A DNA stretch of 64,000 bases from a bacterium (GTDB taxonomy: Bacteria; UBA8248; JACPRG01; G963555815), in assembly GCA_965261595.1 (NCBI GenBank), contig CBDHDG010000006.1, positions 96,001-160,000 on the forward strand, written 5' to 3'. Shown piece after piece: positions 1-64,000 of this stretch (position 1 is the stretch's first letter; each line of letters begins with the position of its first letter). Both the position numbers and the translations under genes were made by a program. Below the pieces are notes generated by a model. It was not told the DNA's origin, searched no databases, and saw only the letters and a program-made list of their open reading frames with translations.

Positions 1-62
1 ATTTTACTCCAGAAAATGTCCTCCGGTCCGACAAAAGTTATGATCCATATGGGATATCTGGG

Positions 63-923
63 GTAATTCACGATGCCGTTCAGCTTCGAGCCGAGCTTGC
101 TGAGAAAGACGGCGTACTGAAGACCCACCATCCCGCCTCCGAAGAGCTTCGGCTTCAGGCCGACTTCATGCGCCGCCCGGGTGATGCCGACCAACCCCGG
201 AGGGTAGGATCCCACGTACAGGAGGTCGGGATTGGTCGCCTTGATGGCCCGGACGATCGGCGTGAAGTCCGCCGTGCCCGGGGGATACCGCTTGTCGTAG
301 ACAATCTTGAAGCCGTACTTCTTGGCGTTGTCCCGGGCGCCGGAGACCGCGTTCCGGGCGAACTCGGCGTCCGCGCCGATGAGGGCGATGGTCTTCGGCC
401 TCGGCGTCTGCTGCAACGCGATCTGGAAGAAGCCGTTGGACCAGTCCGTCCTGGGGTGCAGGCCCGCCGGCATGATCTGGAAGTAGTGACGGTAGTTGAA
501 CTTCTCGTTGACCGCGAGGCCGAACAACCCCATGAACACCAGCCCGCGCTCCATCACGATGGGCATGGCGGGGGCGATGAGGTTCGTCCCGTACCCGGAG
601 ACGACGAAGTCCACTTTGTCCACGTCCAGGAGCTTGGAGTAGATGCCCGGAACGGTGGCCGACTTGGTCTGGTCGTCGTAGTAGACCAGCTCCACCTTGC
701 GGCCGAGCAGCCCGCCCTTCCGGTTCACGTCGTCCCGCCAGATTTTCATGGCGAGGACCGCGGCCTTCCCGTTGGCGGCCAGCCCTCCGGTGAGCGCCAT
801 GCCGAAACCGATCTTGATGGGCTTCTGGGCCAGGGCAGCGGACCCCAGCGGCCCGGCGAACATCACCACGGCCGCGAGGAACACCCCGATGTATGACATG
901 CGATGGAAAAATCGATCTTTCAT
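63..923 (-). CDS. Branched-chain amino acid-type ABC substrate-binding protein, apparently truncated at the 3' end
   Basis: Manual translation from ATG 923: signal peptide then KPIKIGFGMALTGGLAANGK...GGLLGRKVELVYYDDQ...VDFVVSGYGT. Family similarity stops after LNGIVNY at ~63. Not in the ORF track because the frame runs off the window. Confidence 0.85.
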
Positions 924-1188
924 TTTCCTCACCCTCCCTGAAAGCAAGAACCTGACTTCTTGACTGCGGGAAGATCCACCGTGCGCCGCCCGGACCGCCC
1001 ACGCCGAAGAAACTTCAATCGGTCCCGCGTTCTCCCCGCCATTGCGCCAAGCGGACCGTTCTCGGGCGGCCGCCGCAAATCGGGTGCTTGTGTTTTTCAA
1101 GGTAACAATACCGTAGCGTAGCAAAAATACAGGAGGTTGTGCAGCAACCCAACACAATTTTTATTCCCGGCAAAGGACGCCTGAAGTT

Positions 1189-3474
1189 TCATGCCCCTTC
1201 TCCAGACCGGGCATGGATCCCCCGCCACAGCTTGTCCGGCGTGACGGGCAGGTCCGTCATCCACACCCCCGCGGCATCGTGAATGGCCGAGACGATGGCC
1301 GGGCCTCCATCGACGGTGACCATCTCCCCGATCCCCTTCACCCCCCAGGGGCCCAGCGGGTCGCCCGCCTCGATGAAAATCCCCTCCACAGGGACGAAAT
1401 CCAGGGTGGTCGGCACCTTGTACTCGATGAGGTTGGGGTTGATCACCTGACCCTCTTGGCAGGCGATCTCCTCCATGAGGGTGAAACCCTGGGCCTGGGC
1501 GAATCCTCCCTCCACCTGCGCCTGCGCCCCGTTCGGGCTGACCACCCGCCCGATGTCCGAGGCGGAGACCACCCGCAGGATGCGGACCTCTCCCGTCTCG
1601 GGATCCACCTCCACCTCGACGGCCTTGGCCCCGAAGGCGAACGCACTCGAGAAATTCCCCCGCCCCGTCTTCTTGTCGGCCAGCTCGCTGGGCGCGTCGT
1701 AATGAGCCTGAGCCCACATGGCCTGGCCGTCCTTGCGGTAGCGGTTGGCCTTGACCACGTCGGAGAGCGACAAAGCCCGCTCGGGGGCTCCCCGCACGAA
1801 GACCTTTTCCCCGGAAACCTCCAGGTCGGACGGATCGGCCTCCAGCCGCCCGGCGGCCGTCTCGATCACCTGATCGCGCACCTTCGCGGCCGCCCGCCGG
1901 ACGGCCTCTCCTCCGATCGCCGTGTTCCGGCTGGCCCGCGCCCCCCACCCCATCGGGATGACGTCGGTGTCTCCGAAGACGACCATGATCTTCTCCATCG
2001 GGACGCCCAGGACCTCGGCGGCCATCTGGGCCAGGACTGTGTTGGAGCCGTTTCCGATCTCGCACACGGACGTGGCCAGATGGATGGAGCCGTCGTCGTT
2101 CAAGGTGATGGCCGCCCCGGCGAAGTCGGCGTCAATGCCCGGGGAGAGCCGGACGCCGACGAAGTGGACGCCGCACGCCACCCCGACGCCCCGGTTCGGC
2201 CGGCTCTTCTTATAATTCTCGTCCCAGCCGATCCGCCGGGCCACCTCGGAGATGCACTCCGAGAGGGCGCACGACCCGAAACGCGCCCCGGAGGCGGCCT
2301 CATCGCCCACGCGGACGGCGTTCTTCAGGCGCAGCTCGACCGGGTTCATCCCCAGGCGGTCGGCGATCATGTTGAGCTGCGTCTCGCAGGCGAAGGTGAT
2401 CTGCGGGTTGCCCAGTCCCCGCATGGCCCCCCCGAAGGGGTTGTTGGTGTAGACCACATAGCCGTCGTACCGGTAATTGGGGAACCGGTAGAGGGTCCCT
2501 CCCAGGGCGCCGGCCACATTGCACACCACCGGGCCGTAGTCGCAATAGCCGCCGTTGTCCATGACCACGCGGCAATCCCGGGCGGTGATGACGCCTTCGG
2601 CGTCCAGGGCGGTCTTGACGTGGACGATGAAGGGGTGCCGGAAGGTGGAATAGGCGGTCTCCTCCTCGCGGGTGTGCTCGATCTTCACCGGCCGGCCGGA
2701 CTTTTTCGCCAGCTCGATGGCGCAGAAATCGATGCAGAACTTGCCCGTCGCCTTGCTGCCGAATCCCCCGCCGACGTTGTTCGTGACAATGCGGATCTGG
2801 CTCTCGGGCACCTTGAGGATCTTGGCCATGTTCGTCCGGGAGTAAGAGGGGGCCTGGGTGGAATAGTAGAAGGTCAGCCGCCCGGTCGGCTCCACGTGGG
2901 CCACGCAGACATGGGGCTCCATGCACAGGTGGGCCTGCCGCGCGGTCTCGAAATCGTCCTCGAACACGTGGGCGGCCCGGCGGAACGCCCCGTCCACGTC
3001 GCCGGCGTCGTATTGGATGTGCGCCGCGATGTTGCCCTCTTTGTCGTCGTGAATCAGGGTCCGGCCCGGCTCCATCGCCTCTTCGGGATGGAAGACGGCG
3101 GGCAATTCCTCGTAGTCCACCTCTATCCGCGACAAGGCCTCATCGGCCGCGTCGAGGTCCGCCGCAGCCACGGCGGCCACCGGGTCCCCGATGTGGCGGA
3201 CCTTCTCGGCGGCAAGGGGGATCTGGTCATAATGGGACACGCCGAATTTGTAAGGGACCTCGGCGCCGATCAGGACGGCCTTGACGCCCCTGACCTTTTC
3301 GGCCTCGTCGGTCCGGATGCCTCGGATCCGGGCGTGCGGGAGAGCGCTCCGAAGCAGACGCCCGTGGAGCATCCCCGGGAGGTTGACGTCCGCCGTGTAG
3401 CGGGCCTCGCCGATCGCCTTGACGTGGGCGTCCACGCGGACGACGTTCTTCCCGACATACGCCAGTTCACTCAT
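1189..3474 (-). CDS. Xanthine dehydrogenase family molybdopterin-binding large subunit (HcrA/CoxL-like)
   Basis: Motifs LRSALPHARI, GGGFGSK, AMRGLGNPQ, AQVEGG and GPWGVKGIGE; 761 aa. Confidence 0.92.
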   Translation of the reverse strand: MSELAYVGKNVVRVDAHVKAIGEARYTADVNLPGMLHGRLLRSALPHARIRGIRTDEAEKVRGVKAVLIGAEVPYKFGVSHYDQIPLAAEKVRHIGDPVAAVAAADLDAADEALSRIEVDYEELPAVFHPEEAMEPGRTLIHDDKEGNIAAHIQYDAGDVDGAFRRAAHVFEDDFETARQAHLCMEPHVCVAHVEPTGRLTFYYSTQAPSYSRTNMAKILKVPESQIRIVTNNVGGGFGSKATGKFCIDFCAIELAKKSGRPVKIEHTREEETAYSTFRHPFIVHVKTALDAEGVITARDCRVVMDNGGYCDYGPVVCNVAGALGGTLYRFPNYRYDGYVVYTNNPFGGAMRGLGNPQITFACETQLNMIADRLGMNPVELRLKNAVRVGDEAASGARFGSCALSECISEVARRIGWDENYKKSRPNRGVGVACGVHFVGVRLSPGIDADFAGAAITLNDDGSIHLATSVCEIGNGSNTVLAQMAAEVLGVPMEKIMVVFGDTDVIPMGWGARASRNTAIGGEAVRRAAAKVRDQVIETAAGRLEADPSDLEVSGEKVFVRGAPERALSLSDVVKANRYRKDGQAMWAQAHYDAPSELADKKTGRGNFSSAFAFGAKAVEVEVDPETGEVRILRVVSASDIGRVVSPNGAQAQVEGGFAQAQGFTLMEEIACQEGQVINPNLIEYKVPTTLDFVPVEGIFIEAGDPLGPWGVKGIGEMVTVDGGPAIVSAIHDAAGVWMTDLPVTPDKLWRGIHARSGEGA

Positions 3475-3675
3475 GGTCGCGGCCTCCAGGCGGACAGAAT
3501 CCGGGCCTTGGCCTGAACGGCGACCGAGGTCTCGCCGGAAGCGCCTCGATGTCCGTCCTTCAGCCGGCAGCCGAATGGGGTTTCTGTGTTATGTAACTGG
3601 GTACAACATCTCATAGACGGCCGGAAATGCCAAGTTCGGGCGAATCACAGGGGGAGGGGGGGGAGAGAGGGAGAA

Positions 3676-4080
3676 ATGGAAGAGATTCAAGTGAATTCAC
3701 AGAGCCGAAACGAGATGATCGACATCACGGACCGGCTTCGCGCCATCGTCCGGCAAAGGGGCGTCCGGGAAGGCGCCGCCTTCCTCCAGAGCCTGCACAC
3801 GACGGCCGGGCTGACAATCAACGAGAACGCCGACCCCGACGTCCCCCGCGATCTCCTGGCCAAGCTCGCGGACCTGATTCCCCGGCGGGAGACGTTCTAC
3901 CGCCACGGCGAGGGGAACAGCGACAGCCACTGGAAGACCGCGGCTTTCGGGCCGTCCCTGACGGTCCTGATCCACGAGGGCGACCTCGTCCTCGGGACCT
4001 GGCAGGGGGTCTTCTTCTGCGAGTTCGACGGGCCGCGCCCCAACCGCCGCGTCGCCGTCCAGATCCTCGGGGCCGGGTAA
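3676..4080 (+). CDS. yjbQ: YjbQ / UPF0047 family protein
   Basis: HTTAGLTINENADPDV, HGEGNSDSH, LGTWQGVFFCEFDGPR; GA-rich RBS before ATG 3676. Confidence 0.92.
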   Translation: MEEIQVNSQSRNEMIDITDRLRAIVRQRGVREGAAFLQSLHTTAGLTINENADPDVPRDLLAKLADLIPRRETFYRHGEGNSDSHWKTAAFGPSLTVLIHEGDLVLGTWQGVFFCEFDGPRPNRRVAVQILGAG

Positions 4081-4285
4081 TCCGTTGTATGTTTCGATGA
4101 GGGCAATCATCTATATTGTTTCCAAAAGAGGCCCGTCTCCGGTAAAATTCACCTCAAGCAATTCGGATTCCGGAGGGAAAGGGAAATGGACCCCCGATGG
4201 GATTCGGGAATTTCGATTTTGGGTCTGTGTTGCTAATGGATATCGGCCTGGGAATCGGGGGTTTGGGGCGAAGGAGGAATAGACG

Positions 4286-5152
4286 ATGACCATCAAGATT
4301 CGGTTCACGAACGAGGGAACGGTCTTCACGCTTCCGTGGGACGTGGCCGCGCAAAACGGCTACTTCAAGGAAGAGGGCATCGAAGCCGAGGTCTGGGACC
4401 CCGACCCTGCCCTCGTGCCGGCCCCGGTCTTCGAGCGACCCGTGGCGGTGGACTACGAACAAGGCGGGCTGGAGGCCTACAACAAGTGCGAGTGGGGGGT
4501 CATCAAGCGCGCGGCCGACGGCGAACGAAGCGGATTGATCCTCGCGAAGCGCGAAAGCGTGGCCACCATGGCCATCTGCGTCCGGGGGAATTCTCCTTAT
4601 CAACGACTGGACGACCTGGCGGGTCTCCCCGTCGCCATTCAGGACCAGACGGGCTCCCACTACACCGCCCTGAAGATGCTCGAAGGGCACGTTCCCGACG
4701 AGGAGGCCGTCGTCCAACACATCGGCGGGCCGGTCCTCCGCACGCGCGCCCTGCTGGCCGGCGAGATTCCGGCGGCGAACCTGATGGAGCCCTTCATCAG
4801 CCTGGCCGAAAGCCGGGGCTGCCGGGTGATCGCCGAGACGAAGTATTGGGGTCTTCTTTACGCGACGGAGGACTACGACGACGACGCCCGCGAGGCCATC
4901 TTCCGGGCGCTGCGCCGGGCGGTGGACGAGATCCGGGGGGACCTCAAGAAGCACGCGGCGCTGCTCCTGCGGGACATCCCCGAGGACCTCAAGGACGGTT
5001 TCACGGTGGATGCCCTCGACCTGAGAAGGCTGACGTACGTCTATCCGGAGCCTTATACGGAGAAGGAGTTCAACTGGGCGTCGGATTACATGAAAAAGCG
5101 GGGCCTGAAACCCGACCGGAAGGTCGAGTACACCGACGTGGTGAAGGTGTAA
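4286..5152 (+). CDS. NMT1/SsuA-like substrate-binding-fold protein without a signal peptide
   Basis: VAAQNGYFKEEGIE, LDDLAGLPVAI, LMEPFISLAE; AGGAGG RBS. Confidence 0.75.
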   Translation: MTIKIRFTNEGTVFTLPWDVAAQNGYFKEEGIEAEVWDPDPALVPAPVFERPVAVDYEQGGLEAYNKCEWGVIKRAADGERSGLILAKRESVATMAICVRGNSPYQRLDDLAGLPVAIQDQTGSHYTALKMLEGHVPDEEAVVQHIGGPVLRTRALLAGEIPAANLMEPFISLAESRGCRVIAETKYWGLLYATEDYDDDAREAIFRALRRAVDEIRGDLKKHAALLLRDIPEDLKDGFTVDALDLRRLTYVYPEPYTEKEFNWASDYMKKRGLKPDRKVEYTDVVKV

Positions 5153-5174
5153 CCCCTTTCCCGCAAGCCTTCAG

Positions 5175-5208
5175 CGCCCTCTCCCCGCGCGGGAGGGGGC
5201 GTTTTTTA
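5175..5208 (+). terminator. Rho-independent terminator
   Basis: Stem-loop CGCCCTCTCCC-CGCGC-GGGAGGGGGCG followed by a T run. Confidence 0.8.
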
Positions 5209-5248
5209 TTCAAGCGCGCCCTCTTCCTGGTAGCCAGTCCGGCTCTTC

Positions 5249-6274
5249 TCAGCCCACACAGACGCGAGAGAGCTCCTGCATGTTCTCCAGGATCTCGCCC
5301 GTTCCCCGGACGACGGCGGTGAGGGGGTCCTTCGCCCGGTAGATGGGGAGTTTCGTCTCTTCGTGGAGGCGGCTTCCCAGCCCCTTCAGAAGCGAGCCGC
5401 CGCCCGCGAGGACGACGCCCCGCTTCATGATTTCGGCGGCCTGCTCGGGGCTTGTGCGCTCCAGGGCGCGGCGGACGGAATCCACAATGGCCCGGACCGG
5501 CCCGGTCAGGGCCTCCCGGACGTTCCGGTCGTCCACGCTCACCGATTTCGGGATGCCGTCCATCAGGTCCCGTCCGCGAACGACCGTTTCCAGCCGGGAG
5601 CTGAGGATGGACGCCGAGCCGATCTCGATCTTCGCCCGCTCGGCCTCGAAGGGGCCGATGGCCATGTTGAACTCTTTGCGGATCAACCTCTGGACGGCCT
5701 CGTCCATTTCGTCGCCCGCGACCCGGATGGACTCGCTGTACACGGTGGCGTACCGGCTGATGACCGCCACCTCGGTCGTGCCGCCGCCGATGTCCACGAT
5801 CATGTTGCTGCCGACTTCATGGATGGGGAGCTTGGCGCCGATGGCGGCGGCCATGGGCTCCTCCACCAGGTGAACCTTCACGGACCCCGCGTCCAACGCG
5901 GATTCCCGGACGGCGCGCTTTTCCACCTGGGTGATGCCCGAGGGGATGCAGACGATCATCTTGGGGCGGAAGGTGCGGCGGTTTTTGTACACCCGGCGGA
6001 TGAAATACTTGATCATGGCCTTGGTCACATCGTAATCGGCGATGACCCCGTCCTTCATAGGGCGGACGATGGCGATGCTCTCGGGGGTCTTGCCCCACAT
6101 CTCCTTGGCCTTGTGGCCGACCGCCAGGATCTTGCCGGTGGCCTGCTCCAGGGCGACCACCGACGGCTCGTCCAGAAGGATCCCGCGTCCCCGGACATAG
6201 ATCAGGCTGTTGGCGGTTCCCAGGTCCATGGCGATACCGGTGGGAAACCAGCGCGAAAAAAAGGGTATATGCAT
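5249..6274 (-). CDS. mreB: Rod shape-determining actin homologue MreB (orphan copy, no mreCD adjacent)
   Basis: MDLGTANSLIY, EEPMAAAIGA, IVDIGGGTTEVAVIS, VLAGGGSLL. Confidence 0.95.
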   Translation of the reverse strand: MHIPFFSRWFPTGIAMDLGTANSLIYVRGRGILLDEPSVVALEQATGKILAVGHKAKEMWGKTPESIAIVRPMKDGVIADYDVTKAMIKYFIRRVYKNRRTFRPKMIVCIPSGITQVEKRAVRESALDAGSVKVHLVEEPMAAAIGAKLPIHEVGSNMIVDIGGGTTEVAVISRYATVYSESIRVAGDEMDEAVQRLIRKEFNMAIGPFEAERAKIEIGSASILSSRLETVVRGRDLMDGIPKSVSVDDRNVREALTGPVRAIVDSVRRALERTSPEQAAEIMKRGVVLAGGGSLLKGLGSRLHEETKLPIYRAKDPLTAVVRGTGEILENMQELSRVCVG

Positions 6275-6277
6275 CTG

Positions 6278-7759
6278 TCAGCCTTTGACCTCCGCAATGG
6301 AACAGATGGTTTCTCGTCCCCGGGACTTGGCCCACTCGAGGGCCCGGAGCCCCTGGGCGATGAGTCTTCCCTCGGCGTCCCCGTCCTGGGGAAACACAGC
6401 CAGCCCAAAGTGCACCGAGAGCCGGAACTCGATGGATCCGGCCCGGAGATAGGAGTTTTCCAGCGTGTCCTGAAGCCGTCCGGCCGTCTCTCGGGCCGCA
6501 TCGAGATCTTTGCCGACCAGGGCCATCACAAACCGGCGACCGAGACACCGCGCCAGCAGGTCCGGCTCATCCAGAGACCGGCGGTAGAAATCAGCCAGCT
6601 CGCGCAGGAGTGAGTCGCCCGCCTCGCGGCCCCGGTCCGCGTAGACTTCCTGAACCTCCTCGGAGTCGGCGATCAGGATGGACACCGGGCGCAGGGTGTC
6701 CGACGCCAGGGCGAGGGCGTCGGTGAGACGGGCGGTGAAGGCCGGATAGGCCGGCAACCCGGTCACATCGTCCAAGGCCCCCAGACCCTCCCGGCGCGCC
6801 CGCATCCGGGCGGCGGCCAGCGCCCCCGAGGCCAGGCCTTGGAGCAGCTCCGCCGCGGCCAGCTCGCGTTCGTCAAAACCTCCGGCCTCGGCCCGCGCGA
6901 ACGCCAGCAGGCCGAAGACCTCCCTCCCCCCCCCTCCCTCCCCCCCCCCCGTGCTGAGCGGAACACCGAGAAAGGCGCCCAACGGCCGGCGGGCCTCGGC
7001 GGGGTGGAACAGGTGGGTCTCCCGCAGCTCGTCCTTGATGGTCGGGAGATGAAACGTCTCTCCGTGCGTCAGCACCCAGCCCGCGAGACTGCTCTCCATG
7101 GACACCGACAGGCCGATGGGCGTGTCGGCGCCGTGCGTCACGCACCGGACGACGCGAAACGCCTTCTCCCCCGGCGCGCGCCAGACGAGCGCCGCCGTCT
7201 CGCACTTCAGCAACCGTTTCGGGATGTTGCAGGCCGCGTCGAGGACCGCGTCGGCGTCGCCGGCGGCCGTGATGGGCGCCGCGTAATCGCGAAGGGCTTC
7301 CAGGGTGACGAAGTCCCGGCCGATCCGCCGGTAGACGTCGCTCTTTTCGAGCATCCGCGTCACCTGATCGGCGAAACCGATGAGGAGTTTTTGGACCTTG
7401 GGGGTGAAGACATACTGCCGCTTGCTGTCGATGAAGAGGACGCCGGTCCCGCCGGGCGTGGCCACCGGGACGGCCAGGAAGGATTTGATGTCCTCCTCGG
7501 CGCGGTACAGCCCGAGGGCCTTGAGGTCATGTTTGAACTCGGTGGAGTGGAGCGGATCGCCGCGCTCGGCCACCCAGCCGATGAGGCCCTGGCCGACCTC
7601 GATCTCCCGGTCCTTCAGGACATGGTCGCTCAGGCTGTGGCAGACGCGAAGCCGCAAAGGCCCGTCCGACTCCCGGGGAACGAACAGGGCGGCCGTATAG
7701 GCGTCGGTGACGTTGCTCAACAGACCGATCAGGCTCTGGAGATCTTCTTCGAGTTTCAT
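6278..7759 (-). CDS. GAF-GAF protein with a degenerate C-terminal GGDEF domain
   Basis: GAF motifs GQGLIGWVAE/SFLAVPV and SLAGWVL/AFLGVPL; DDVTGLP then ARCLGRRF in place of RxGGDEF. Start taken at MKLEEDL. Confidence 0.8.
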   Translation of the reverse strand: MKLEEDLQSLIGLLSNVTDAYTAALFVPRESDGPLRLRVCHSLSDHVLKDREIEVGQGLIGWVAERGDPLHSTEFKHDLKALGLYRAEEDIKSFLAVPVATPGGTGVLFIDSKRQYVFTPKVQKLLIGFADQVTRMLEKSDVYRRIGRDFVTLEALRDYAAPITAAGDADAVLDAACNIPKRLLKCETAALVWRAPGEKAFRVVRCVTHGADTPIGLSVSMESSLAGWVLTHGETFHLPTIKDELRETHLFHPAEARRPLGAFLGVPLSTGGGEGGGGREVFGLLAFARAEAGGFDERELAAAELLQGLASGALAAARMRARREGLGALDDVTGLPAYPAFTARLTDALALASDTLRPVSILIADSEEVQEVYADRGREAGDSLLRELADFYRRSLDEPDLLARCLGRRFVMALVGKDLDAARETAGRLQDTLENSYLRAGSIEFRLSVHFGLAVFPQDGDAEGRLIAQGLRALEWAKSRGRETICSIAEVKG

Positions 7760-8013
7760 CGAGGCAGGGGAAAAAAGCCGTCGGGAAAAATCATCACCCC
7801 CTGACGGTACCACACCCGGGGGGGCGTCCGCAACGTGATTTTCCGGATGTGAAATCCCGGTCTTCATGATCCGGATCAGGGTTCTCACCGATTGCTGGGC
7901 AGTCGCCTGGATTTCTCACCAACCATCCGACGGGCCGGGTTCGTTTAACGCCAAGGCGATCCGCAGATTGGAAAAGGCCAAAGAGAAAGACACACTTCAA
8001 TCGATCCGCAGAC

Positions 8014-8039
8014 GCCGTCCCCGCGCAGGCGGGGATTCC
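8014..8039. repeat. REP-like palindrome, degenerate copy of the 16997 element
   Basis: GTCCCCGCGCAGGCGGGGATTCC resembles GTCATTCCCGCGCAGGCGGGAATCCAG. Confidence 0.6.
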
Positions 8040-8247
8040 GCAGATTACCCAGATTTGGAAAAGGGCAAAGACAGAGACACAAGACGGGCATTCGGCCATA
8101 AAAGTCGGGGTTCTGGTTTGACTGTTTGTGAGAAACAGGGATTGGCATTTGGCCTCACCGGGCTTTTAAGGCAAAATTCCCAGGAAGGGGGAGGCATTTA
8201 CACGGATAGTTTCGACCGTGACGCACGCCCCCGGGAGAGGGTTCACG

Positions 8248-11211
8248 ATGCCGCGTGAAGAGGCGGATGGCCCAGGACGGCTGAAGGACCTGCTGGCGGA
8301 GATCGACCCCGACGTTCTCCGGGAAGTCATGCCCTTCACCGGGGGGGTTGTGACGATGATGTTCACCGACATCGTGGACTCCACGCCGATCAAGGCTGAG
8401 ATGGGTGACCAACCGTTTCGCGAGAACGTCCTGAATCCGCATAACACCCTCATCCGGGAATGTGTTGGTCACCACAACGGCCAGGAGCTCAAGACCATTG
8501 GCGACGCCTTCTTCGTCGGCTTCGCCCTTCCCGAGAATGGCGTGGCCTGCACCACTGAGATCCAGAAGAATCTAACCAATTCTCCAATCCAAGCGGGCGC
8601 GGCCGCGCTCCGGGTCCGGATCGGCCTTCACACCGGAACGCCCGAAGTCTACCGCGATCCCGTCTCGAAACTCATCGACCTTTCCGGGACGGACGTGGAC
8701 AGGGCGTCGAGGGTCGTGGCTTTGGCGGGTGGAGGACAGATCCTCATCTCCGATGAGACCCATGCCCTGGCGAAATCGAAAGAGGTCCACGATTGGGGAT
8801 TCTGGGAGCTGAAGGGCCTGGGGCGGCATCGGATTTTCGAGGTCCTGTGGGAGGGCAAAACACCCGAGCGGCCTTCCGGCCGTCCGTGGCTTAAGGCCGG
8901 GCGGTTCCCCACGCGGTTCGTCGGCCGCGAGGCCGAGATCGCCGAGGTCATGGACGCCGTGGAGAGCGAACGGCTCGTCACCCTCACGGGGATGGGGGGA
9001 ATCGGAAAAACGCGGCTTGCGGACGAGGTCGCGGCGCGGATGGGGCAGGGATTCGAGGACGGCGTCTTTTTCGTCGATTTGGCGGATATAGAAGATTCGG
9101 AAGCGGCGGTGGTCTCGGAGATCATTTCCCGAATCGGGATCGATCCGGCGGGGTTCCCGGACGAGGCGGCGGCGGTTCGGGAGACCCTTCGGAACCATCG
9201 CGCGCTCCTGGTCCTGGACAACTTCGAGGCCGTCATGTCGGCCGCGCCGTTCATCGGGAGGCTGCTCAAGGAGTGCCCGGGGCTTCGGTTCCTCGTGACC
9301 TCCCAGCGTCCACTCGGTCTGGACGGAGAGCAGCGAATCCCCGTGCGGCCGATGGACGTTGCGCCGTCAGAATCCTCCACCGATGCCGATTCATTGGGCC
9401 GCATGGACGGATTCAAGCTTTTCCGCGACCGCGCGCGGCTGAATGACCGCAAATGGGAAGTGAGCGACGCCGATGCGGCCGTCGTCGCCGAAATCCTGGA
9501 ATCGACCGACGGCATCCCCCTCTCCATCGAGCTCGCCGCCGCGAGGGTCGGGAAGGAACCGCTGAACGCGATCAGAGAGGGTCTCAAGGCGAGGCGTATC
9601 GAGTTCCTCAAGCGGGCCGGAGACACGGCTGACGAGAAGCGCCACGCGGGCATCCGGGCGTGCGTCGACTGGTCGTTCAACCTCTTGCCGCTGAAAGAGC
9701 GCACCCTCTTCCCGAAGCTCTCCGTCTTCGTCGGAGGGTTCTTCGCCGACGGCGCCACCGGGGTCTGCGGGGAGAAGAACGCCCCCGCGCTCCTCGATTC
9801 CCTCCGTGAAAGATCCCTTCTCGTGTGGGAGGAATCGCTGGGGAAGGCCCGGTACCGGATGCTCCCCACCGTCCGGGAGTACGCCGCCGAGAGGCTTGGC
9901 GATAAGGCGGAAACAGTCCGGCAACGCCATGCTGAACACTTTCTGAACGTCCTTGACCGTGCCAACGTCCAGATTTACGGAAAAGAGCAGATGACCGGGA
10001 TCAACCGGATCTCCGCCGACCTGGAGAACATCCGCGGCGGGATGGACGCGGCGGTTCGGAACGGCGATCATCTGGCGGTCGTGAGGCACTCCCAGGCATT
10101 CGGTGAATACTTTCAGATGAAGAGTCTTTTCGCGGAATCGTTACGGCGTGGACATCAAGGCCTCGCGTCGGCCGAGGCTTTGAAAGACGACGAGGTCATC
10201 GCGGGCTGCCGGAACAACCTGGGGAATGCCTACATGAGCCTTCCGGCGGGGGACCGGAGAGAGAACCTCAAGAACGCCATCGAATCCTACGAGGCCGCCC
10301 TGCGGGTCTATACCGAGGACGGGTTCCCGGTTCAGTGGGCGGGGACGCAGAACAACCTGGGTGAGGCCTATAGGAACCTTCCGACAGGCGACCGGGGGGA
10401 GAACCTCAAGAACGCCATCGGGTGCTACGAAGCCGCTCTGCGGGTCCACACCGAGGACGCGTTCCCGGTGGATTGGGCGATGACGCGGAACAACCTGGGC
10501 ACCGCATACTCGAACCTTCCGAGAGGGGACCGGGGGGAGAACATCAAGAAGGCCATCGAATCCTACGAGGACGCCCTGCGAGTCAGGACCAAGGACGAGT
10601 TCCCGGTTCAGTGGGCGATGACGCTGAACAACCTGGGCATTGCCTACAGGAACCTTCCGGCGGGCGACCGGGGGGAGAACGTCAAGAACGCCATCGGGTG
10701 CTACGAGGCCGCCCTGCGGGTCTATACCGAGGACGGGTTCCCGGTTCAGTGGGCGGGGACGCAGAACAACCTGGGCGAGGCCTACCGGAACCTTCCGGCG
10801 GGGGACCGGGGGGAGAACCTCAAGAACGCCATCGAATTCTACGAGGCCGCCCTGCGGGTCTATACCGAGGACGGGTTCCCGGTTCAGTGGGCGGGGACGC
10901 AGAACAACCTGGGCGAGGCCTACCGGAACCTTCCGACGGGGAACCGGGGGAAGAACCTCAAGAACGCCATCGGATGCTTCGAGGCCACCTTGCGGATCTA
11001 CACCAAGAACGGGTTCCCGGTTCAATGGGCGATGACGCAAAACAACCTGGGCATTGCGTACAGGGACCTTGAGACGGGGGACCGGGGGGAGAACGTCAAG
11101 AAGGCCATCGGGTGCTTCGAGTCCGCCATCCGGGGATACGAGGCGGCGGGGCTTGCGGAAAAGGCGGAAGAGGTCAGGCGGGAGTTGGATTCGTTGAAGG
11201 GGGAAGGGTGA
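8248..11211 (+). CDS. Class III adenylate/guanylate cyclase - STAND (NB-ARC-like) ATPase - TPR protein
   Basis: MFTDIVDST/KTIGDAF/VRIGLHTG (cyclase); GMGGIGKTRLA Walker A, LLVLDNFE Walker B, GIPLSIELAA; C-terminal TPRs. Confidence 0.92.
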   Translation: MPREEADGPGRLKDLLAEIDPDVLREVMPFTGGVVTMMFTDIVDSTPIKAEMGDQPFRENVLNPHNTLIRECVGHHNGQELKTIGDAFFVGFALPENGVACTTEIQKNLTNSPIQAGAAALRVRIGLHTGTPEVYRDPVSKLIDLSGTDVDRASRVVALAGGGQILISDETHALAKSKEVHDWGFWELKGLGRHRIFEVLWEGKTPERPSGRPWLKAGRFPTRFVGREAEIAEVMDAVESERLVTLTGMGGIGKTRLADEVAARMGQGFEDGVFFVDLADIEDSEAAVVSEIISRIGIDPAGFPDEAAAVRETLRNHRALLVLDNFEAVMSAAPFIGRLLKECPGLRFLVTSQRPLGLDGEQRIPVRPMDVAPSESSTDADSLGRMDGFKLFRDRARLNDRKWEVSDADAAVVAEILESTDGIPLSIELAAARVGKEPLNAIREGLKARRIEFLKRAGDTADEKRHAGIRACVDWSFNLLPLKERTLFPKLSVFVGGFFADGATGVCGEKNAPALLDSLRERSLLVWEESLGKARYRMLPTVREYAAERLGDKAETVRQRHAEHFLNVLDRANVQIYGKEQMTGINRISADLENIRGGMDAAVRNGDHLAVVRHSQAFGEYFQMKSLFAESLRRGHQGLASAEALKDDEVIAGCRNNLGNAYMSLPAGDRRENLKNAIESYEAALRVYTEDGFPVQWAGTQNNLGEAYRNLPTGDRGENLKNAIGCYEAALRVHTEDAFPVDWAMTRNNLGTAYSNLPRGDRGENIKKAIESYEDALRVRTKDEFPVQWAMTLNNLGIAYRNLPAGDRGENVKNAIGCYEAALRVYTEDGFPVQWAGTQNNLGEAYRNLPAGDRGENLKNAIEFYEAALRVYTEDGFPVQWAGTQNNLGEAYRNLPTGNRGKNLKNAIGCFEATLRIYTKNGFPVQWAMTQNNLGIAYRDLETGDRGENVKKAIGCFESAIRGYEAAGLAEKAEEVRRELDSLKGEG
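10213..11130 (+). repeat. Intragenic tandem array of 138-bp units (46-aa TPR-like repeats): 6 full and 1 partial
   Basis: AACAACCTGGG recurs at 10213, 10351, 10489, 10627, 10765, 10903 and 11041. Confidence 0.95.
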
Positions 11212-11335
11212 CGTAGTTGCTCGATGGGGCATGGGGCGGGGATGCTTCGCCGCGCTCGACACAGGCCCCGAACCCACCCCCCGCATCTTTCGAAAAGCGC
11301 TGAAAAATTGTTTCCCCCCAGGGGTCGCCATTGGT

Positions 11336-11498
11336 GTCATTCCGAGCGCAGCGAGGAATCTCGCATTGTTGTTGCACCGATTGTCGGATCACGCTACGGG
11401 AAGGGCCACGGCGAGACCCTCGGGTCGGTTGACCCTTCGTTGCGATGCGACTTCCGGCCTTCCTTTCCGGACGCTGTTCGCCCGTCGCTCAGGGTGAC
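11336..11498. repeat. Inverted pair of REP-like elements with internal insertions
   Basis: GTCATTCCGAGCGCAGCGAGGAATCTC at 11336-11362, and an interrupted partner GAGACCCT...CGCTCAGGGTGAC ending at 11498. Confidence 0.65.
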
Positions 11499-11566
11499 AG
11501 ACGTATTCGCGATGGGATTGCATCGACAAGACAGCCACAGCCCCGCCAACACCCCCCGTCAGCCGG

Positions 11567-12556
11567 TCAAAGACCCAAAATCCCGGCGGCGGTCCCGCCC
11601 AGGATCCCTTCCCTTTGCGTCCCGGTCAATCCGGGCATTTCCTCGACGGCGGAAACGGAATCATCGGTCCCCATGTCGAAGGGAAAATCCGACCCCAGGA
11701 ACAGCCGGTCCGGCGAAACCCAATCGAGCATCAGGCGGTAGGCCTCCGGATCGTGCGTGACCGTATCGAAAAAGAGCCTTCCGAAGGCGCGGCTCGGAGG
11801 CTCGGAGAGTTGCCGGCGGCACTCTTCACGCACCTCCCACCCGTGGTCCCAGCGGCCCAACAGCATGGGGGCGACGCCGCCCACGTGGGCGAAGCCCAGC
11901 CGCAGGCCCGGATGGCGGGCCGGGAGACCGCTGAAGATCACCCGGCCGATCGCCCAGGCGGTGTTCATCGGAAGACCGCACAGGTTCTTCAGGTAGGCCA
12001 TCCCGAGGTGGTCCTGGCCGATGAGCCACTGGGAATAGGGATGGACGAAAACAAACACCCCGAGATTTTCCGCCTCGGCGAAGAAGGGATCGAGGGAGGG
12101 ATCGTCCAGCGGAAGACCGTGGATGGAGCTTCCGATCTCGACCGCCCGCATCCCCAGCTCTTCCCGGACGCGCCGGAGCTCCGCGCAAGCGGTTTCGGGA
12201 TCCTGAAGCGGGACCGTTCCCATGGCGGCGAACCGGCCCGGATGGGCGCGCACGATCCCGGCATAGGCGTCGTTCACGACGCGGGCGAGCTCGAGGGCGC
12301 GTTCCGGGGAATCGGAGTAGTGAAACATGAACGTCGGCGGGGAAATCACATGGAGGCCGACGCCCGCCGTCTCCATCCGCGCGAGATGGGCCTCGGGCGC
12401 CCGCAACGCCGTGGAAACCGGGAAACGGTAACTGCCCGTGACGACGGCAAGCTCGCCGGTTGCGTTTTTTTCGAGGGTGAGGGAGGAGGCCCCCCTGATT
12501 CGGATCTCCTCCAAATAGGCGTCCGGGATGAAATGGGTGTGGGCGTCGACGCGCAT
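11567..12556 (-). CDS. Amidohydrolase_2 family protein (ACMSD-like decarboxylase)
   Basis: DAHTH, GTVPLQDP, FVHP, AHVGG, LFFDTVTH, LGSDFPFDMG. Confidence 0.9.
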   Translation of the reverse strand: MRVDAHTHFIPDAYLEEIRIRGASSLTLEKNATGELAVVTGSYRFPVSTALRAPEAHLARMETAGVGLHVISPPTFMFHYSDSPERALELARVVNDAYAGIVRAHPGRFAAMGTVPLQDPETACAELRRVREELGMRAVEIGSSIHGLPLDDPSLDPFFAEAENLGVFVFVHPYSQWLIGQDHLGMAYLKNLCGLPMNTAWAIGRVIFSGLPARHPGLRLGFAHVGGVAPMLLGRWDHGWEVREECRRQLSEPPSRAFGRLFFDTVTHDPEAYRLMLDWVSPDRLFLGSDFPFDMGTDDSVSAVEEMPGLTGTQREGILGGTAAGILGL

Positions 12557-13581
12557 CAGCCGTCCGCGCCCTTCCCGTCCCCCACGCCGAAAAACCGGAG
12601 GGCGTTTCCTCCCAGGAGGTCCCGGCGGGTTCCTTCATCCAGGCCCGGCAGGTCGCGGATCGACCTTCCCGGGGGATCCTCGCCCATGTCGAAGGGATAG
12701 TCGCTCCCCATGAGGACGTGGCCGGGCGCGGCCTTGGCCAGGAGGTAAGAGAGGGCCTTGGGGCTGTGCGTAATCGAATCGAAGTAAAGGCGCTCGGCGT
12801 AAACGCTCGGGGGCTCGGGGATGGCGGCCCGGCACTCGGGCCGGACCTTGTATCCGTGGTCCAGGCGGCCCAGCAGGATGGGGAAAAAACCCCCGCCGTG
12901 GACGATGCAGAGCTTGAGGCGGGGGAAACGCTCCAGGACGCCCGCATAGATGAGGCGCGCCGCCGAAACCCCCTCGTCGAAGACGAACCCGGCCAGGTTG
13001 TCGAGGAAATAATCCTTCAACAGGGCGTCGTCCGGGAACCGGTAGGCGTGGACGATAAGGCGGGCCCCGAGCGCCTCGGCGCACTCGAAGAAAGGCCAGA
13101 ACTCCTCCTCGTCGATGTAGCGGCCTTCCACGTTCGAGCCGATGATGGCCTCGAGCAGACCGTGTTTTTCCACCGCGCGCTCAAGGACGCGGACGGCCCG
13201 CGGGACGTCCTGAAGCGGGACCGTGCCGACGGCGAGGAAATGCTCCGGATGCGCCCGGACCAGGCCGCCATACGCCTCGTTCGCCGCCTCGGCCAGCTCT
13301 TCGCAGAGGGCGGCCTCGGTCCAGTAGAGCATCATGTTGGCCGGGGAGGGCGAGAGGATCTCCAGGTCCACCCCCTGCTCCGCCATCGCGCGGATGCGGA
13401 ACTCGATATCGCGGTGCCGCTCGTCCACGGGGGTCCGGTAGAAACGGGCCTGGATCATGGGGCTGCCGTCCGGCCCCCGCTCGAAGCGGACGTCGAGGCG
13501 GTCCGCGTCCCGCTCCACCCGGCGCAGGTAGACCTCGGGCAGAAAGTGGGTGTGCATGTCCACCACCGGAGCGGCCGGCAC
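12556..13581 (-). CDS. Amidohydrolase_2 family protein (ACMSD-like decarboxylase), tandem paralogue
   Basis: DMHTH, GTVPLQD, VHGGG, LYFDSITH, MGSDYPFDMG. Confidence 0.9.
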   Translation of the reverse strand: MPAAPVVDMHTHFLPEVYLRRVERDADRLDVRFERGPDGSPMIQARFYRTPVDERHRDIEFRIRAMAEQGVDLEILSPSPANMMLYWTEAALCEELAEAANEAYGGLVRAHPEHFLAVGTVPLQDVPRAVRVLERAVEKHGLLEAIIGSNVEGRYIDEEEFWPFFECAEALGARLIVHAYRFPDDALLKDYFLDNLAGFVFDEGVSAARLIYAGVLERFPRLKLCIVHGGGFFPILLGRLDHGYKVRPECRAAIPEPPSVYAERLYFDSITHSPKALSYLLAKAAPGHVLMGSDYPFDMGEDPPGRSIRDLPGLDEGTRRDLLGGNALRFFGVGDGKGADG

Positions 13582-13593
13582 GGTTGGCTCTCC

Positions 13594-14055
13594 TCAATCG
13601 AAGACGGCGGTGGCCTCGATTTCAATCATCATGTCCGGCGTCATCAGACCCGCCACCATGACCGAGGTCACGCACGGCAGGTCTTTCGTCTTGGAGTGCT
13701 TTTTGAAGAACGCGGCCCGCGCGGGGAGACCCTCGGCCCAGAAGGACTCCCGGTCGGTGAAGTAGAAGACATAATGCACGATGTCATCGATCGTCGCGCC
13801 CGCCTCCTCCAGCGTCAAGCGGACGTTTTCGAGGGCCTGGGTCATCTGGGCCCCCATGTCGCCCTTGCCGACGAGGCCGCCCGTGGAGATGGAAGGATAG
13901 CCCGACATCCGGAGGGTCTTTCCGCCTTCGGTGACGACCGCGTGGGCGAGCCCCCCCCCCTCCGGGCCGAACCCCATTAAAGGAGCGACGGTCAGAACCG
14001 ATTGTTTGTACATTTCGACGACTTCGGGAATGATGATGGTCTTTCGGTCAACCAT
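13594..14055 (-). CDS. RidA/YjgF/UK114 family protein
   Basis: GDMGAQMTQALENV...AGATIDDIV...MMIEIEATAV. Confidence 0.85.
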   Translation of the reverse strand: MVDRKTIIIPEVVEMYKQSVLTVAPLMGFGPEGGGLAHAVVTEGGKTLRMSGYPSISTGGLVGKGDMGAQMTQALENVRLTLEEAGATIDDIVHYVFYFTDRESFWAEGLPARAAFFKKHSKTKDLPCVTSVMVAGLMTPDMMIEIEATAVFD

Positions 14056-14163
14056 CCCTTTTTCCTCCTCTGATTGTGAATTCGGTTTCGGCGGAAGCCG
14101 ATTCCGCCCCTGAGGAAATTCGGCGGGATTAGAAGGGTTTTCCCGTCCGCCCGCGCTCGGGCT

Positions 14164-14933
14164 TCAGTCCACCCGTCCCGTGACCTGGAGATGCCCCCTG
14201 ACCTCTTCCATCAGGGAGGTGAACTCGGGCAGGCCCATGCTCTTGAGGGTCCTCGGGCGGGGCAGGTTCACGGGCAGGTTGCACAGGATCCGCCCCGGGC
14301 GGGCCGACATGACCATCACGTGATCGGACAGGAACACCGCCTCGGAGATGGAGTGGGTGATGAACAGGACCGTTTTTTCCGCTCCATCCAGATCCGCTGG
14401 AGCTCCAGGTTCATCTGCTCGCGCGTGAGGGCGTCCAGCGCGCCGAAGGGCTCATCCATCAGGAGCAGCGAGGGGTCATGGATGAGCGCCCGGCAGAGCG
14501 CCGCGCGCTGCTGCATCCCCCCCGAGAGCTGGTACGGGTAGACCTCCTCGAAGCCCTGGAGGCCCACCAGCTCGATGAGCTCCATGGCCACGTCCCGGTA
14601 GGCCTTGACGTCCCCATGGCGGATTTCGATTTGGAGGAGGATGTTGTCGATGATGGAACGCCATTCCATCAGGAGGGGCGTCTGAAAGACGATTCCGATG
14701 TCGCGCGTGGGTTCGCGCACCTCGGCCCCGTTCACGCGCACCGCCCCCTGGGTGGGCCGCAGCAACCCGGAAATCACCTTGAGCATGGTGCTCTTTCCGC
14801 AGCCGCTGGGGCCCACCAGGGAAAGGAACTGGCCCTCCTTCGCCTCCAGGTCCACCCCTTCGAGGGCGGGGACCGGGCCGCCCCGGGTCGGGTAGACCAG
14901 GTGCAGATCGGTCACTTCGATAACGTTCGTCAC
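14164..14933 (-). pseudogene. NitT/TauT-type ABC ATP-binding protein, frameshifted in an A run at ~14373-14378
   Basis: GPSGCGKST, LSGGMQQR, LLLMDEPFGALD. Adding one A restores KKTVLFITHSISEAVFLSD to the stop at 14164. Confidence 0.8.
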
Positions 14934-14969
14934 GTCTTTGTCGATAGAATCAGTCGTCTCCGTCCCGTC

Positions 14970-15990
14970 TTAGGCGCCGGGAACGAATTCATTCGTGTAG
15001 TAGGTCTTGATCGGAAGGGGCGTCTTGAGCACGCCCGTTTTGAGCAAGATCTCCTCGGTGCTTCTCCAATCCGTTTCGCTCATCCACCCGAGGGGTTTCC
15101 CCCACGTGCTCTTCGATTTCAGCAGCTCCAGCGTCCCCACGAACTGCAGGTTCACCGACGCTCTGCGGTGATCGTTGCCGGGGGAGTGCTTGAGGGCGAT
15201 ATCAACCGCCTCATCCACGTTGCACGGCCGATTCCTTCCAGGCCTTTTGCGTGGCGCGCAGGAACCCGCGGACCAATTTACCGCGTTTCAGGGTGTCCTT
15301 GTGGGTGAGGATCCCCTGGCCCATGGGCTTCACACCCCAATCCGTGAAGGGGAGAAAATGGACGGGCTTGCCCTTTCCCTGCTTGGCGCGGACAACGAAG
15401 TCGTTGGGGGAACCGGTGGTGATGCTCATGATGGTGTCCACATTGCCGTTTGCAAACGTCGTGTTCCGCGTTCGGCCGCCGACGATCCGCATCTTCACGC
15501 TGTCCACCGGGACATTGTTGATCTTGAGCCAAAGCTTCAGGATCGACAGGTGGACCCCCACGGACGCCAGGGTCTTGCCCATGAGATCCTGGGGTTTGCG
15601 GACCGGGTTATCCTCGAAGGAAATGATGGCCTAGGCGCTTTTGGCCTGAACCGCGTAGATGGCCTTGACGGGCACCTTTTTCGCGACCGCCTTGGCCAGG
15701 GCCAGGTAGTCGGCGAAACCGAAGGTGTTGCGATTCGCCGCGAGGGCGTTGATCGTCTTGCCCGATCCGGCGCCTTCCTTGATATCGAGATCGATCCCCT
15801 CCTTGGCGTAATACCCCTTCTCCTTGGCCCAGTAGAACGGGGTGTGATAGCCGGTGAGCTTCCACTCCAAACGGAGGGAGGCCTTTTCGGCGGCGGCCTG
15901 TCCGATCCAACCGAAGACCAAGACCCCCGCCAGCAGGGCGAAGGCGCAGATCCATCCCCGTTGCTTACGACTTGTGGCCTGGAATCGCAT
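14970..15990 (-). pseudogene. NMT1/THI5-like ABC substrate-binding protein with an in-frame TAG (15631-15633) and a frameshift (~15220)
   Basis: Three collinear fragments: signal peptide + LRLEWKLTGYHTPFY...; KPQDLMGKTLA...; VDEAVDIALK...YYTNEFVP. Confidence 0.8.
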
Positions 15991-16029
15991 GAGCGTTCCT
16001 CCTTTTCTGCCGGCGCGGCGCCGGCGCGT

Positions 16030-16896
16030 TCACGACTGCCAGAGAGATTCTTCCTGAATGCGAACGGAAACGTGCCAGGGAAGTGCAATCTTTTCCAGGT
16101 AGCTCACCGTGCCAAAGAGGACGATCCCGATGACGATCAGGATGGCGAGCGTCGAAAAGAGGAGACCCGAATCCAGGTCCCCGGAAGAGGTCAGGATGAG
16201 GAATCCAAGGCCCGCGTCGGATCCCACAAACTCCCCCACGATCGCCCCCACCACCGAGAGACAGATGGAGATCTTCAGGCCGCTGAAGAACTGCGGCAGG
16301 GCGTGCGGCACGCGCACCTTCCAGATGAGCTGCCGGGCCGAGCCTCCCATGGTTTTGACGAGGTCCAGCATATCGGGTTCCACGCTCTTGAGCCCCGCCA
16401 CGGTGGCGATCAGGATGGGGAAAAACGCGATGAGGAAAGCAACGGCAATCTTGGGCAGCAATCCGAACCCGAGCCAAATGACGAATATCGGGGCGATCGC
16501 CACCTTCGGGATGGACTGGGACATCACCAGAAGCGGCAGCGTCACCCGCTCGAACGTCCGGTTGATGACGATGCTCATGAAGAACCCGGCGAGAATCTCG
16601 TTCAACGTGATCAAGCTGTGCCGGGAAAGCAGCGGCCAGCGCTCGACAATCTGGACCGCGATGACTTCGGGAGCGGGTATTAAATAATCCGGGATGCTGA
16701 AAATGCGGACGCAAAGGCTCCAGAAAACGACGAATCCCACAACCGCCGAAGCGGGCAGGAGAAAGTCCATGAGGGAGTTTTGAGCTCCGGACCCGTTTTC
16801 CGCATGCGAAGAGCTTTTCCTTCCGGTTCCGTTCCGGGGTAAGCCGGGTCGACGCGTGAAAAATCTGTCTTGGATATTTCGCGGAGTATATTCCAT
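16030..16896 (-). CDS. NitT/TauT ABC permease (start uncertain; probable short in-frame deletion near 16565)
   Basis: PDYLIPAPE, QSIPKVAIAP, VPHALPQFFSGLKI, GAIVGEFVG. The usual helix between MSIVI and RTFER appears missing. Confidence 0.8.
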   Translation of the reverse strand: MEYTPRNIQDRFFTRRPGLPRNGTGRKSSSHAENGSGAQNSLMDFLLPASAVVGFVVFWSLCVRIFSIPDYLIPAPEVIAVQIVERWPLLSRHSLITLNEILAGFFMSIVINRTFERVTLPLLVMSQSIPKVAIAPIFVIWLGFGLLPKIAVAFLIAFFPILIATVAGLKSVEPDMLDLVKTMGGSARQLIWKVRVPHALPQFFSGLKISICLSVVGAIVGEFVGSDAGLGFLILTSSGDLDSGLLFSTLAILIVIGIVLFGTVSYLEKIALPWHVSVRIQEESLWQS

Positions 16897-16996
16897 CCCG
16901 CCCAATGAATTCAAGGGGGTTTCTTCGGCGGTGATCCCCAATTTTCATCGGCCGTGCGGCAGCGGTCGGATTGATTAGGACCGATCTGAAGCACTT

Positions 16997-17023
16997 CTGG
17001 ATTCCCGCCTGCGCGGGAATGAC
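16997..17023 (-). repeat. REP-like palindrome GTCATTCCCGCGCAGGCGGGAATCCAG
   Basis: ATTCCCGC-CTGC-GCGGGAAT hairpin with a GTCA-type foot, intergenic. Confidence 0.75.
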
Positions 17024-17047
17024 AATCGGCCCCAAAAAGTCCCCTGT

Positions 17048-17911
17048 TTACTTCGCGAAACCGAGAAGAACGACGCCCAGGACGATGAAAGCGGACCCCG
17101 TGAGGCGGTAGCCGGCGTTGCCTTCCCTCAGCAGAAACGCCCCGAGCAGCGCACCCAGGACCAGGCGCACCTCGCGGCTGGCCACAACGTAGGCGGCGGG
17201 CGCCAGCTTCAACGCCCCCAGGATCAGGCCGTACGCCGTCGGCACAAGCAGACCGCAGGCGATCAGCCGCCCCCACTCCGCCTTCCAGGTCGCCCGGACC
17301 GGACCCGCCCCCCCGACCAGGGCGATGGGGGCGAAGACAATCGTCGTCACGACGAAGATCAGGTACACGTAGGGGACGGGGCTCACATACTCCACGCCCG
17401 CCTTGTCCACAAGGGTAAACCACGTGATCAGCACCCCCGCGAGCAGGGCCCACATCGACCCCGGCGTCCGGGACGGAAAAAGGGTCTGTTTCCAGGAGCC
17501 GGGCCGCATATGAAGGATGAAGATCCCGACGAGGACCGTTCCGATTCCGGCCGCGCCCAATCCGGACAGGCGCTCCCCGAGGAGGGGAACGGCCAGGACC
17601 GTCACGAAAAAGACGCTGCTCCCCCGCGCCAGCGGATAAACCAGGGAGAGGTCTCCGGCGTCGTAGGCCCGGCCCAGGGCCCAATAGTAAAAGGCGTGGC
17701 CTATCCCGGAGAGGACCGTGAACACCCATCCCCGCCAGGGCAGATCGAGGAAAAATCCCATCCCGACGAATACGGGGAGATAGGCGACGACGAAGACGAG
17801 GTTCGAGATCCACAGGAAGGCCGCCTTGTGGACGCTCGACTTGGTCAGGTAATTCCACCCGACATGGAAGATCGCGGCGCCCAGAACCAGGGCCAGCGCC
17901 GTGGGGTTCAC
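17048..17911 (-). CDS. DMT/EamA family transporter
   Basis: AYDAGDLSLVYPLARG, LLGERLS, YVVASREV; hydrophobic throughout. Confidence 0.9.
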   Translation of the reverse strand: MNPTALALVLGAAIFHVGWNYLTKSSVHKAAFLWISNLVFVVAYLPVFVGMGFFLDLPWRGWVFTVLSGIGHAFYYWALGRAYDAGDLSLVYPLARGSSVFFVTVLAVPLLGERLSGLGAAGIGTVLVGIFILHMRPGSWKQTLFPSRTPGSMWALLAGVLITWFTLVDKAGVEYVSPVPYVYLIFVVTTIVFAPIALVGGAGPVRATWKAEWGRLIACGLLVPTAYGLILGALKLAPAAYVVASREVRLVLGALLGAFLLREGNAGYRLTGSAFIVLGVVLLGFAK

Positions 17912-18089
17912 TGGAATTCCTCGAAGCTTCGGTGAAGGACGGCCGAAAAGCGGACATCAGCGGCCGGAGAGGCCGCGGTCCCTTTCTTTCACGAGGCGGA
18001 TGGAGCGGGCGCGGCGTCCACGCCCGGCAACCGGCGAGATCATACGCCGCCCTTTCGCGATTGCAACCGGAATTCCCGCCGGCGTCCGG

Positions 18090-18953
18090 TCATCCCGCGA
18101 ACGAAATCAGGACGACCCCCGCGACGATCAAGCCGGCGCCGGAGAGCCGGTGTCCCGTCCGCTCCTCTTTCAACATCCAGGCCCCGGCCAATGTCCCGAA
18201 GAGCAGCCTCACCTCGCGGGCGGCCGCCACGTAGGCCACGGGGGCCAGCGTATAGGCGAACAGGATCATTCCATAAGCGGCCGGCATGAGGAGGCCCAGC
18301 AGGAACAGCCGGCCGGATTGGCGCCGCCACACCGTCCGGATGGGGGCGATTCCGTTCTTGAGCGCCAGGGGCGTGAAGAAGATCAGCGTGAAGAAGAAGA
18401 CGAGATACATGTAAACCACGGGGTCGAGGATTCCCACCCCCACCTTGTCCACGAGGGAAAACCCGGTGATCGTCAACCCCGTGATCAGGGCCCACCAGGC
18501 CCCCGGCGTCCGGGAGGGAAGAAGGCTCTGTTTCCAGGCGCCGGGCCGCATGTGAAGGACGAAGATCCCCACGAGCACCGTCACGAGACCGGCGACGCCC
18601 GGCGCCGAAAGCCGCTCTCCCAGGAGGGGGACGGACAGGACGCCCACGAGGAAGACGCTGCTCCCCCGGGACAGGGGGTAGACGAGGGAGAGGTCCCCCC
18701 CCTCGTAGGCCCGGCCCAGGGTCCAGAAGTAGCCGGCGTGAATCAGCCCGGAGAGCCCGGCCATCATCCATCCCCGCCCGGGCAGGTCGAGGGAGTATCC
18801 CAGGAGAAAAAACACGGGGAGATACGTGACGAAGAAGACGCCGTTGATGATCCACAAAAAGGCGATCTTGTCCTCGCTGGATTTCGCCAAATAGTTCCAC
18901 ACGACATGGAACGCGCCGGCGGCGATGACCAGGACCAGGGCGAGGGGGGTCAC
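18090..18953 (-). CDS. DMT/EamA family transporter, tandem paralogue
   Basis: AYEGGDLSLVYPLSRG; collinear with 17048-17911. Confidence 0.9.
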   Translation of the reverse strand: MTPLALVLVIAAGAFHVVWNYLAKSSEDKIAFLWIINGVFFVTYLPVFFLLGYSLDLPGRGWMMAGLSGLIHAGYFWTLGRAYEGGDLSLVYPLSRGSSVFLVGVLSVPLLGERLSAPGVAGLVTVLVGIFVLHMRPGAWKQSLLPSRTPGAWWALITGLTITGFSLVDKVGVGILDPVVYMYLVFFFTLIFFTPLALKNGIAPIRTVWRRQSGRLFLLGLLMPAAYGMILFAYTLAPVAYVAAAREVRLLFGTLAGAWMLKEERTGHRLSGAGLIVAGVVLISFAG

Positions 18954-19225
18954 GGGGTTTCCTCGGGGTTGCGCAACAGGACGGGGGGAGACGGGGGGAG
19001 ACGGGGCGGCCGCGGCCGGGCGAACGGCGAGATGATACACCCCCGCGGCGGGATTGCATACCGGAACCGGGATTGCGGGCCGGACCGCCTTCTCCTAATA
19101 TCGAATGGAAATCGGCAGCGTGGACGGTTCGGGATGACGCGCAGGCCGGCCGGAATTGGACAGACGGCGTCGGGGATTCCCTGGAAGATCGATCAACCGA
19201 CGATTGGACTTGAGGACTGAGATTC

Positions 19226-19930
19226 ATGCCGAATGAAAAGGTCGCCGTCGTCACGGGCGCGAACCGGGGAATCGGTTTCGAGATCTGCCGGCAGCTCGCC
19301 GCCAAAGGCGTAACCGTCGCCTTGACCGCCCGGAGCGCCAAGTCGGGACAGGCCGCCCGCGACCGCCTGCGCGGAGAGGGCCTCGACGTCCGGTTCCTCC
19401 GGCTGGACGTCACCGACGAGGGGAGCGTCCGCAATCTCGCCGGGGACGTCGAAAAGGAATTCGGTGGCGTGGACATCCTGATCAACAACGCGGGCCTCAA
19501 CCTCGATCGGGACCGGAGCGGCTTGAACGCCGACGTGGAAACCATCCGGAAAACGATGGAAACCAACGTCTACGGTCCGCTACGGATGTGTCAGGCGCTG
19601 ATTCCCCTGATGAAGAAGCGTGGCGCGGGCCGGATCATCAACGTCTCGAGCCAGATGGGGGCGACGAGCCACATCGGCGGGGGGTATCCGGGCTACCGGA
19701 TCTCCAAGGCCGCGCTGAACGCCCTGACCCTCATCCTCGCGGACGAGCTCCGCGAGACGAAGATCCTCGTGAACGCCATGACCCCCGGGTGGGTCAAGAC
19801 CGACATGGGCGGCCGCTCCGCGCCCCGCTCCGTCGAGGAAGGGGCGGACACCGCCGTCTGGCTGGCCCGCGGGCCTGACACCGGCCTCACCGGCAAGCTC
19901 TTCATGGACCGCAAGGTCATCTCGTGGTGA
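19226..19930 (+). CDS. SDR oxidoreductase (carbonyl reductase-like)
   Basis: VTGANRGIG, NNAG, YRISK, PGWVKTDMGG. Confidence 0.92.
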   Translation: MPNEKVAVVTGANRGIGFEICRQLAAKGVTVALTARSAKSGQAARDRLRGEGLDVRFLRLDVTDEGSVRNLAGDVEKEFGGVDILINNAGLNLDRDRSGLNADVETIRKTMETNVYGPLRMCQALIPLMKKRGAGRIINVSSQMGATSHIGGGYPGYRISKAALNALTLILADELRETKILVNAMTPGWVKTDMGGRSAPRSVEEGADTAVWLARGPDTGLTGKLFMDRKVISW

Positions 19931-19976
19931 TGGAAGACCGGAATCCAGCGGGGAGCCGCTGAGCGCGGGAGGCGTC

Positions 19977-21089
19977 ATGTTCAAATTCTGGCCCGAGAAC
20001 AACGACTGGTCCTGGCATCTGCTGAGGACGATCGCCGAAGCCAATTACGGCGGGGGGGAGGCCCAGGAATGCCTGCGGACGGCGGCGCGGATCCGGGTGG
20101 GCGACCCTGAAAGCTGGCACGTCGAGTGGAAGGCCCTGGCGGACCGGGTGGCGGGCCTGGGGGAGGAAGCCCTGGCCAAAGGCCGGACGGTCACCGGCCG
20201 GGACCACCTCCTGCGGGCGTGCAACTATTACCGCTGGGCGGAGTTCTTCCTCCCGGCGGACGACCCGAGGCGGCTCCCCACGTACCGGCGGTGCATCGAC
20301 GCCTTCCGGCAGGCCGGCCCGCATCTCGACCCCCCCGCCGAGCGGGTCGAGATCCCATATGAGGGCACGACCCTCCAGGGATACTTCTACGCCGCCAATG
20401 GCGCGTCCGGGGAAAATCCGTCGCCGGGGGCGATCTACGTGGCCGGGGCGGACGTCTTGAAGGAGGAGCTCTACTTCCTGGCGGGCAAATCGCTCATCGA
20501 GCGGGGGTTCTCCCTCCTCGTCATGGACGGACCGGGGCAGGGGGAGACCCTCCGGTTCCAGAAGATCGTCAGCCGGCCCGATTACGAGGTCCCCGTGGGC
20601 GCGGCGCTGGACTTCCTGGCCGCCCGGCCCGAAGTGGACGCGGACCGCCTGGGCCTCGTCGGCCGGAGCTTCGGCGGATATTACGCCACGCGCGCGGCGG
20701 CCTTTGAGAAGCGCGTCAAGGGGCTGGTGGTCTTCGGGGCGCTGTTCGCGGCGGTGGAGCTTTTTGACGACTACCCAACCATCCGCCCCCAGCTCCAGTG
20801 GCTGACGGGGAGCGCGTCGGCCGAGGAGACCCGGGAGCGGCTGAAAGAGTTCTCTCTCGCGCCGGTCATCGGCAAGGTGGGCTGTCCCGTTCTGGTCATC
20901 CACGGCGAGGGGGACCACCTGACCCCCGCCTCCCACGCCCGCCGGACGTTCGACGGCCTGACCGTCGAGGACAAGGAATTAATCCTGTACGGCAAGGACG
21001 AGCCGGGGTCCGTCCACTGCCAGTACAACAGCTTTCCGACGACGATTCCGTACTTCTGCGACTGGCTGCTGGAGCGAGTGAACGCATAG
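19977..21089 (+). CDS. Alpha/beta hydrolase (2,6-dihydroxypseudooxynicotine hydrolase/FrsA-like)
   Basis: RACNYYRWAEF, DGPGQGE, GRSFGGYYA nucleophile elbow, HGEGD, HCQ. Confidence 0.85.
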   Translation: MFKFWPENNDWSWHLLRTIAEANYGGGEAQECLRTAARIRVGDPESWHVEWKALADRVAGLGEEALAKGRTVTGRDHLLRACNYYRWAEFFLPADDPRRLPTYRRCIDAFRQAGPHLDPPAERVEIPYEGTTLQGYFYAANGASGENPSPGAIYVAGADVLKEELYFLAGKSLIERGFSLLVMDGPGQGETLRFQKIVSRPDYEVPVGAALDFLAARPEVDADRLGLVGRSFGGYYATRAAAFEKRVKGLVVFGALFAAVELFDDYPTIRPQLQWLTGSASAEETRERLKEFSLAPVIGKVGCPVLVIHGEGDHLTPASHARRTFDGLTVEDKELILYGKDEPGSVHCQYNSFPTTIPYFCDWLLERVNA

Positions 21090-21099
21090 GGCCGCTCAC

Positions 21100-21148
21100 A
21101 AAAAAAGAAGGGGGCGGCGTTGCGCCGTCCCCTCTTCTTTCTCTTTTT
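21100..21148. terminator. Bidirectional Rho-independent terminator
   Basis: A7-GAAGGGGGCGGCG-TTG-CGCCGTCCCCTCTTC-TTTCTCTTTTT, with U-rich tails on both strands. Confidence 0.85.
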
Positions 21149-21425
21149 GCGCCCCGTTTTTTTGCGCGGGGCCATCCGGGCTTAGGTCCGGATATGTGTG
21201 CCGCCCGGGTCCTTCCCCGCCAACTCAGCGGCGGCCCTTTGAGGGCGGGGTCCGAACGGAAGTCTCAACGGCGTGAATCCTATTCGGCCCTCACCTCCTT
21301 CCAATTCCGCGCATCACCTGAAACCGGACTTCCTCCGATTCCCCCCGGGGATCTCCCGGGACGTCCTACGCGTCCCCCAGGGCCTTCCCTGGCGCCTCAC
21401 TCTTGGTTTCTTTCCCTTTGCACTG
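21100..21425 (-). ncRNA. Candidate CsrB/Rsm-like GGA-repeat sRNA
   Basis: 18 GGA on the minus strand versus 5 on the plus strand in 21175-21429, several in hairpin loops; ends in a U7 terminator; no credible ORF. Confidence 0.5.
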
Positions 21426-21583
21426 ATCCAATATGAAATGAATCCCCGCCGAGAACGATGATCCGGATCATGAAAGCGCGGATCTTGTCGTGTCTTGGGT
21501 GGCGAAACTGAGACGCAAGCCTATGTTTTAAGATATGGCCGCGATCACCGGGGAAGGGGAGTAGGGGGAAGGAGGGGGGGGGG

Positions 21584-22861
21584 ATGGAAGCGCGCCAAAT
21601 CCTTCACGTCGATCTCGACTCCTTTTACGCCTCGGTCGAGCGCCGGGAAAACCCGGACCTCGCCGGGAAGCCCGTCATCGTCGGCGCGGACCCCAAGGGC
21701 GGAAAAGGCAGAGGCGTCATCGCCGCCTGCTCCTACGAGGCCCGCGCATTCGGCCTGCACTCGGCCATGCCCATCGGCCGGGCCTTCCGGCTGTGTCCCC
21801 ACGGGGTCTACCTCCCCGTCCGGATGGGTTACTACGCCGAGGTCTCGCGGGAGATCCGGAAGGTCTTCGCCGAGTACACCGAGCTCGTCGAGCCCATCAG
21901 CATCGACGAGGCCTTCCTGGACGTGACGGCCAGCCGGAGCCTGTTCGGCGACGCCCGGAAAATCGCCGTGACGATCAAAGACCGCGTCCGGGAAGGCCAG
22001 TCCCTCACCGCCTCGGTGGGGATCGCGACGAACAAGTTCATCGCCAAAATCGCCTCGGACCTGGACAAGCCCGACGGACTGGTCGAGGTCTCGCCGGGCG
22101 AGGAGCTGGACTTCCTCGCCCCCCTGCCCATCTCCAAGCTCTGGGGCGTCGGCCGGAAAACGGAGCCCAAGCTCCGCGCCCTGGGCGTCCAGACCATCGG
22201 CGAGCTGCGAAACCTTCCCCTCGATACGCTGAAGGCGGGGTTCGGCGCCGTCGGCGAGCACCTCCACGACCTGGCCCACGGCCGCGACGCCCGGGAGGTC
22301 ATCCCCGAGTCCGCGCCGAAGTCGGTCGGGAACGAGACCACGTATTCCGAGGACGTCTCGGACCCAGAGGTCCTGCGCAAGACCCTCCTCGCCCTGTCGG
22401 AGGAGGTGGCCTCCCGCCTGCGGGCCGACAGCTTCCGCGGACGGACGGTCACGCTCAAGTTCCGGTACGAGGACTTCTCGACGCACACCCGCTCGCACAC
22501 GCTGGCCGAGGCGACCGACCTGGACGCGGAGGTCTACGAGACGGCGGCGGCGCTGCTCGATGATTTCCTGCCGCTCAAGGGCCGGGAGGTGCGGCTGTTG
22601 GGCGTCTCGGTGTCGAACCTGGGGAGCGTCTCCGCCGCTTCCGCCCAGCTCTCGCTCTTCAGCCGGGCTTCGGGCGCGAAGACCCCAAGCCCCTCGCCCG
22701 AGGCGAGACGGCGGGCCGCCGAGGCCGTGGACCAACTGCGCGGAAAATTCGGCATGAAGGCCGTCACGCTCGGGACGCTCGCGGAGGGGGGGAGGAAACC
22801 CAGCGAAGATGAGGGCGCGGACGGCCCGGATGAGACCCCTGAGCGGGACGAGCGTGGCTGA
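21584..22861 (+). CDS. dinB: DNA polymerase IV
   Basis: HVDLDSFYASVE, CSYEARAFG, SIDEAFLD, AKIASDLDKPDG. Confidence 0.95.
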   Translation: MEARQILHVDLDSFYASVERRENPDLAGKPVIVGADPKGGKGRGVIAACSYEARAFGLHSAMPIGRAFRLCPHGVYLPVRMGYYAEVSREIRKVFAEYTELVEPISIDEAFLDVTASRSLFGDARKIAVTIKDRVREGQSLTASVGIATNKFIAKIASDLDKPDGLVEVSPGEELDFLAPLPISKLWGVGRKTEPKLRALGVQTIGELRNLPLDTLKAGFGAVGEHLHDLAHGRDAREVIPESAPKSVGNETTYSEDVSDPEVLRKTLLALSEEVASRLRADSFRGRTVTLKFRYEDFSTHTRSHTLAEATDLDAEVYETAAALLDDFLPLKGREVRLLGVSVSNLGSVSAASAQLSLFSRASGAKTPSPSPEARRRAAEAVDQLRGKFGMKAVTLGTLAEGGRKPSEDEGADGPDETPERDERG

Positions 22862-22877
22862 GCGGGAGAATCGCGTT

Positions 22878-23423
22878 TCAGCGGCCCCGGTTCGGGCGCT
22901 TCGCGGATTTCCGGGAGTCCGTATTCTTTCCGCCCAACGCCCGCTCGCTGGCCGATTCTCCCCGGACAACGGCCTTCTTCCCGGCTGCGGTCTCGGCCTT
23001 CCACCGGGTCCGGTGGCGGAGGTGTTTCTCCTCGTCCCAGACGTGCCCCGTCCCCCCGCCGATGAAGACGGCGAAGACCTCGCAGCCGTCCGGGTATTCG
23101 TACGGCCCGTGGGGCCGGTCCCAGCCGAAAACGTAGTCCCCCGGGCGCAGGTCCTTTCCGGCCACGCACATCCGCCCCTTTGTGACGAGGATCGAGTGCC
23201 AGCTTTTGTGGACGTGCTCCGGCTCGACGTAACCCTTGGGGAACCTGACCTTCATGTCGGTCCGCCGGGTGACGGGGTCGTGCGTGAAGACCTTCACCTT
23301 CATCCCCGGGGGCAGCGTCAGGAGGGCGTTCGCCGCCCCATCCTCCCACTTCACGTCCCGGTCATGAATGGCGTGAAAGGCATGATCGGCCTTCTTCGGT
23401 TTTGCTGGTTTCTTGGGCGGCAT
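22878..23423 (-). CDS. Cupin-domain protein (ChrR-like)
   Basis: RFPKGYVEPEHVH...LRPGDYVF...PHGP...GCEVF. Confidence 0.7.
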   Translation of the reverse strand: MPPKKPAKPKKADHAFHAIHDRDVKWEDGAANALLTLPPGMKVKVFTHDPVTRRTDMKVRFPKGYVEPEHVHKSWHSILVTKGRMCVAGKDLRPGDYVFGWDRPHGPYEYPDGCEVFAVFIGGGTGHVWDEEKHLRHRTRWKAETAAGKKAVVRGESASERALGGKNTDSRKSAKRPNRGR

Positions 23424-23467
23424 GGCCGTCTCCTCATGGGCTCAGACGGATGGCGGTCCGGCCGCGG

Positions 23468-24247
23468 TCAATCCCATTTCCGGCCCGGCATGTGGTCGAA
23501 GATGCTCTTCGTCAGCCCGCCGTCGATGTCGAGCCGGGTCGCGGTGATGTAATCGGCCTCGTCCGAGAGCAGGAAGAGGATGCCGTGGGCGATGTCCTCC
23601 GGCTGGCCGACCCGCCCCCAGGGAGTGACGGCCTCGCGGCCCTTGCGGATCTCCGGGTCCTGAAGATAGGACGTCAACGGGGTTTCCGTGTGGCCGGGGC
23701 AGATGACGTTGACACGGATTTTCTTCCGCGCCCACTCCAGGGCGAAGTGCTGGGAGAGCATGATGATCCCCGCCTTCACCGTGCTGTAGGCCCCGGACAT
23801 GCCGTATGGCATGATCCCGGCGTTGGAGGAGAGGTTCACCATCGCGCCCGGACGCCCCTGGGCGATCATCCACCGGCCCGCCGCCTGGCACATGAGGAAC
23901 ATCCCCGTCAGGCCGATGTCCACGACGAGCTTCCAGCTCTCCAGCGAGAGGTCCGCCAGGGGGGCCGGGTCCATTTTGATGGCGCAGTTGACGAGACAGT
24001 CGAGCCCGCCGAACTCCGACGCCGCCCGGTCCACCGCCACCCGGCACGCCTCGGGACTCCTCACGTCCAGGTCCTGAAAGACGGCCTTCCCGGCCCCGAT
24101 CTTCAGGGCGAGCTCTTCCCCAAGGTCCCGATTGACGTCCCCGATGACGACGCGGCCGCCCTCCTCCGCAAACCGCTCGGCGGTCTTCGCGCCGATTCCG
24201 CGCGCGCCTCCGGCGATGAGGCACACCTTCCTTTCAAACCGGCTCAT
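23468..24247 (-). CDS. SDR oxidoreductase
   Basis: GGARGIG, YSTVK, IRVNVICPG, IDGG. Confidence 0.9.
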   Translation of the reverse strand: MSRFERKVCLIAGGARGIGAKTAERFAEEGGRVVIGDVNRDLGEELALKIGAGKAVFQDLDVRSPEACRVAVDRAASEFGGLDCLVNCAIKMDPAPLADLSLESWKLVVDIGLTGMFLMCQAAGRWMIAQGRPGAMVNLSSNAGIMPYGMSGAYSTVKAGIIMLSQHFALEWARKKIRVNVICPGHTETPLTSYLQDPEIRKGREAVTPWGRVGQPEDIAHGILFLLSDEADYITATRLDIDGGLTKSIFDHMPGRKWD

Positions 24248-24599
24248 GCCCTTTTCCCCCTTTCGCACCGCCCGATGGATCATCAATCGATTTCCCGCCC
24301 CAATTCCGGCCGGGGGTGTGGATCATCTTGCTCTCCACCTGTCCGCCGTCCACAGGCAGGTTCGCGGCGGTGACGTAGCCGGCCCGGTCGGAGAGGAGAA
24401 AGACGCAGGCCTCGGCGATCTCCCCGGGCGTCCCCACCCGGCCCATCGGGACTACCGCCGCGCGGCCCGCCGCGATCTCGGGATCGGCGAACATGGCTTC
24501 GGTCATGGGCGTGCGGACCTGGCCCGGCGAGACGGTGTTGGCGCGCCCGATGCCGCCGCCCCCTCCGGTAACGATGATCTTTTTCCCCTCGAGCATCAT
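24234..24599 (-). pseudogene. SDR remnant with a large in-frame internal deletion
   Basis: IIVTGGGGGIGR is joined directly to ANTVSPGQVRT; the NAG and YxxxK core is missing. Confidence 0.85.
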
Positions 24600-25027
24600 G
24601 ATATCGGTCCTTCCCTGAAACCATCCGCCCCGTCCATCAGGACACCAACCTGAATCTCTCACCAGCAGGGGATTCGGGCCTTCCTCTCATCATACCCATT
24701 CCCATGGCTGAACCACTCGACAAAAGCGGCAAGGATCCGGATTGGACAAGTAAACTCAAGTCTTTGTAAGTTTTTCTTTCTTAATATTTAATGAATTGGA
24801 GGGCCAACCCGCCTAAGTTGTTCAAATGCGCCTGAAATCAAGCGGTTCAGAAAGGAGCGGGTGAGTGCGGTTCGCAAGGGTGACGCGTCGCCGGGTTTTG
24901 TTTTCCATGGCCGGTATGGCTCCGGGGGTGTGGTCTTTGCGGCAGCGCGGCATGTCGGGTTTCCCTCGGCGCCGCACCCCGCTTCAGGCCCCTTGGAATC
25001 GGACTTCTCCCTCCTCCGGCTGGTCCA

Positions 25028-25733
25028 ACCTGAATGACGTCATCGCCGATATCGTCGAAATGACCCACCCCCGATGGAAGGACGAGGCCGAGAAGAACGG
25101 CGTCCGGGAGGAAACGATCGTCCGGCCGCGGGCGGAGCGGGAGCGGGCCTTCGAGCCCTTCTTCACCACCAAGGGCGGGGAGGCGGGCTGGGGCTCAGCA
25201 TGGTCTACGCAATCGTGAAACGCTATGGGGGCGAGATTCTCCCCGACAGCACACCGGGCACCGGAACTTCCGTGCGACTCAGCTTCCGCGCCGCGGAGCG
25301 GCCGTCCGAAGATGAAGGCGTCCCGGAAGCGGAGACTTCGGTCTCCCGCCAAATTCTCCTCATTGATGACGAGACCGAGTTCGTCGACATCTTCAGCAGG
25401 ATCCTTCAGATTGAAGGGCACCACGTGGAATACGCCACCAACCCCCGTGAAGGACTGGCCAAGGTGGAGGCGGTAAGGTTCGACCTGGTGTCCACGGACC
25501 TGGGCATGCCGGAAATGACGGGCTGGGAGGTCGCCCAAAACGTGAAGAAGATCAATCCGCGCATCCAGGTGGTCCTGGTGACCGGATGGGGAGCGGATCT
25601 CGACGAGGACGAAACCACCCGGCGCGGCGTGGACTGGGTCTTGCGAAAGCCGGTCAGAAAAGACGATTTCCTGCGGGTCGTGGCGGAATGCGGAAAACGG
25701 CCCAATGGCGAGGGGAGCGGTCCAGGCCCCTGA
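25028..25733 (+). pseudogene. Hybrid histidine kinase-receiver remnant
   Basis: NLNDVI...PRWKD, then [10 protein letters not shown], a frameshift, GLGLSMVYAIV and an intact REC domain (ILLIDDE, TDLGMPEMTG, LRKPV). No H-box or N-terminus. Confidence 0.75.
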
Positions 25734-25889
25734 CGATCGGACGAACTCAGCGTGTTTCAACCCCTTGCCCACGAAAAGAGGGGCTGGGCGCAGGGTCGGT
25801 CCACCCCCCCACCGGCCCCCTGTGGGTGGTCAGCGGATGATCTGCGCGGCTGAGAACGCGGCCACGCGGAAATCTTTGTGAATCGGGGT

Positions 25890-28691
25890 CTAACTGCACC
25901 CGCTGGTCTCGCCGCAGTTGAGGCAGCGGTAGCAGGAGCCGCTCCGGACCATCGTGTTTCCGCACGAGTGACAGGGCGGCGCGTCCGACTGGGCCTGGAA
26001 AATCGCCTTTTCGGCCTCATTCAGAATGGCGGCCTGGTCTTTCGTCAGGTCCTCTTCCCGGGGGGAGGCCTCTAGGGCGGCGGACGCCTTCGGCGTTCCT
26101 TCCCCTTCGGCGCCGGCTTCTTCGGGGAACTTCATCCCCAGCCACTGGAAGATGTAATCCATCAAGCTCTTCGCGTACCGGATTTCCGGGTTGGTCGTGT
26201 AGCCGGAAGGCTCGAACCGGGTGTGGCTGAACTTGTCCACCAGGACATTCATCGGGACGCCGTATTGGAGCGCGATGGAGGTGAGCGTGGCGATGGTGTC
26301 CATCAGGCCCGAGATGACGGAGCCCTCTTTGGCCATGGTGATGAAGAGCTCACCGGGCTGTCCGTCCGCGTACATCCCCGCATGGATATAGCCCTCATGG
26401 CCGCCGACGCTGAATTTGTGGGTGTGGGACATCCGCTCGTCGGGCAGGCGGCGGCGCACCGGGTCGCGTGTTTCCAGGGTTTTGGCCGCCGCTTGCGGGC
26501 CTTCCCCCTCCGCCCCTTTATCCCCATCGCGGGAGGTGTTCAACGGCTGGGTGCGCTTGCATCCGTCCCGGTAGATGGCGACGGCCTTGAGTCCAAGCTT
26601 CCAGGAGTCGATGTACGTCCGGGCGATCTCCTCCGCCGTGGCCTCGCTTGGCATGTTGACCGTCTTGCTGATGGCGCCGGAAATGAAGGGCTGAACGGCC
26701 GCCATCATCCGGACGTGACCCATGTAGTGAATGGTGCGGACGCCCTTGGCGGGCTTGAAGGCGCAGTCGAAGACGGGCAGATGCTCCTCTTTCAGATCGG
26801 GCGCGCCCTCGATGGTGTCGTTTTCGTCGATGTATTCCACGATCCGGTGGGTCTGCTCATCCGAGTAACCCAGCTTCCGCAGGGCCTCGGGCACCGTTTG
26901 GTTGACGATCGTGAACTGCCCGCCGCCCACCAGCTTCTTGTACTTGATGAGGGCGATGTCGGGCTCGATTCCCGTCGTGTCGCAATCCATCAGGAAGGCG
27001 ATGGTGCCCGTGGGGGCGATGACGGTGGCCTGCGCGTTGCGGTAGCCGTTCAGCTCGCCCAGGTTGACCGCCTCGCTCCACACCCTGTGGGCGGCCGCCG
27101 AGAGATCGGCCGGCAGGTAATCGTGCTCTATATCTTCCACGGCGGCCTGGTGCTTGCGCATCACGCGGAGCATGGCCTTTTCGTTTTGGGAATACCCGGC
27201 GAACGGCCCCTTGTGGCCGGCCGTCTCGGCCGACATCCGGTAGGCCTCGCCCGTCATGACGGCGGCCAGGGCGCCGCCCCAGGCCCGGCCCGCCGGGCTG
27301 TCGTAAGCGATGCCCTGGGCCATCAGGAGCGCGCCCAGGTTGGCGTAGCCCAGCCCCAGGGGGCGGTAGTCGTGGCTGTTTTGGCCGATGCCGGGCGCCG
27401 GATAGCTGGCCCGGTCCACAATGATCTCCTGGGCCGTGATCAGGACCCGGACGGCGTGAAGGTACGCCTCGACGTCGAAGCCTCCCTCCGCGTTGCGGAA
27501 CCGCATCAGGTTGAGGGACGCCAGGTTACAGGCCGAATCGTCGAGGAACATGTACTCGCTGCACGGGTTGCTGGCGTAAATGCGGTCCGTCTCGGGGCAG
27601 GTGTGCCAGTCGTTGATCGTCGAGTCGTACTGGAGCCCCGGATCGCCGCAGATCCAAGCCGCGTCGGAAATCCGGTCCATCAGGTCGCGGGCCCGGTAGG
27701 TCGCGACCACCTTGTTCGGATCGGTGACGGCGTGGATCCGCCATTCGCCGTCTTCCAGGACCGCCCGCATGAACTCATCGGTGACCCGGACGCTGTTGTT
27801 GCTGTTCTGGAAGAAGATGGAGTTGTAGGCTTCGCCGTTGAAGGAGCCGTCGTAGCCGGAGTCGATCAACGCCCAGGCCTTTTTCTCTTCTTTGGCTTTG
27901 CAGTCGATGAACTCGCCGATGTCGGGGTGGCCGATGTCGAGGATGACCATCTTGGCGGCGCGGCGCGTCTTGCCGCCGGACTTGATGACGCCCGCGAAGG
28001 CGTCATAGCCCTTCATGAAGGAGACGGGTCCGGAGGCCTCGCCGCCGTTGGAGAGGGGCTCCTTGGAAGAGCGGATGCGCGAAAGGTTCGTCCCCGTCCC
28101 CGAGCCGTGCTTGAAGAGCATGCCCTCGGTGTGGGCCAGCTTGAGAATGGCGTCCATGCTGTCATCCACCGAGTTGATGAAGCAGGCCGAGCACTGGGGT
28201 TTGTCCTCGATGCCGACGTTGAACCAAACCGGACTGTTGAAGGCGGCCATCTGGTTGACGAGGATGTGCGTCAACTCGGCCTCGAACGTTTCGGCGTCTT
28301 CCGGCGCGGCGAAATATCCGTCTTTCCCGCCCCAGCCCGCGATGGTCCGCGCCACCCGGTCGATCATCTGCCGGACGCTTTTCTCCCGCTCATCGGGATT
28401 CGCCGATTTCTTGAAATACTTCGAGACCACTACGTTGAGGGCCAGCTCCGACCAGGCGTTGGGGACCTCGATATCCTCCTGCTTGAAGATTTCGGCGCCC
28501 TTCTCGTCGTAAATGACCGCGGACCGGTGTCCCCAACCCCCCTCGATGGCGTCATAGGGATGGATGGAGGGGTCGGTGAAAAAGCGAGAGAACTTCAATC
28601 CCGTCCCCTTCCCCGCCTTGGAGACGCGCGCGCGCCCCCCCTTCAACTTCCCCTCTGTCCGATTGGCCATTGCCCTTTCCCCGTCCGCCAT
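25890..28691 (-). CDS. nrdJ: Class II (adenosylcobalamin-dependent) ribonucleotide reductase
   Basis: FNSPVWFN, QCSACFI, GGKTRRAAKM, SNPCSEY, IAPTGTI; C-terminal TSCPD-like region and CxxC...CxxCG. Confidence 0.96.
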   Translation of the reverse strand: MADGERAMANRTEGKLKGGRARVSKAGKGTGLKFSRFFTDPSIHPYDAIEGGWGHRSAVIYDEKGAEIFKQEDIEVPNAWSELALNVVVSKYFKKSANPDEREKSVRQMIDRVARTIAGWGGKDGYFAAPEDAETFEAELTHILVNQMAAFNSPVWFNVGIEDKPQCSACFINSVDDSMDAILKLAHTEGMLFKHGSGTGTNLSRIRSSKEPLSNGGEASGPVSFMKGYDAFAGVIKSGGKTRRAAKMVILDIGHPDIGEFIDCKAKEEKKAWALIDSGYDGSFNGEAYNSIFFQNSNNSVRVTDEFMRAVLEDGEWRIHAVTDPNKVVATYRARDLMDRISDAAWICGDPGLQYDSTINDWHTCPETDRIYASNPCSEYMFLDDSACNLASLNLMRFRNAEGGFDVEAYLHAVRVLITAQEIIVDRASYPAPGIGQNSHDYRPLGLGYANLGALLMAQGIAYDSPAGRAWGGALAAVMTGEAYRMSAETAGHKGPFAGYSQNEKAMLRVMRKHQAAVEDIEHDYLPADLSAAAHRVWSEAVNLGELNGYRNAQATVIAPTGTIAFLMDCDTTGIEPDIALIKYKKLVGGGQFTIVNQTVPEALRKLGYSDEQTHRIVEYIDENDTIEGAPDLKEEHLPVFDCAFKPAKGVRTIHYMGHVRMMAAVQPFISGAISKTVNMPSEATAEEIARTYIDSWKLGLKAVAIYRDGCKRTQPLNTSRDGDKGAEGEGPQAAAKTLETRDPVRRRLPDERMSHTHKFSVGGHEGYIHAGMYADGQPGELFITMAKEGSVISGLMDTIATLTSIALQYGVPMNVLVDKFSHTRFEPSGYTTNPEIRYAKSLMDYIFQWLGMKFPEEAGAEGEGTPKASAALEASPREEDLTKDQAAILNEAEKAIFQAQSDAPPCHSCGNTMVRSGSCYRCLNCGETSGCS

Positions 28692-28849
28692 AAAACCTTG
28701 CTCCTTTCGCTTCTTCCCTGAATTCAACCTTTTACAGATACGAGCCACGGAAGCGGGATGGCCGAAAATCTCCGGAGTGAACAGCCAATCTTTCGCCCCT
28801 ATATCGTAATCCGTAAACTAACTTAACTCCACATGGGACCATGCCGCAA

Positions 28850-28934
28850 AGCACAATATCCTGCGGGGAACGCATTGGACAACACTAGATATAGTGGTGT
28901 CAAGGAAAAAATTTCGATCCCACAATATTTGCGG
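28850..28934. promoter_or_regulatory. Tandem NrdR boxes overlapping the nrdJ promoter
   Basis: AGCACAATATCCTGCG (28850), AACACTAGATATAGTG (28881, 31 bp later) and CCCACAATATTTGCGG (28919); minus-strand TTGACA at 28898-28903. Confidence 0.85.
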
Positions 28935-29212
28935 CTTTTCCCGGAATCGGTTCGTAAAGTAGACGACATTTTCCCGCGACATTGTCTTTCCCGCCGCCAT
29001 ATTCAGCAAAAAAATAACAAAAGTCAAGCCGCCACACAAAACTTTCGGGGGCCGGCATGAGATTTCGGCGCCCTCATCGGCGTATTCGGACCAGGGGCCC
29101 CAGCCATCGCTCACAACCGACGAATGGATGGAATTCAGGAAAAGGCGGGAAGTCGATCATCACCCGAACACAGCCCCGGTTGTCACCTGCCGGGGTGGAA
29201 CTTTTCCGCCCC

Positions 29213-29317
29213 TTACCCCTTTCGGAAAATCGAAAACGCGGCAACCAGAATGATGACGACGGTCGCCACGCCCATCGCTCCCGTTGCCACAACGAACAGA
29301 AAATCCATGTCAATCAT
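29213..29317 (-). CDS. Small single-pass membrane protein (34 aa)
   Basis: MIDMDFLFVVATGAMGVATVVIILVAAFSIFRKG*; GGAAGGA RBS upstream. Confidence 0.55.
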   Translation of the reverse strand: MIDMDFLFVVATGAMGVATVVIILVAAFSIFRKG

Positions 29318-29495
29318 TGACGCGGCTTCCTTCCCCAATCACCCTTCGCCGGTCTCCGGACCGGAGAAGAACGAACGCATGCGGCTCCATCGACTGTCCA
29401 ATAGAATATGTTCTATCCCGCAAAGGTTGGCAAGCCTCGTTCGCCTTCGGTTTCCCCGAGGCCCAGGGCGCCGCGCCGGTCGGAACATCGGCCGA

Positions 29496-29966
29496 TCAGC
29501 CCCGCCGCCTCAACACGTGAAACCGCAGCGCCGCCCGGACCGTCCCGTAGCCGATCAGCGTCATAACAACGGGAAGGACCAGCCCCAATATCCGAGCGGC
29601 GGGGTTGGGGAAGTCGATGATCCATGCGCGCACAATCAACTCGATTCCCATGTACATCCAGAGGACGCCAGCCAGGACCCGGCTGTTTGTCTGTTTCAAA
29701 AGATAAGCGACGCAGAGGATCAACGCGCCGATGGCCAAGACGGCGATTGCGCCGGTCCGGATCACGATCAAGATCCCGACCATGAGCTGAAGGGCGCCAT
29801 ACGCGGTAAACGCGAGGGATCCGTCCGCGATGATCGTCTCCGCCCCTTCAACGCTTTCAATCGGGTCGATCAGCATTCGGCGGACGCGGCACGCCATGGG
29901 AATCCTCGCCGTCCCCGCCGGCGCCTCTCCTTCCCGGCCTCCGGGGCGCGTCCACCCGAACCTCAT
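29496..29966 (-). CDS. Hypothetical membrane protein (start uncertain)
   Basis: About four hydrophobic segments; ATGA overlap with the upstream TM2 gene. Confidence 0.55.
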   Translation of the reverse strand: MRFGWTRPGGREGEAPAGTARIPMACRVRRMLIDPIESVEGAETIIADGSLAFTAYGALQLMVGILIVIRTGAIAVLAIGALILCVAYLLKQTNSRVLAGVLWMYMGIELIVRAWIIDFPNPAARILGLVLPVVMTLIGYGTVRAALRFHVLRRRG

Positions 29967-30388
29967 CGCATTCTAACCTGTTGGATGATCCCCCTTTCGA
30001 TCTCTTCATTCGCCCTCGCCACCTGCCGGTGCAACGTGAACAGGTCCACGAACCACCAAACCAAATACGCGAGGAGCCCCAAGAGAGCGATCACGACGGC
30101 CGGGCTTGCGAAGGCCGACCACTCGACGGGTCCTTGGGCGTCCCGCCCGCCGGCCGCGTCCACGGCACCCAGGATGAAGACCAGAACGGCCAGCCACGGG
30201 ACGATGAGGTAGAAAATCCCCTGTCTGACTTTCCCGAGGTAGAACTTGTGAACGGCCAAACCCGAGAGGAAAAACCAGAGCAGGTACGCGACACCCGTGG
30301 ATTTCTTCACCTTGTCGAATTCGCTCCCGAAGATCTCCATCTCCCTCGGGGTCAAGGTCTTTTTGAGCGAGATCAAATCCCCTTCCAT
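29963..30388 (-). CDS. TM2-domain membrane protein
   Basis: KKSTGVAYLLWFFLSGLAVHKFYLGK...WWFVDLF. Confidence 0.85.
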   Translation of the reverse strand: MEGDLISLKKTLTPREMEIFGSEFDKVKKSTGVAYLLWFFLSGLAVHKFYLGKVRQGIFYLIVPWLAVLVFILGAVDAAGGRDAQGPVEWSAFASPAVVIALLGLLAYLVWWFVDLFTLHRQVARANEEIERGIIQQVRMR

Positions 30389-30446
30389 CGCTTCCACCCT
30401 CCGAAAGAAGTCCCTCCGCCGCCCCTCCCCCCCCCCGCGCCCGGGT

Positions 30447-31040
30447 TTACTTCAACCCCTCCTCCAGCCTTTCGCGCGTCGCGAGGTCGTCGACAAAGTG
30501 ATGCGCCTCCGCTTCCACCCCCAGGGCGTTGGCCACCCGGGCGATGTAATTCCGGTAGCTCGCCAGACACGCGATTTCCAGGATTTCAATGTCCGTCCAG
30601 CCGTGCGCGCGCAGGCCCTCGACGTCGGTTTCCGTGATGGAGGCGGGGTTGAGGGTGATCTTCTCCGCATACCCCAGCATGGCCATGTCTTTGTCGTCCA
30701 CGCCGGCGCTTCGCCAATCCTCCTTCAGCTCGAGCATCAGCTTCTTCGCCGCCCCGTCGCCCACTTCACAGAGAAACTCTCCGTGAGAAATCGTTCAGTA
30801 TCGGCACTTGAGCAGGGCGGAGACCGTGACGGCCACCATCTCCTCCCGCTCGCGGCCCAGGCTGGAGCCTCCGAACGTGACGGCGTGGGAGAACGCCTGG
30901 TAGGCCCGCATCAGCTCCGGCTTGAGGCTGTGGACCTTGACGATGTTCCCCACGTAATCCCGCTTCTCGCGGGCCTTATCATAAATCTCCTTGACCGCTC
31001 CGGCGGCTTCCGATTCAGCGACGGTTCCGATCCACGACAT
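30447..31040 (-). CDS. AhpD/carboxymuconolactone decarboxylase-like selenoprotein (CxxU; Sec at codon 82)
   Basis: Two track ORFs are one frame joined by TGA at 30795-30797: EMVAVTVSALLKCRY-U-TISHG. A hairpin follows the UGA. Confidence 0.88.
30766..30786 (-). promoter_or_regulatory. SECIS-like hairpin
   Basis: UCACGGAG-AGUUU-CUCUGUGA, beginning after an 8-nt spacer 3' of the UGA, with a G in the loop. Confidence 0.7.
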
Positions 31041-31074
31041 CGTCCAACCTCCATTCGTTTCAGGGGACTTGCGG

Positions 31075-32700
31075 TCAAATCTCCGATTCGATTCCCTCAT
31101 CCGCCAGCCGCCGGCCCGTCTCGTAGTAATTCCCCTCGACCGCCCGGAGCCCGTCTTCATCGTACACCTCCGACCAGTCCCCCAGGGGGTAGCCGAACCA
31201 GGGCGTCCGCGGCGTCAGGGGGGGAAGGCCGCATTTCTCCCAGATCGCCCGGGCGCGCTCCATGTATTCCCGCTTCGGCAAAGAAACGGGCGGATACGGG
31301 TGCTTCCGCGTGGCGTCGATCAAGACGGCCGAAAGCCCGGTGACGCCCGGGTAGAACTTCTCCGCCTCCGAAGCGCCGGGAGGTGCGCTGGCCGGGTCCA
31401 GGTTGCTCCCTTTGCCCGAAACGAAGCGCATGTCCCGTTCCGGGATGAGCCGGAAGCTCATGGCCCACAGGATCGATTCCGCGTCCGCCGGATCGATGTC
31501 GTCGTCCACGGCCACGATGATCTTTCCGTAAGTCGGGGAGTAAGACGCGGCGGCGTACAGGGCCTGCCAGGCCTGGGCCGGATTCTCCTTGTCCACCCGG
31601 ATGGCGATGAACTGGTGGGAGCCCCCCATCTCGTGAAAAGACACCTGTTTCACGGCGACGTTGTGGCAATCGTACCGGAGGAACTTGTAGTAGTTGGACT
31701 CATAGGCGATCTGCCTCAGCTTGCTCGACTCGCTGGGCGGCATCTGGCTGATGAAGACCTGGGTGATCGGGTCCCGCCGGTGGGTGACGGCCGTGACGTG
31801 AACGACCGGCGCCATTCCCCGCAGGCCGTAGAATCCGGTGTATTCGCCGAAGGGGGCTTCCGGCTCCAGGTAATCGGTGGGGATCTCCCCCTCGATGACG
31901 ATCTCCGCCGTTGCGGGGACCTCCAGGTCCACCGTCTTGCACTTCACCAGGGGAATCGGCTCTCCCGAAATCCCCCCCGCCACGGCGAGCTCGTCCACCT
32001 CCAGGGGAAGCTTGGCGGCGCTGGCCATGCAGATATTGGGCGCGCAGCCGAGCACCGCCGCCACGGGCAGGGTCTTCATCCCCAGCTTCCTCGCCCGGCG
32101 GAGGAGGAGGATGAGGTCGGACTGCTCGTAGGCCAGGAGGCCCGTCTTGTCCGGCGCCTTGAGGTGGGCCCGGTAGGTGCCCATGTTGCGGATGCCCGTC
32201 TCGGGGTCCCGGGAAACCCAGCAGGCGGCCGTGATGAAGGGGGCCGGGTCGAGGCCGGGCGTGGAGATGGGGATCGGAAACTCGTCCAGCCCGCCGTGCT
32301 CCCGCCCGAAGTCGGCCGCCAGGTGGACTTCCTCCTGGGCCGGACCGCCGGAAACCGTCTCGGGGGATATGGGATGATTCCGGGCCCGCACCCAGCGCTC
32401 GGCGGTCTCCTCTTCCTTGCACCTCATCCCGAGGGCGTACATCCCGCGCGAGACGGCCGTCACCGCCACGGCCACGGGGGTCTTGAACTTCCGGCCGCGG
32501 GCGTCCGTCACGTTCTCGAACAGGAACGCCTTTCGCCGCTCTTCCGGCAATCCCCGGAACTGCCAGCGGACGAGCGGCATGATCTCCGTGTCCTTGTTGA
32601 CAGGCTCCGTGATGCGATACAGAAGGTCGTTCTCTTCCAGGGCGGCAATGTACTCCCGCAGGTCCCGGTAATACCCTGTGGACTTGTCCGCTCGACTCAT
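31075..32700 (-). CDS. UbiD family prFMN-dependent (de)carboxylase
   Basis: RDLREYI, NMGTYR, VPATAEIVIEG, EAPFGEYTG, VAVDDDIDP, IDATRK. Confidence 0.93.
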   Translation of the reverse strand: MSRADKSTGYYRDLREYIAALEENDLLYRITEPVNKDTEIMPLVRWQFRGLPEERRKAFLFENVTDARGRKFKTPVAVAVTAVSRGMYALGMRCKEEETAERWVRARNHPISPETVSGGPAQEEVHLAADFGREHGGLDEFPIPISTPGLDPAPFITAACWVSRDPETGIRNMGTYRAHLKAPDKTGLLAYEQSDLILLLRRARKLGMKTLPVAAVLGCAPNICMASAAKLPLEVDELAVAGGISGEPIPLVKCKTVDLEVPATAEIVIEGEIPTDYLEPEAPFGEYTGFYGLRGMAPVVHVTAVTHRRDPITQVFISQMPPSESSKLRQIAYESNYYKFLRYDCHNVAVKQVSFHEMGGSHQFIAIRVDKENPAQAWQALYAAASYSPTYGKIIVAVDDDIDPADAESILWAMSFRLIPERDMRFVSGKGSNLDPASAPPGASEAEKFYPGVTGLSAVLIDATRKHPYPPVSLPKREYMERARAIWEKCGLPPLTPRTPWFGYPLGDWSEVYDEDGLRAVEGNYYETGRRLADEGIESEI

Positions 32701-32986
32701 TCCCGCCTCCGCTGTCGGGTGAAACATTCGGTGAAGGTGAAGGAGATCATAACATGTCGGCAGCGGAGGACGCTTCCTTCGGGTTCAGTCGAGACAAGGT
32801 TTGAAAGGCGGCGATTCGACGCGGTAAGATTCGGCGATGGGCGCGCGAAGGCAAAAAACGGGGCCGGGCGTTACGTCCTGGATCAGAAAATGCCGGGGGA
32901 GGGTGATTCTCGGCTGCTTGCTTTCGATGCCCGCCGCGTCGTCCGGTCAGGCCGGCGCGGGCGCGTCAAAGGGGGATCAAGAAAAA

Positions 32987-33928
<942 letters not shown>

Positions 33929-34039
33929 GCGTAAGGGCCTCAGAAAGCACCCTCCGGGCGTTCCGGTTTCCCAACGGGTCCGGACACCCGGAGATCCCGG
34001 CCGCGGGGTTTGGACCCCCCCTCCCCCCCTCCCCCCCTG

Positions 34040-37000
34040 TTAAGCCGGTACGACCTTGACGCGCGTGTCGTAGAAGGAAGCGCTTCCGCCGATGACGTCG
34101 GAGAGGCAAACGTTTTTCAATCCCTCGTCGATGCGCATCGCGGCGTTGGGGCAAAGCCCGGTGGCCCGGCGCGGGTCCCCCTTGATGGTCTTGCCGTCCA
34201 CGACAATGTCCCTCGCCCCGTAGGCCCAGTGGCCGTAGTGCCAGGAGACCGCCGCCACGCCGGGGCGCATGCCCTCAATCGCCCGGACCCGCCCCACCAT
34301 CCGGACGCGGTCCCCGTTGCCGAGGTCCCATTCCCCTTTGATGTTCGTTTTGCACAGCAGGGCGGCCGGCTCTCCGTCCCGCAGACCCATTCTCAGGACG
34401 TCGCGCCGGTTCATGAGGATGAAATTCTCGGGCAGCACGGCGGTTTGTGTCCAGTAGTTCCCGGCCGTCCGCGAATGGCCCCCGGTGATCTCCTTGTAGG
34501 TGATCAACTGGAGCGGGAATTCTCTGTCTTCGACGACCTTTCCGCCGGCCTCGGTGACGGGGCGATACGCGGGCGCACCGGAAAACCGTTTGCCGGTCAT
34601 GGAGTCCTTCGCCCCGGCCACCCGCTCGATGTACAGGTTCAACATCCTCTGGAAAGCGTAGGCGGCTCTGCCGTTCTTGTAGGTCTTTCCGAAGTCCTCG
34701 TACCTTCCGCCCCGGTTCAGGAGGGTGACGACGCGCTTCCAGTGCGGCCCGGCCGCCTTCCGCCACTTCTTCGGGTCATAGACAGAGCGCGGCAGGTGCC
34801 TGCGGGCGACGGCGAAGAGTCTCATCTCCCGGGCGTCCGCATCGGGCAGCGCCTCGCCCGGCTTGTCGCTGGCCGCCAGGTTGGCGGCCAGCCTGAGGTA
34901 GTAATCCTCGGGCCGGACAAAATCTTGTCCGGGGCCGAACCCGTCCTTTCCATACCCGGGGAGGTTCAGCCGCTCGGCGACGGCCAGCATGAAGGACTCC
35001 ATGCTGATGGGCATCTCCTCTCCAAACACCCGCACCGTCTCGGTGATCGGCGCGACCGTGGGCTGCCGGACCTTGCTCGACTTCGAGAGCACGTCGGGCG
35101 TGGTGTGGGGCGTGCCCCACCGCTCCAGAAAGCTGAGGTCGGGGATGATGTAGTCGGCGTACATCGACGTCTCGGCGACCACGATGTCGCAAGCGACGAA
35201 CAAGGGCAACCGTTTCGGGTCGCGCAGGAAGTCGATGATCGCGTGCCCGGCCGGCGTCGCGAAGACCGGGGTCCCCATGTGGAGGAAAACGGCCTGAACG
35301 GGGTAGGGGTATCCGTCCTCGGCCGAAGGCAGGATCTCCTGGTAGACGTTGCTCGTGAACGGGAACCAGGGCCGTTTCGCCGGGTAGCCGGCGAAGAGGG
35401 TCGATTTCTCGTAGCGGGATCCCTCGCGGGTGAGTTTCACACCGAAGGGGGTGAGCTTCCCGGGATGCAGCTTTTTCTTGACGTTGAAAGGCCGGCCGGG
35501 CTTGTCGCCGAGCTCGTGCCAGTGGCCTCCCGCCCTGGATGAGACCGCCGCGATGATCGATGTTCCCCACGAGCAGGTTCAGGCTGATGATGGCCTGGGC
35601 CGTGTAGTAACCATGGGTGTGCTGAACGGGACCGCGGTACAACTCGGCGACGGCCTTCTTGCCGTGGGCGGTGAATTCGCGCGCGAAGTCCACGATGGTC
35701 CTGCGGGAGAGGCCCGCCAGGCGCGCCCACCGTCCGAGGGACTTGGCCTCGGCCCGTTCCTGGAGAATCCGGAAGGCGCTCACGAACTGGATCCCGTTCA
35801 CCTCCCCGGCCGCGTCGAGGTCGCCTTCAACGGGATTCATTTTGCCGTTCGGGTCAACGGCCAGAAGCTCCCCACCGCGCGAGACGACGAGCTGATCTTT
35901 GGGGCCGAGGCCGAGGTCCGCCGCCCGCAGGAACGCGCCGGGCGATCCGTCTGGCTCCAGACGCACCAAGTGTGTCGCGCCCGTCCAACAGGTCTCGCCG
36001 TCGGCCTTTGCGGCCGCCGCGTTCGCGTTTTCCAGGAATTTCAGGTCGTGGCGGCCTTCCTTGATGATCACGCGGATCATCCCCAGCGCCAGCGCCGCGT
36101 CGCCTCCCGGCCGGATGGGCGCCCAGCGCCAAGCCTTCGCAGCGGTCTTGGAGAGCCGGGGATCCACCACGGCGATCTTGAGACGGCCCGTCGAGAGCCC
36201 TTCGCACACCTTTTCGGCCATGTTCGTGGGGCCGAAGTTCGCCTCGAACGCGCCGGTGCCGAAAAAAATAATGAACTCGCTATTCGAGGAATCCGGTTTC
36301 ATGTGGGTCTTGCCGCCGGTCCACTTGCCCTTTTTGAACTGTCGGGTCATCTCCTTGTACGCGATGTGGTGGCTCTGTTCGCAGATGCTGGTGTGATCAA
36401 ACCGGTTGTTGCTCCCGAATCCGTTGAGGAGCCAGCGGTTGGCCCATTCTTTGCGGCCGTGCTCGATCCGCCCGAACAGGCCGACGAACCGGTTGTTCTT
36501 CGGACCGAGGTCCGGGTGCTCGGGATCGATCAAAACGTTCATGCGGTCCCGGTATTCGGCCCGGAAGGCCTCGGGGGTCATTTTCCCGTTTCCCACCTTC
36601 TTGGCGTCGGCCGCCATCGTTTTGGAGAGTTTCGCGTCCCGCAGGACGAACAGGCTGCGCAGACCGGGCGCGGTGCGGTCCCTTTCTCCGGGAACCTTCC
36701 GGAAGGTTCGGCCGCCTTCGACGATTTCCTCGACGGCCTGTTTAAAAGGGATGGACTCCCAACGGTTGGCGCCCCGCGGCCCCGCACGATTCAGCACCTT
36801 GCGGAGGCGGTGCGGATCGTAAAGGGTCTGGATCCCGGCCTGCCCCTTCGGGCAGAGCTTTCCGTCCACGGACGCGGCCTTTTCCAGACTCGTCGCCGTG
36901 GGGAGGTGCGGAAGCATCGTCTGCGTGCCGTAGGGGCTGCCGTCAATTTTCACGGCGACCCCGTCGAGGATTTTGACTTTAATGGGACAAGCCGTGTGGC

Positions 37001-37226
37001 ATTGGAGGCAAACAGAGTGAATCTGGTTCTCCGCCCGGGCGAGGGGGTGGATCGACCCTTCGGAGACCCCCGGCACGGCCGCCCGCGCCCGCTGAATCTT
37101 GTCGGCCATGAGCGCCGTTCCGCCCAGCAGCGCCGCGCCCTTGAGAACGGACCGCCGCGTCACCCGGCTTGAGCCGTTCGCCTCAAGCGGACGGGTCATC
37201 CGTTTCTTGTCTTCACTCTGCTCCAT
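34040..37226 (-). CDS. Mo-bisPGD catalytic subunit, tetrathionate/selenate reductase A-like (TtrA/SrdA); one extra G at ~35530
   Basis: Tat motif TRRSVLK, CLQCHTAC Fe-S motif, KLCPKG, HTSICE, ADYIIPD. Removing one G gives GGLIQGGGHWHE continuing into the 34040-35440 frame. Confidence 0.85.
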
Positions 37227-37230
37227 CGCT

Positions 37231-38454
37231 TTAGACCTCCCTGACGTTCGCGCCGATTATCGGGAGCATGCGGAGACCCAGATAGAAAACGGCGATCCCC
37301 ACGGCAACCACGAACAAGGTCACCAGCCACTCCATGGCGCTCGGGAAATACTCGAAACCGAGCCGGCTGTCCCGGAAGGCGCTCTCCAGGGCCTTGAGCT
37401 CCGGAACCGCGAGACCCGGGATCACAATATTGAGCCGGACGGACAGAAAGGTGGTCGCGATGAGAAAGGCCGCCGTCCCCACGGCGGGGACGCGCCTCGG
37501 CCAGAGCAGCAGGATGGCGGCCGGAACGACGACGCCGAGCAGGACGTGCACGATCCAGAACACCCACCAGAAATCCCCGAAGAGGAGCACTTTGTAAGCA
37601 TCCACGTGGGCCGGGATCGATCCCCACAGGGCGATGGTCGCCTCCGCCCACTCCAGGAGAACGTCCAGGGCCAAAAAAGCCAGGGTCATCCGCCCGAGGT
37701 CGACAACCAGCCTGCGGTACGCCGGAGCGGCTTTATCGGGCCACACAAGGACCACTGTCACCGTCAGGAGCGCCGCTCCCGACGCCAGGGCCGAGACGAG
37801 AAACAGGATCGGATAAAGACCCGAGTGCCAGCATGGACGAGCCCCGATGACACCAAACAGGGCGCCGACCCCGCCGGAAAATGCAATGGCGAGAGCCACG
37901 CCGACGCCCCCGAGAACACGGAGGACCTTCGCGTCGCGCATCGCCGATTCCGGGCGGACGTCCCGCCGGCCGAAACACAGGAAATTCGACCACCCGGCCC
38001 ATGCGCCGCCGCTTGCGGCGCGGGCCGCCATGTCGGCCCGCAGGGAGAACCAGAGCTCCACCACCAGCAGGACGAAGTAGGCGGTGTAGAACCAGACCAT
38101 CCAGGCCATCATCGACAGGAAGTTGGGTTGGGTGTAAAAGCGCCAGAATCGCCCCATGTGGCCGAGGTCGAGCCAGATGATGAGCAGCGCGCCGACCAGG
38201 GTCGCCAGCGCCGTCAACAGCGCCATACGCCCGATCGGCTCGAACCGCTCGATCCGAAACACATAAACCAGCGTCGAGAGGAGAAACGCCCCCGCCGACA
38301 GGCCGACCAGGTAGATGTAGACCGCCACCCAGAGGCCCCAAGGGATGTAGCTGTTGTAGGCGGTCGCCTCATGCCCGGTCAGAAGGCGCTGGCTGACGCC
38401 GACGGCGCCCGCGGCGAACAGCGCCAGCCACAACAGAAACAGGAGCCGCTTCAT
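37231..38454 (-). CDS. NrfD/PsrC-family membrane anchor subunit
   Basis: PWGLWVAVYIYLVGLSAG, DLGHMGRF, SMMAW; many TM helices. Confidence 0.92.
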   Translation of the reverse strand: MKRLLFLLWLALFAAGAVGVSQRLLTGHEATAYNSYIPWGLWVAVYIYLVGLSAGAFLLSTLVYVFRIERFEPIGRMALLTALATLVGALLIIWLDLGHMGRFWRFYTQPNFLSMMAWMVWFYTAYFVLLVVELWFSLRADMAARAASGGAWAGWSNFLCFGRRDVRPESAMRDAKVLRVLGGVGVALAIAFSGGVGALFGVIGARPCWHSGLYPILFLVSALASGAALLTVTVVLVWPDKAAPAYRRLVVDLGRMTLAFLALDVLLEWAEATIALWGSIPAHVDAYKVLLFGDFWWVFWIVHVLLGVVVPAAILLLWPRRVPAVGTAAFLIATTFLSVRLNIVIPGLAVPELKALESAFRDSRLGFEYFPSAMEWLVTLFVVAVGIAVFYLGLRMLPIIGANVREV

Positions 38455-38464
38455 TTCGCACCTC

Positions 38465-39325
38465 CTAGAGCAGGTAGAAGACCTTGGGCGAGGTGCCCAT
38501 CTCTTCTTTCAGGCGCATGACATTGGGCCGGCCCATCAGCCCGCTCACGAGGCTGTCGGGATCGTTCGCGTCGCCGAAATACGTCGCCCCGCCGATGCAG
38601 GTCGTCACGCACCCGGGGAGCTGGCCGGCGTGGAGCCGGTGAAGGCAGAAGTGGCATTTCCGCACGTTGCCGATGGGAGAGCGGCCCCTCTTCCGTACAC
38701 GCTTTTTCCCGTATTCGAAGGACGCCTTTTTCTCATAGGGCTGAAGCTTGTCCCGGGGATTGTAGTTGTCCCCGAAGTCGAACGTTCGGGCGCTGTAGGG
38801 GCAGGCGGTGATGCAGTAGCGGCAGCCGATGCAAACGTCGTAATCGATGTCCACGATGCCGTCGGGGCGTTTTTTCGTTGCGCCCACGGGGCAAACGGAA
38901 ACGCAGGGCGGGTTGTCGCACTGCATGCAGGGACGGGGGATGAAGCGGCGGCTGACGTTGGGGTAAACGCCGATTTCCTCCTCCAAAACGGGCCGGTACA
39001 CCACGCCCGGCGGAAGCGCGTTCTCCACAATGCAGGCGGACGTACAGGCCGTGCAGCCCACGCACTTTCGAAGGTCGATCACCATGACCCATCGGCGCTT
39101 GCCGACGGGTTTTTTCAGGGCGCGGGCGAGCTCCCGCTGCATGCGAAGCAGGATGGACTCGCCCTCCTCCCGATCGGGAAGGGGGGGAAGGGGGGAAAGG
39201 GAGGGATTCGCCTCCCGGGCGAAAGCGGCCGGCGGCGCGACGGCCGCGGCCCCGCCCGCTGCCGCCGCCGTCTTCAGAAAAGCCCTCCGGCTGATTCGGC
39301 CGCGGCGTCCGTCTTTGTCGGCCAT
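38465..39325 (-). CDS. 4Fe-4S dicluster subunit (TtrB/SrdB/NrfC-like) with Tat signal
   Basis: [46 protein letters not shown]. Confidence 0.93.
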
Positions 39326-39624
39326 CTCATCGCCTCCTCATGGATTTCCCATCCATGAATCCGTACACGGGGCGTAACAGAGCCTCTCCGGAATCCTCGG
39401 GACGAAGACCCGGGTCCTTTGGCTGTGGGTTCAATCGACTGTTCGGGAGTAAGGCGTCATGTGGAGGGCGAGGTGAACTTTTCGTTCGGTCATGCGAGGC
39501 GATGTCCACTTCTTGCGCGTCTTTGGAGCGAGTCATTGTTCCCTATCCCCGCAGGAGAAAGATCCCTTCTAGACTTTGAGATGCGTCCGATCTCCGGATT
39601 TCGCTATGATCCAAGTCAGCCACT

Positions 39625-39640
39625 TGTGAAAAAAATCACA
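39625..39640. promoter_or_regulatory. CRP-type binding site
   Basis: Exact TGTGA-N6-TCACA, extended palindrome TTGTGA-AAAAAA-TCACAA. Confidence 0.7.
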
Positions 39641-39780
39641 AATGGGCGGATTCGCCCGTGGAGAACGCCGGCGGAGCCGGGCCGGCGTGCGGAGCGGCCA
39701 AGGGGAGGGAAGGGGGAAGGGTGCGCGCCGCCGCTTCATTTTTGCGCCGGTCGTTGCGGGAAATTCAGAAAGCGGGGTCG

Positions 39781-40890
39781 CTAAGGCCGTTTCGGCGTGA
39801 AGATTTCGGCGGTCCGAAGGACCTCGGTGTCGCTGGCGCCGCCGATCGCCAGCACCCGGCCATCCTCCAGGACGGTCGCCGTGAAAAGCCTTCGGGCTTG
39901 GCGCAGACGGGCCGGGAATTCGCTGAACCGGCCGGACCGCGGATCGAACCGCTCGACGCTTCGGAGCGTCTCATCCACCCCCCGCCCTCCCAGCAGAAGG
40001 ACCGATCCGTCCGGAAGGCGGACCGCGGCGTGCTGCTGCCGGGGCTTCACCATCGGACCGGACACGGGGATGAACGCCCCGGTCCCGGGGTCGAAGACCT
40101 CGGCCGAGCCGAGGGCCTTCTCGTTCCACCCCCCCGCAATCAGGACCCGCCCATCGCCCAGGCGCGTCGCGGTGTGACGCCCGCGGGGCTGGGTCATCCG
40201 CCCCCGCGTCGGCCGGAAGACGCTGTCCTTGGGGTCGTACAGCTCCCCGTATCGGGTCTTCGGGTTTCCACCGACGATCAGGATCCGCCCGTCGGCCAGG
40301 GGGGTGGCGGTGTGCTGCTGCCGGGCGAAGAGCATCCGGCGGGCGGGGACGAAGCGGTCCTCCGCCGGAAGGTAGCGCTCGGTGAAGGACAGGGCGGTCC
40401 GTCCGTTGTTCCCTCCGGCGATGAGAACGCTTCCATCGGCCAGGGGGGTGGCGGTGTGGTCGTAGCGGGGCGTGGCGAGCCCCCCGTGCGTTCGGACAAA
40501 GACATTTTTGGCCGGCAAAAACAAGGCGGCGGCGGAAAGGGCGGTGTCGGCGTTCAGCCATCCGCCGGCGTAGAGCGCCCGCCCGTCAGCGAGCAAAGCG
40601 GCCCCGGCCCAGCCCGAAGGCCGCGGAAGACGGGATGGAACGGGACGAAATTTCCCTTTCGCCGGGATGAATCGCTCACTCGACCGCAGCGGCCGGGTCT
40701 TCGTCAGGCCCCCCAGGACCAGGACGGAACCGTCTTTCAGCCTGAGGGCCACGTGCCCGTGCCGCGCGGCGCCGAGGTCCCCGGTCTTCGAGAACCTTCC
40801 CTCCTCGCCGCAACCCGCGAGGACGAAAGCCATCACCCACAGCGCCCGCCCGACGGGCCGCCGCCCCGAGCCCTTCCCCCGGCGCGGCAT
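39781..40890 (-). CDS. Kelch-repeat beta-propeller lipoprotein
   Basis: Repeated RxxHTATxLxDGrVLIxGG; lipobox LAGC. Confidence 0.88.
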   Translation of the reverse strand: MPRRGKGSGRRPVGRALWVMAFVLAGCGEEGRFSKTGDLGAARHGHVALRLKDGSVLVLGGLTKTRPLRSSERFIPAKGKFRPVPSRLPRPSGWAGAALLADGRALYAGGWLNADTALSAAALFLPAKNVFVRTHGGLATPRYDHTATPLADGSVLIAGGNNGRTALSFTERYLPAEDRFVPARRMLFARQQHTATPLADGRILIVGGNPKTRYGELYDPKDSVFRPTRGRMTQPRGRHTATRLGDGRVLIAGGWNEKALGSAEVFDPGTGAFIPVSGPMVKPRQQHAAVRLPDGSVLLLGGRGVDETLRSVERFDPRSGRFSEFPARLRQARRLFTATVLEDGRVLAIGGASDTEVLRTAEIFTPKRP

Positions 40891-40990
40891 TTCGCGCGAG
40901 TCTTCGTGGACGCGATCGGCGCGGATCACAGTGATTCCTCTTGTCCCGCAGGACTTTGGACCATTCAAGATGACGCCCTGGATCTTTCAA

Positions 40991-41160
40991 TTCAGAGTAG
41001 TGTCTCGCCTTCCGGCCGGGCAAGATGCCCGGCCTACCCGACGGTGGAAACCCGGCGTTTTCAAAACAGGTAGGGTGGGCGTTTGGGTCGGTTGACCCCT
41101 TGGGTCGGTTGACCCCTTGCCCGCCTTCTCCGCAATTTCTTTTGGAGACACTACCCTGAA
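40991..41160. mobile_element. 170-bp MITE/REPIN-like element
   Basis: Terminal inverted repeats TTCAGAGTAGTGTCTC and GAGACACTACCCTGAA (15/16 match); internal CTAC/GTAG REP pair and a 2x17-bp tandem. Confidence 0.6.
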
Positions 41161-41209
41161 CGACAAAATAATATACGCTCTTGGGAGTGTCCGAAGGAGA
41201 GATGGACGA

Positions 41210-42142
41210 ATGATGAGATGGATTGCGCTGGGGGTGCTGGCCTGCGGGTTCCTGACGCCGGCAACGCTCCCGGCCCAGGGGAATTGGAAGCGCGAGGTCC
41301 GGGCGCCCACCCCGAGGACGGAGGTCGCCGTCGCCGTCCGGGGCGGGGAGATCTTCGTGATCGGCGGCCTCACCCGGCAAGGCGTCACGCGTCTCGTCGA
41401 GGTCTATCATCCCCGAAAGCGGAGGTGGCGAACGGCCGCTCCCCTGCCGGAGCCCGTTCACCATCCGGGAGCGGGTGTCGCGGGAAAGCGGCTTTATGTC
41501 GTCGGCGGGTTCGGCCGCGGGTCCTTCTGGGCCGGGGTCGACACCCTCTACGAATATCTCCCCCGGCCGAACGTCTGGAAAAAGCGCGCGTCCATGCCCA
41601 CCGCCCGGGGGGCCCTTGGGGTCGGCGTCATCGACGGGAAGCTCCACGCCGTGGGGGGGAGGAATCAGCGGGGCGACGTGGCGGCACACGAGGTTTACGA
41701 CCCGGCGACGGACACCTGGAAACGGCTCGCCCCGATGCCGACGGCGCGGGACCACCTCGCGGCGGCCGTCCTGGGGGGGCGGCTTTACGCCATCGGAGGC
41801 CGCCTGGGGTCGTACGCCCGGAACCTCGGCGTCAACGAGGTCTACAATCCCCGAACCGATGCCTGGGCGGCCCGCCGGCCGCTCCCGACGCCGCGAAGCG
41901 GGATCGCCGCGGCGGTCCTGGACGGCCGGATTTTCATCTTCGGCGGAGAGTCGATGGAGGGGACCTTCGCGGACAACGAGGGCTACGACCCCGGCCGGGA
42001 CCGGTGGACAAAGTTCGCCCCGATGCCCCGGGCGCGGCACGGCCTGGGCGCGGCGGCCTGGGGAGGCCGGGTCTTCGTCCTGAGCGGCGGCCCGACACCG
42101 GGCGGCTCTTACAGCGGGGCCAATGAGTCTTTCGCACCCTGA
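41210..42142 (+). CDS. Exported kelch-repeat protein
   Basis: Signal peptide; repeated W...APMPTAR...GxLYxIGG...EVYDP. Confidence 0.9.
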   Translation: MMRWIALGVLACGFLTPATLPAQGNWKREVRAPTPRTEVAVAVRGGEIFVIGGLTRQGVTRLVEVYHPRKRRWRTAAPLPEPVHHPGAGVAGKRLYVVGGFGRGSFWAGVDTLYEYLPRPNVWKKRASMPTARGALGVGVIDGKLHAVGGRNQRGDVAAHEVYDPATDTWKRLAPMPTARDHLAAAVLGGRLYAIGGRLGSYARNLGVNEVYNPRTDAWAARRPLPTPRSGIAAAVLDGRIFIFGGESMEGTFADNEGYDPGRDRWTKFAPMPRARHGLGAAAWGGRVFVLSGGPTPGGSYSGANESFAP

Positions 42143-42292
42143 GGAAGCCGAAGCGTCCATTGAGCCGGCCCCGGGGTTTGGTTGGGAATTTTTCCAGGTG
42201 CGCGGCGTTCAAAGGGTTGATAAGTTGTCGAAGGGGATCGGTCGCCGCAACCCGCCGGTCCGAAACGGGAACGGAAGGGAGTCGCATCCCGC

Positions 42293-42847
42293 ATGACACC
42301 CAAATCGAGCATTCGTTTTTTATCGCTGGTCATCCTGGCGGCGGCGCTGACGGCGATATCCTCCGCTCCGCCCGCCCTCGGAGGGGACAAGAATCATTTT
42401 TCCGCCCTCCGCATGGTGCGGTTCGCCAAGCCGGTGTCCACGCCGGAGTTCCGCCTCAAGGACCTGGAAGGGAAAGAAGTGTCCTTTTCCAGGTTCGAGG
42501 GCAAGGTCATTCTCCTCAACTTCTGGACGACGTGGTGACCTCATTGCTTGCGGGAGCGGCCGGCTCTCGAAGCGCTTTACCGGAAGTACAAGGACAAGGG
42601 CCTGGAAGTGGTCGGGATCGCGATGGACAAACAGGGCAAAGCCATCGTGGCCCCCTACCTGAAACGGAACCCGGCGACGTTCAGCAACCTGCTCGATCCC
42701 GATTCGCGCGTCGCCCGGATGTTCTCCGTCCGCGGCACGCCCACGAACTTCCTGTTCAACCGGAAGGGTGAGGTCATCGGGGGCTCGGTCGGCTACCGGA
42801 ACTGGTCCAGTCAAGACGCCCACGTGCTGATCGAGAGTCTCTTGTAG
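42293..42847 (+). CDS. Exported TlpA/ResA-like thiol-disulfide oxidoreductase, selenoprotein (UxxC; Sec at codon 82)
   Basis: GKVILLNFWTTW-U-PHCLRERP: TGA 42536-42538 sits at the first Cys of WCxxC; the frame continues to GTPTNFLFNRKG. Confidence 0.9.
42546..42573 (+). promoter_or_regulatory. SECIS-like hairpin
   Basis: GCUU-(G)-CGGGAGC-GGCCG-GCUCUCG-AAGC, beginning after a 7-nt spacer 3' of the UGA; the loop starts with GG. Confidence 0.75.
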
Positions 42848-42938
42848 AGCGACTCGGCGGCTGCCCGCCGGGGCCATCGGAATCACCCTCTTCACGGCCG
42901 AAGCCAGCCGATCTTCAGGCGGAAGGACGAAACGGGTC

Positions 42939-43691
42939 ATGGAATCCGGCATCAGCGTCTCTTACCTGATCGCGTTCGCGGGGGGATTGATCTCCTTTCT
43001 CTCGCCCTGCGTCCTGCCGCTGATTCCCTCTTACCTCTCCGTCGTCTCGAGCGTGTCTTATGAAGAGCTGACGGCCGCGGGGACCCACGACTGGCGGCTG
43101 CGGAGGAAGGTCCTGCTCAGCGCCGCGCTCTTTGTCGTCGGATTCTCGCTGGTGTTCATCCTCCTGGGGGCTTCGATCCGCTTCCTGACGGAATTCCTCA
43201 TGGGGGCGCGCTCGGAGCTCAACATCATCGGCGGAATCCTGATCATCCTTTTCGGCCTCTTCATCGCCGGTGTGTTGAACATCGGGTTCCTGAAAAGGTA
43301 TTTTCAGCCGCTGGAAAAGACGCGCGCAACCCGGGTGGCGGGCTATCTCGGGGCGCTGATCGTGGGGATCTCCTTCGGCATCGCCTGGACGCCCTGTGTC
43401 GGTCCGACGCTGGGGGCCATCCTCACCCTGGCGGCGGTCGAGAGCGGAAGGGGCGCGTGGCTGTTATTGATCTATTCCGCGGGATTGGCCATCCCCTTCC
43501 TGCTGGCCGCCTTCGCGTTCAACGGGTTTCTCGGCTTCTTTCAGCGGTTCAAGCGGCTGCTCCCCGCCGTCCAGAAGGCCGGAGGCTTCGTCCTCGTCCT
43601 CATGGGCGTTCTCCTCCTGACCGGACGGCTCACCGTCCTCAACACCTACGCCCTCAGCTTCACGCCCGAATGGCTGCTCAAATGGCTTTGA
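42939..43691 (+). CDS. ccdA: Cytochrome c biogenesis protein CcdA (DsbD-beta-like)
   Basis: SFLSPCVLPLIP, WTPCVGPTLG, YSAGLAIPF. Confidence 0.93.
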   Translation: MESGISVSYLIAFAGGLISFLSPCVLPLIPSYLSVVSSVSYEELTAAGTHDWRLRRKVLLSAALFVVGFSLVFILLGASIRFLTEFLMGARSELNIIGGILIILFGLFIAGVLNIGFLKRYFQPLEKTRATRVAGYLGALIVGISFGIAWTPCVGPTLGAILTLAAVESGRGAWLLLIYSAGLAIPFLLAAFAFNGFLGFFQRFKRLLPAVQKAGGFVLVLMGVLLLTGRLTVLNTYALSFTPEWLLKWL

Positions 43692-43736
43692 GGAGCGCGG
43701 GCGAATGAGGCCTCCCGCACCCACCGAGAATAGGCT

Positions 43737-44543
43737 TCAATCCCGGTCCTTGAGGACATCGAGCGAAAACCGGTCCACTTCCTTCAGCAGATCGACGAAT
43801 CGCCCGGCCATCTGATCGACCAGCTTCCGCCCTTTCTCGGCGTCCGCCCCGCTCGCGTCGCCGCAGACCCCTTCGGCGTTGAGATCCTGAATTTGCCATC
43901 CGAACCCCACCGCGCCCTCGGGCGTCAGGTATTCGAACTGTTCCTCCATGTCGGTCGAGAGGGTCTCGAACCGCTTGAGCTTCCCGGCGCGCACCAGGTC
44001 CGGCCGAAGATGGAGCATGATCGATGTCTCGATGCCCCCGGCGTGAATGCCGTGCTTCACCTCCCCATCGGAGAAAAGCTCCCCGGCGTCGGACGGCCGG
44101 TGGCAGTTCACGGCGATCGTCATGAGCTTGAAGCGAATCCGGAGATCCCGCGCCGCCAGGTCGAGGACCTGGGGCTGGCCTCCGTGGCTGTTGAACAAGA
44201 CCAGCTTTCGGACCCCGGCCCGGTGGACGCTCTCGCCGATCTCCATCAGCACCCGGAGGAGCGTCTCCGTGGAAAGGGTGAGCGTCCCGGGGTAAGCCGA
44301 GTGCTCGCCGCTCTTCCCGACCGAGACCATCGGCAGGACGGTCACCGGCAGGCCGTCCGGCAACAACCCGACGGCGCGGGAGAGGACGCCCTCGTTGATG
44401 CAGGCGTCCACGCAGACCGGCAGATGCGGCCCGTGCTGCTCGATGGCGGCGACCGGGAGGACGGCGATCGTCCTTTCCCGGTCCAGGGACGAGAACTCCT
44501 CGGTGGTCATATCCCGCCAGTAGCGGCGCGGCATTCGGCTCAC
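43737..44543 (-). CDS. Creatininase family amidohydrolase
   Basis: AIEQHGPHLP, SGEHSAYPGTL, NSHGG, HAGGIETS. Confidence 0.92.
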   Translation of the reverse strand: MSRMPRRYWRDMTTEEFSSLDRERTIAVLPVAAIEQHGPHLPVCVDACINEGVLSRAVGLLPDGLPVTVLPMVSVGKSGEHSAYPGTLTLSTETLLRVLMEIGESVHRAGVRKLVLFNSHGGQPQVLDLAARDLRIRFKLMTIAVNCHRPSDAGELFSDGEVKHGIHAGGIETSIMLHLRPDLVRAGKLKRFETLSTDMEEQFEYLTPEGAVGFGWQIQDLNAEGVCGDASGADAEKGRKLVDQMAGRFVDLLKEVDRFSLDVLKDRD

Positions 44544-44618
44544 GGTTTGTCCTCCGTTGGGCGGTCCGGGGGGTAAGGGAAACGCATTTTAAATAATGGG
44601 TTCCCGCACGCTATCGCA

Positions 44619-44898
44619 AGAAAACCGGGCCATTGTCTGAATGTAAAAATCTCCCGCCGGCCACAGACGAACTCCTCAGCCAAATAAACACCCACCCCGG
44701 AAAGGCCAAGCCTCCGGCTTGGCCCGGTAGGGCGGCCATCTTGGCCGCCTTCGGAAGGCGGGCTGGAGGGTCAACCGACCCGCGCCCGCCCCACCAAGGG
44801 GGTTCCCAACCCCCGGGAGGGGTCCAGGGGGGACACGCCCCACCGGGTGAAGTTTTCAAAGCTTGTCCCACGCGAAGGCGGGGATGTCCCCCCTGGCG
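44619..44898. repeat. Partial, expanded copy of the 58253-58579 element
   Basis: 44619-44724 aligns with 58419-58524, including identical CCACCCCGGAAAGGCCAAGCCTCCGGCTTGGCC. Confidence 0.75.
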
Positions 44899-44901
44899 GG
44901 C

Positions 44902-45654
44902 CTACTGTAGACAAGACCCGCCGTTGACCAGAAAGGACTGGCCGGTCACGAACGCGCTGTCGTCGCCCGCCAGGTAGAGCAGGGTGCCCACCAGGTCTTC
45001 GGGCGCGAGCGACCGCTTGAAGCAGCGGGACCGGTTGGTCGCTTCCACGTACTCCGGAACCTCGATCAGGTCATCGTCCAGGGGAATGAAGTCCGGCGCC
45101 AGGGCGTTGACGGAGATTCCGTGGTCGCCCACCTCGCGGGCGAGGGCCCGGGTGAAGGCCAGAACGCACCCCTTCGACGTGGTGTAGGCAATCATCCCCG
45201 GGGCGCCCTGATAAAAGGTGTGGGAGGAGATGTTGATGATCTTGCCGGAGCGTTGGGTCTTCATGGCCGGCAAGACCGCTTTGGCGCACAGGAACATCCC
45301 CTTGGAGTTGACGGCCATGACCCGGTCCCAAAGCTCGACGGAGACCTCCTCGACGGGAACACGGGCGAACCGGCCCGCGATTCCGGCGTTGTTGACCAGG
45401 ACGTCGATTCGGCCGTAAGTCTTCAGGGCCGTCTCGGCCATCGCCCGCGCGCTCGCCTCGTCCGTCACATCCGTGACAACGGTGACGACCTCGCCCCCCG
45501 CCGCTTGGACTTCGGCGGCCGTTTCCGCCGCGTCGGCAACATCGGCGATGACGATCTTCGCCCCCTCTCCCGCCAGGGCCAGGACGTACGTCCTCCCGAT
45601 TCCCCCGGCCCCTCCCGTCACGATGGCCACTCGATCTTTCAGCCGCAATTTCAT
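44902..45654 (-). CDS. SDR oxidoreductase
   Basis: VTGGAGGIG, NNAG, YTTSKG, VTGQSFLVNGG. Confidence 0.92.
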   Translation of the reverse strand: MKLRLKDRVAIVTGGAGGIGRTYVLALAGEGAKIVIADVADAAETAAEVQAAGGEVVTVVTDVTDEASARAMAETALKTYGRIDVLVNNAGIAGRFARVPVEEVSVELWDRVMAVNSKGMFLCAKAVLPAMKTQRSGKIINISSHTFYQGAPGMIAYTTSKGCVLAFTRALAREVGDHGISVNALAPDFIPLDDDLIEVPEYVEATNRSRCFKRSLAPEDLVGTLLYLAGDDSAFVTGQSFLVNGGSCLQ

Positions 45655-48550
45655 TCTCCTTTTTCTTCATTTCCATTTCGGCATGGGTCCGCGGGAACAG
45701 GCTCCCCGGACGGCGGAATCTTCCGGCGGCCCGGACGTCAACGCTCCGGCGTTCCGGCGGAGACGGGCAGGCGGATCCGGAAGCGCGTTTCGCCGGGCTT
45801 CGAGTCGATCTCAATCTCGCCGTGATGCGTCCCCCGGACGATTCGGTGGACGATCTGCAAACCCAGGCCGGTTCCCTTCCCCACGTCTTTGGTCGTGAAG
45901 AACGGCTCGAAGACCTTCGAGCGGATCTCTTCGGGAATTCCCGGGCCGTTGTCGACGATTTCCACCAGGACGGTGTCGGTCTCCTGTGAGGTTCGCAGTC
46001 TGATCTCGCCCCCCGGACCCGCGGCGTCGATGGCGTTGTCGATCAGGTTCGTCCACACCTGGTTCAGCTCCGGGCCGTTGGCCTCGACGGACCTCAGGCC
46101 CGGGTCGTACGCTCGAACGACTTCTATCTTGTGCTCCCTCAGCTTATGGCCGAGGAGGGTGAGGGTGTCGTCGAGCCCCTGATGCACGTCCATCGCCCCC
46201 TTGGAGGACTGATCCATCAACGAGTAGGACTTGACCGCGTTGACGAGGTCCGAGATGCGGCGAGTGGCGACCGTTGTCTCCCGAACCAGGGCGTCCATGA
46301 CGATGGAGCGCTCCAACCACGCGAAGGCGCTCGAATGGGATTCCTCGGGCAGACCGTTCGCCACGGCCTGCAATTGTTCGACCGAAAGGTCGGCGTGGGC
46401 CAAAGCGGGGCCAAGCCTCCAGGCATCCGGGACGCCCTGTCCTTCCAGCCAGCCGGCGATCTCCTCCTCCCGCGCGCTCTCCGCCAATGGGTCGGAGGAC
46501 CCGGGGGGATTTTGGTTTGTGGATGCCTGTTCGTGAACGGCCAGGAGCAGGTCCATCTGCTCTTGCGTCAGCGACAATCGCCCGAGCGCCATCGCGTGCG
46601 TCCGGGCGGCGGCCAGAACGTCCGAGATTTCCTGTGTGGCGCGCTGCGCCGCCGCGGCCGGGTTGTTCAGCTCGTGCGCCAACCCGGAGGAGATCTTGCC
46701 GATGGCGGCCAGTTTTTCTTGTTGCCGCAGCTTCTCCAACTCCCGCTCGGACCGTTTTCGCTCGGTGATGTCGCGAACGAAGTAAATCACGTGTGTCCGG
46801 CCATGAAGCTCGATGGGCGTCCCACTGACCTCAATATCGAGAATCACACTGTCTTTTCGGCTCGCCCGGGTCTCGAACGGCTTCTGCCACTTCTCCTCCC
46901 GGATGATCTGCGTCCTGCGCTGTGCGGCCCTGTCTTTGAAATCGGGCGGGGCGATGTCCTCCTGCCTCATTTCCAGCAATTCCTCCCGCCGGTAGCCGAG
47001 GAGGTTGCAAGCGCCCTGGTTGCAGTCGATGAACAGGCCGTCCTCCGCCGTTATGAAGATCGCGTCCCGCGCCCGCTCGAAGAGGGTGTGGTACCGCTCC
47101 TCGGACCTCCGCTGCGCTTCCTCGGCCCGCCGCCGCTCGGTGACGTCGCTCCCCACGCAAAGGACCTCGGTCAAACGGCCGTCCTCATCAAAAATCGGCT
47201 TGTTGTCCCAGATGATCCATACGCGCTCGCCGTTCCGCTTCATGTTTTCGTTTTCATTCCTGATGTAGCGGTCAGGATTTTGGAAGATGTCCCGGATCAT
47301 GGCCGTGAGGTCACGGTCGGCCGCGTCGGTTTCCGGCACGATGGCGCCCACGACGTGCCGGCCGAGGATCTCCTCCTGCGAGTAATCGAAAAACCTTTCC
47401 GCGAACTCGTTGAAAAACGTGATTTTGCCCTGGGTGTCCATCCTGAGGATGATGCTGTTCGCGTGCTCCACGAGCTCGCGGTATTTCACCTCGCTGGCCT
47501 GAAGCTTCTCTTCCGCCCGTTTTCGCTTGGAGATGTCCCGGATGATCCACAGGTGAAGAACATCTCTTCCCCCCGCTTCCAGACAGCCCGGGAAAGCTCC
47601 ATCGGGAATTCAGAGCCGTCTTTCCGCAAGCCGAACGACTCCAGTGTTTTCCCGGCGAGGCTGGATTCGCCCGTTTCTCGGACCCGGCTCATCCCTTTTT
47701 CATGCGCTTCCCGGAGGTTCTCCGGAATGAGGAGCGTTAAGGGTTGGCCGAGGACTTCCTCTTCCCGGCGGCCGAAGATTTTTTCCGCGCCGTGGTTCCA
47801 AAGAAATATCCGCCCGGTCTCGTCGGCGGACACGATGGCGTCGGTGGCGGATTCCGTGATGGATCGGAACCGTTCCTGGCTGGCCCGCAATTCCTCCTCC
47901 GCCCGTTTTTTCTCCGTAATGTCGCACAGAAAGTACATGACATGCCTCCGCCCCTCGATCTCGACGGGCGTCGCGCTGACCTCGATATCAATCGACGCGC
48001 CGTCTTTCCGGAGGTTCTTGGATTCGTAAGGGGGCATGCCTTCTTCGAGGATCTTTGACATTCGCAGAGAAACGGAATCCCTGAAATCCGGCCCGGTCAT
48101 GTCCTGAACCCGCCTTTGAAGCATCTCCTCACGGGTGTATCCCATCAGGTCGCAGGCGTGCCGGTTGCACTCGACGACGCGGCCCGTTTCATCGGCCACG
48201 TGGATGGCGAACCGGGCCTCCTCGAAAAACGTGCGGTATGTTTCCTCGGACTTCCGAACGGTCTCCGCGGCCGTCTTTTTCGAGCCAGTTCCCTCTCCCT
48301 CTTCGGCCCGGACGGGGGCGGCGAGGGCCTCCATCAATTTCGGGACCGTGCCCGGGCAGACGCCGAGCATCTCCCGGAAAGTTTCCGCGCTGAACCGCAA
48401 CAGGCGGGTAGGCCCGTTCGCACGCCCGAATCCGACAAAGGGATGGCCGGCCGCAAGAGCGACCAAGGTGCAAGCGGCCCCGGGCTCGTCGAATCGGGCG
48501 ACCGTGGACCGCCCCTGGGTTATTGGACACTCGGGTGAGGGTATTCGACC

Positions 48551-49459
48551 TCATGCGGCCTCCGCAACTTGAGCGAGTTTTTCCTGCCTTGCCTGGGCCG
48601 GCGTTCGGTAGCCGTAGCCCTCGAGAATCCAATGATGGTTGTACAGGTTTTTGAACTCAAGCAGCGCCCACCGCAGTTCCTCTACGGTGGCGAAAGAGCG
48701 CACCCACAGGAGATTCTCCTTCAAGATGCGGATAAACCACTCACAGTAGCCATTTCCCTCGGGCGCCCGCACGAAGCTGGGCGAACTGGTCATGCCCAGG
48801 TAGGCGATCTCCCGCTGAAAGTCATCGGACAGATAGGCGGGGCCGTGGTCGTGACGAACTTTAAGCCCCTCGGCGACGTCCGCCTCCAAGCCGGCGAAGC
48901 GCTCGGCGACCCCCTGCCGGATCGGCTCCAGGGCCTCGAAGCGGTTGCCGCTCTTGGCCGCATGGATCCCCACGCAGTCCACCGAGCAGTGATCCACCGC
49001 CACGAACACCGAGGCCACCCCCTCCTCGGTGGTCACCGTCGTCGTCATGTCCGTGCCCCACATTCGGTCGGGCCGCTCGGTGCGGATGGTCCCGTTGTGG
49101 GCCTTGGGACCTCGGGGTTTGCCCACCCGGTGGGGGGCCTGAAGCCCCGCCTCCCGCATCAGGCGACGCACCCGCTCCTTGCTGGTGCGGATGCCCGCGA
49201 AGCGCAGCCTCGCCCACACCTTGCGGTAGCCCTCGCCATGGAAGGGAGAGTCCTCCAGGACCTGCCGGATGTGGCCGAGGAGTTCCGCATCGGTGCACGG
49301 GCCCACAGGGCCGCGCTTATTGGGCGTGGGGCGTTCATGAACGGGGACCGCCTCTCGCCGCCGTTGCGCGTAGACCGTGGAGCGCGCCAAGCCCCAAAGG
49401 GCGCACACCCGCTTCAGGCCGTAGGCTCTGCCCGTGGAGGTGAAGCGGGCCTGACTCAT
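48551..49459 (-). CDS. IS3-family OrfB DDE transposase
   Basis: GYRKVWARL, WGTDMT, RHDHG, PEGNGYCEWF (rve integrase core); ATGA overlap with orfA. Confidence 0.92.
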   Translation of the reverse strand: MSQARFTSTGRAYGLKRVCALWGLARSTVYAQRRREAVPVHERPTPNKRGPVGPCTDAELLGHIRQVLEDSPFHGEGYRKVWARLRFAGIRTSKERVRRLMREAGLQAPHRVGKPRGPKAHNGTIRTERPDRMWGTDMTTTVTTEEGVASVFVAVDHCSVDCVGIHAAKSGNRFEALEPIRQGVAERFAGLEADVAEGLKVRHDHGPAYLSDDFQREIAYLGMTSSPSFVRAPEGNGYCEWFIRILKENLLWVRSFATVEELRWALLEFKNLYNHHWILEGYGYRTPAQARQEKLAQVAEAA

Positions 49460-49842
49460 CGCCTCCACCTCCTGCCGGCTAAAGGGCGGCCGGCCTCCAG
49501 GCGGTCGATCTTCTCCCGCAGGACCTCGCCCTCCATCGTGAGTTCGCCCACCTTGGCCTTGAGCCGGGCGTTCTCCTCGGCCCGCTCATCCGCCGGGCGG
49601 GCTTTGAGCGCCGCCTCGCCCCCGCGAAGGAACGCCTCGCGCCAGGCGGAAAGCCGAGCCGCTGTCGTGCCCAACTCGCGGCAGAGCGTCTCCAGGCTCT
49701 CGCCCCGCAAAAGACGCAGGACCGCCTCCCGCTTGCGCTGGCAGGAGAACCGACCCCGCTCACTGCGATGCCCTGGGGCCTTGGCTCCGTTCGCCCTGCG
49801 GGCGCCCTCCGCCAAAGCCCCCTCTTGCTTTTGTTCGTTCAT
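49456..49842 (-). CDS. IS3-family OrfA (HTH + coiled coil)
   Basis: RKREAVLRLLRGESLETLCRELG...LKAKVGELTME. Confidence 0.88.
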   Translation of the reverse strand: MNEQKQEGALAEGARRANGAKAPGHRSERGRFSCQRKREAVLRLLRGESLETLCRELGTTAARLSAWREAFLRGGEAALKARPADERAEENARLKAKVGELTMEGEVLREKIDRLEAGRPLAGRRWRR

Positions 49843-50167
49843 CGCGACACCCCTTTCTCCATGAATCATGGATCAATCGAGTGTCCAACAAAACCCTAGA
49901 GCGGGGGAACCGGGCCTTCCTGACCGGCGGACCTCCGGGTCACATCGACCGCGCCTTCAATCAGGATGTCGAAGAATTCGGCCGGTGCGCCTTCGCGGAA
50001 GACAATCTCCCCGGGCCGGAAGGAAACCTCGGCGCACCGCTCCGAGAGCCACAAGATCTGATCGGGACTCAGGTCGGCGAAGAGCGGAACGCTTTTCAGT
50101 AAACCTTTCAAATCCATGGCGTCACCCGAGGGGCTTCAAGCGTAAGGGCGAAACCCTTTCCGAGGTT

Positions 50168-51556
50168 TTACCTGGGCAGATGAACCCGGAATCTCGTGTC
50201 GCCGGGCTCGGAGTGGACCAGGATGTCTCCTTTGTGCGTCTCCCGGACGACCCGGTGAACGGTCTGCAAGCCGAGGCCCATGCCTTTGCCCATCTCTTTC
50301 GTCGTGAAGAACGGATCAAAAATCTTGGATTTGAGATCCTCCGGGATTCCGGGTCCGTCGTCGGCGATCTCCACGGTTGTCGCGTGGGGCTCCTGAAGCG
50401 TCCGAACCCGGATCGTCCCTCCGCCCGGGCCGATGGCGTTGATGGCGTTGTCGATCAGATTCGTCCACACCTGGTTGAGCTCGGGGCCGTTCGCCTCGAT
50501 GCTCTCCATGTCCGGCTCATACTCGCGGATGACTTCGACGTGGTGTTCTTTCAATTTGTAATTCAGGATGGTGAGCGTATCGTCCAGACCCTTGTGTACG
50601 TCCACCCGCTGAAATTGTGCCTGATCCATGAAGGAAAAGGATTTGATGGTTTGGACGATTTCCGAGATGCGCTGCGCCGCTTTGTTCACGTCCTGGACGA
50701 GCTCGTTGGCGGCCAGGGATCGCTCCAGCCATGTGAAGACGTTTTGATGAGTTTCCGCCGGCAAGGAGTCGGCCAGGATCCCCAGTCGCTCGACGGTGAG
50801 TCCCGCCTGTGCAAAGGTCGGCGCCAGCTTCCAGGCATCGGCAAAATCGTGTTCTTCCAGCCAGTCGTTGATTTCGTCTTCCCGATCGCTGTCGCCCAGC
50901 GGATCGTGCTCCCTGGAGGCATAGGCCGTGGCGGCCTCCTCAAAGAGGTCATGGAGCCCTTCGACCTGATGGACCGTCAGGGGCATACGCGCCAGCGCCC
51001 GGAGGTTCCGTCGGGCCGCATCCAAAACCTCTGTCAGCTCCTGGGTCGCCCGCTGAGCGGCGGCTGACGGGTTGTTCAGATCGTGCGCAAGGCCAGCGGA
51101 AAATTTTCCCAGGGCGGCCATCTTCTCCTGATTTTGCGCATAGGACGCCGCATCCTGAAAGCGGGCAGCGATGATTTTCAAAAGTTTGGCGAGGACCGGC
51201 CGGCAGTGGATGATCATCTGGTGAAACGATTCCCCACTGAGCCGCAGGACCTTTGTGGGTTGATTCGCACGGCCGGTCCCGGCATTCGGCTCGTTCGTCA
51301 GGAGGGGGATCTCGCCGGCGCAGGCGCCGGGCACGTCCAATCGACCGACAAAACGCTCTTGTTCGGCGCTTCGCCGGACGAAATCGATTTCGCCTTCGAC
51401 CAAGACGAGAAATTCTTCGCTGATAACGCCTTCTTCAAAGACCGTTTCGCCCGGTTCGTACACAACCTCGCCGCAATGCGTCGCGATCCAGTCCACCTGC
51501 TCGGTGCTCAGGTCTTCAAACAGCGGGTAGCTTTTCAGGAGCGCTTTGACATCCAT
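50168..51556 (-). CDS. cNMP-binding domain histidine kinase
   Basis: PLFEDLS...GETVFEEG...[34 protein letters not shown]. Confidence 0.93.
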
Positions 51557-51620
51557 GGAGGGACCCCGCGGGCATGGCCGGCCGAATCATCGCAAGGGGA
51601 GGAGAGACGGCGGCCGCCGA

Positions 51621-53280
51621 TTACAAGGAGGCCAGATACCGGTGCATAAAATGCACGGCCATCGACCCCTCCCCGACGGCCGAGGCGATTCGCTTGATGG
51701 AGCTGTGCCGGACGTCCCCCGCCGCGAAGATGCCCGGAACGTTGGTTTCAAAAAAATAGGGATCGCGCTCGAGGGGCCAGCCCTTCAGGTGTTCAGGGGT
51801 GTCGAGGTTATGGCCGGTCAGGATGAAGCCGTGCTCGTCCCGGGCGATGATTCCCTCCAGCCATTCGGTCTTCGGCTCCGCCCCGATGAAGATGAACAGC
51901 CCATGGGTCGAGACCTCCCCGGTCTCCTCCGTCCGGTTGTCGATCAGCGTCAGCCCCTCCAGCCGGCCCGTCCCGTGACATTCCCGGGCCTCGGTATGCA
52001 GGCGCATCTCGATATTTTCCGTGGCCTCGAGCTGCTCGACCAGGTAATGGGACATCTTCTGCGCGATGGAGTCGCCCCGGATCAGCATGATGACCTTTTG
52101 GGCGTATTTCGAAAAATGCATCGCCGCCTGTCCCGCCGAGTTGCTCGCGCCGATCATGTAGACTTCCTCGCCCTCGCACTCGATGGCCTCGATCAGGGCC
52201 GCGCCGTAGTAGACGCCGCTGCCGATCAGCGAATCCGCCCCCTTCGCGGGAGGCCTGCGCCACGACACCCCGGTCGAAATCATCAGGACGTGGCACGCCA
52301 GCTCGTCCCCGGTCGAGAACTTCAGCTTCTTGTAGGGGCCCTCCAGACTGACGGCGACGACCTCCTGGGGGGTCAGCATCTCGACGCCGAACTTCTGCGT
52401 CTGCGCCAGGCCCCGGCGGGCCAATTCACCCCCCGAAAGTGCCGGTGGGAAAACCCAGGTAGTTTTCGATCTGGCTTGTCGTCCCCGCTTGGCCGCCCGG
52501 CGCCTCGCGCTCGACGACGACCGTCCGCAACCCCTCGGACGCCCCGTAGACGGCCGAGGCCAGCCCGGCGGGTCCGGCGCCGACGATGACGAGATCGTAA
52601 AAGTCCTCTTTCGCCTGCTGCTGGAGCCCGAGATGCTCGGCCACCTCGGAGGTGGCGGGCGCGCTCAGCTTCTTGCCGTCGGGGAAGATGACCAGCGGCA
52701 GGTTGGCGGCGTCGCCGTTGGAGCGCGCCGCAATCTCGCGGGCCTCCTCGGAGGCTTCGATGTCCAGAAACTCGTAAGGGACCTGGTTGCGCGACAGGAA
52801 ATCCTTGATCCGGAACAATTGGGGGGACCACCGGTTTCCGATGACGCGCAGCTCCTCGAAGCCGGGCCGGTAGGAGGCGTGCCAGTCGAGGAGCAGGTCA
52901 TCGATGACCGGGTAGAGCTTTTCCTCGGGCGGGTCCCAGGGCTTCATCAGGTAGTAATCGATCCGGGCCGAGTTGATGGCTCGGATGGCGGCCTCGGTGT
53001 CCGCGTAGGCGGTGAGAAGCACCCGCTTGGTCTTCGAAAAGAGCGCGGTGACCTCCTCGAGGAACTCCACGCCGGCCATCTTCGGCATGCGCTGGTCGGA
53101 GATCACGAGGGCGATGGGATCGCCCCGCTCCTGGAGCTGATGGAGGACTTCGACGCCGACCTGGCCCGAATCGGCCCGAATGACCCGGTAGTCCTTGCCG
53201 TAGCGGTTCCGCAGGTCTCGCGAGATCGCGGCCAGCACTTCCGGTTCGTCATCCACAGTCAGGATTACAGGTTTTGCCAT
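51621..53280 (-). CDS. Receiver domain-thioredoxin reductase (TrxB-like) fusion; +1 frameshift at ~52435
   Basis: VDDEP/SDQRMP/KPW (REC); GAGPAGL, IENYLGFP, GVYYGAA, FAAGDVR. Removing one base gives G(I/T)SGGELARRG. Confidence 0.88.
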
Positions 53281-53419
53281 GGCTTCCTCGTCAGTGGGTT
53301 CATCGGCCGGGTGAGACCGAATTTCGGAGCCGGGTTATTGTACAGGAAGCGCGCCCCTTCCCTCAGCCAAAGGGGATGGTTTTTATGAGAAGACCGCCGC
53401 GTCGGACCTTCGGTCCGGG

Positions 53420-55766
53420 TTATGTCCCTTCCCTCTTGGGCGCCGGGCGGTCCGGCGGTTTCGCGGCCGCTGGCTCCTCCCGCCGAAATTCCGTCCGGAG
53501 CTTCTCGGGCGTGATGGGCAGCGAGGTGATCCGCACCCCGGTGGCGTCGTAGACGGCGTTCGCCACCGCCGCGGCCGCCGGATCGATGGAGGTCTCCGCC
53601 GCCGCCTTGGCGCCGAAAGGCCCGAGCTTCTCATCGCTTTCGACGGTGATCGTCTGGATCGCCGGCGTCCCCTCCGCCTTGGGCAGGGTGTAGTCGGCGA
53701 AGTTCCCGTTGACGATCCGGCCGTTATCCATGACCAGGTTCTCGTACAGGGCGAAGCCCAGCCCCTGAACCAGGCCGCCCTGAGACTGCGCATGGGTGAC
53801 CAGGGGGTTGACTGCGATCCCGATGTCGTCGGCGGTCGTGACCCGGCGCACATCGATCCCGCCGGTCTCCATGTCCACCTCCACCTCGGCCACCGCCGCC
53901 GAGAAGGTGTAGCCCATGCCGACGTTGCCGTATCCGGTCTCGGGGTGGGGCATCTCGGTCTCCGCGTCATAACTCGCGAAGGCGACGAGGGGCGCTCCCC
54001 CCTGCGCCTCCTGCGCCGCGGCCGCGACCCGCTCCATGGGGGCGCTGCGTCCGGACGCCCCTTTCACGGAAAACACCCCGCCGGCCGCCTCCAGGTCCGC
54101 CGGGTCCGCCTCGAGGAGCCCCCCCGCCGCGCGGTCCAGCCGCTCCCTCAACATGCCGGCCGCCTTCCGGACCGTGTTGCCTGAGATCATCGTGAGCCGG
54201 CTGGCGCTGGCCCCGCCCGCCGGCGGCGTGAGGTCGGTGTCCGCCGCCGAGACGTCCACATCGGAAACCTTCAGGCCGAGGGTCTCGGCGCAGACCTGCG
54301 CCAACATCGTTTTCGTCCCCTGGCCGATGTCGCCTTCACCCGTGAGGATCGCGGCCCGGCCGTCGGGGTTGAGCCGGATCAGCGCCGTGGCGCCGTCCCA
54401 AGGCCCCCGCCGGCTTCCGCTGACGTGGATGGCGCAGGCCAAGCCGAGACCGCGCCGACGCTTTCCCGCACCCCCCCCCTTCTCTCCCCCGGTCCCGCCG
54501 ACGGCCGGCCCACCCGGCGGCTTCCGTCGCCCGTTCGATACACGTCCGCAGGGCGCACGAGCCGATCTTCCATCCGTGCACGCTCACCTCGTTGGAAGAA
54601 ACAGCGTTGACCAAACGGATTTCGGCGGGATCGAGACCGAGACTTTCGGCCAGATGGTCCAGACAGGAATCCATGGCGAAAACCATCTAGGGGATCCCGA
54701 ACCCCCGAAAGGCGCCGGTCGGCGGATTGTTGGTGTAGGCCAGGCGGGCGCGGACGCTCAGAACCCGGTTCCGGTAGCAGCTGTCGGCCCGAATGGCGGT
54801 CGCCTCCATGATCCGGATCGACCAGCCCACGTTCGCCCCGGCGTCGGCCAGGATGTCGGAGATCTTGGCCAGGATTCGCCCTTGGCGGTCGACGGCGACC
54901 TTGAGGCGGATTCGCATGGGGACGCGGGGCCGGCCGCCGCCCTGGAACTCGTCCAGCCGGCTGTTGATCAGGCGCACGGGCCGGCCGGTCTCAACGGACA
55001 GCAGGGCGCTGAGCATGGCGTTGGGCTCGTCGCACCACTTCCCGCCGAAGGCGCCCCCGACGTGGGGCTGGATGATCCGCACCCTGGATTCGGACAGCCC
55101 CAGGGCCAGGGCGACGCGCATGCGGGAGAAGAAAACGCCCTGGGTCGAGGTCCAGACCGTCACCTTGCCGCCGGGCTCCACCTCGGCCAGACTGCCGATG
55201 GGCTCGGTGTAGCCGGGGTGTTGGAGGGAGGTTCGGTAGGTCTCCTCATGGACGGCGGCGGCCCGGTCCAGGCCGGATTCCGTGTTGCCGTAGGCGACGG
55301 CGAAGGTCCACGCGCAGTTGTCCGGATGCTCGTCATGAAGGGCCGGCGCGCCGGGCCGCAGGGATTCCTCGGGAGAGAAGACCTCGGGCAGGGGGTCGTA
55401 ATCGACCCGGATCTCCTCGAGGGCGTCCAGCGCGGCGGCCTCGTCCACCGCGGCGACGGCCACCACATCTTCGCCGATGAACCGGACCTTGCCCATGGCC
55501 AGGGCCGTCTGGTCCAGGGTCTCGAACCCCCACCGGACCTGGGGGATGTCCGCGCCGGTCAGGACGGCCTTGACGCCGGGCAGTCGGCGCGCACGCTCGG
55601 CGTCGATCGAGTGGATGCGGGCGTGGGCGATGGGGCTTCTCAGAACCTTGGCGTGGAGCATCCCCGGCAGCTTGAGGTCCGCGACGTACCGGGCCCGGCC
55701 CACGACCTTCTCGGGCGAGTCGATGAGGGGGGTGGGCCGGCCGATGACGTGGTAGGGTTTGGGCAT
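53420..55766 (-). pseudogene. Second xanthine dehydrogenase-family Mo subunit, with an in-frame TAG (54687-54689) and a G-run frameshift (~54475)
   Basis: LRSPIAHARI, GGAFGGK, AFRGFGIP*MVFA (the stop replaces the conserved Gln), GPFGAK. Confidence 0.85.
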
Positions 55767-55963
55767 GTCGTTCTCACTGAGCACAAGTTGCCGGCAAAAG
55801 TTCCGGAATTCCGAGATCCATCGAACGGATCGGTTGGGGGCGAAATGCCGGGCCTCCCCCTACCCGATCGGCCCGTATTTCTCACAACGATTCTGTGACA
55901 GGCCCGTGTATGATCGGCCATTGGATTGCCGGCCGCCCCCTCCTCAAGGACAGGACGCACCCC

Positions 55964-57354
55964 GTGGCCAAGGACCTCCGCACCTAACCTGAAGCAGCTT
56001 CACGATCAGGCCCCGGAGGAGCTCCGGCGGGTCTCGCGGGAGGTCTCCCACGAGTACGAGCCCATCGCCCTCACCACGAAGATGGACCGGGAGGGAATCT
56101 TTCCCGCCGTCCTCTTCGAGCGGGTGAAGGGGTATGAGTTCCCCGTCATCGTCAACCTGCTCACCAACCGCAGGAAGCTCGCCGTCGCCCTGGACACGAC
56201 GGAGGACCGCGTCGCGGAAGTCCTGGCGTCGCGGGAGGTGAACTGGATCCCCCCCCCGGCGCGTCGACACCGGCCCGGTCAAGGACGTGATCTATGTCGG
56301 CGACGAAGCCGACCTGGGCCGCCTCCCCATCATTCTGCATTACGAGCGCAACGACGCGCCCTACGTCACGATGGGCGTTCTCGTGGCCAAAGGCCCCGAG
56401 ACGGGGGCGTTCAACCTGGGGCTTTACCGGAACAAGCTCATCAGCCGCAACCGGCTGGGCGTTTATTATAGCTGGGGCAAGCGCCTTCAGTACATGCACC
56501 TCAAGGCCGAGGCCCGGAACGAGCCGCTGGAATGCGCCCTCGTGATCGGGATGCACCCGGCCCTGCACATGGCCTCCCAATCCCAGATCACCCGGAAGGA
56601 CGGCTCGGACGAGTACGAGGTGGCGGGGGGAATCCTGGGCGAGGCGGTCGAGGTGGTCCGCTGCGAGACGGTGGACGTGGACGTGCCCGCCCACGCCGAG
56701 ATCGTCATCGAGGGGCGGCTCCTGCCCCACGTCCGGCAGCGCGAAGGCCCCTTCGGGGAATACCACCGGTACTACGGCCAGATCGTGGACGCCCCGGAGT
56801 TCGAGGTGACGGCCATCACCCACCGCCGGGACGCCATCTACCACAACCTCGGCCAGTACGTGGAGCAGGTCATCCTGGGGGGAATCCCCAACGAGGGGCA
56901 CCTGCTGCGGGAGCTTCGGAAGTTCGTCCCCTCTGTCCGGGCCGTCCGGGTCCCCCTCTCGGGGGTGCTGCTCCACGCCTACATTCAGATGGAGAAGGTC
57001 AACGAGGGGGACGCCAAAAACGTCCTCATGGGCGCCCTCACCCGGACGCCCTGGATCAAGCACGCCTTCGCCTTCGACCCGGATATCGACATCACCGATG
57101 ACGACGAGGTTCTCTGGGCGCTCTCGACCCGCGTCGTTCCGGACCGGGACATCTTTTTTGTCCCGGGCGCGCGCGGAAACCGGCTCGACCCGACGACGTA
57201 TGTCCTCACCCGCCTCGCGCGGGACGGGATAGTCACGAAGATGGGCGTCGACGCCACGGTTCCCATCGGGTATGAAGACCCGTTTCCCCGAAGGGCGAGG
57301 ATTCCCGGGGTTGAGGGTCTACGGCTGGAGGAATATTTGACGGGACGGGAGTGA
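55964..57354 (+). pseudogene. UbiD family (de)carboxylase with two frameshifts (~55986 and C run ~56250)
   Basis: MAKDLRT[Y]LKQL..., ADLGRLP, NLGLYR, VPAHAEIVIEG, EGPFGEY, KMGVDAT. Confidence 0.85.
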
Positions 57355-57455
57355 AGGAAGGAGGCCCGTCCTCATCGAGACCGGCCGGCCCGTCCGCCGG
57401 GGAGCCAAGGGGGGATATCGGCCCGGACCCCATTTCCCCCTTCCAACCCGCTCTA

Positions 57456-58214
57456 TCAATTCATGTGAGACCCGCCGTCCACCGGAAGGGTCTGGCCCGT
57501 GATGAAGTCGGCCCCGTCGGAGAGGAAGAACACAATCGCCCCGACCAGGTCCTCCGGAACCTGGCTGCGGGGGATGGCGCGAACCTTGATCTGCATCTCG
57601 TCTTCAGCGTCGATCACGTCGGCCCGGGCTTCGAGGATGCTCTCGCTGCGGGTCAGGCCGGGGGCGACGCAGTTCACGCGGACGCCCTCCTTCCCCAGTG
57701 TCCGGGCCATGACGCGGGTCAGCGTTATCACGGCCCCCTTGGACACGACGTAATGGGGGGTCTTCGGCGTCCCCTTGAAGGGGGCGCCGGAGGCGATGTT
57801 GACGATCTTTCCCGCCCCCTGGTCTTTCATATAGGGATAGACGGCCTTCGTCATCAGCCACATGCCCTTGACGTTGATCTCGAAGACGCGGTCCCATTCC
57901 GCTTCGTCGATCTGATCGAAGGGCACGTATTTCAAATCGGCATAGAGGGCGGCATTGTTCACCAACCCGTCAATGCGGCCGTAAGCCCCGTGAGCGGCCT
58001 TCGCCAATTCTTCCGTGCTTTGGCCGCTGGACACGTCGCAGTGGACGAATGTGGCGTCTCCTCCGGCTTTCCGGATCTCTTCCACTGTCTCCCGGCCGTC
58101 GCGGATGTCGGAGACGACGACCTTCCCCCCCTCGGCGGCGATCCCTCCGGCGTAAACCCTGCCGATCCCCCGGGCCCCGCCGGTCACGATGACTACTTTG
58201 TCCTCAAGCAGCAC
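57456..58214 (-). CDS. SDR oxidoreductase
   Basis: VTGGARGIG, NNAA, YVVSKG, ITGQTLPVDGG. Confidence 0.92.
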   Translation of the reverse strand: MLLEDKVVIVTGGARGIGRVYAGGIAAEGGKVVVSDIRDGRETVEEIRKAGGDATFVHCDVSSGQSTEELAKAAHGAYGRIDGLVNNAALYADLKYVPFDQIDEAEWDRVFEINVKGMWLMTKAVYPYMKDQGAGKIVNIASGAPFKGTPKTPHYVVSKGAVITLTRVMARTLGKEGVRVNCVAPGLTRSESILEARADVIDAEDEMQIKVRAIPRSQVPEDLVGAIVFFLSDGADFITGQTLPVDGGSHMN

Positions 58215-58252
58215 GTGTATCCCCTTTCACTTGGTAGAGAACAAAATCATTA

Positions 58253-58579
58253 CCAGGGGGGGCTTTTTTGAAAAACCGCCCCCCCCTGGACCCCCCCTGA
58301 AAAACTTTTGGCGGCCGACGCTTCGCTTGGCCTTTTCGCGGGTGGAATTGTTCGAATAAGCGAGGCCTTGGGGCGCGCCGACTCTACAACCAAAGGCTCA
58401 AACCTTCCGATTACCGGGAAAAAACCGGCCCATTGTTCAAATACGAGAACCCCTCTCCGGCTACAAACAAACTCCTTTGCCAAACAATCATCCACCCCGG
58501 AAAGGCCAAGCCTCCGGCTTGGCCACAAAAAGTTTTCGAGGGGGGTCTGGGGGGACAGTTTTCAAAATGTCCCCCCAGG
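58253..58579. mobile_element. MITE-like element with ~90-bp imperfect terminal inverted repeats
   Basis: The reverse complement of 58253-58346 aligns with 58491-58579; the core is non-coding. Confidence 0.65.
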
Positions 58580-58603
58580 GCTCTGTATCCTGATACAAAT
58601 CCG

Positions 58604-59365
58604 TTAAATCATATGACCGCCGCCTTCCACCAGGAGGGTTTGTCCCGTGATGAAATCGGCGCCGTCGGAGAGAAAGAAGACAATCGCCCCGACCAGGTCT
58701 TCGGGGACCTGGCCGCGCTGGATGGCCCGGCCCGCGATCTGCTCCGCCTCGTCGGCATCCATGAGCGCGGCCCCCCGGGCGGCCAGAACGCTGTCGCTCC
58801 GCGTCAGGCCGGGGGTCACACAGTTCACGCAGATGCCCTCCTTGCCCACCGTCCGGGCGAGGGACCGGGTCAGGGCCCCGACGGCCCCCTTGGAGGCGAC
58901 GTAATGGTACATCTTCGGCGTGCCCTTGAACGGGGTGCTCGAGCCGATGTTGATGATCTTCCCCGAGCCCCGCGCTTTCATGTAGGGATAGACGGCCTTC
59001 GTCATCTGCCACGTCCCTTTCACGTTGACGGCGAAGACGCGGTCCCATTCCTCTTCGTCGATCTCGTCGAACGGCACATACTTGAGCTCGGCGTGGAACG
59101 CGGCGTTGTTGACCAACCCGTCGATGCGGCCATATTGCTCGTGGGCGGCCTTCGCCACGGCGATGGTGTTGTCATTCACAGACACGTCGGCCTGAACGAA
59201 CACGGCATCGCCGCCCGCCCCCCGGATCTCTTCGGCCGCCGCCTCTCCATCGCGGAGGTCGGAGAGAACGACCTTGGCCCCCTGGGCGGCAATCCCGGCG
59301 GCGAGCACCTTGCCGATCCCACGCGCGGCGCCGGTGACGATGATAACCTTATCTTTAAGAAGCAT
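58604..59365 (-). CDS. SDR oxidoreductase, tandem paralogue of 57456-58214
   Basis: VTGAARGIG, NNAA, YVASKG; shares long identical peptide runs with its neighbour. Confidence 0.92.
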   Translation of the reverse strand: MLLKDKVIIVTGAARGIGKVLAAGIAAQGAKVVLSDLRDGEAAAEEIRGAGGDAVFVQADVSVNDNTIAVAKAAHEQYGRIDGLVNNAAFHAELKYVPFDEIDEEEWDRVFAVNVKGTWQMTKAVYPYMKARGSGKIINIGSSTPFKGTPKMYHYVASKGAVGALTRSLARTVGKEGICVNCVTPGLTRSDSVLAARGAALMDADEAEQIAGRAIQRGQVPEDLVGAIVFFLSDGADFITGQTLLVEGGGHMI

Positions 59366-59476
59366 CTCCGCTGTCTCCGTTTTTCAACCGGAATCCGAAA
59401 CACCCGATCCGGAACCTTCGATCAGGCCGAAATCCAGGGTCATCCAATCCCTGTTCCACCCGACGACCCCGCACCC

Positions 59477-59674
59477 TCATCCCGTCTTCGGCACATACTT
59501 CCCCGTTTCCACTTCCCGTCCGAGGCGGTCGTCCTCGCGAAGCTTTCCCCAGGCCCGCAGGAGGTCCCGGTACTTGACGTCCGCGAACCGGATGAGAATG
59601 TCCTCGAAATGCGCCGGGCCCTCCCCCAGAAAGGCCAGGATTCGATCCGCCAGCTCTTGCGTCGATCCGCTCAT
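59477..59674 (-). CDS. Small hypothetical protein (65 aa, possibly winged-helix-like)
   Basis: GGAGGA RBS before the ATG; protein-like composition. Confidence 0.6.
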   Translation of the reverse strand: MSGSTQELADRILAFLGEGPAHFEDILIRFADVKYRDLLRAWGKLREDDRLGREVETGKYVPKTG

Positions 59675-60019
59675 ATTTCCTCCCCGTCCGGCCGAGAAAA
59701 CCGAACCATGAATCCGCCGATTCGAAAAGCTTCCGATTCGGAAATGGGTTGGATTCCGTCAAACCGTTCAGTCAGAAACCGATCGGGATTATATCGCAAC
59801 CGGGGCGGGAGGACATCCCGCCCCCCCGGAAAAAGGGTCGGTTGACAGGCGCGCCGCCAACAAGGTGTAATTGGATTCGGGCAGTCGCAAATCAGCCGTT
59901 TTTCCCGTCTGAAGGTGAAGTGGGAAATTCGAGTGCTTGCCCCATTCGCAGCCGGAACCGCGCTTGGGGAAAGACACCCAGCGGGATGAGGTGAATCTTC
60001 GATCTTGGAGGAAGACACG

Positions 60020-61030
60020 ATGAAACGAATCGGACGAAACCTGGTGGTCAGTGTCGCGGTATTGGCCCTGGCCTTCATTTTCGGCGGGACCGGACCGGCC
60101 GCCGCCGCGCCCATCAAGCTTACGATGGTCGGCTCCTGGCCGCCTAAAATCTCCTCCGCGGCGGATGTGGGCATTCGGTTTTTGGAAGAGGTGAATCGGC
60201 GCGGCAAGGGAAAAGTGGTTATCCAGTTCAAGGGCGCCAAGGAAGTCGTGCCCACGTTCGACCAGCCGGAGGCGCTGGTGAAGGGCGTGTTCGACGTCTG
60301 GTACGGCGCCCCGAACTACTGGGCGGGCGTCGTCCCCGCCGGCTACGTCACGGAGCTCTCGCCTTTTCCCGTTCCGGACAACGGACCCGGCAGCGCGCTG
60401 TTCAACTTCATGGTCAAGATGTACGAGAAAAAGGGCGTCCGCTACCTGGGGCACTTCTCGGGCGACCCGGGCACCGGCAACCATTTCATGTACACCCAGA
60501 AATCGCTGTCGAGCATTGCCGACCTGAAGGGCAGAAAGATCAGGGTGCCCCCGCTGACCCGATTCGTCATCAAAGCGGTTGGCGCCGAGCCCGTCACCCT
60601 GCCCCCGTCCGAAGTGGGGCTCGCCCTGCAGCGCGGCACGGTGGAAGGCTTCACCTGGCCCTTCTATGACGGCTTCACCGCCTTCGGCTGGCACAAGGTG
60701 TCGAAATACATCATCCTTCACCCGCTCTATCGGGATGGCATCGGCATCAACATGAATCTGCGGAAGTGGAACAGTCTGCCCAAGGATGTTCAACAGATCA
60801 TCCTGGATTCCGTACGGGTGATCCAGGTCTGGTCTCAGGGATGGATTTCCGCGTTCCAGAGCACCCAATTGTCCGCCATGAAGAAGGCCGGCATGAAGGT
60901 CATCAAATTCTCGAAGGCCGAGGCCGCGCGCTGGGCCAAGACCTCCAATGACGCCCTGTGGGCGAATTTCAAGAAAGCCATGAGCGCGGCCGATTACGCC
61001 GAGGTCAGGAGGTTGATGAACTACAAATAA
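60020..61030 (+). CDS. dctP: TRAP transporter substrate-binding protein
   Basis: Signal peptide; DLKGRKIRVP, ALQRGTVEG, MNLRKWNSLPKD. Confidence 0.92.
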   Translation: MKRIGRNLVVSVAVLALAFIFGGTGPAAAAPIKLTMVGSWPPKISSAADVGIRFLEEVNRRGKGKVVIQFKGAKEVVPTFDQPEALVKGVFDVWYGAPNYWAGVVPAGYVTELSPFPVPDNGPGSALFNFMVKMYEKKGVRYLGHFSGDPGTGNHFMYTQKSLSSIADLKGRKIRVPPLTRFVIKAVGAEPVTLPPSEVGLALQRGTVEGFTWPFYDGFTAFGWHKVSKYIILHPLYRDGIGINMNLRKWNSLPKDVQQIILDSVRVIQVWSQGWISAFQSTQLSAMKKAGMKVIKFSKAEAARWAKTSNDALWANFKKAMSAADYAEVRRLMNYK

Positions 61031-61108
61031 ACTCCCCGGGCCAAGGCTCAATCGCTGACGCCCCGGCCGGCCCGTCCAACCTTCGGACGGGCCGGAACCG
61101 GAATTTCA

Positions 61109-61163
61109 AGGGGGGGAGGCATCGGACCCGCGTCGCTTTCGAGGGGGTCCGGCGCCTCCCCCC
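61109..61163 (+). other. Long GC stem-loop between dctP and dctQ (mRNA stabiliser or attenuator)
   Basis: GGGGGGAGGCATCGGACCC...GGGTCCGGCGCCTCCCCC. Confidence 0.5.
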
Positions 61164-61372
61164 GCTCATCCTCCATCGCCTCATTCGGGGCCGTTCCTCT
61201 CGGCGCCGGGACCCGCTCGGGCGCCCGCCGCATCCAACCCGCTGAAGCCACCGAGGCGCACGCTCACCGGGCAGGGGAGGGGGGAGCCCCTCAGAAAAGC
61301 GCCGATTCCATCCGGGGCCGGCTCCTCCTTGCCATGGGGCGCCCCGCCGGGCCGGAAACAAGAGGTTCCCGC

Positions 61373-61891
61373 ATGACGCCGGGCAAAAAATCGACCCAGG
61401 TCTTCGATTCCATCTTGAATGTCGGCGGGGGATTGGCATGCGGACTGATGGTCACCGTCATGCTGTTGACCTGCGTCAAGGTCTTCTTCAGGTATGTCCT
61501 TCGGGAAGGGCTGCTCGGGGTCGACCAAATCAGCGGCACGTTGCTGCTCTACATCACCTTCCTCGGCTCCGCCTGGGTGCTGAGAAGGGAAGAGCACGTC
61601 ACCATCGACCTCCTGGTGACCCGGCTCAGCCCCAAAGTCCAGCGCTGGCTGAATATCGGCAACTCCATGATCGGCGCGTTGATCTGCCTGATTCTGACCG
61701 GGTACGGAACCATGGAAGTCGTCTATTCCTGGCAGAGGGGGATACTGATTCCGGCCGAGATCGAGATACCCAGGGTCGTCAATCTGGCCGTGATTCCACT
61801 GGGGAGCTTTTTCCTCTGGATCCAGTTCATGAGGCGGGCGCAACGGCATCTCCGCGGAGACGAGGCGGAGCGGATCAACACGAACGAATGA
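61373..61891 (+). CDS. dctQ: TRAP transporter small permease
   Basis: Four TMs; FLGSAWVLRREEHVTIDLL. Confidence 0.9.
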   Translation: MTPGKKSTQVFDSILNVGGGLACGLMVTVMLLTCVKVFFRYVLREGLLGVDQISGTLLLYITFLGSAWVLRREEHVTIDLLVTRLSPKVQRWLNIGNSMIGALICLILTGYGTMEVVYSWQRGILIPAEIEIPRVVNLAVIPLGSFFLWIQFMRRAQRHLRGDEAERINTNE

Positions 61892-61902
61892 GGTGAGCGC
61901 CG

Positions 61903-63216
61903 GTGGAGTGGTGGACTTACATGTTGTTATTCTTCGGCGGCCTCACCGTCCTGCTGCTCACCGGGCTGCCGGTCGCCTTCGCTTTCATGCTGATCAACGT
62001 CATCGGGGTCTATGTATTCTGGGGCGGGTCGATTGGGTTGCAGCAGCTCATCCTCAGCATCGACAGCTCCATCTCGACCTTCGTGCTGGTGCCCGTCCCC
62101 ATGTTCATCCTCATGGGATCGGTGATGTTCCATTCCGGCATCGCCTACAGGATGATCGATGTCCTGGACGAATGGCTGGGGCGCATTGCCGGCCGGCTCG
62201 CGCTGCTCTCCGTGGCCGCCGGGGCTTTGTTCGCCACGCTGACCGGCGTCGCCATGGGCAGCGTGGCCATGTTGGGCTCGACCCTCGCCCCGGACATGCA
62301 AAAGCGCGGCTACAGCAAATCCATGTCCCTCGGACCCATCCTGGCCAGCGGCAGCCTCGCCATCATGATCCCGCCCACCGCCTTGGGCGTCATCCTGGCG
62401 AGCCTGGCCAGAATCCCCGTGGGCAAGCTCCTGGTGGGCATCATCCTGCCCGGCTTGCTCCTGGTCGTCGTTTACGCCGCATACATCATTGTCCGGTGCA
62501 CCCTCCAACCCTCCCTGGCGCCGGCCTACGATGTCTCCCCGACACCCCTCGGGCGCCGCGTCCGGAACACCCTTCGTTATGTCGCGCCGCTGATTTCCGT
62601 CATCTTCATCGTCATCGGAACCATCTTTTTCGGAATCGCCACACCCACGGAGGCGGCCGGCGTAGGCGCACTGCTCTGCTTTTTGCTGGCGGCCGCCTAC
62701 GGGAAGCTCACCTGGGCGGTGACCAAGAAGGCGGTCGGCTCGGCGGTCTCCATTTCCGTCATGGTGCTGATCATCCTCACCGGCTCGGCCGCCTTCAGCC
62801 AGATTCTGGCCTTCGCCGGCGTCACCGGCAGCCTGACCAAGCTTGGGGTCGGCCTGCCGGTGCATCCCATTGTCATCCTCATCCTGATGCAAATCGTCCT
62901 GGTGTTCCTGGGCATGTTCATCGAACAGACTTCCATTATCCTGGTCACCATCCCCATCTACATGCCCATCGTCAGCGCCCTGGGATGGGACCCGGTCTGG
63001 TTCGGGGCGATCATGCTCCTCAACCTGGAGCTGGCGACCATCTCGCCGCCCTTCGGGATGTCACTGTTCGTGATGAAAGGCATCGCCTCGCCCGACACCA
63101 CCATGGGAGACATCTACCGGGCGGCCCTTCCCTTCGTGGGGCTGAACCTCCTGGTCATGGCCATCATGATCTTTTACCCCGCGCTGGTGTTGTGGCTCCC
63201 GAGTTTCATGAAATAA
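61903..63216 (+). CDS. dctM: TRAP transporter large permease
   Basis: VPMFILMG, GSLAIMIPP, ATPTEAA, ISPPFGMSLFV. Confidence 0.93.
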   Translation: MEWWTYMLLFFGGLTVLLLTGLPVAFAFMLINVIGVYVFWGGSIGLQQLILSIDSSISTFVLVPVPMFILMGSVMFHSGIAYRMIDVLDEWLGRIAGRLALLSVAAGALFATLTGVAMGSVAMLGSTLAPDMQKRGYSKSMSLGPILASGSLAIMIPPTALGVILASLARIPVGKLLVGIILPGLLLVVVYAAYIIVRCTLQPSLAPAYDVSPTPLGRRVRNTLRYVAPLISVIFIVIGTIFFGIATPTEAAGVGALLCFLLAAAYGKLTWAVTKKAVGSAVSISVMVLIILTGSAAFSQILAFAGVTGSLTKLGVGLPVHPIVILILMQIVLVFLGMFIEQTSIILVTIPIYMPIVSALGWDPVWFGAIMLLNLELATISPPFGMSLFVMKGIASPDTTMGDIYRAALPFVGLNLLVMAIMIFYPALVLWLPSFMK

Positions 63217-63339
63217 CCCGCGGGGGGCGGGCTCCGGGGATCCATCCGTGGTCTGGATTTGAAGACATCGAACGGGCGGGCTCGGGCGGGAACCCGGGAT
63301 TGGAAGGAAGTCGCGGCCACGCCGCGCATCCGGCCCGGC

Positions 63340-63981
63340 CTACTTTGAAGGGGAGGGGGGCTCCCCCATCCGCCCCCGGCCGAACGTCGAGGAGACGTAC
63401 CGGGGCGCGCCAATCGCTTCCATGAAACGCTGCTTGGTCACAACCGGATCGAGCGGACGCGGGGGCTCGACAACCTGGACGTCCGGCTTCACCGCAAGCG
63501 CCAAAAAAGAAGGCCCGTCCCCCTCGATGGCGGACAGGAAAGCGCTCCGGAACCCCTCGGGGTCTCCGACATTCTCCGTCCGCGCCCATCCCGCCGACCG
63601 GGCCAAATCGGCCAGGTTGAGGTTCTGATTGGTGAGGGGTTGTCCGCCCGAGGCGGCGTGAACCCGGTTGTTCATCAGGAGAACGGTCAGGTTCCCCGGC
63701 GCCACCGCCCCGGCGGTGATCAGCGCGCCCATGTGCATCAGAAGCCCGCCGTCCCCCTCGACCCCCACCACCTTCCGCCCGGGCTGGGACACGGCCAGCC
63801 CCAGGGCGAGGGGCAGGGCGAGGCCCATGGCGTCTTCGATGTAAAAGTTCTCGGGCCGGTCACGGACGCGGGCCCAAAGATAGGAGGCGTTGCCCAAACA
63901 GGTCACGGTCAGGGCGTCGTCGGGAAGGCAATCGGCGAGGACGCGGTAATAATCTTCGCGGGTCGGGGCGGGCGGGCTCAC
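63340..63981 (-). CDS. TPP-dependent enzyme beta subunit (sulfopyruvate/phosphonopyruvate decarboxylase-like)
   Basis: AMGLALPLALG, GDGGLLM...NN TPP motif, SGGQP. An upstream ORF (probable alpha subunit) ends in an overlapping TGA at the window edge. Confidence 0.85.
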   Translation of the reverse strand: MSPPAPTREDYYRVLADCLPDDALTVTCLGNASYLWARVRDRPENFYIEDAMGLALPLALGLAVSQPGRKVVGVEGDGGLLMHMGALITAGAVAPGNLTVLLMNNRVHAASGGQPLTNQNLNLADLARSAGWARTENVGDPEGFRSAFLSAIEGDGPSFLALAVKPDVQVVEPPRPLDPVVTKQRFMEAIGAPRYVSSTFGRGRMGEPPSPSK

Positions 63982-64000
63982 CAGTTGGTGTCCTCCCGGG

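Follow-up and report, generated by a model that had tools for sequence, protein, structure and literature searches.

The spacer between an alpha/beta hydrolase gene and a Pol IV/DinB gene (dinB) probably holds a new small RNA gene, read from the minus strand. Judged from its sequence and that of its relatives, the segment 21471-21100 (-) of the window (the whole 64,000-nucleotide stretch that was analysed) would form an independent structured noncoding RNA gene of ~325 nt, of a family that Rfam lacks and that only a few uncultured relatives share; we give this reading a probability of roughly one half. A discrete minus-strand unit of this length, conserved, folded and with its fold backed by compensatory changes, is supported by the comparison of copies, while its transcription, its regulator and its mode of action are what we infer from signals in the DNA. 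A preliminary description had proposed a ~320-nt RNA that titrates CsrA: the discrete folded unit has stood, whereas the titration has not, since the GGA motifs are not preferentially exposed and mostly not conserved, and on the predicted folds the candidate RNA is not built as a CsrB/Rsm-type multi-loop GGA sponge. If transcribed, it would give a group of uncultured high-GC bacteria, so far represented by metagenome bins alone, a first candidate for a regulatory RNA, and it comes with a recognisable promoter signal. Table 1 collects the positions.

Table 1. Flanking genes, candidate control elements and predicted domains of the candidate RNA, in window coordinates
Feature	Position	Strand	Remark
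Alpha/beta hydrolase gene	19977-21089	+	One flank of the candidate RNA spacer
Purine-rich linker (21148-21133), terminator stem-loop (21132-21110) and U tail (21109-21100)	21100..21148	-	
3' domain: helix 7/8 (21235-21200) and two hairpins	21149..21235	-	
GCCCCG hairpin with A-rich loop (A7)	21170-21153	-	3' domain
UCCGG hairpin with loop ACNUAAGC	21193-21174	-	3' domain
Central domain: helix 4 (21328-21300) and long imperfect hairpin (21297-21241)	21241..21328	-	
5' domain	21325..21423	-	Least conserved third of the RNA, from the alignment with L001
-10-like hexamer CATATT	21430..21435	-	22 nt downstream of the palindrome
Exact 14-bp palindrome ATGATCCGGATCAT, core TGAT-N4-ATCA	21458..21471	.	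Candidate regulator site
Pol IV/DinB gene (dinB)	21584-22861	+	Other flank of the candidate RNA spacer

The setting agrees with the preliminary description in the identities of the two flanking genes, in the exact palindrome and in the lack of a minus-strand gene that feeds the array, as no coding-like gene runs into the spacer on that strand. The minus-strand terminator with its U7 tail is also present, as a hairpin (-28.8 kcal/mol) that runs into UUCUUUUUUU. An intrinsic terminator ends all four copies of the unit's 3' part, its hairpin is more stable on the minus than on the plus strand in each of the four, and its stem carries compensatory changes in the relative L003. The consensus scan flagged the plus-strand reading only (21109-21133), because the minus-strand stem contains one A-C mismatch; the terminator is bidirectional, and in the plus direction it could also end the hydrolase gene transcript. 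It nevertheless belongs to the RNA unit, because 145 unrelated bases separate it from the hydrolase stop in the relative L001 and another gene occupies the far side in L003. The purine linker upstream of the stem pairs with the U tail of this bidirectional terminator, for which reason the idea of a chaperone-binding 3' module built on the linker was dropped.

Two of four close relatives, L001 and L003, carry the whole unit from palindrome through terminator (blastn matches of 468 nt at 83% and 382 nt at 66%, respectively), and in both the homology begins at the palindrome, stops just beyond the terminator and is oriented divergently from dinB. The unit is absent from the other two, L004 and L002, which keep the hydrolase-dinB adjacency; the expected conservation beside dinB is thus found in one pair and missing in the other, and the unit is therefore dispensable. 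L003 has a different gene on the far side of the unit and repeats the 3' domain in tandem; this second copy ends in a terminator of its own, upstream of which no plus-strand ORF of at least 50 aa ends within 80 nt. Searches for further copies by blastn and by the covariance model R1, built on the 3' domain, yielded none in the window or in L001-L004, and blastn alone yielded none in the other 39 loci; plasmid and phage collections gave no match to the candidate RNA, and Rfam, run on the entire window with gathering cut-offs, assigned no family to it. One relative carries the depositor label Nitrospinota.

The shared fold of the three full copies comprises 86 pairs, with 95.2% of 252 cells paired. 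In eight pairs both partners have changed; shuffles give 3.0 ± 1.3 such pairs (none of 500 attains eight) and slid controls 0-2. The single-sequence fold has a z of -3.56; for the 3' domain alone there are two covarying pairs, a number equalled in 208 of 500 shuffles. These covariation statistics are weak because only three full copies and one partial copy are available. Strand preference is consistent with an RNA read from the minus strand, since 33 cells are G-U and the same pairs taken on the plus strand are only 82.5% paired; in all three copies the minus strand also has the lower minimum free energy.

The three domains differ in how well they are kept. In the 5' domain, which holds the hairpins CCAGGG-AAGG-CCCUGG (21392-21377) and GGGACG-CGUAGGA-CGUCCC, 55 of 69 aligned positions are identical to L001 (80%) and 29 nt are absent from that copy. 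The central domain is free of indels across the three copies, and its helices 4-6 comprise 32 pairs, four of them with compensatory change; its long hairpin is predicted to bury a Shine-Dalgarno-like GGAGGUGAGGG by pairing it with CCCCGCCCUC. The 3' domain is common to all four copies, the tandem L003 copy included, and the model R1 scores 120-142 bits on them.

Upstream of this unit, the palindrome retains an intact core in L003 (TGATCCAGATCA) and has one core mismatch in L001 (TGATCTGGCTCA). It probably binds a dimeric regulator, CRP/FNR-like, that controls the RNA promoter: it matches 8 of 10 consensus positions of the FNR site TTGATnnnnATCAA (PMC3688515), although the binding protein may be of another family. 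The earlier proposal that the palindrome is tied to the RNA gains weight from L003, where it stands directly before the RNA and ~830 nt from dinB, and because of this placement we assign it to the RNA unit and not to dinB. A LexA-box reading was rejected on the same distance and because dinB lacks the palindrome in L004 and L002. A -10-like hexamer follows at a nearly constant gap: 22 nt in the window and in L001 (CATATT in both) and 21 nt in L003 (TATATT). The consensus promoter scan detected no sigma-70 promoter at the candidate RNA, and a promoter with CATATT as its -10 element is something that we infer from the spacing; only if CATATT/TATATT is the -10 element would the palindrome be centred at -41.5 or -40.5, with a start at ~21423. 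Class II sites of FNR have their centre at -41.5, and at fnrS, an sRNA gene, FNR activates from -42.5 (PMC3688515).

Under the preferred reading, that of an independent structured RNA gene, a dimeric regulator of the CRP/FNR kind would bind the TGAT-N4-ATCA palindrome, which, centred ~41.5 nt upstream of the start, would overlap the -35 region, the promoter having only the -10-like CATATT. Transcription would then start near 21423, head away from dinB and end at the intrinsic terminator (21132-21100). The product may fold into about ten helices and would most likely regulate in trans through a few conserved exposed segments, namely the ACNUAAGC loop, a GGGGAAG bulge and a 5' CAAAGRGAAAG stretch.

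The GGA content that had suggested a CsrA sponge is real. The counts given in the preliminary description were reproduced (between 21175 and 21429, 18 on the minus and 5 on the plus strand), and the enrichment exceeds chance modestly: dinucleotide shuffles of the 255-nt span contain 12.3 ± 2.2 GGA and reach at least 18 in 20 of 2000 cases, and mononucleotide shuffles contain 8.9 ± 2.4 and reach it in 0 of 2000. The A.GGA count is four, against 2.8 ± 1.5 in shuffles. The candidate RNA, with 19 GGA in 336 nt (5.7 per 100), is close in density to CsrB, with 22 in 369 nt (6.0 per 100). It is also the most purine-skewed 330 nt within the window, and one other place there (59280-59768), which holds a small ORF, reaches 19 GGA per 255 nt. 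On the purine-rich strand of a GC-rich genome, a CsrA sponge cannot be recognised by counting GGAs alone; the decisive tests are exposure and conservation of the motifs.

On both, the interpretation of the locus as a CsrB/Rsm-type sponge RNA, with many GGA motifs titrating CsrA, looks improbable. Besides density and enrichment, it can claim a sponge-like layout of terminator and palindromic upstream site, a weak match to PrrB_RsmZ (20 bits, E = 0.027), and a mean GGA unpaired probability of 0.49 in the window copy against an average of 0.37, as high in 280 of 5000 random position sets; csrA itself is carried by about 30% of bacterial genomes (PMC13443453). Yet where many GGAs had been placed in hairpin loops, the minimum-energy fold puts 2 of 19 there and leaves 6 of 19 fully unpaired (3/16 and 1/15 in the other copies), against 16/22 in CsrB and 7/14 in CsrC. 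The motifs are thus largely buried in stems, and base pairing of GGA lowers binding affinity (PMC7652899). Mean unpaired probabilities of GGA are 0.41 and 0.34 in the other copies, whereas the CsrB and CsrC controls have 0.80 and 0.61, and GGA exposure is not significant in L001 (1580/5000) or L003 (3129/5000), against 0/5000 for CsrB and 34/5000 for CsrC. AGGA occurs five times, as opposed to 14 in CsrB; CsrB/Rsm sRNAs carry many repeated CAGGA(U/A/C)G-like motifs (PMC7652899). Of 26 GGA positions, all three copies retain only eight; in the consensus fold one of these is unpaired and five are mostly paired. The 29-nt stretch missing from L001, the nearest relative, contains or adjoins the two best GGA hairpins. 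When Rfam was rerun at E<=10 over 20900-21700, only weak, terminator-driven matches appeared, and the Csr/Rsm models fell far below threshold (PrrB_RsmZ 20 against a gathering score of 44, CsrC 10.6 against 61), both covering the terminator end. Neither the window nor the 44 fetched loci yielded a csrA when E. coli CsrA was the tblastn query (nothing below E = 2.6). Transcription of Csr/Rsm sRNAs depends on a two-component system of the BarA-UvrY/GacS-GacA type (PMC7652899), and no such pair was identified within the 64-kb window. The same source describes Csr sRNAs for Gammaproteobacteria and FliW elsewhere (PMC7652899), and among literature passages retrieved for CsrA and Nitrospinota names none linked the two. 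A looser variant, in which the RNA would be a decoy for a factor that recognises Shine-Dalgarno or GGA sequences (CsrA or another), made on a CRP/FNR-type command outside Gammaproteobacteria, is a long shot; if true, it would be the first such RNA antagonist outside that class, and one whose motifs are partly structured instead of displayed in loops.

Unlikely, yet the explanation among the alternatives that carries most weight, is that there is no functional RNA at all, only drifting intergenic DNA with a bidirectional terminator, which aligns only by shared ancestry and in which GC-rich self-complementary runs mimic a fold. At short range the RNA body is in fact not better conserved than synonymous sites, with 88.6% identity to L001 against 93.1% at dinB 4-fold sites, and the L001 copy bears three lesions: the core mismatch that weakens the box, the 29-nt deletion and an interrupted, hence weakened, U tract. 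The absence from two of four close relatives, the covariation drawn from three sequences and the lack of a further copy in the 64-kb window or the relatives' flanks point the same way. At long range, on the other hand, the RNA is 66.6% identical to L003 and still alignable over 382 nt where dinB 4-fold sites are 57.5% identical. Drift also sits poorly with unit boundaries that coincide with palindrome and terminator, with a unit kept beside a different far-side neighbour and tandemly duplicated in part in L003, with eight compensatory pairs against 0-2 in slid controls, and with the strand asymmetry of the G-U pairs. Very improbable is a function of the plus strand, as a hydrolase 3' UTR or a long dinB leader, even though the plus-strand reading of hairpin 21109-21133 makes a good terminator, the sole one flagged by the scan, and the segment adjoining dinB (21472-21583) is 94.4% identical to L001 (151 of 160 positions). 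A hydrolase transcript would end at that terminator, short of the conserved body, and the pairs and energies fit the minus strand better, as given above; in L003 the unit follows a different plus-strand gene and is separated from dinB by a second terminator and by ~830 nt. In L004 and L002 both genes occur while the unit is absent. Hardly credible, finally, is a small-protein mRNA or dual-function RNA based on a 40-aa ORF with a TTG start (21304-21182, -). The frame is open for 40 codons in the window and L001 and for 32 in L003, with no indel across it, and part of the substitutions are synonymous, among them two multi-base Arg-to-Arg replacements. These synonymous changes, however, correspond to opposite partners of compensatory pairs within the long hairpin (columns 159 and 188, for example), the stop lies at a different position in L003, and differences at codon positions 1, 2 and 3 number 5, 7 and 9 (hand count on the window-L003 alignment); base identity is 78%, and 20 of 32 residues are identical. 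The TTG start lacks an upstream ribosome-binding site, and a strong GGAGG lies inside the ORF, with the next start codon 25 nt later. No homologue turned up in a set of 5.8 billion proteins (lengths 22-70 aa searched), and none of nine reading frames matched Pfam at E<=1, a result on which a pseudogene remnant was also rejected. In keeping with the preliminary description, no conserved ORF explains the region.

Set beside known systems, the independent RNA gene that we favour resembles CsrB/CsrC and RsmX/Y/Z in length (~325 nt, with CsrB at 369 nt), GGA density, numerous hairpins, terminator and an upstream palindromic site. It differs in GGAs that are neither concentrated in loops nor conserved, in few AGGA/A.GGA motifs, in the lack of a significant Rfam match and in lineage, as well as in the FNR/CRP-like core of its upstream site; the CsrB/Rsm site is a UvrY/GacA-type box. 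CrcZ and CrcY of Pseudomonas are chaperone sponges, long structured sRNAs with purine- and A-rich exposed stretches. The A7 loop and the purine linker recall them, but the candidate RNA has few A-rich repeats, its linker is paired to the U tail and no Rfam match connects them. FnrS, an FNR-activated base-pairing sRNA of enterobacteria, is ~120 nt long. It shares with the candidate RNA a TGAT-N4-ATCA-type palindrome and an intrinsic terminator, and its class II position would be shared as well; the candidate RNA is longer and purine-rich, shows no sequence or Rfam similarity to it, and has a start site and regulator that are putative. The FnrS site stands at -42.5 (PMC3688515) and the candidate site at a presumed -41.5 or -40.5, and the outer consensus positions read ATGAT...ATCAT here against TTGAT...ATCAA in the consensus.

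The palindrome core is not confined to this spacer. TGATN4ATCA occurs three times in the window, against 0.47 expected, and an identical 12-mer lies in a second intergenic region at 7867-7878, where 22 of 24 bases match when the flanks are included, defining a 24-nt box TTCA-TGATCCGGATCA-NN-GTTCTC. A related RNA at 7880-8217 was considered and rejected, the similarity ending at the box region. Sites that differ from the box by one mismatch show no intergenic enrichment (7 of 38, intergenic DNA being 13.2% of the window), matches to the 14-mer with three mismatches fall mostly in coding sequence, and no CRP/FNR-type regulator was seen among the 57 window proteins scanned. The window also encodes a cNMP-binding histidine kinase (50168-51556). 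The second copy of the box precedes the region of a c-di-GMP cyclase gene, a hint of a small regulon.

The preferred explanation of the 494-bp spacer between an alpha/beta hydrolase gene and dinB is an independent structured noncoding RNA gene of about 325 nt on the minus strand, a reading held at a probability of roughly 0.5 and drawn from a comparison of three complete copies and a partial one. An activator-type palindrome would drive this candidate gene, its RNA would be transcribed divergently from dinB and end at an intrinsic terminator, and its action would most likely be in trans, via a few conserved exposed segments. As a candidate bacterial terminator-ended sRNA it belongs to neither the FnrS nor the CsrB family: the gene is proposed to work most like the activator-controlled FnrS, while its likeness to CsrB is limited to length and GGA density.

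Features of the window discussed in the text
Feature	Position	Strand	Remark
GAF-GGDEF gene	6278-7888	-	longest ORF call overlaps second box
Region of second box	7860-8217		
Second box (12-mer)	7867-7878		
Purine-rich direct repeat	7968-7994, 8055-8081		
Adenylate-cyclase/NACHT/TPR gene	8218-11211	+	
Split or truncated genes	15211-15990, 24234-24662, 42293-42847, 53420-55784		
Alpha/beta hydrolase gene	19977-21089	+	Pfam
Candidate RNA gene	~21423 to ~21100	-	
Terminator	21132-21100		bidirectional
Terminator stem-loop	21132-21110	-	
40-aa ORF	21304-21182	-	TTG start
Palindrome (box)	21458-21471		
Box-to-dinB segment	21472-21583		
10-G run	21574-21583		
dinB (Pol IV/DinB family)	21584-22861	+	Pfam
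PAS sensor and histidine-kinase ORFs	45738-48466		
IS3-like transposase pair	48551-49869		HTH_Tnp_1 + rve
Second GGA-rich stretch	59280-59768		19 GGA per 255 nt
65-codon ORF	59477-59674	-	

A scan of genome contigs with DinB as query recovered 44 loci, of which four are close: L001 (DinB identity 94%), L003 (78%, deposited as Nitrospinota), L004 (77%, part of a complete chromosome) and L002 (72%). By blastn, the spacer is 83% identical to L001 across about 470-635 nt and 66% identical to L003 across 382 nt, there on the strand divergent from dinB. Homology is absent from L004, whose own hydrolase-dinB spacer measures only about 98 bp, and from L002, whose spacer of about 250 bp is AT-rich and unrelated. 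In both L001 and L003 the homology starts at the palindrome and ends just past the terminator, and in L003 the first copy is followed towards dinB by a tandem second copy of the 3' domain, which has a separate terminator. Taken together, these limits, the tandem copy and the two absences point to a unit with boundaries of its own that is subject to duplication and loss.

The tandem copy (L003 1142-1500, minus strand) is homologous in its 3' domain and terminator only, scoring 119.6 bits with R1, a covariance model of that domain; its 5' part is unrelated and without the TGAT-N4-ATCA box, and no listed plus-strand ORF of at least 50 aa stops in the 80 nt upstream of it. This copy may represent a sibling RNA whose 5' region differs. 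R1 found no further copies in the window or the four loci, and plasmid and phage collections gave no match.

The preliminary description had reported an exact 14-bp palindrome, 18 GGA trinucleotides on the minus strand against 5 on the plus strand in 21175-21429, and a minus-strand terminator with a U tail; a recount returned the same figures, the palindrome is exact, and the stem-loop is followed by UUCUUUUUUU. The terminator reads in both directions, with hairpin energies of -28.8 (minus) and -26.1 kcal/mol (plus); a consensus scan flagged only the plus-strand reading because of one A-C mismatch in the minus-strand stem. It is nevertheless attributed to the minus-strand unit, since 145 unrelated bases separate it from the hydrolase stop in L001, the unit's far-side neighbour in L003 is a different gene (134 aa), and the tandem copy has a terminator of its own. 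The L001 insertion occupies 5388-5532 of that locus. An argument for a chaperone-type 3' module was withdrawn, as the U tail of the bidirectional terminator forms pairs with the purine linker.

RNAalifold predicts 86 pairs on the alignment of the three full copies, with standard pairs in 95.2% of 252 cells, 33 cells of the fold being G-U. Both sides change in 8 pairs, compared with 3.0±1.3 in shuffles (at least 8 in 0/500) and 0-2 after shifting partners 1-3 columns; covariation from three sequences is supportive of the predicted fold, not conclusive. Across four copies of the 3' domain (21149-21235) the pairs are mostly invariant, and weak covariation in 2 pairs was equalled in 208/500 shuffles. 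Identical pairs taken on the plus strand are just 82.5% standard, the minus strand has the lower minimum free energy in 3/3 copies, and modelling thus favours the minus strand as the RNA strand. The window copy folds better than its shuffles (z = -3.56).

No coding signal was found in the spacer from ORF homologues, Pfam frames or codon-position differences. The sole notable minus-strand ORF (40 aa) has no homologue in a 5.8-billion-protein set (lengths 22-70 aa), differs from L003 at 5, 7 and 9 sites of codon positions 1, 2 and 3 (hand count on the alignment), and its apparently synonymous changes turn out to be partner bases of compensatory pairs within the long central hairpin. None of nine stop-to-stop frames matches Pfam at E<=1, and a plus-strand 62-aa ORF is disrupted by a 29-nt deletion in L001. 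Rfam holds no family for the RNA at gathering score and gives only weak, terminator-driven matches at E<=10.

The palindrome core, TGAT-N4-ATCA, is that of the FNR consensus TTGATnnnnATCAA quoted in PMC3688515. CATATT or TATATT follows it, at 22 nt in the window and L001 and at 21 nt in L003, in the unit's most AT-rich patch. If this hexamer is the -10 element, the palindrome centre would lie at -41.5 or -40.5, which is the class II position; PMC3688515 gives this position for 19 of the 23 E. coli promoters that FNR activates and places the FNR site of fnrS at -42.5. L003 keeps the core with its spacer changed to CCAG, and L001 has one core mismatch. The core occurs three times in the window (0.47 expected), once as an identical 12-mer (TGATCCGGATCA) with 22/24 bases equal including flanks, a region whose local alignment score of 38 exceeds the maximum of 29 in 200 shuffles. 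Three results speak against the promoter model: a sigma-70 consensus scan found no promoter at the unit, no CRP/FNR-type regulator is encoded within the window, and one-mismatch box sites show no enrichment in intergenic DNA (7/38; 13.2% of the window is intergenic). The second box lies in a 330-bp spacer between the GAF-GGDEF and adenylate-cyclase/NACHT/TPR genes, together with a 27-nt direct repeat (89% identical) and a minus-strand -10-like GAAAAT at a distance of 22 nt from the box.

A role for the palindrome as dinB operator was rejected because it lies about 830 nt from dinB in L003 and the dinB genes of L004 and L002 are without it. The segment from box to dinB matches L001 at 151/160 positions (94.4%), above the RNA body, and is the probable site of the promoter or operator of dinB; L001 has a 19-nt insertion there and a masked N run just within dinB, and L004 instead shows a plain TTGACT...TATATT upstream of dinB. 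A 10-G run (5991-6000 in L001) directly abuts the dinB start codon after the ribosome-binding site GGAAGGAG, and may be a slippage-prone tract or plain leader.

The preliminary description had interpreted the GGA array as a candidate CsrB/Rsm-type sponge titrating CsrA. The enrichment is real yet modest: dinucleotide-preserving shuffles give 12.3±2.2 GGA (at least 18 in 20/2000), mononucleotide shuffles 8.9±2.4 (0/2000), and the more specific A.GGA motif occurs 4 times against 2.8±1.5. All 255-nt segments have a median of 7 and a 99th percentile of 14; G+C makes up 64.5% of the whole window. Much of the count arises because the minus strand here is the window's most purine-skewed 330 nt. The sole other stretch with at least 18 GGA per 255 nt contains a 65-codon ORF, which precedes an SDR gene and has a strong ribosome-binding site, GGGGAGGAAAT, ahead of its ATG.

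According to PMC7652899, the roughly 18 GGA repeats of CsrB sit in hairpin loops or elsewhere in single-stranded RNA, affinity falls when a GGA is paired, and Csr sRNAs are BarA-UvrY-dependent and described for Gammaproteobacteria, FliW acting in other lineages; PMC13443453 credits about 30% of bacterial genomes with csrA. Measured identically, all three copies expose their GGAs less than the E. coli controls.

Fold-based GGA exposure in E. coli controls and candidate copies
RNA	GGA fully unpaired	Mean unpaired probability, GGA vs all	Random sets as high
E. coli CsrB	16/22	0.80 vs 0.44	0/5000
E. coli CsrC	7/14	0.61 vs 0.41	34/5000
Window copy	6/19	0.49 vs 0.37	280/5000
L001 copy	3/16	0.41 vs 0.37	1580/5000
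L003 copy	1/15	0.34 vs 0.37	3129/5000

All three copies retain only 8 of the 26 aligned GGA positions; one of these is unpaired in the consensus, five are mostly paired, and several are mere halves of UCCGGA-type stems. The two best hairpins of the preliminary description lie in the least conserved third (55/69, 80%, in L001, which is without 29 nt of it), Rfam PrrB_RsmZ reaches 20 bits against a threshold of 44 at the terminator end only, and csrA is absent from the window and fetched loci. With GGAs neither preferentially unpaired nor well conserved and no Csr/Rsm match above threshold, CsrA titration is very improbable.

That the spacer encodes no functional RNA is unlikely, though clearly less so than the sponge. 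At short range no excess conservation exists, since the RNA body agrees with L001 at 88.6% of positions (272/307), below the 93.1% (242/260) of the dinB 4-fold sites, a yardstick whose third positions are 90% G+C and themselves biased. The L001 copy is damaged at three points (its box, a 29-nt deletion and an interrupted U tract), and the unit is missing altogether from two relatives, on which grounds the RNA, if functional, would be dispensable and being lost in some lines. Against this stands the comparison with L003, to which the RNA aligns at 66.6% identity (329 positions, 17 gap columns) although dinB 4-fold sites are only 57.5% identical (142/247); at this distance a neutral spacer would probably no longer be alignable.

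Elsewhere in the window, several genes look split or truncated, namely an NMT1/THI5-like binding protein divided between two ORFs, the C-terminal part of an SDR adjoining a complete SDR, a short AhpC/TSA-like segment and the large subunit of a molybdopterin oxidoreductase, likewise spread over two ORFs; they could be pseudogenes or assembly frameshifts. An IS3-like transposase pair adjoins the PAS sensor and histidine-kinase ORFs.
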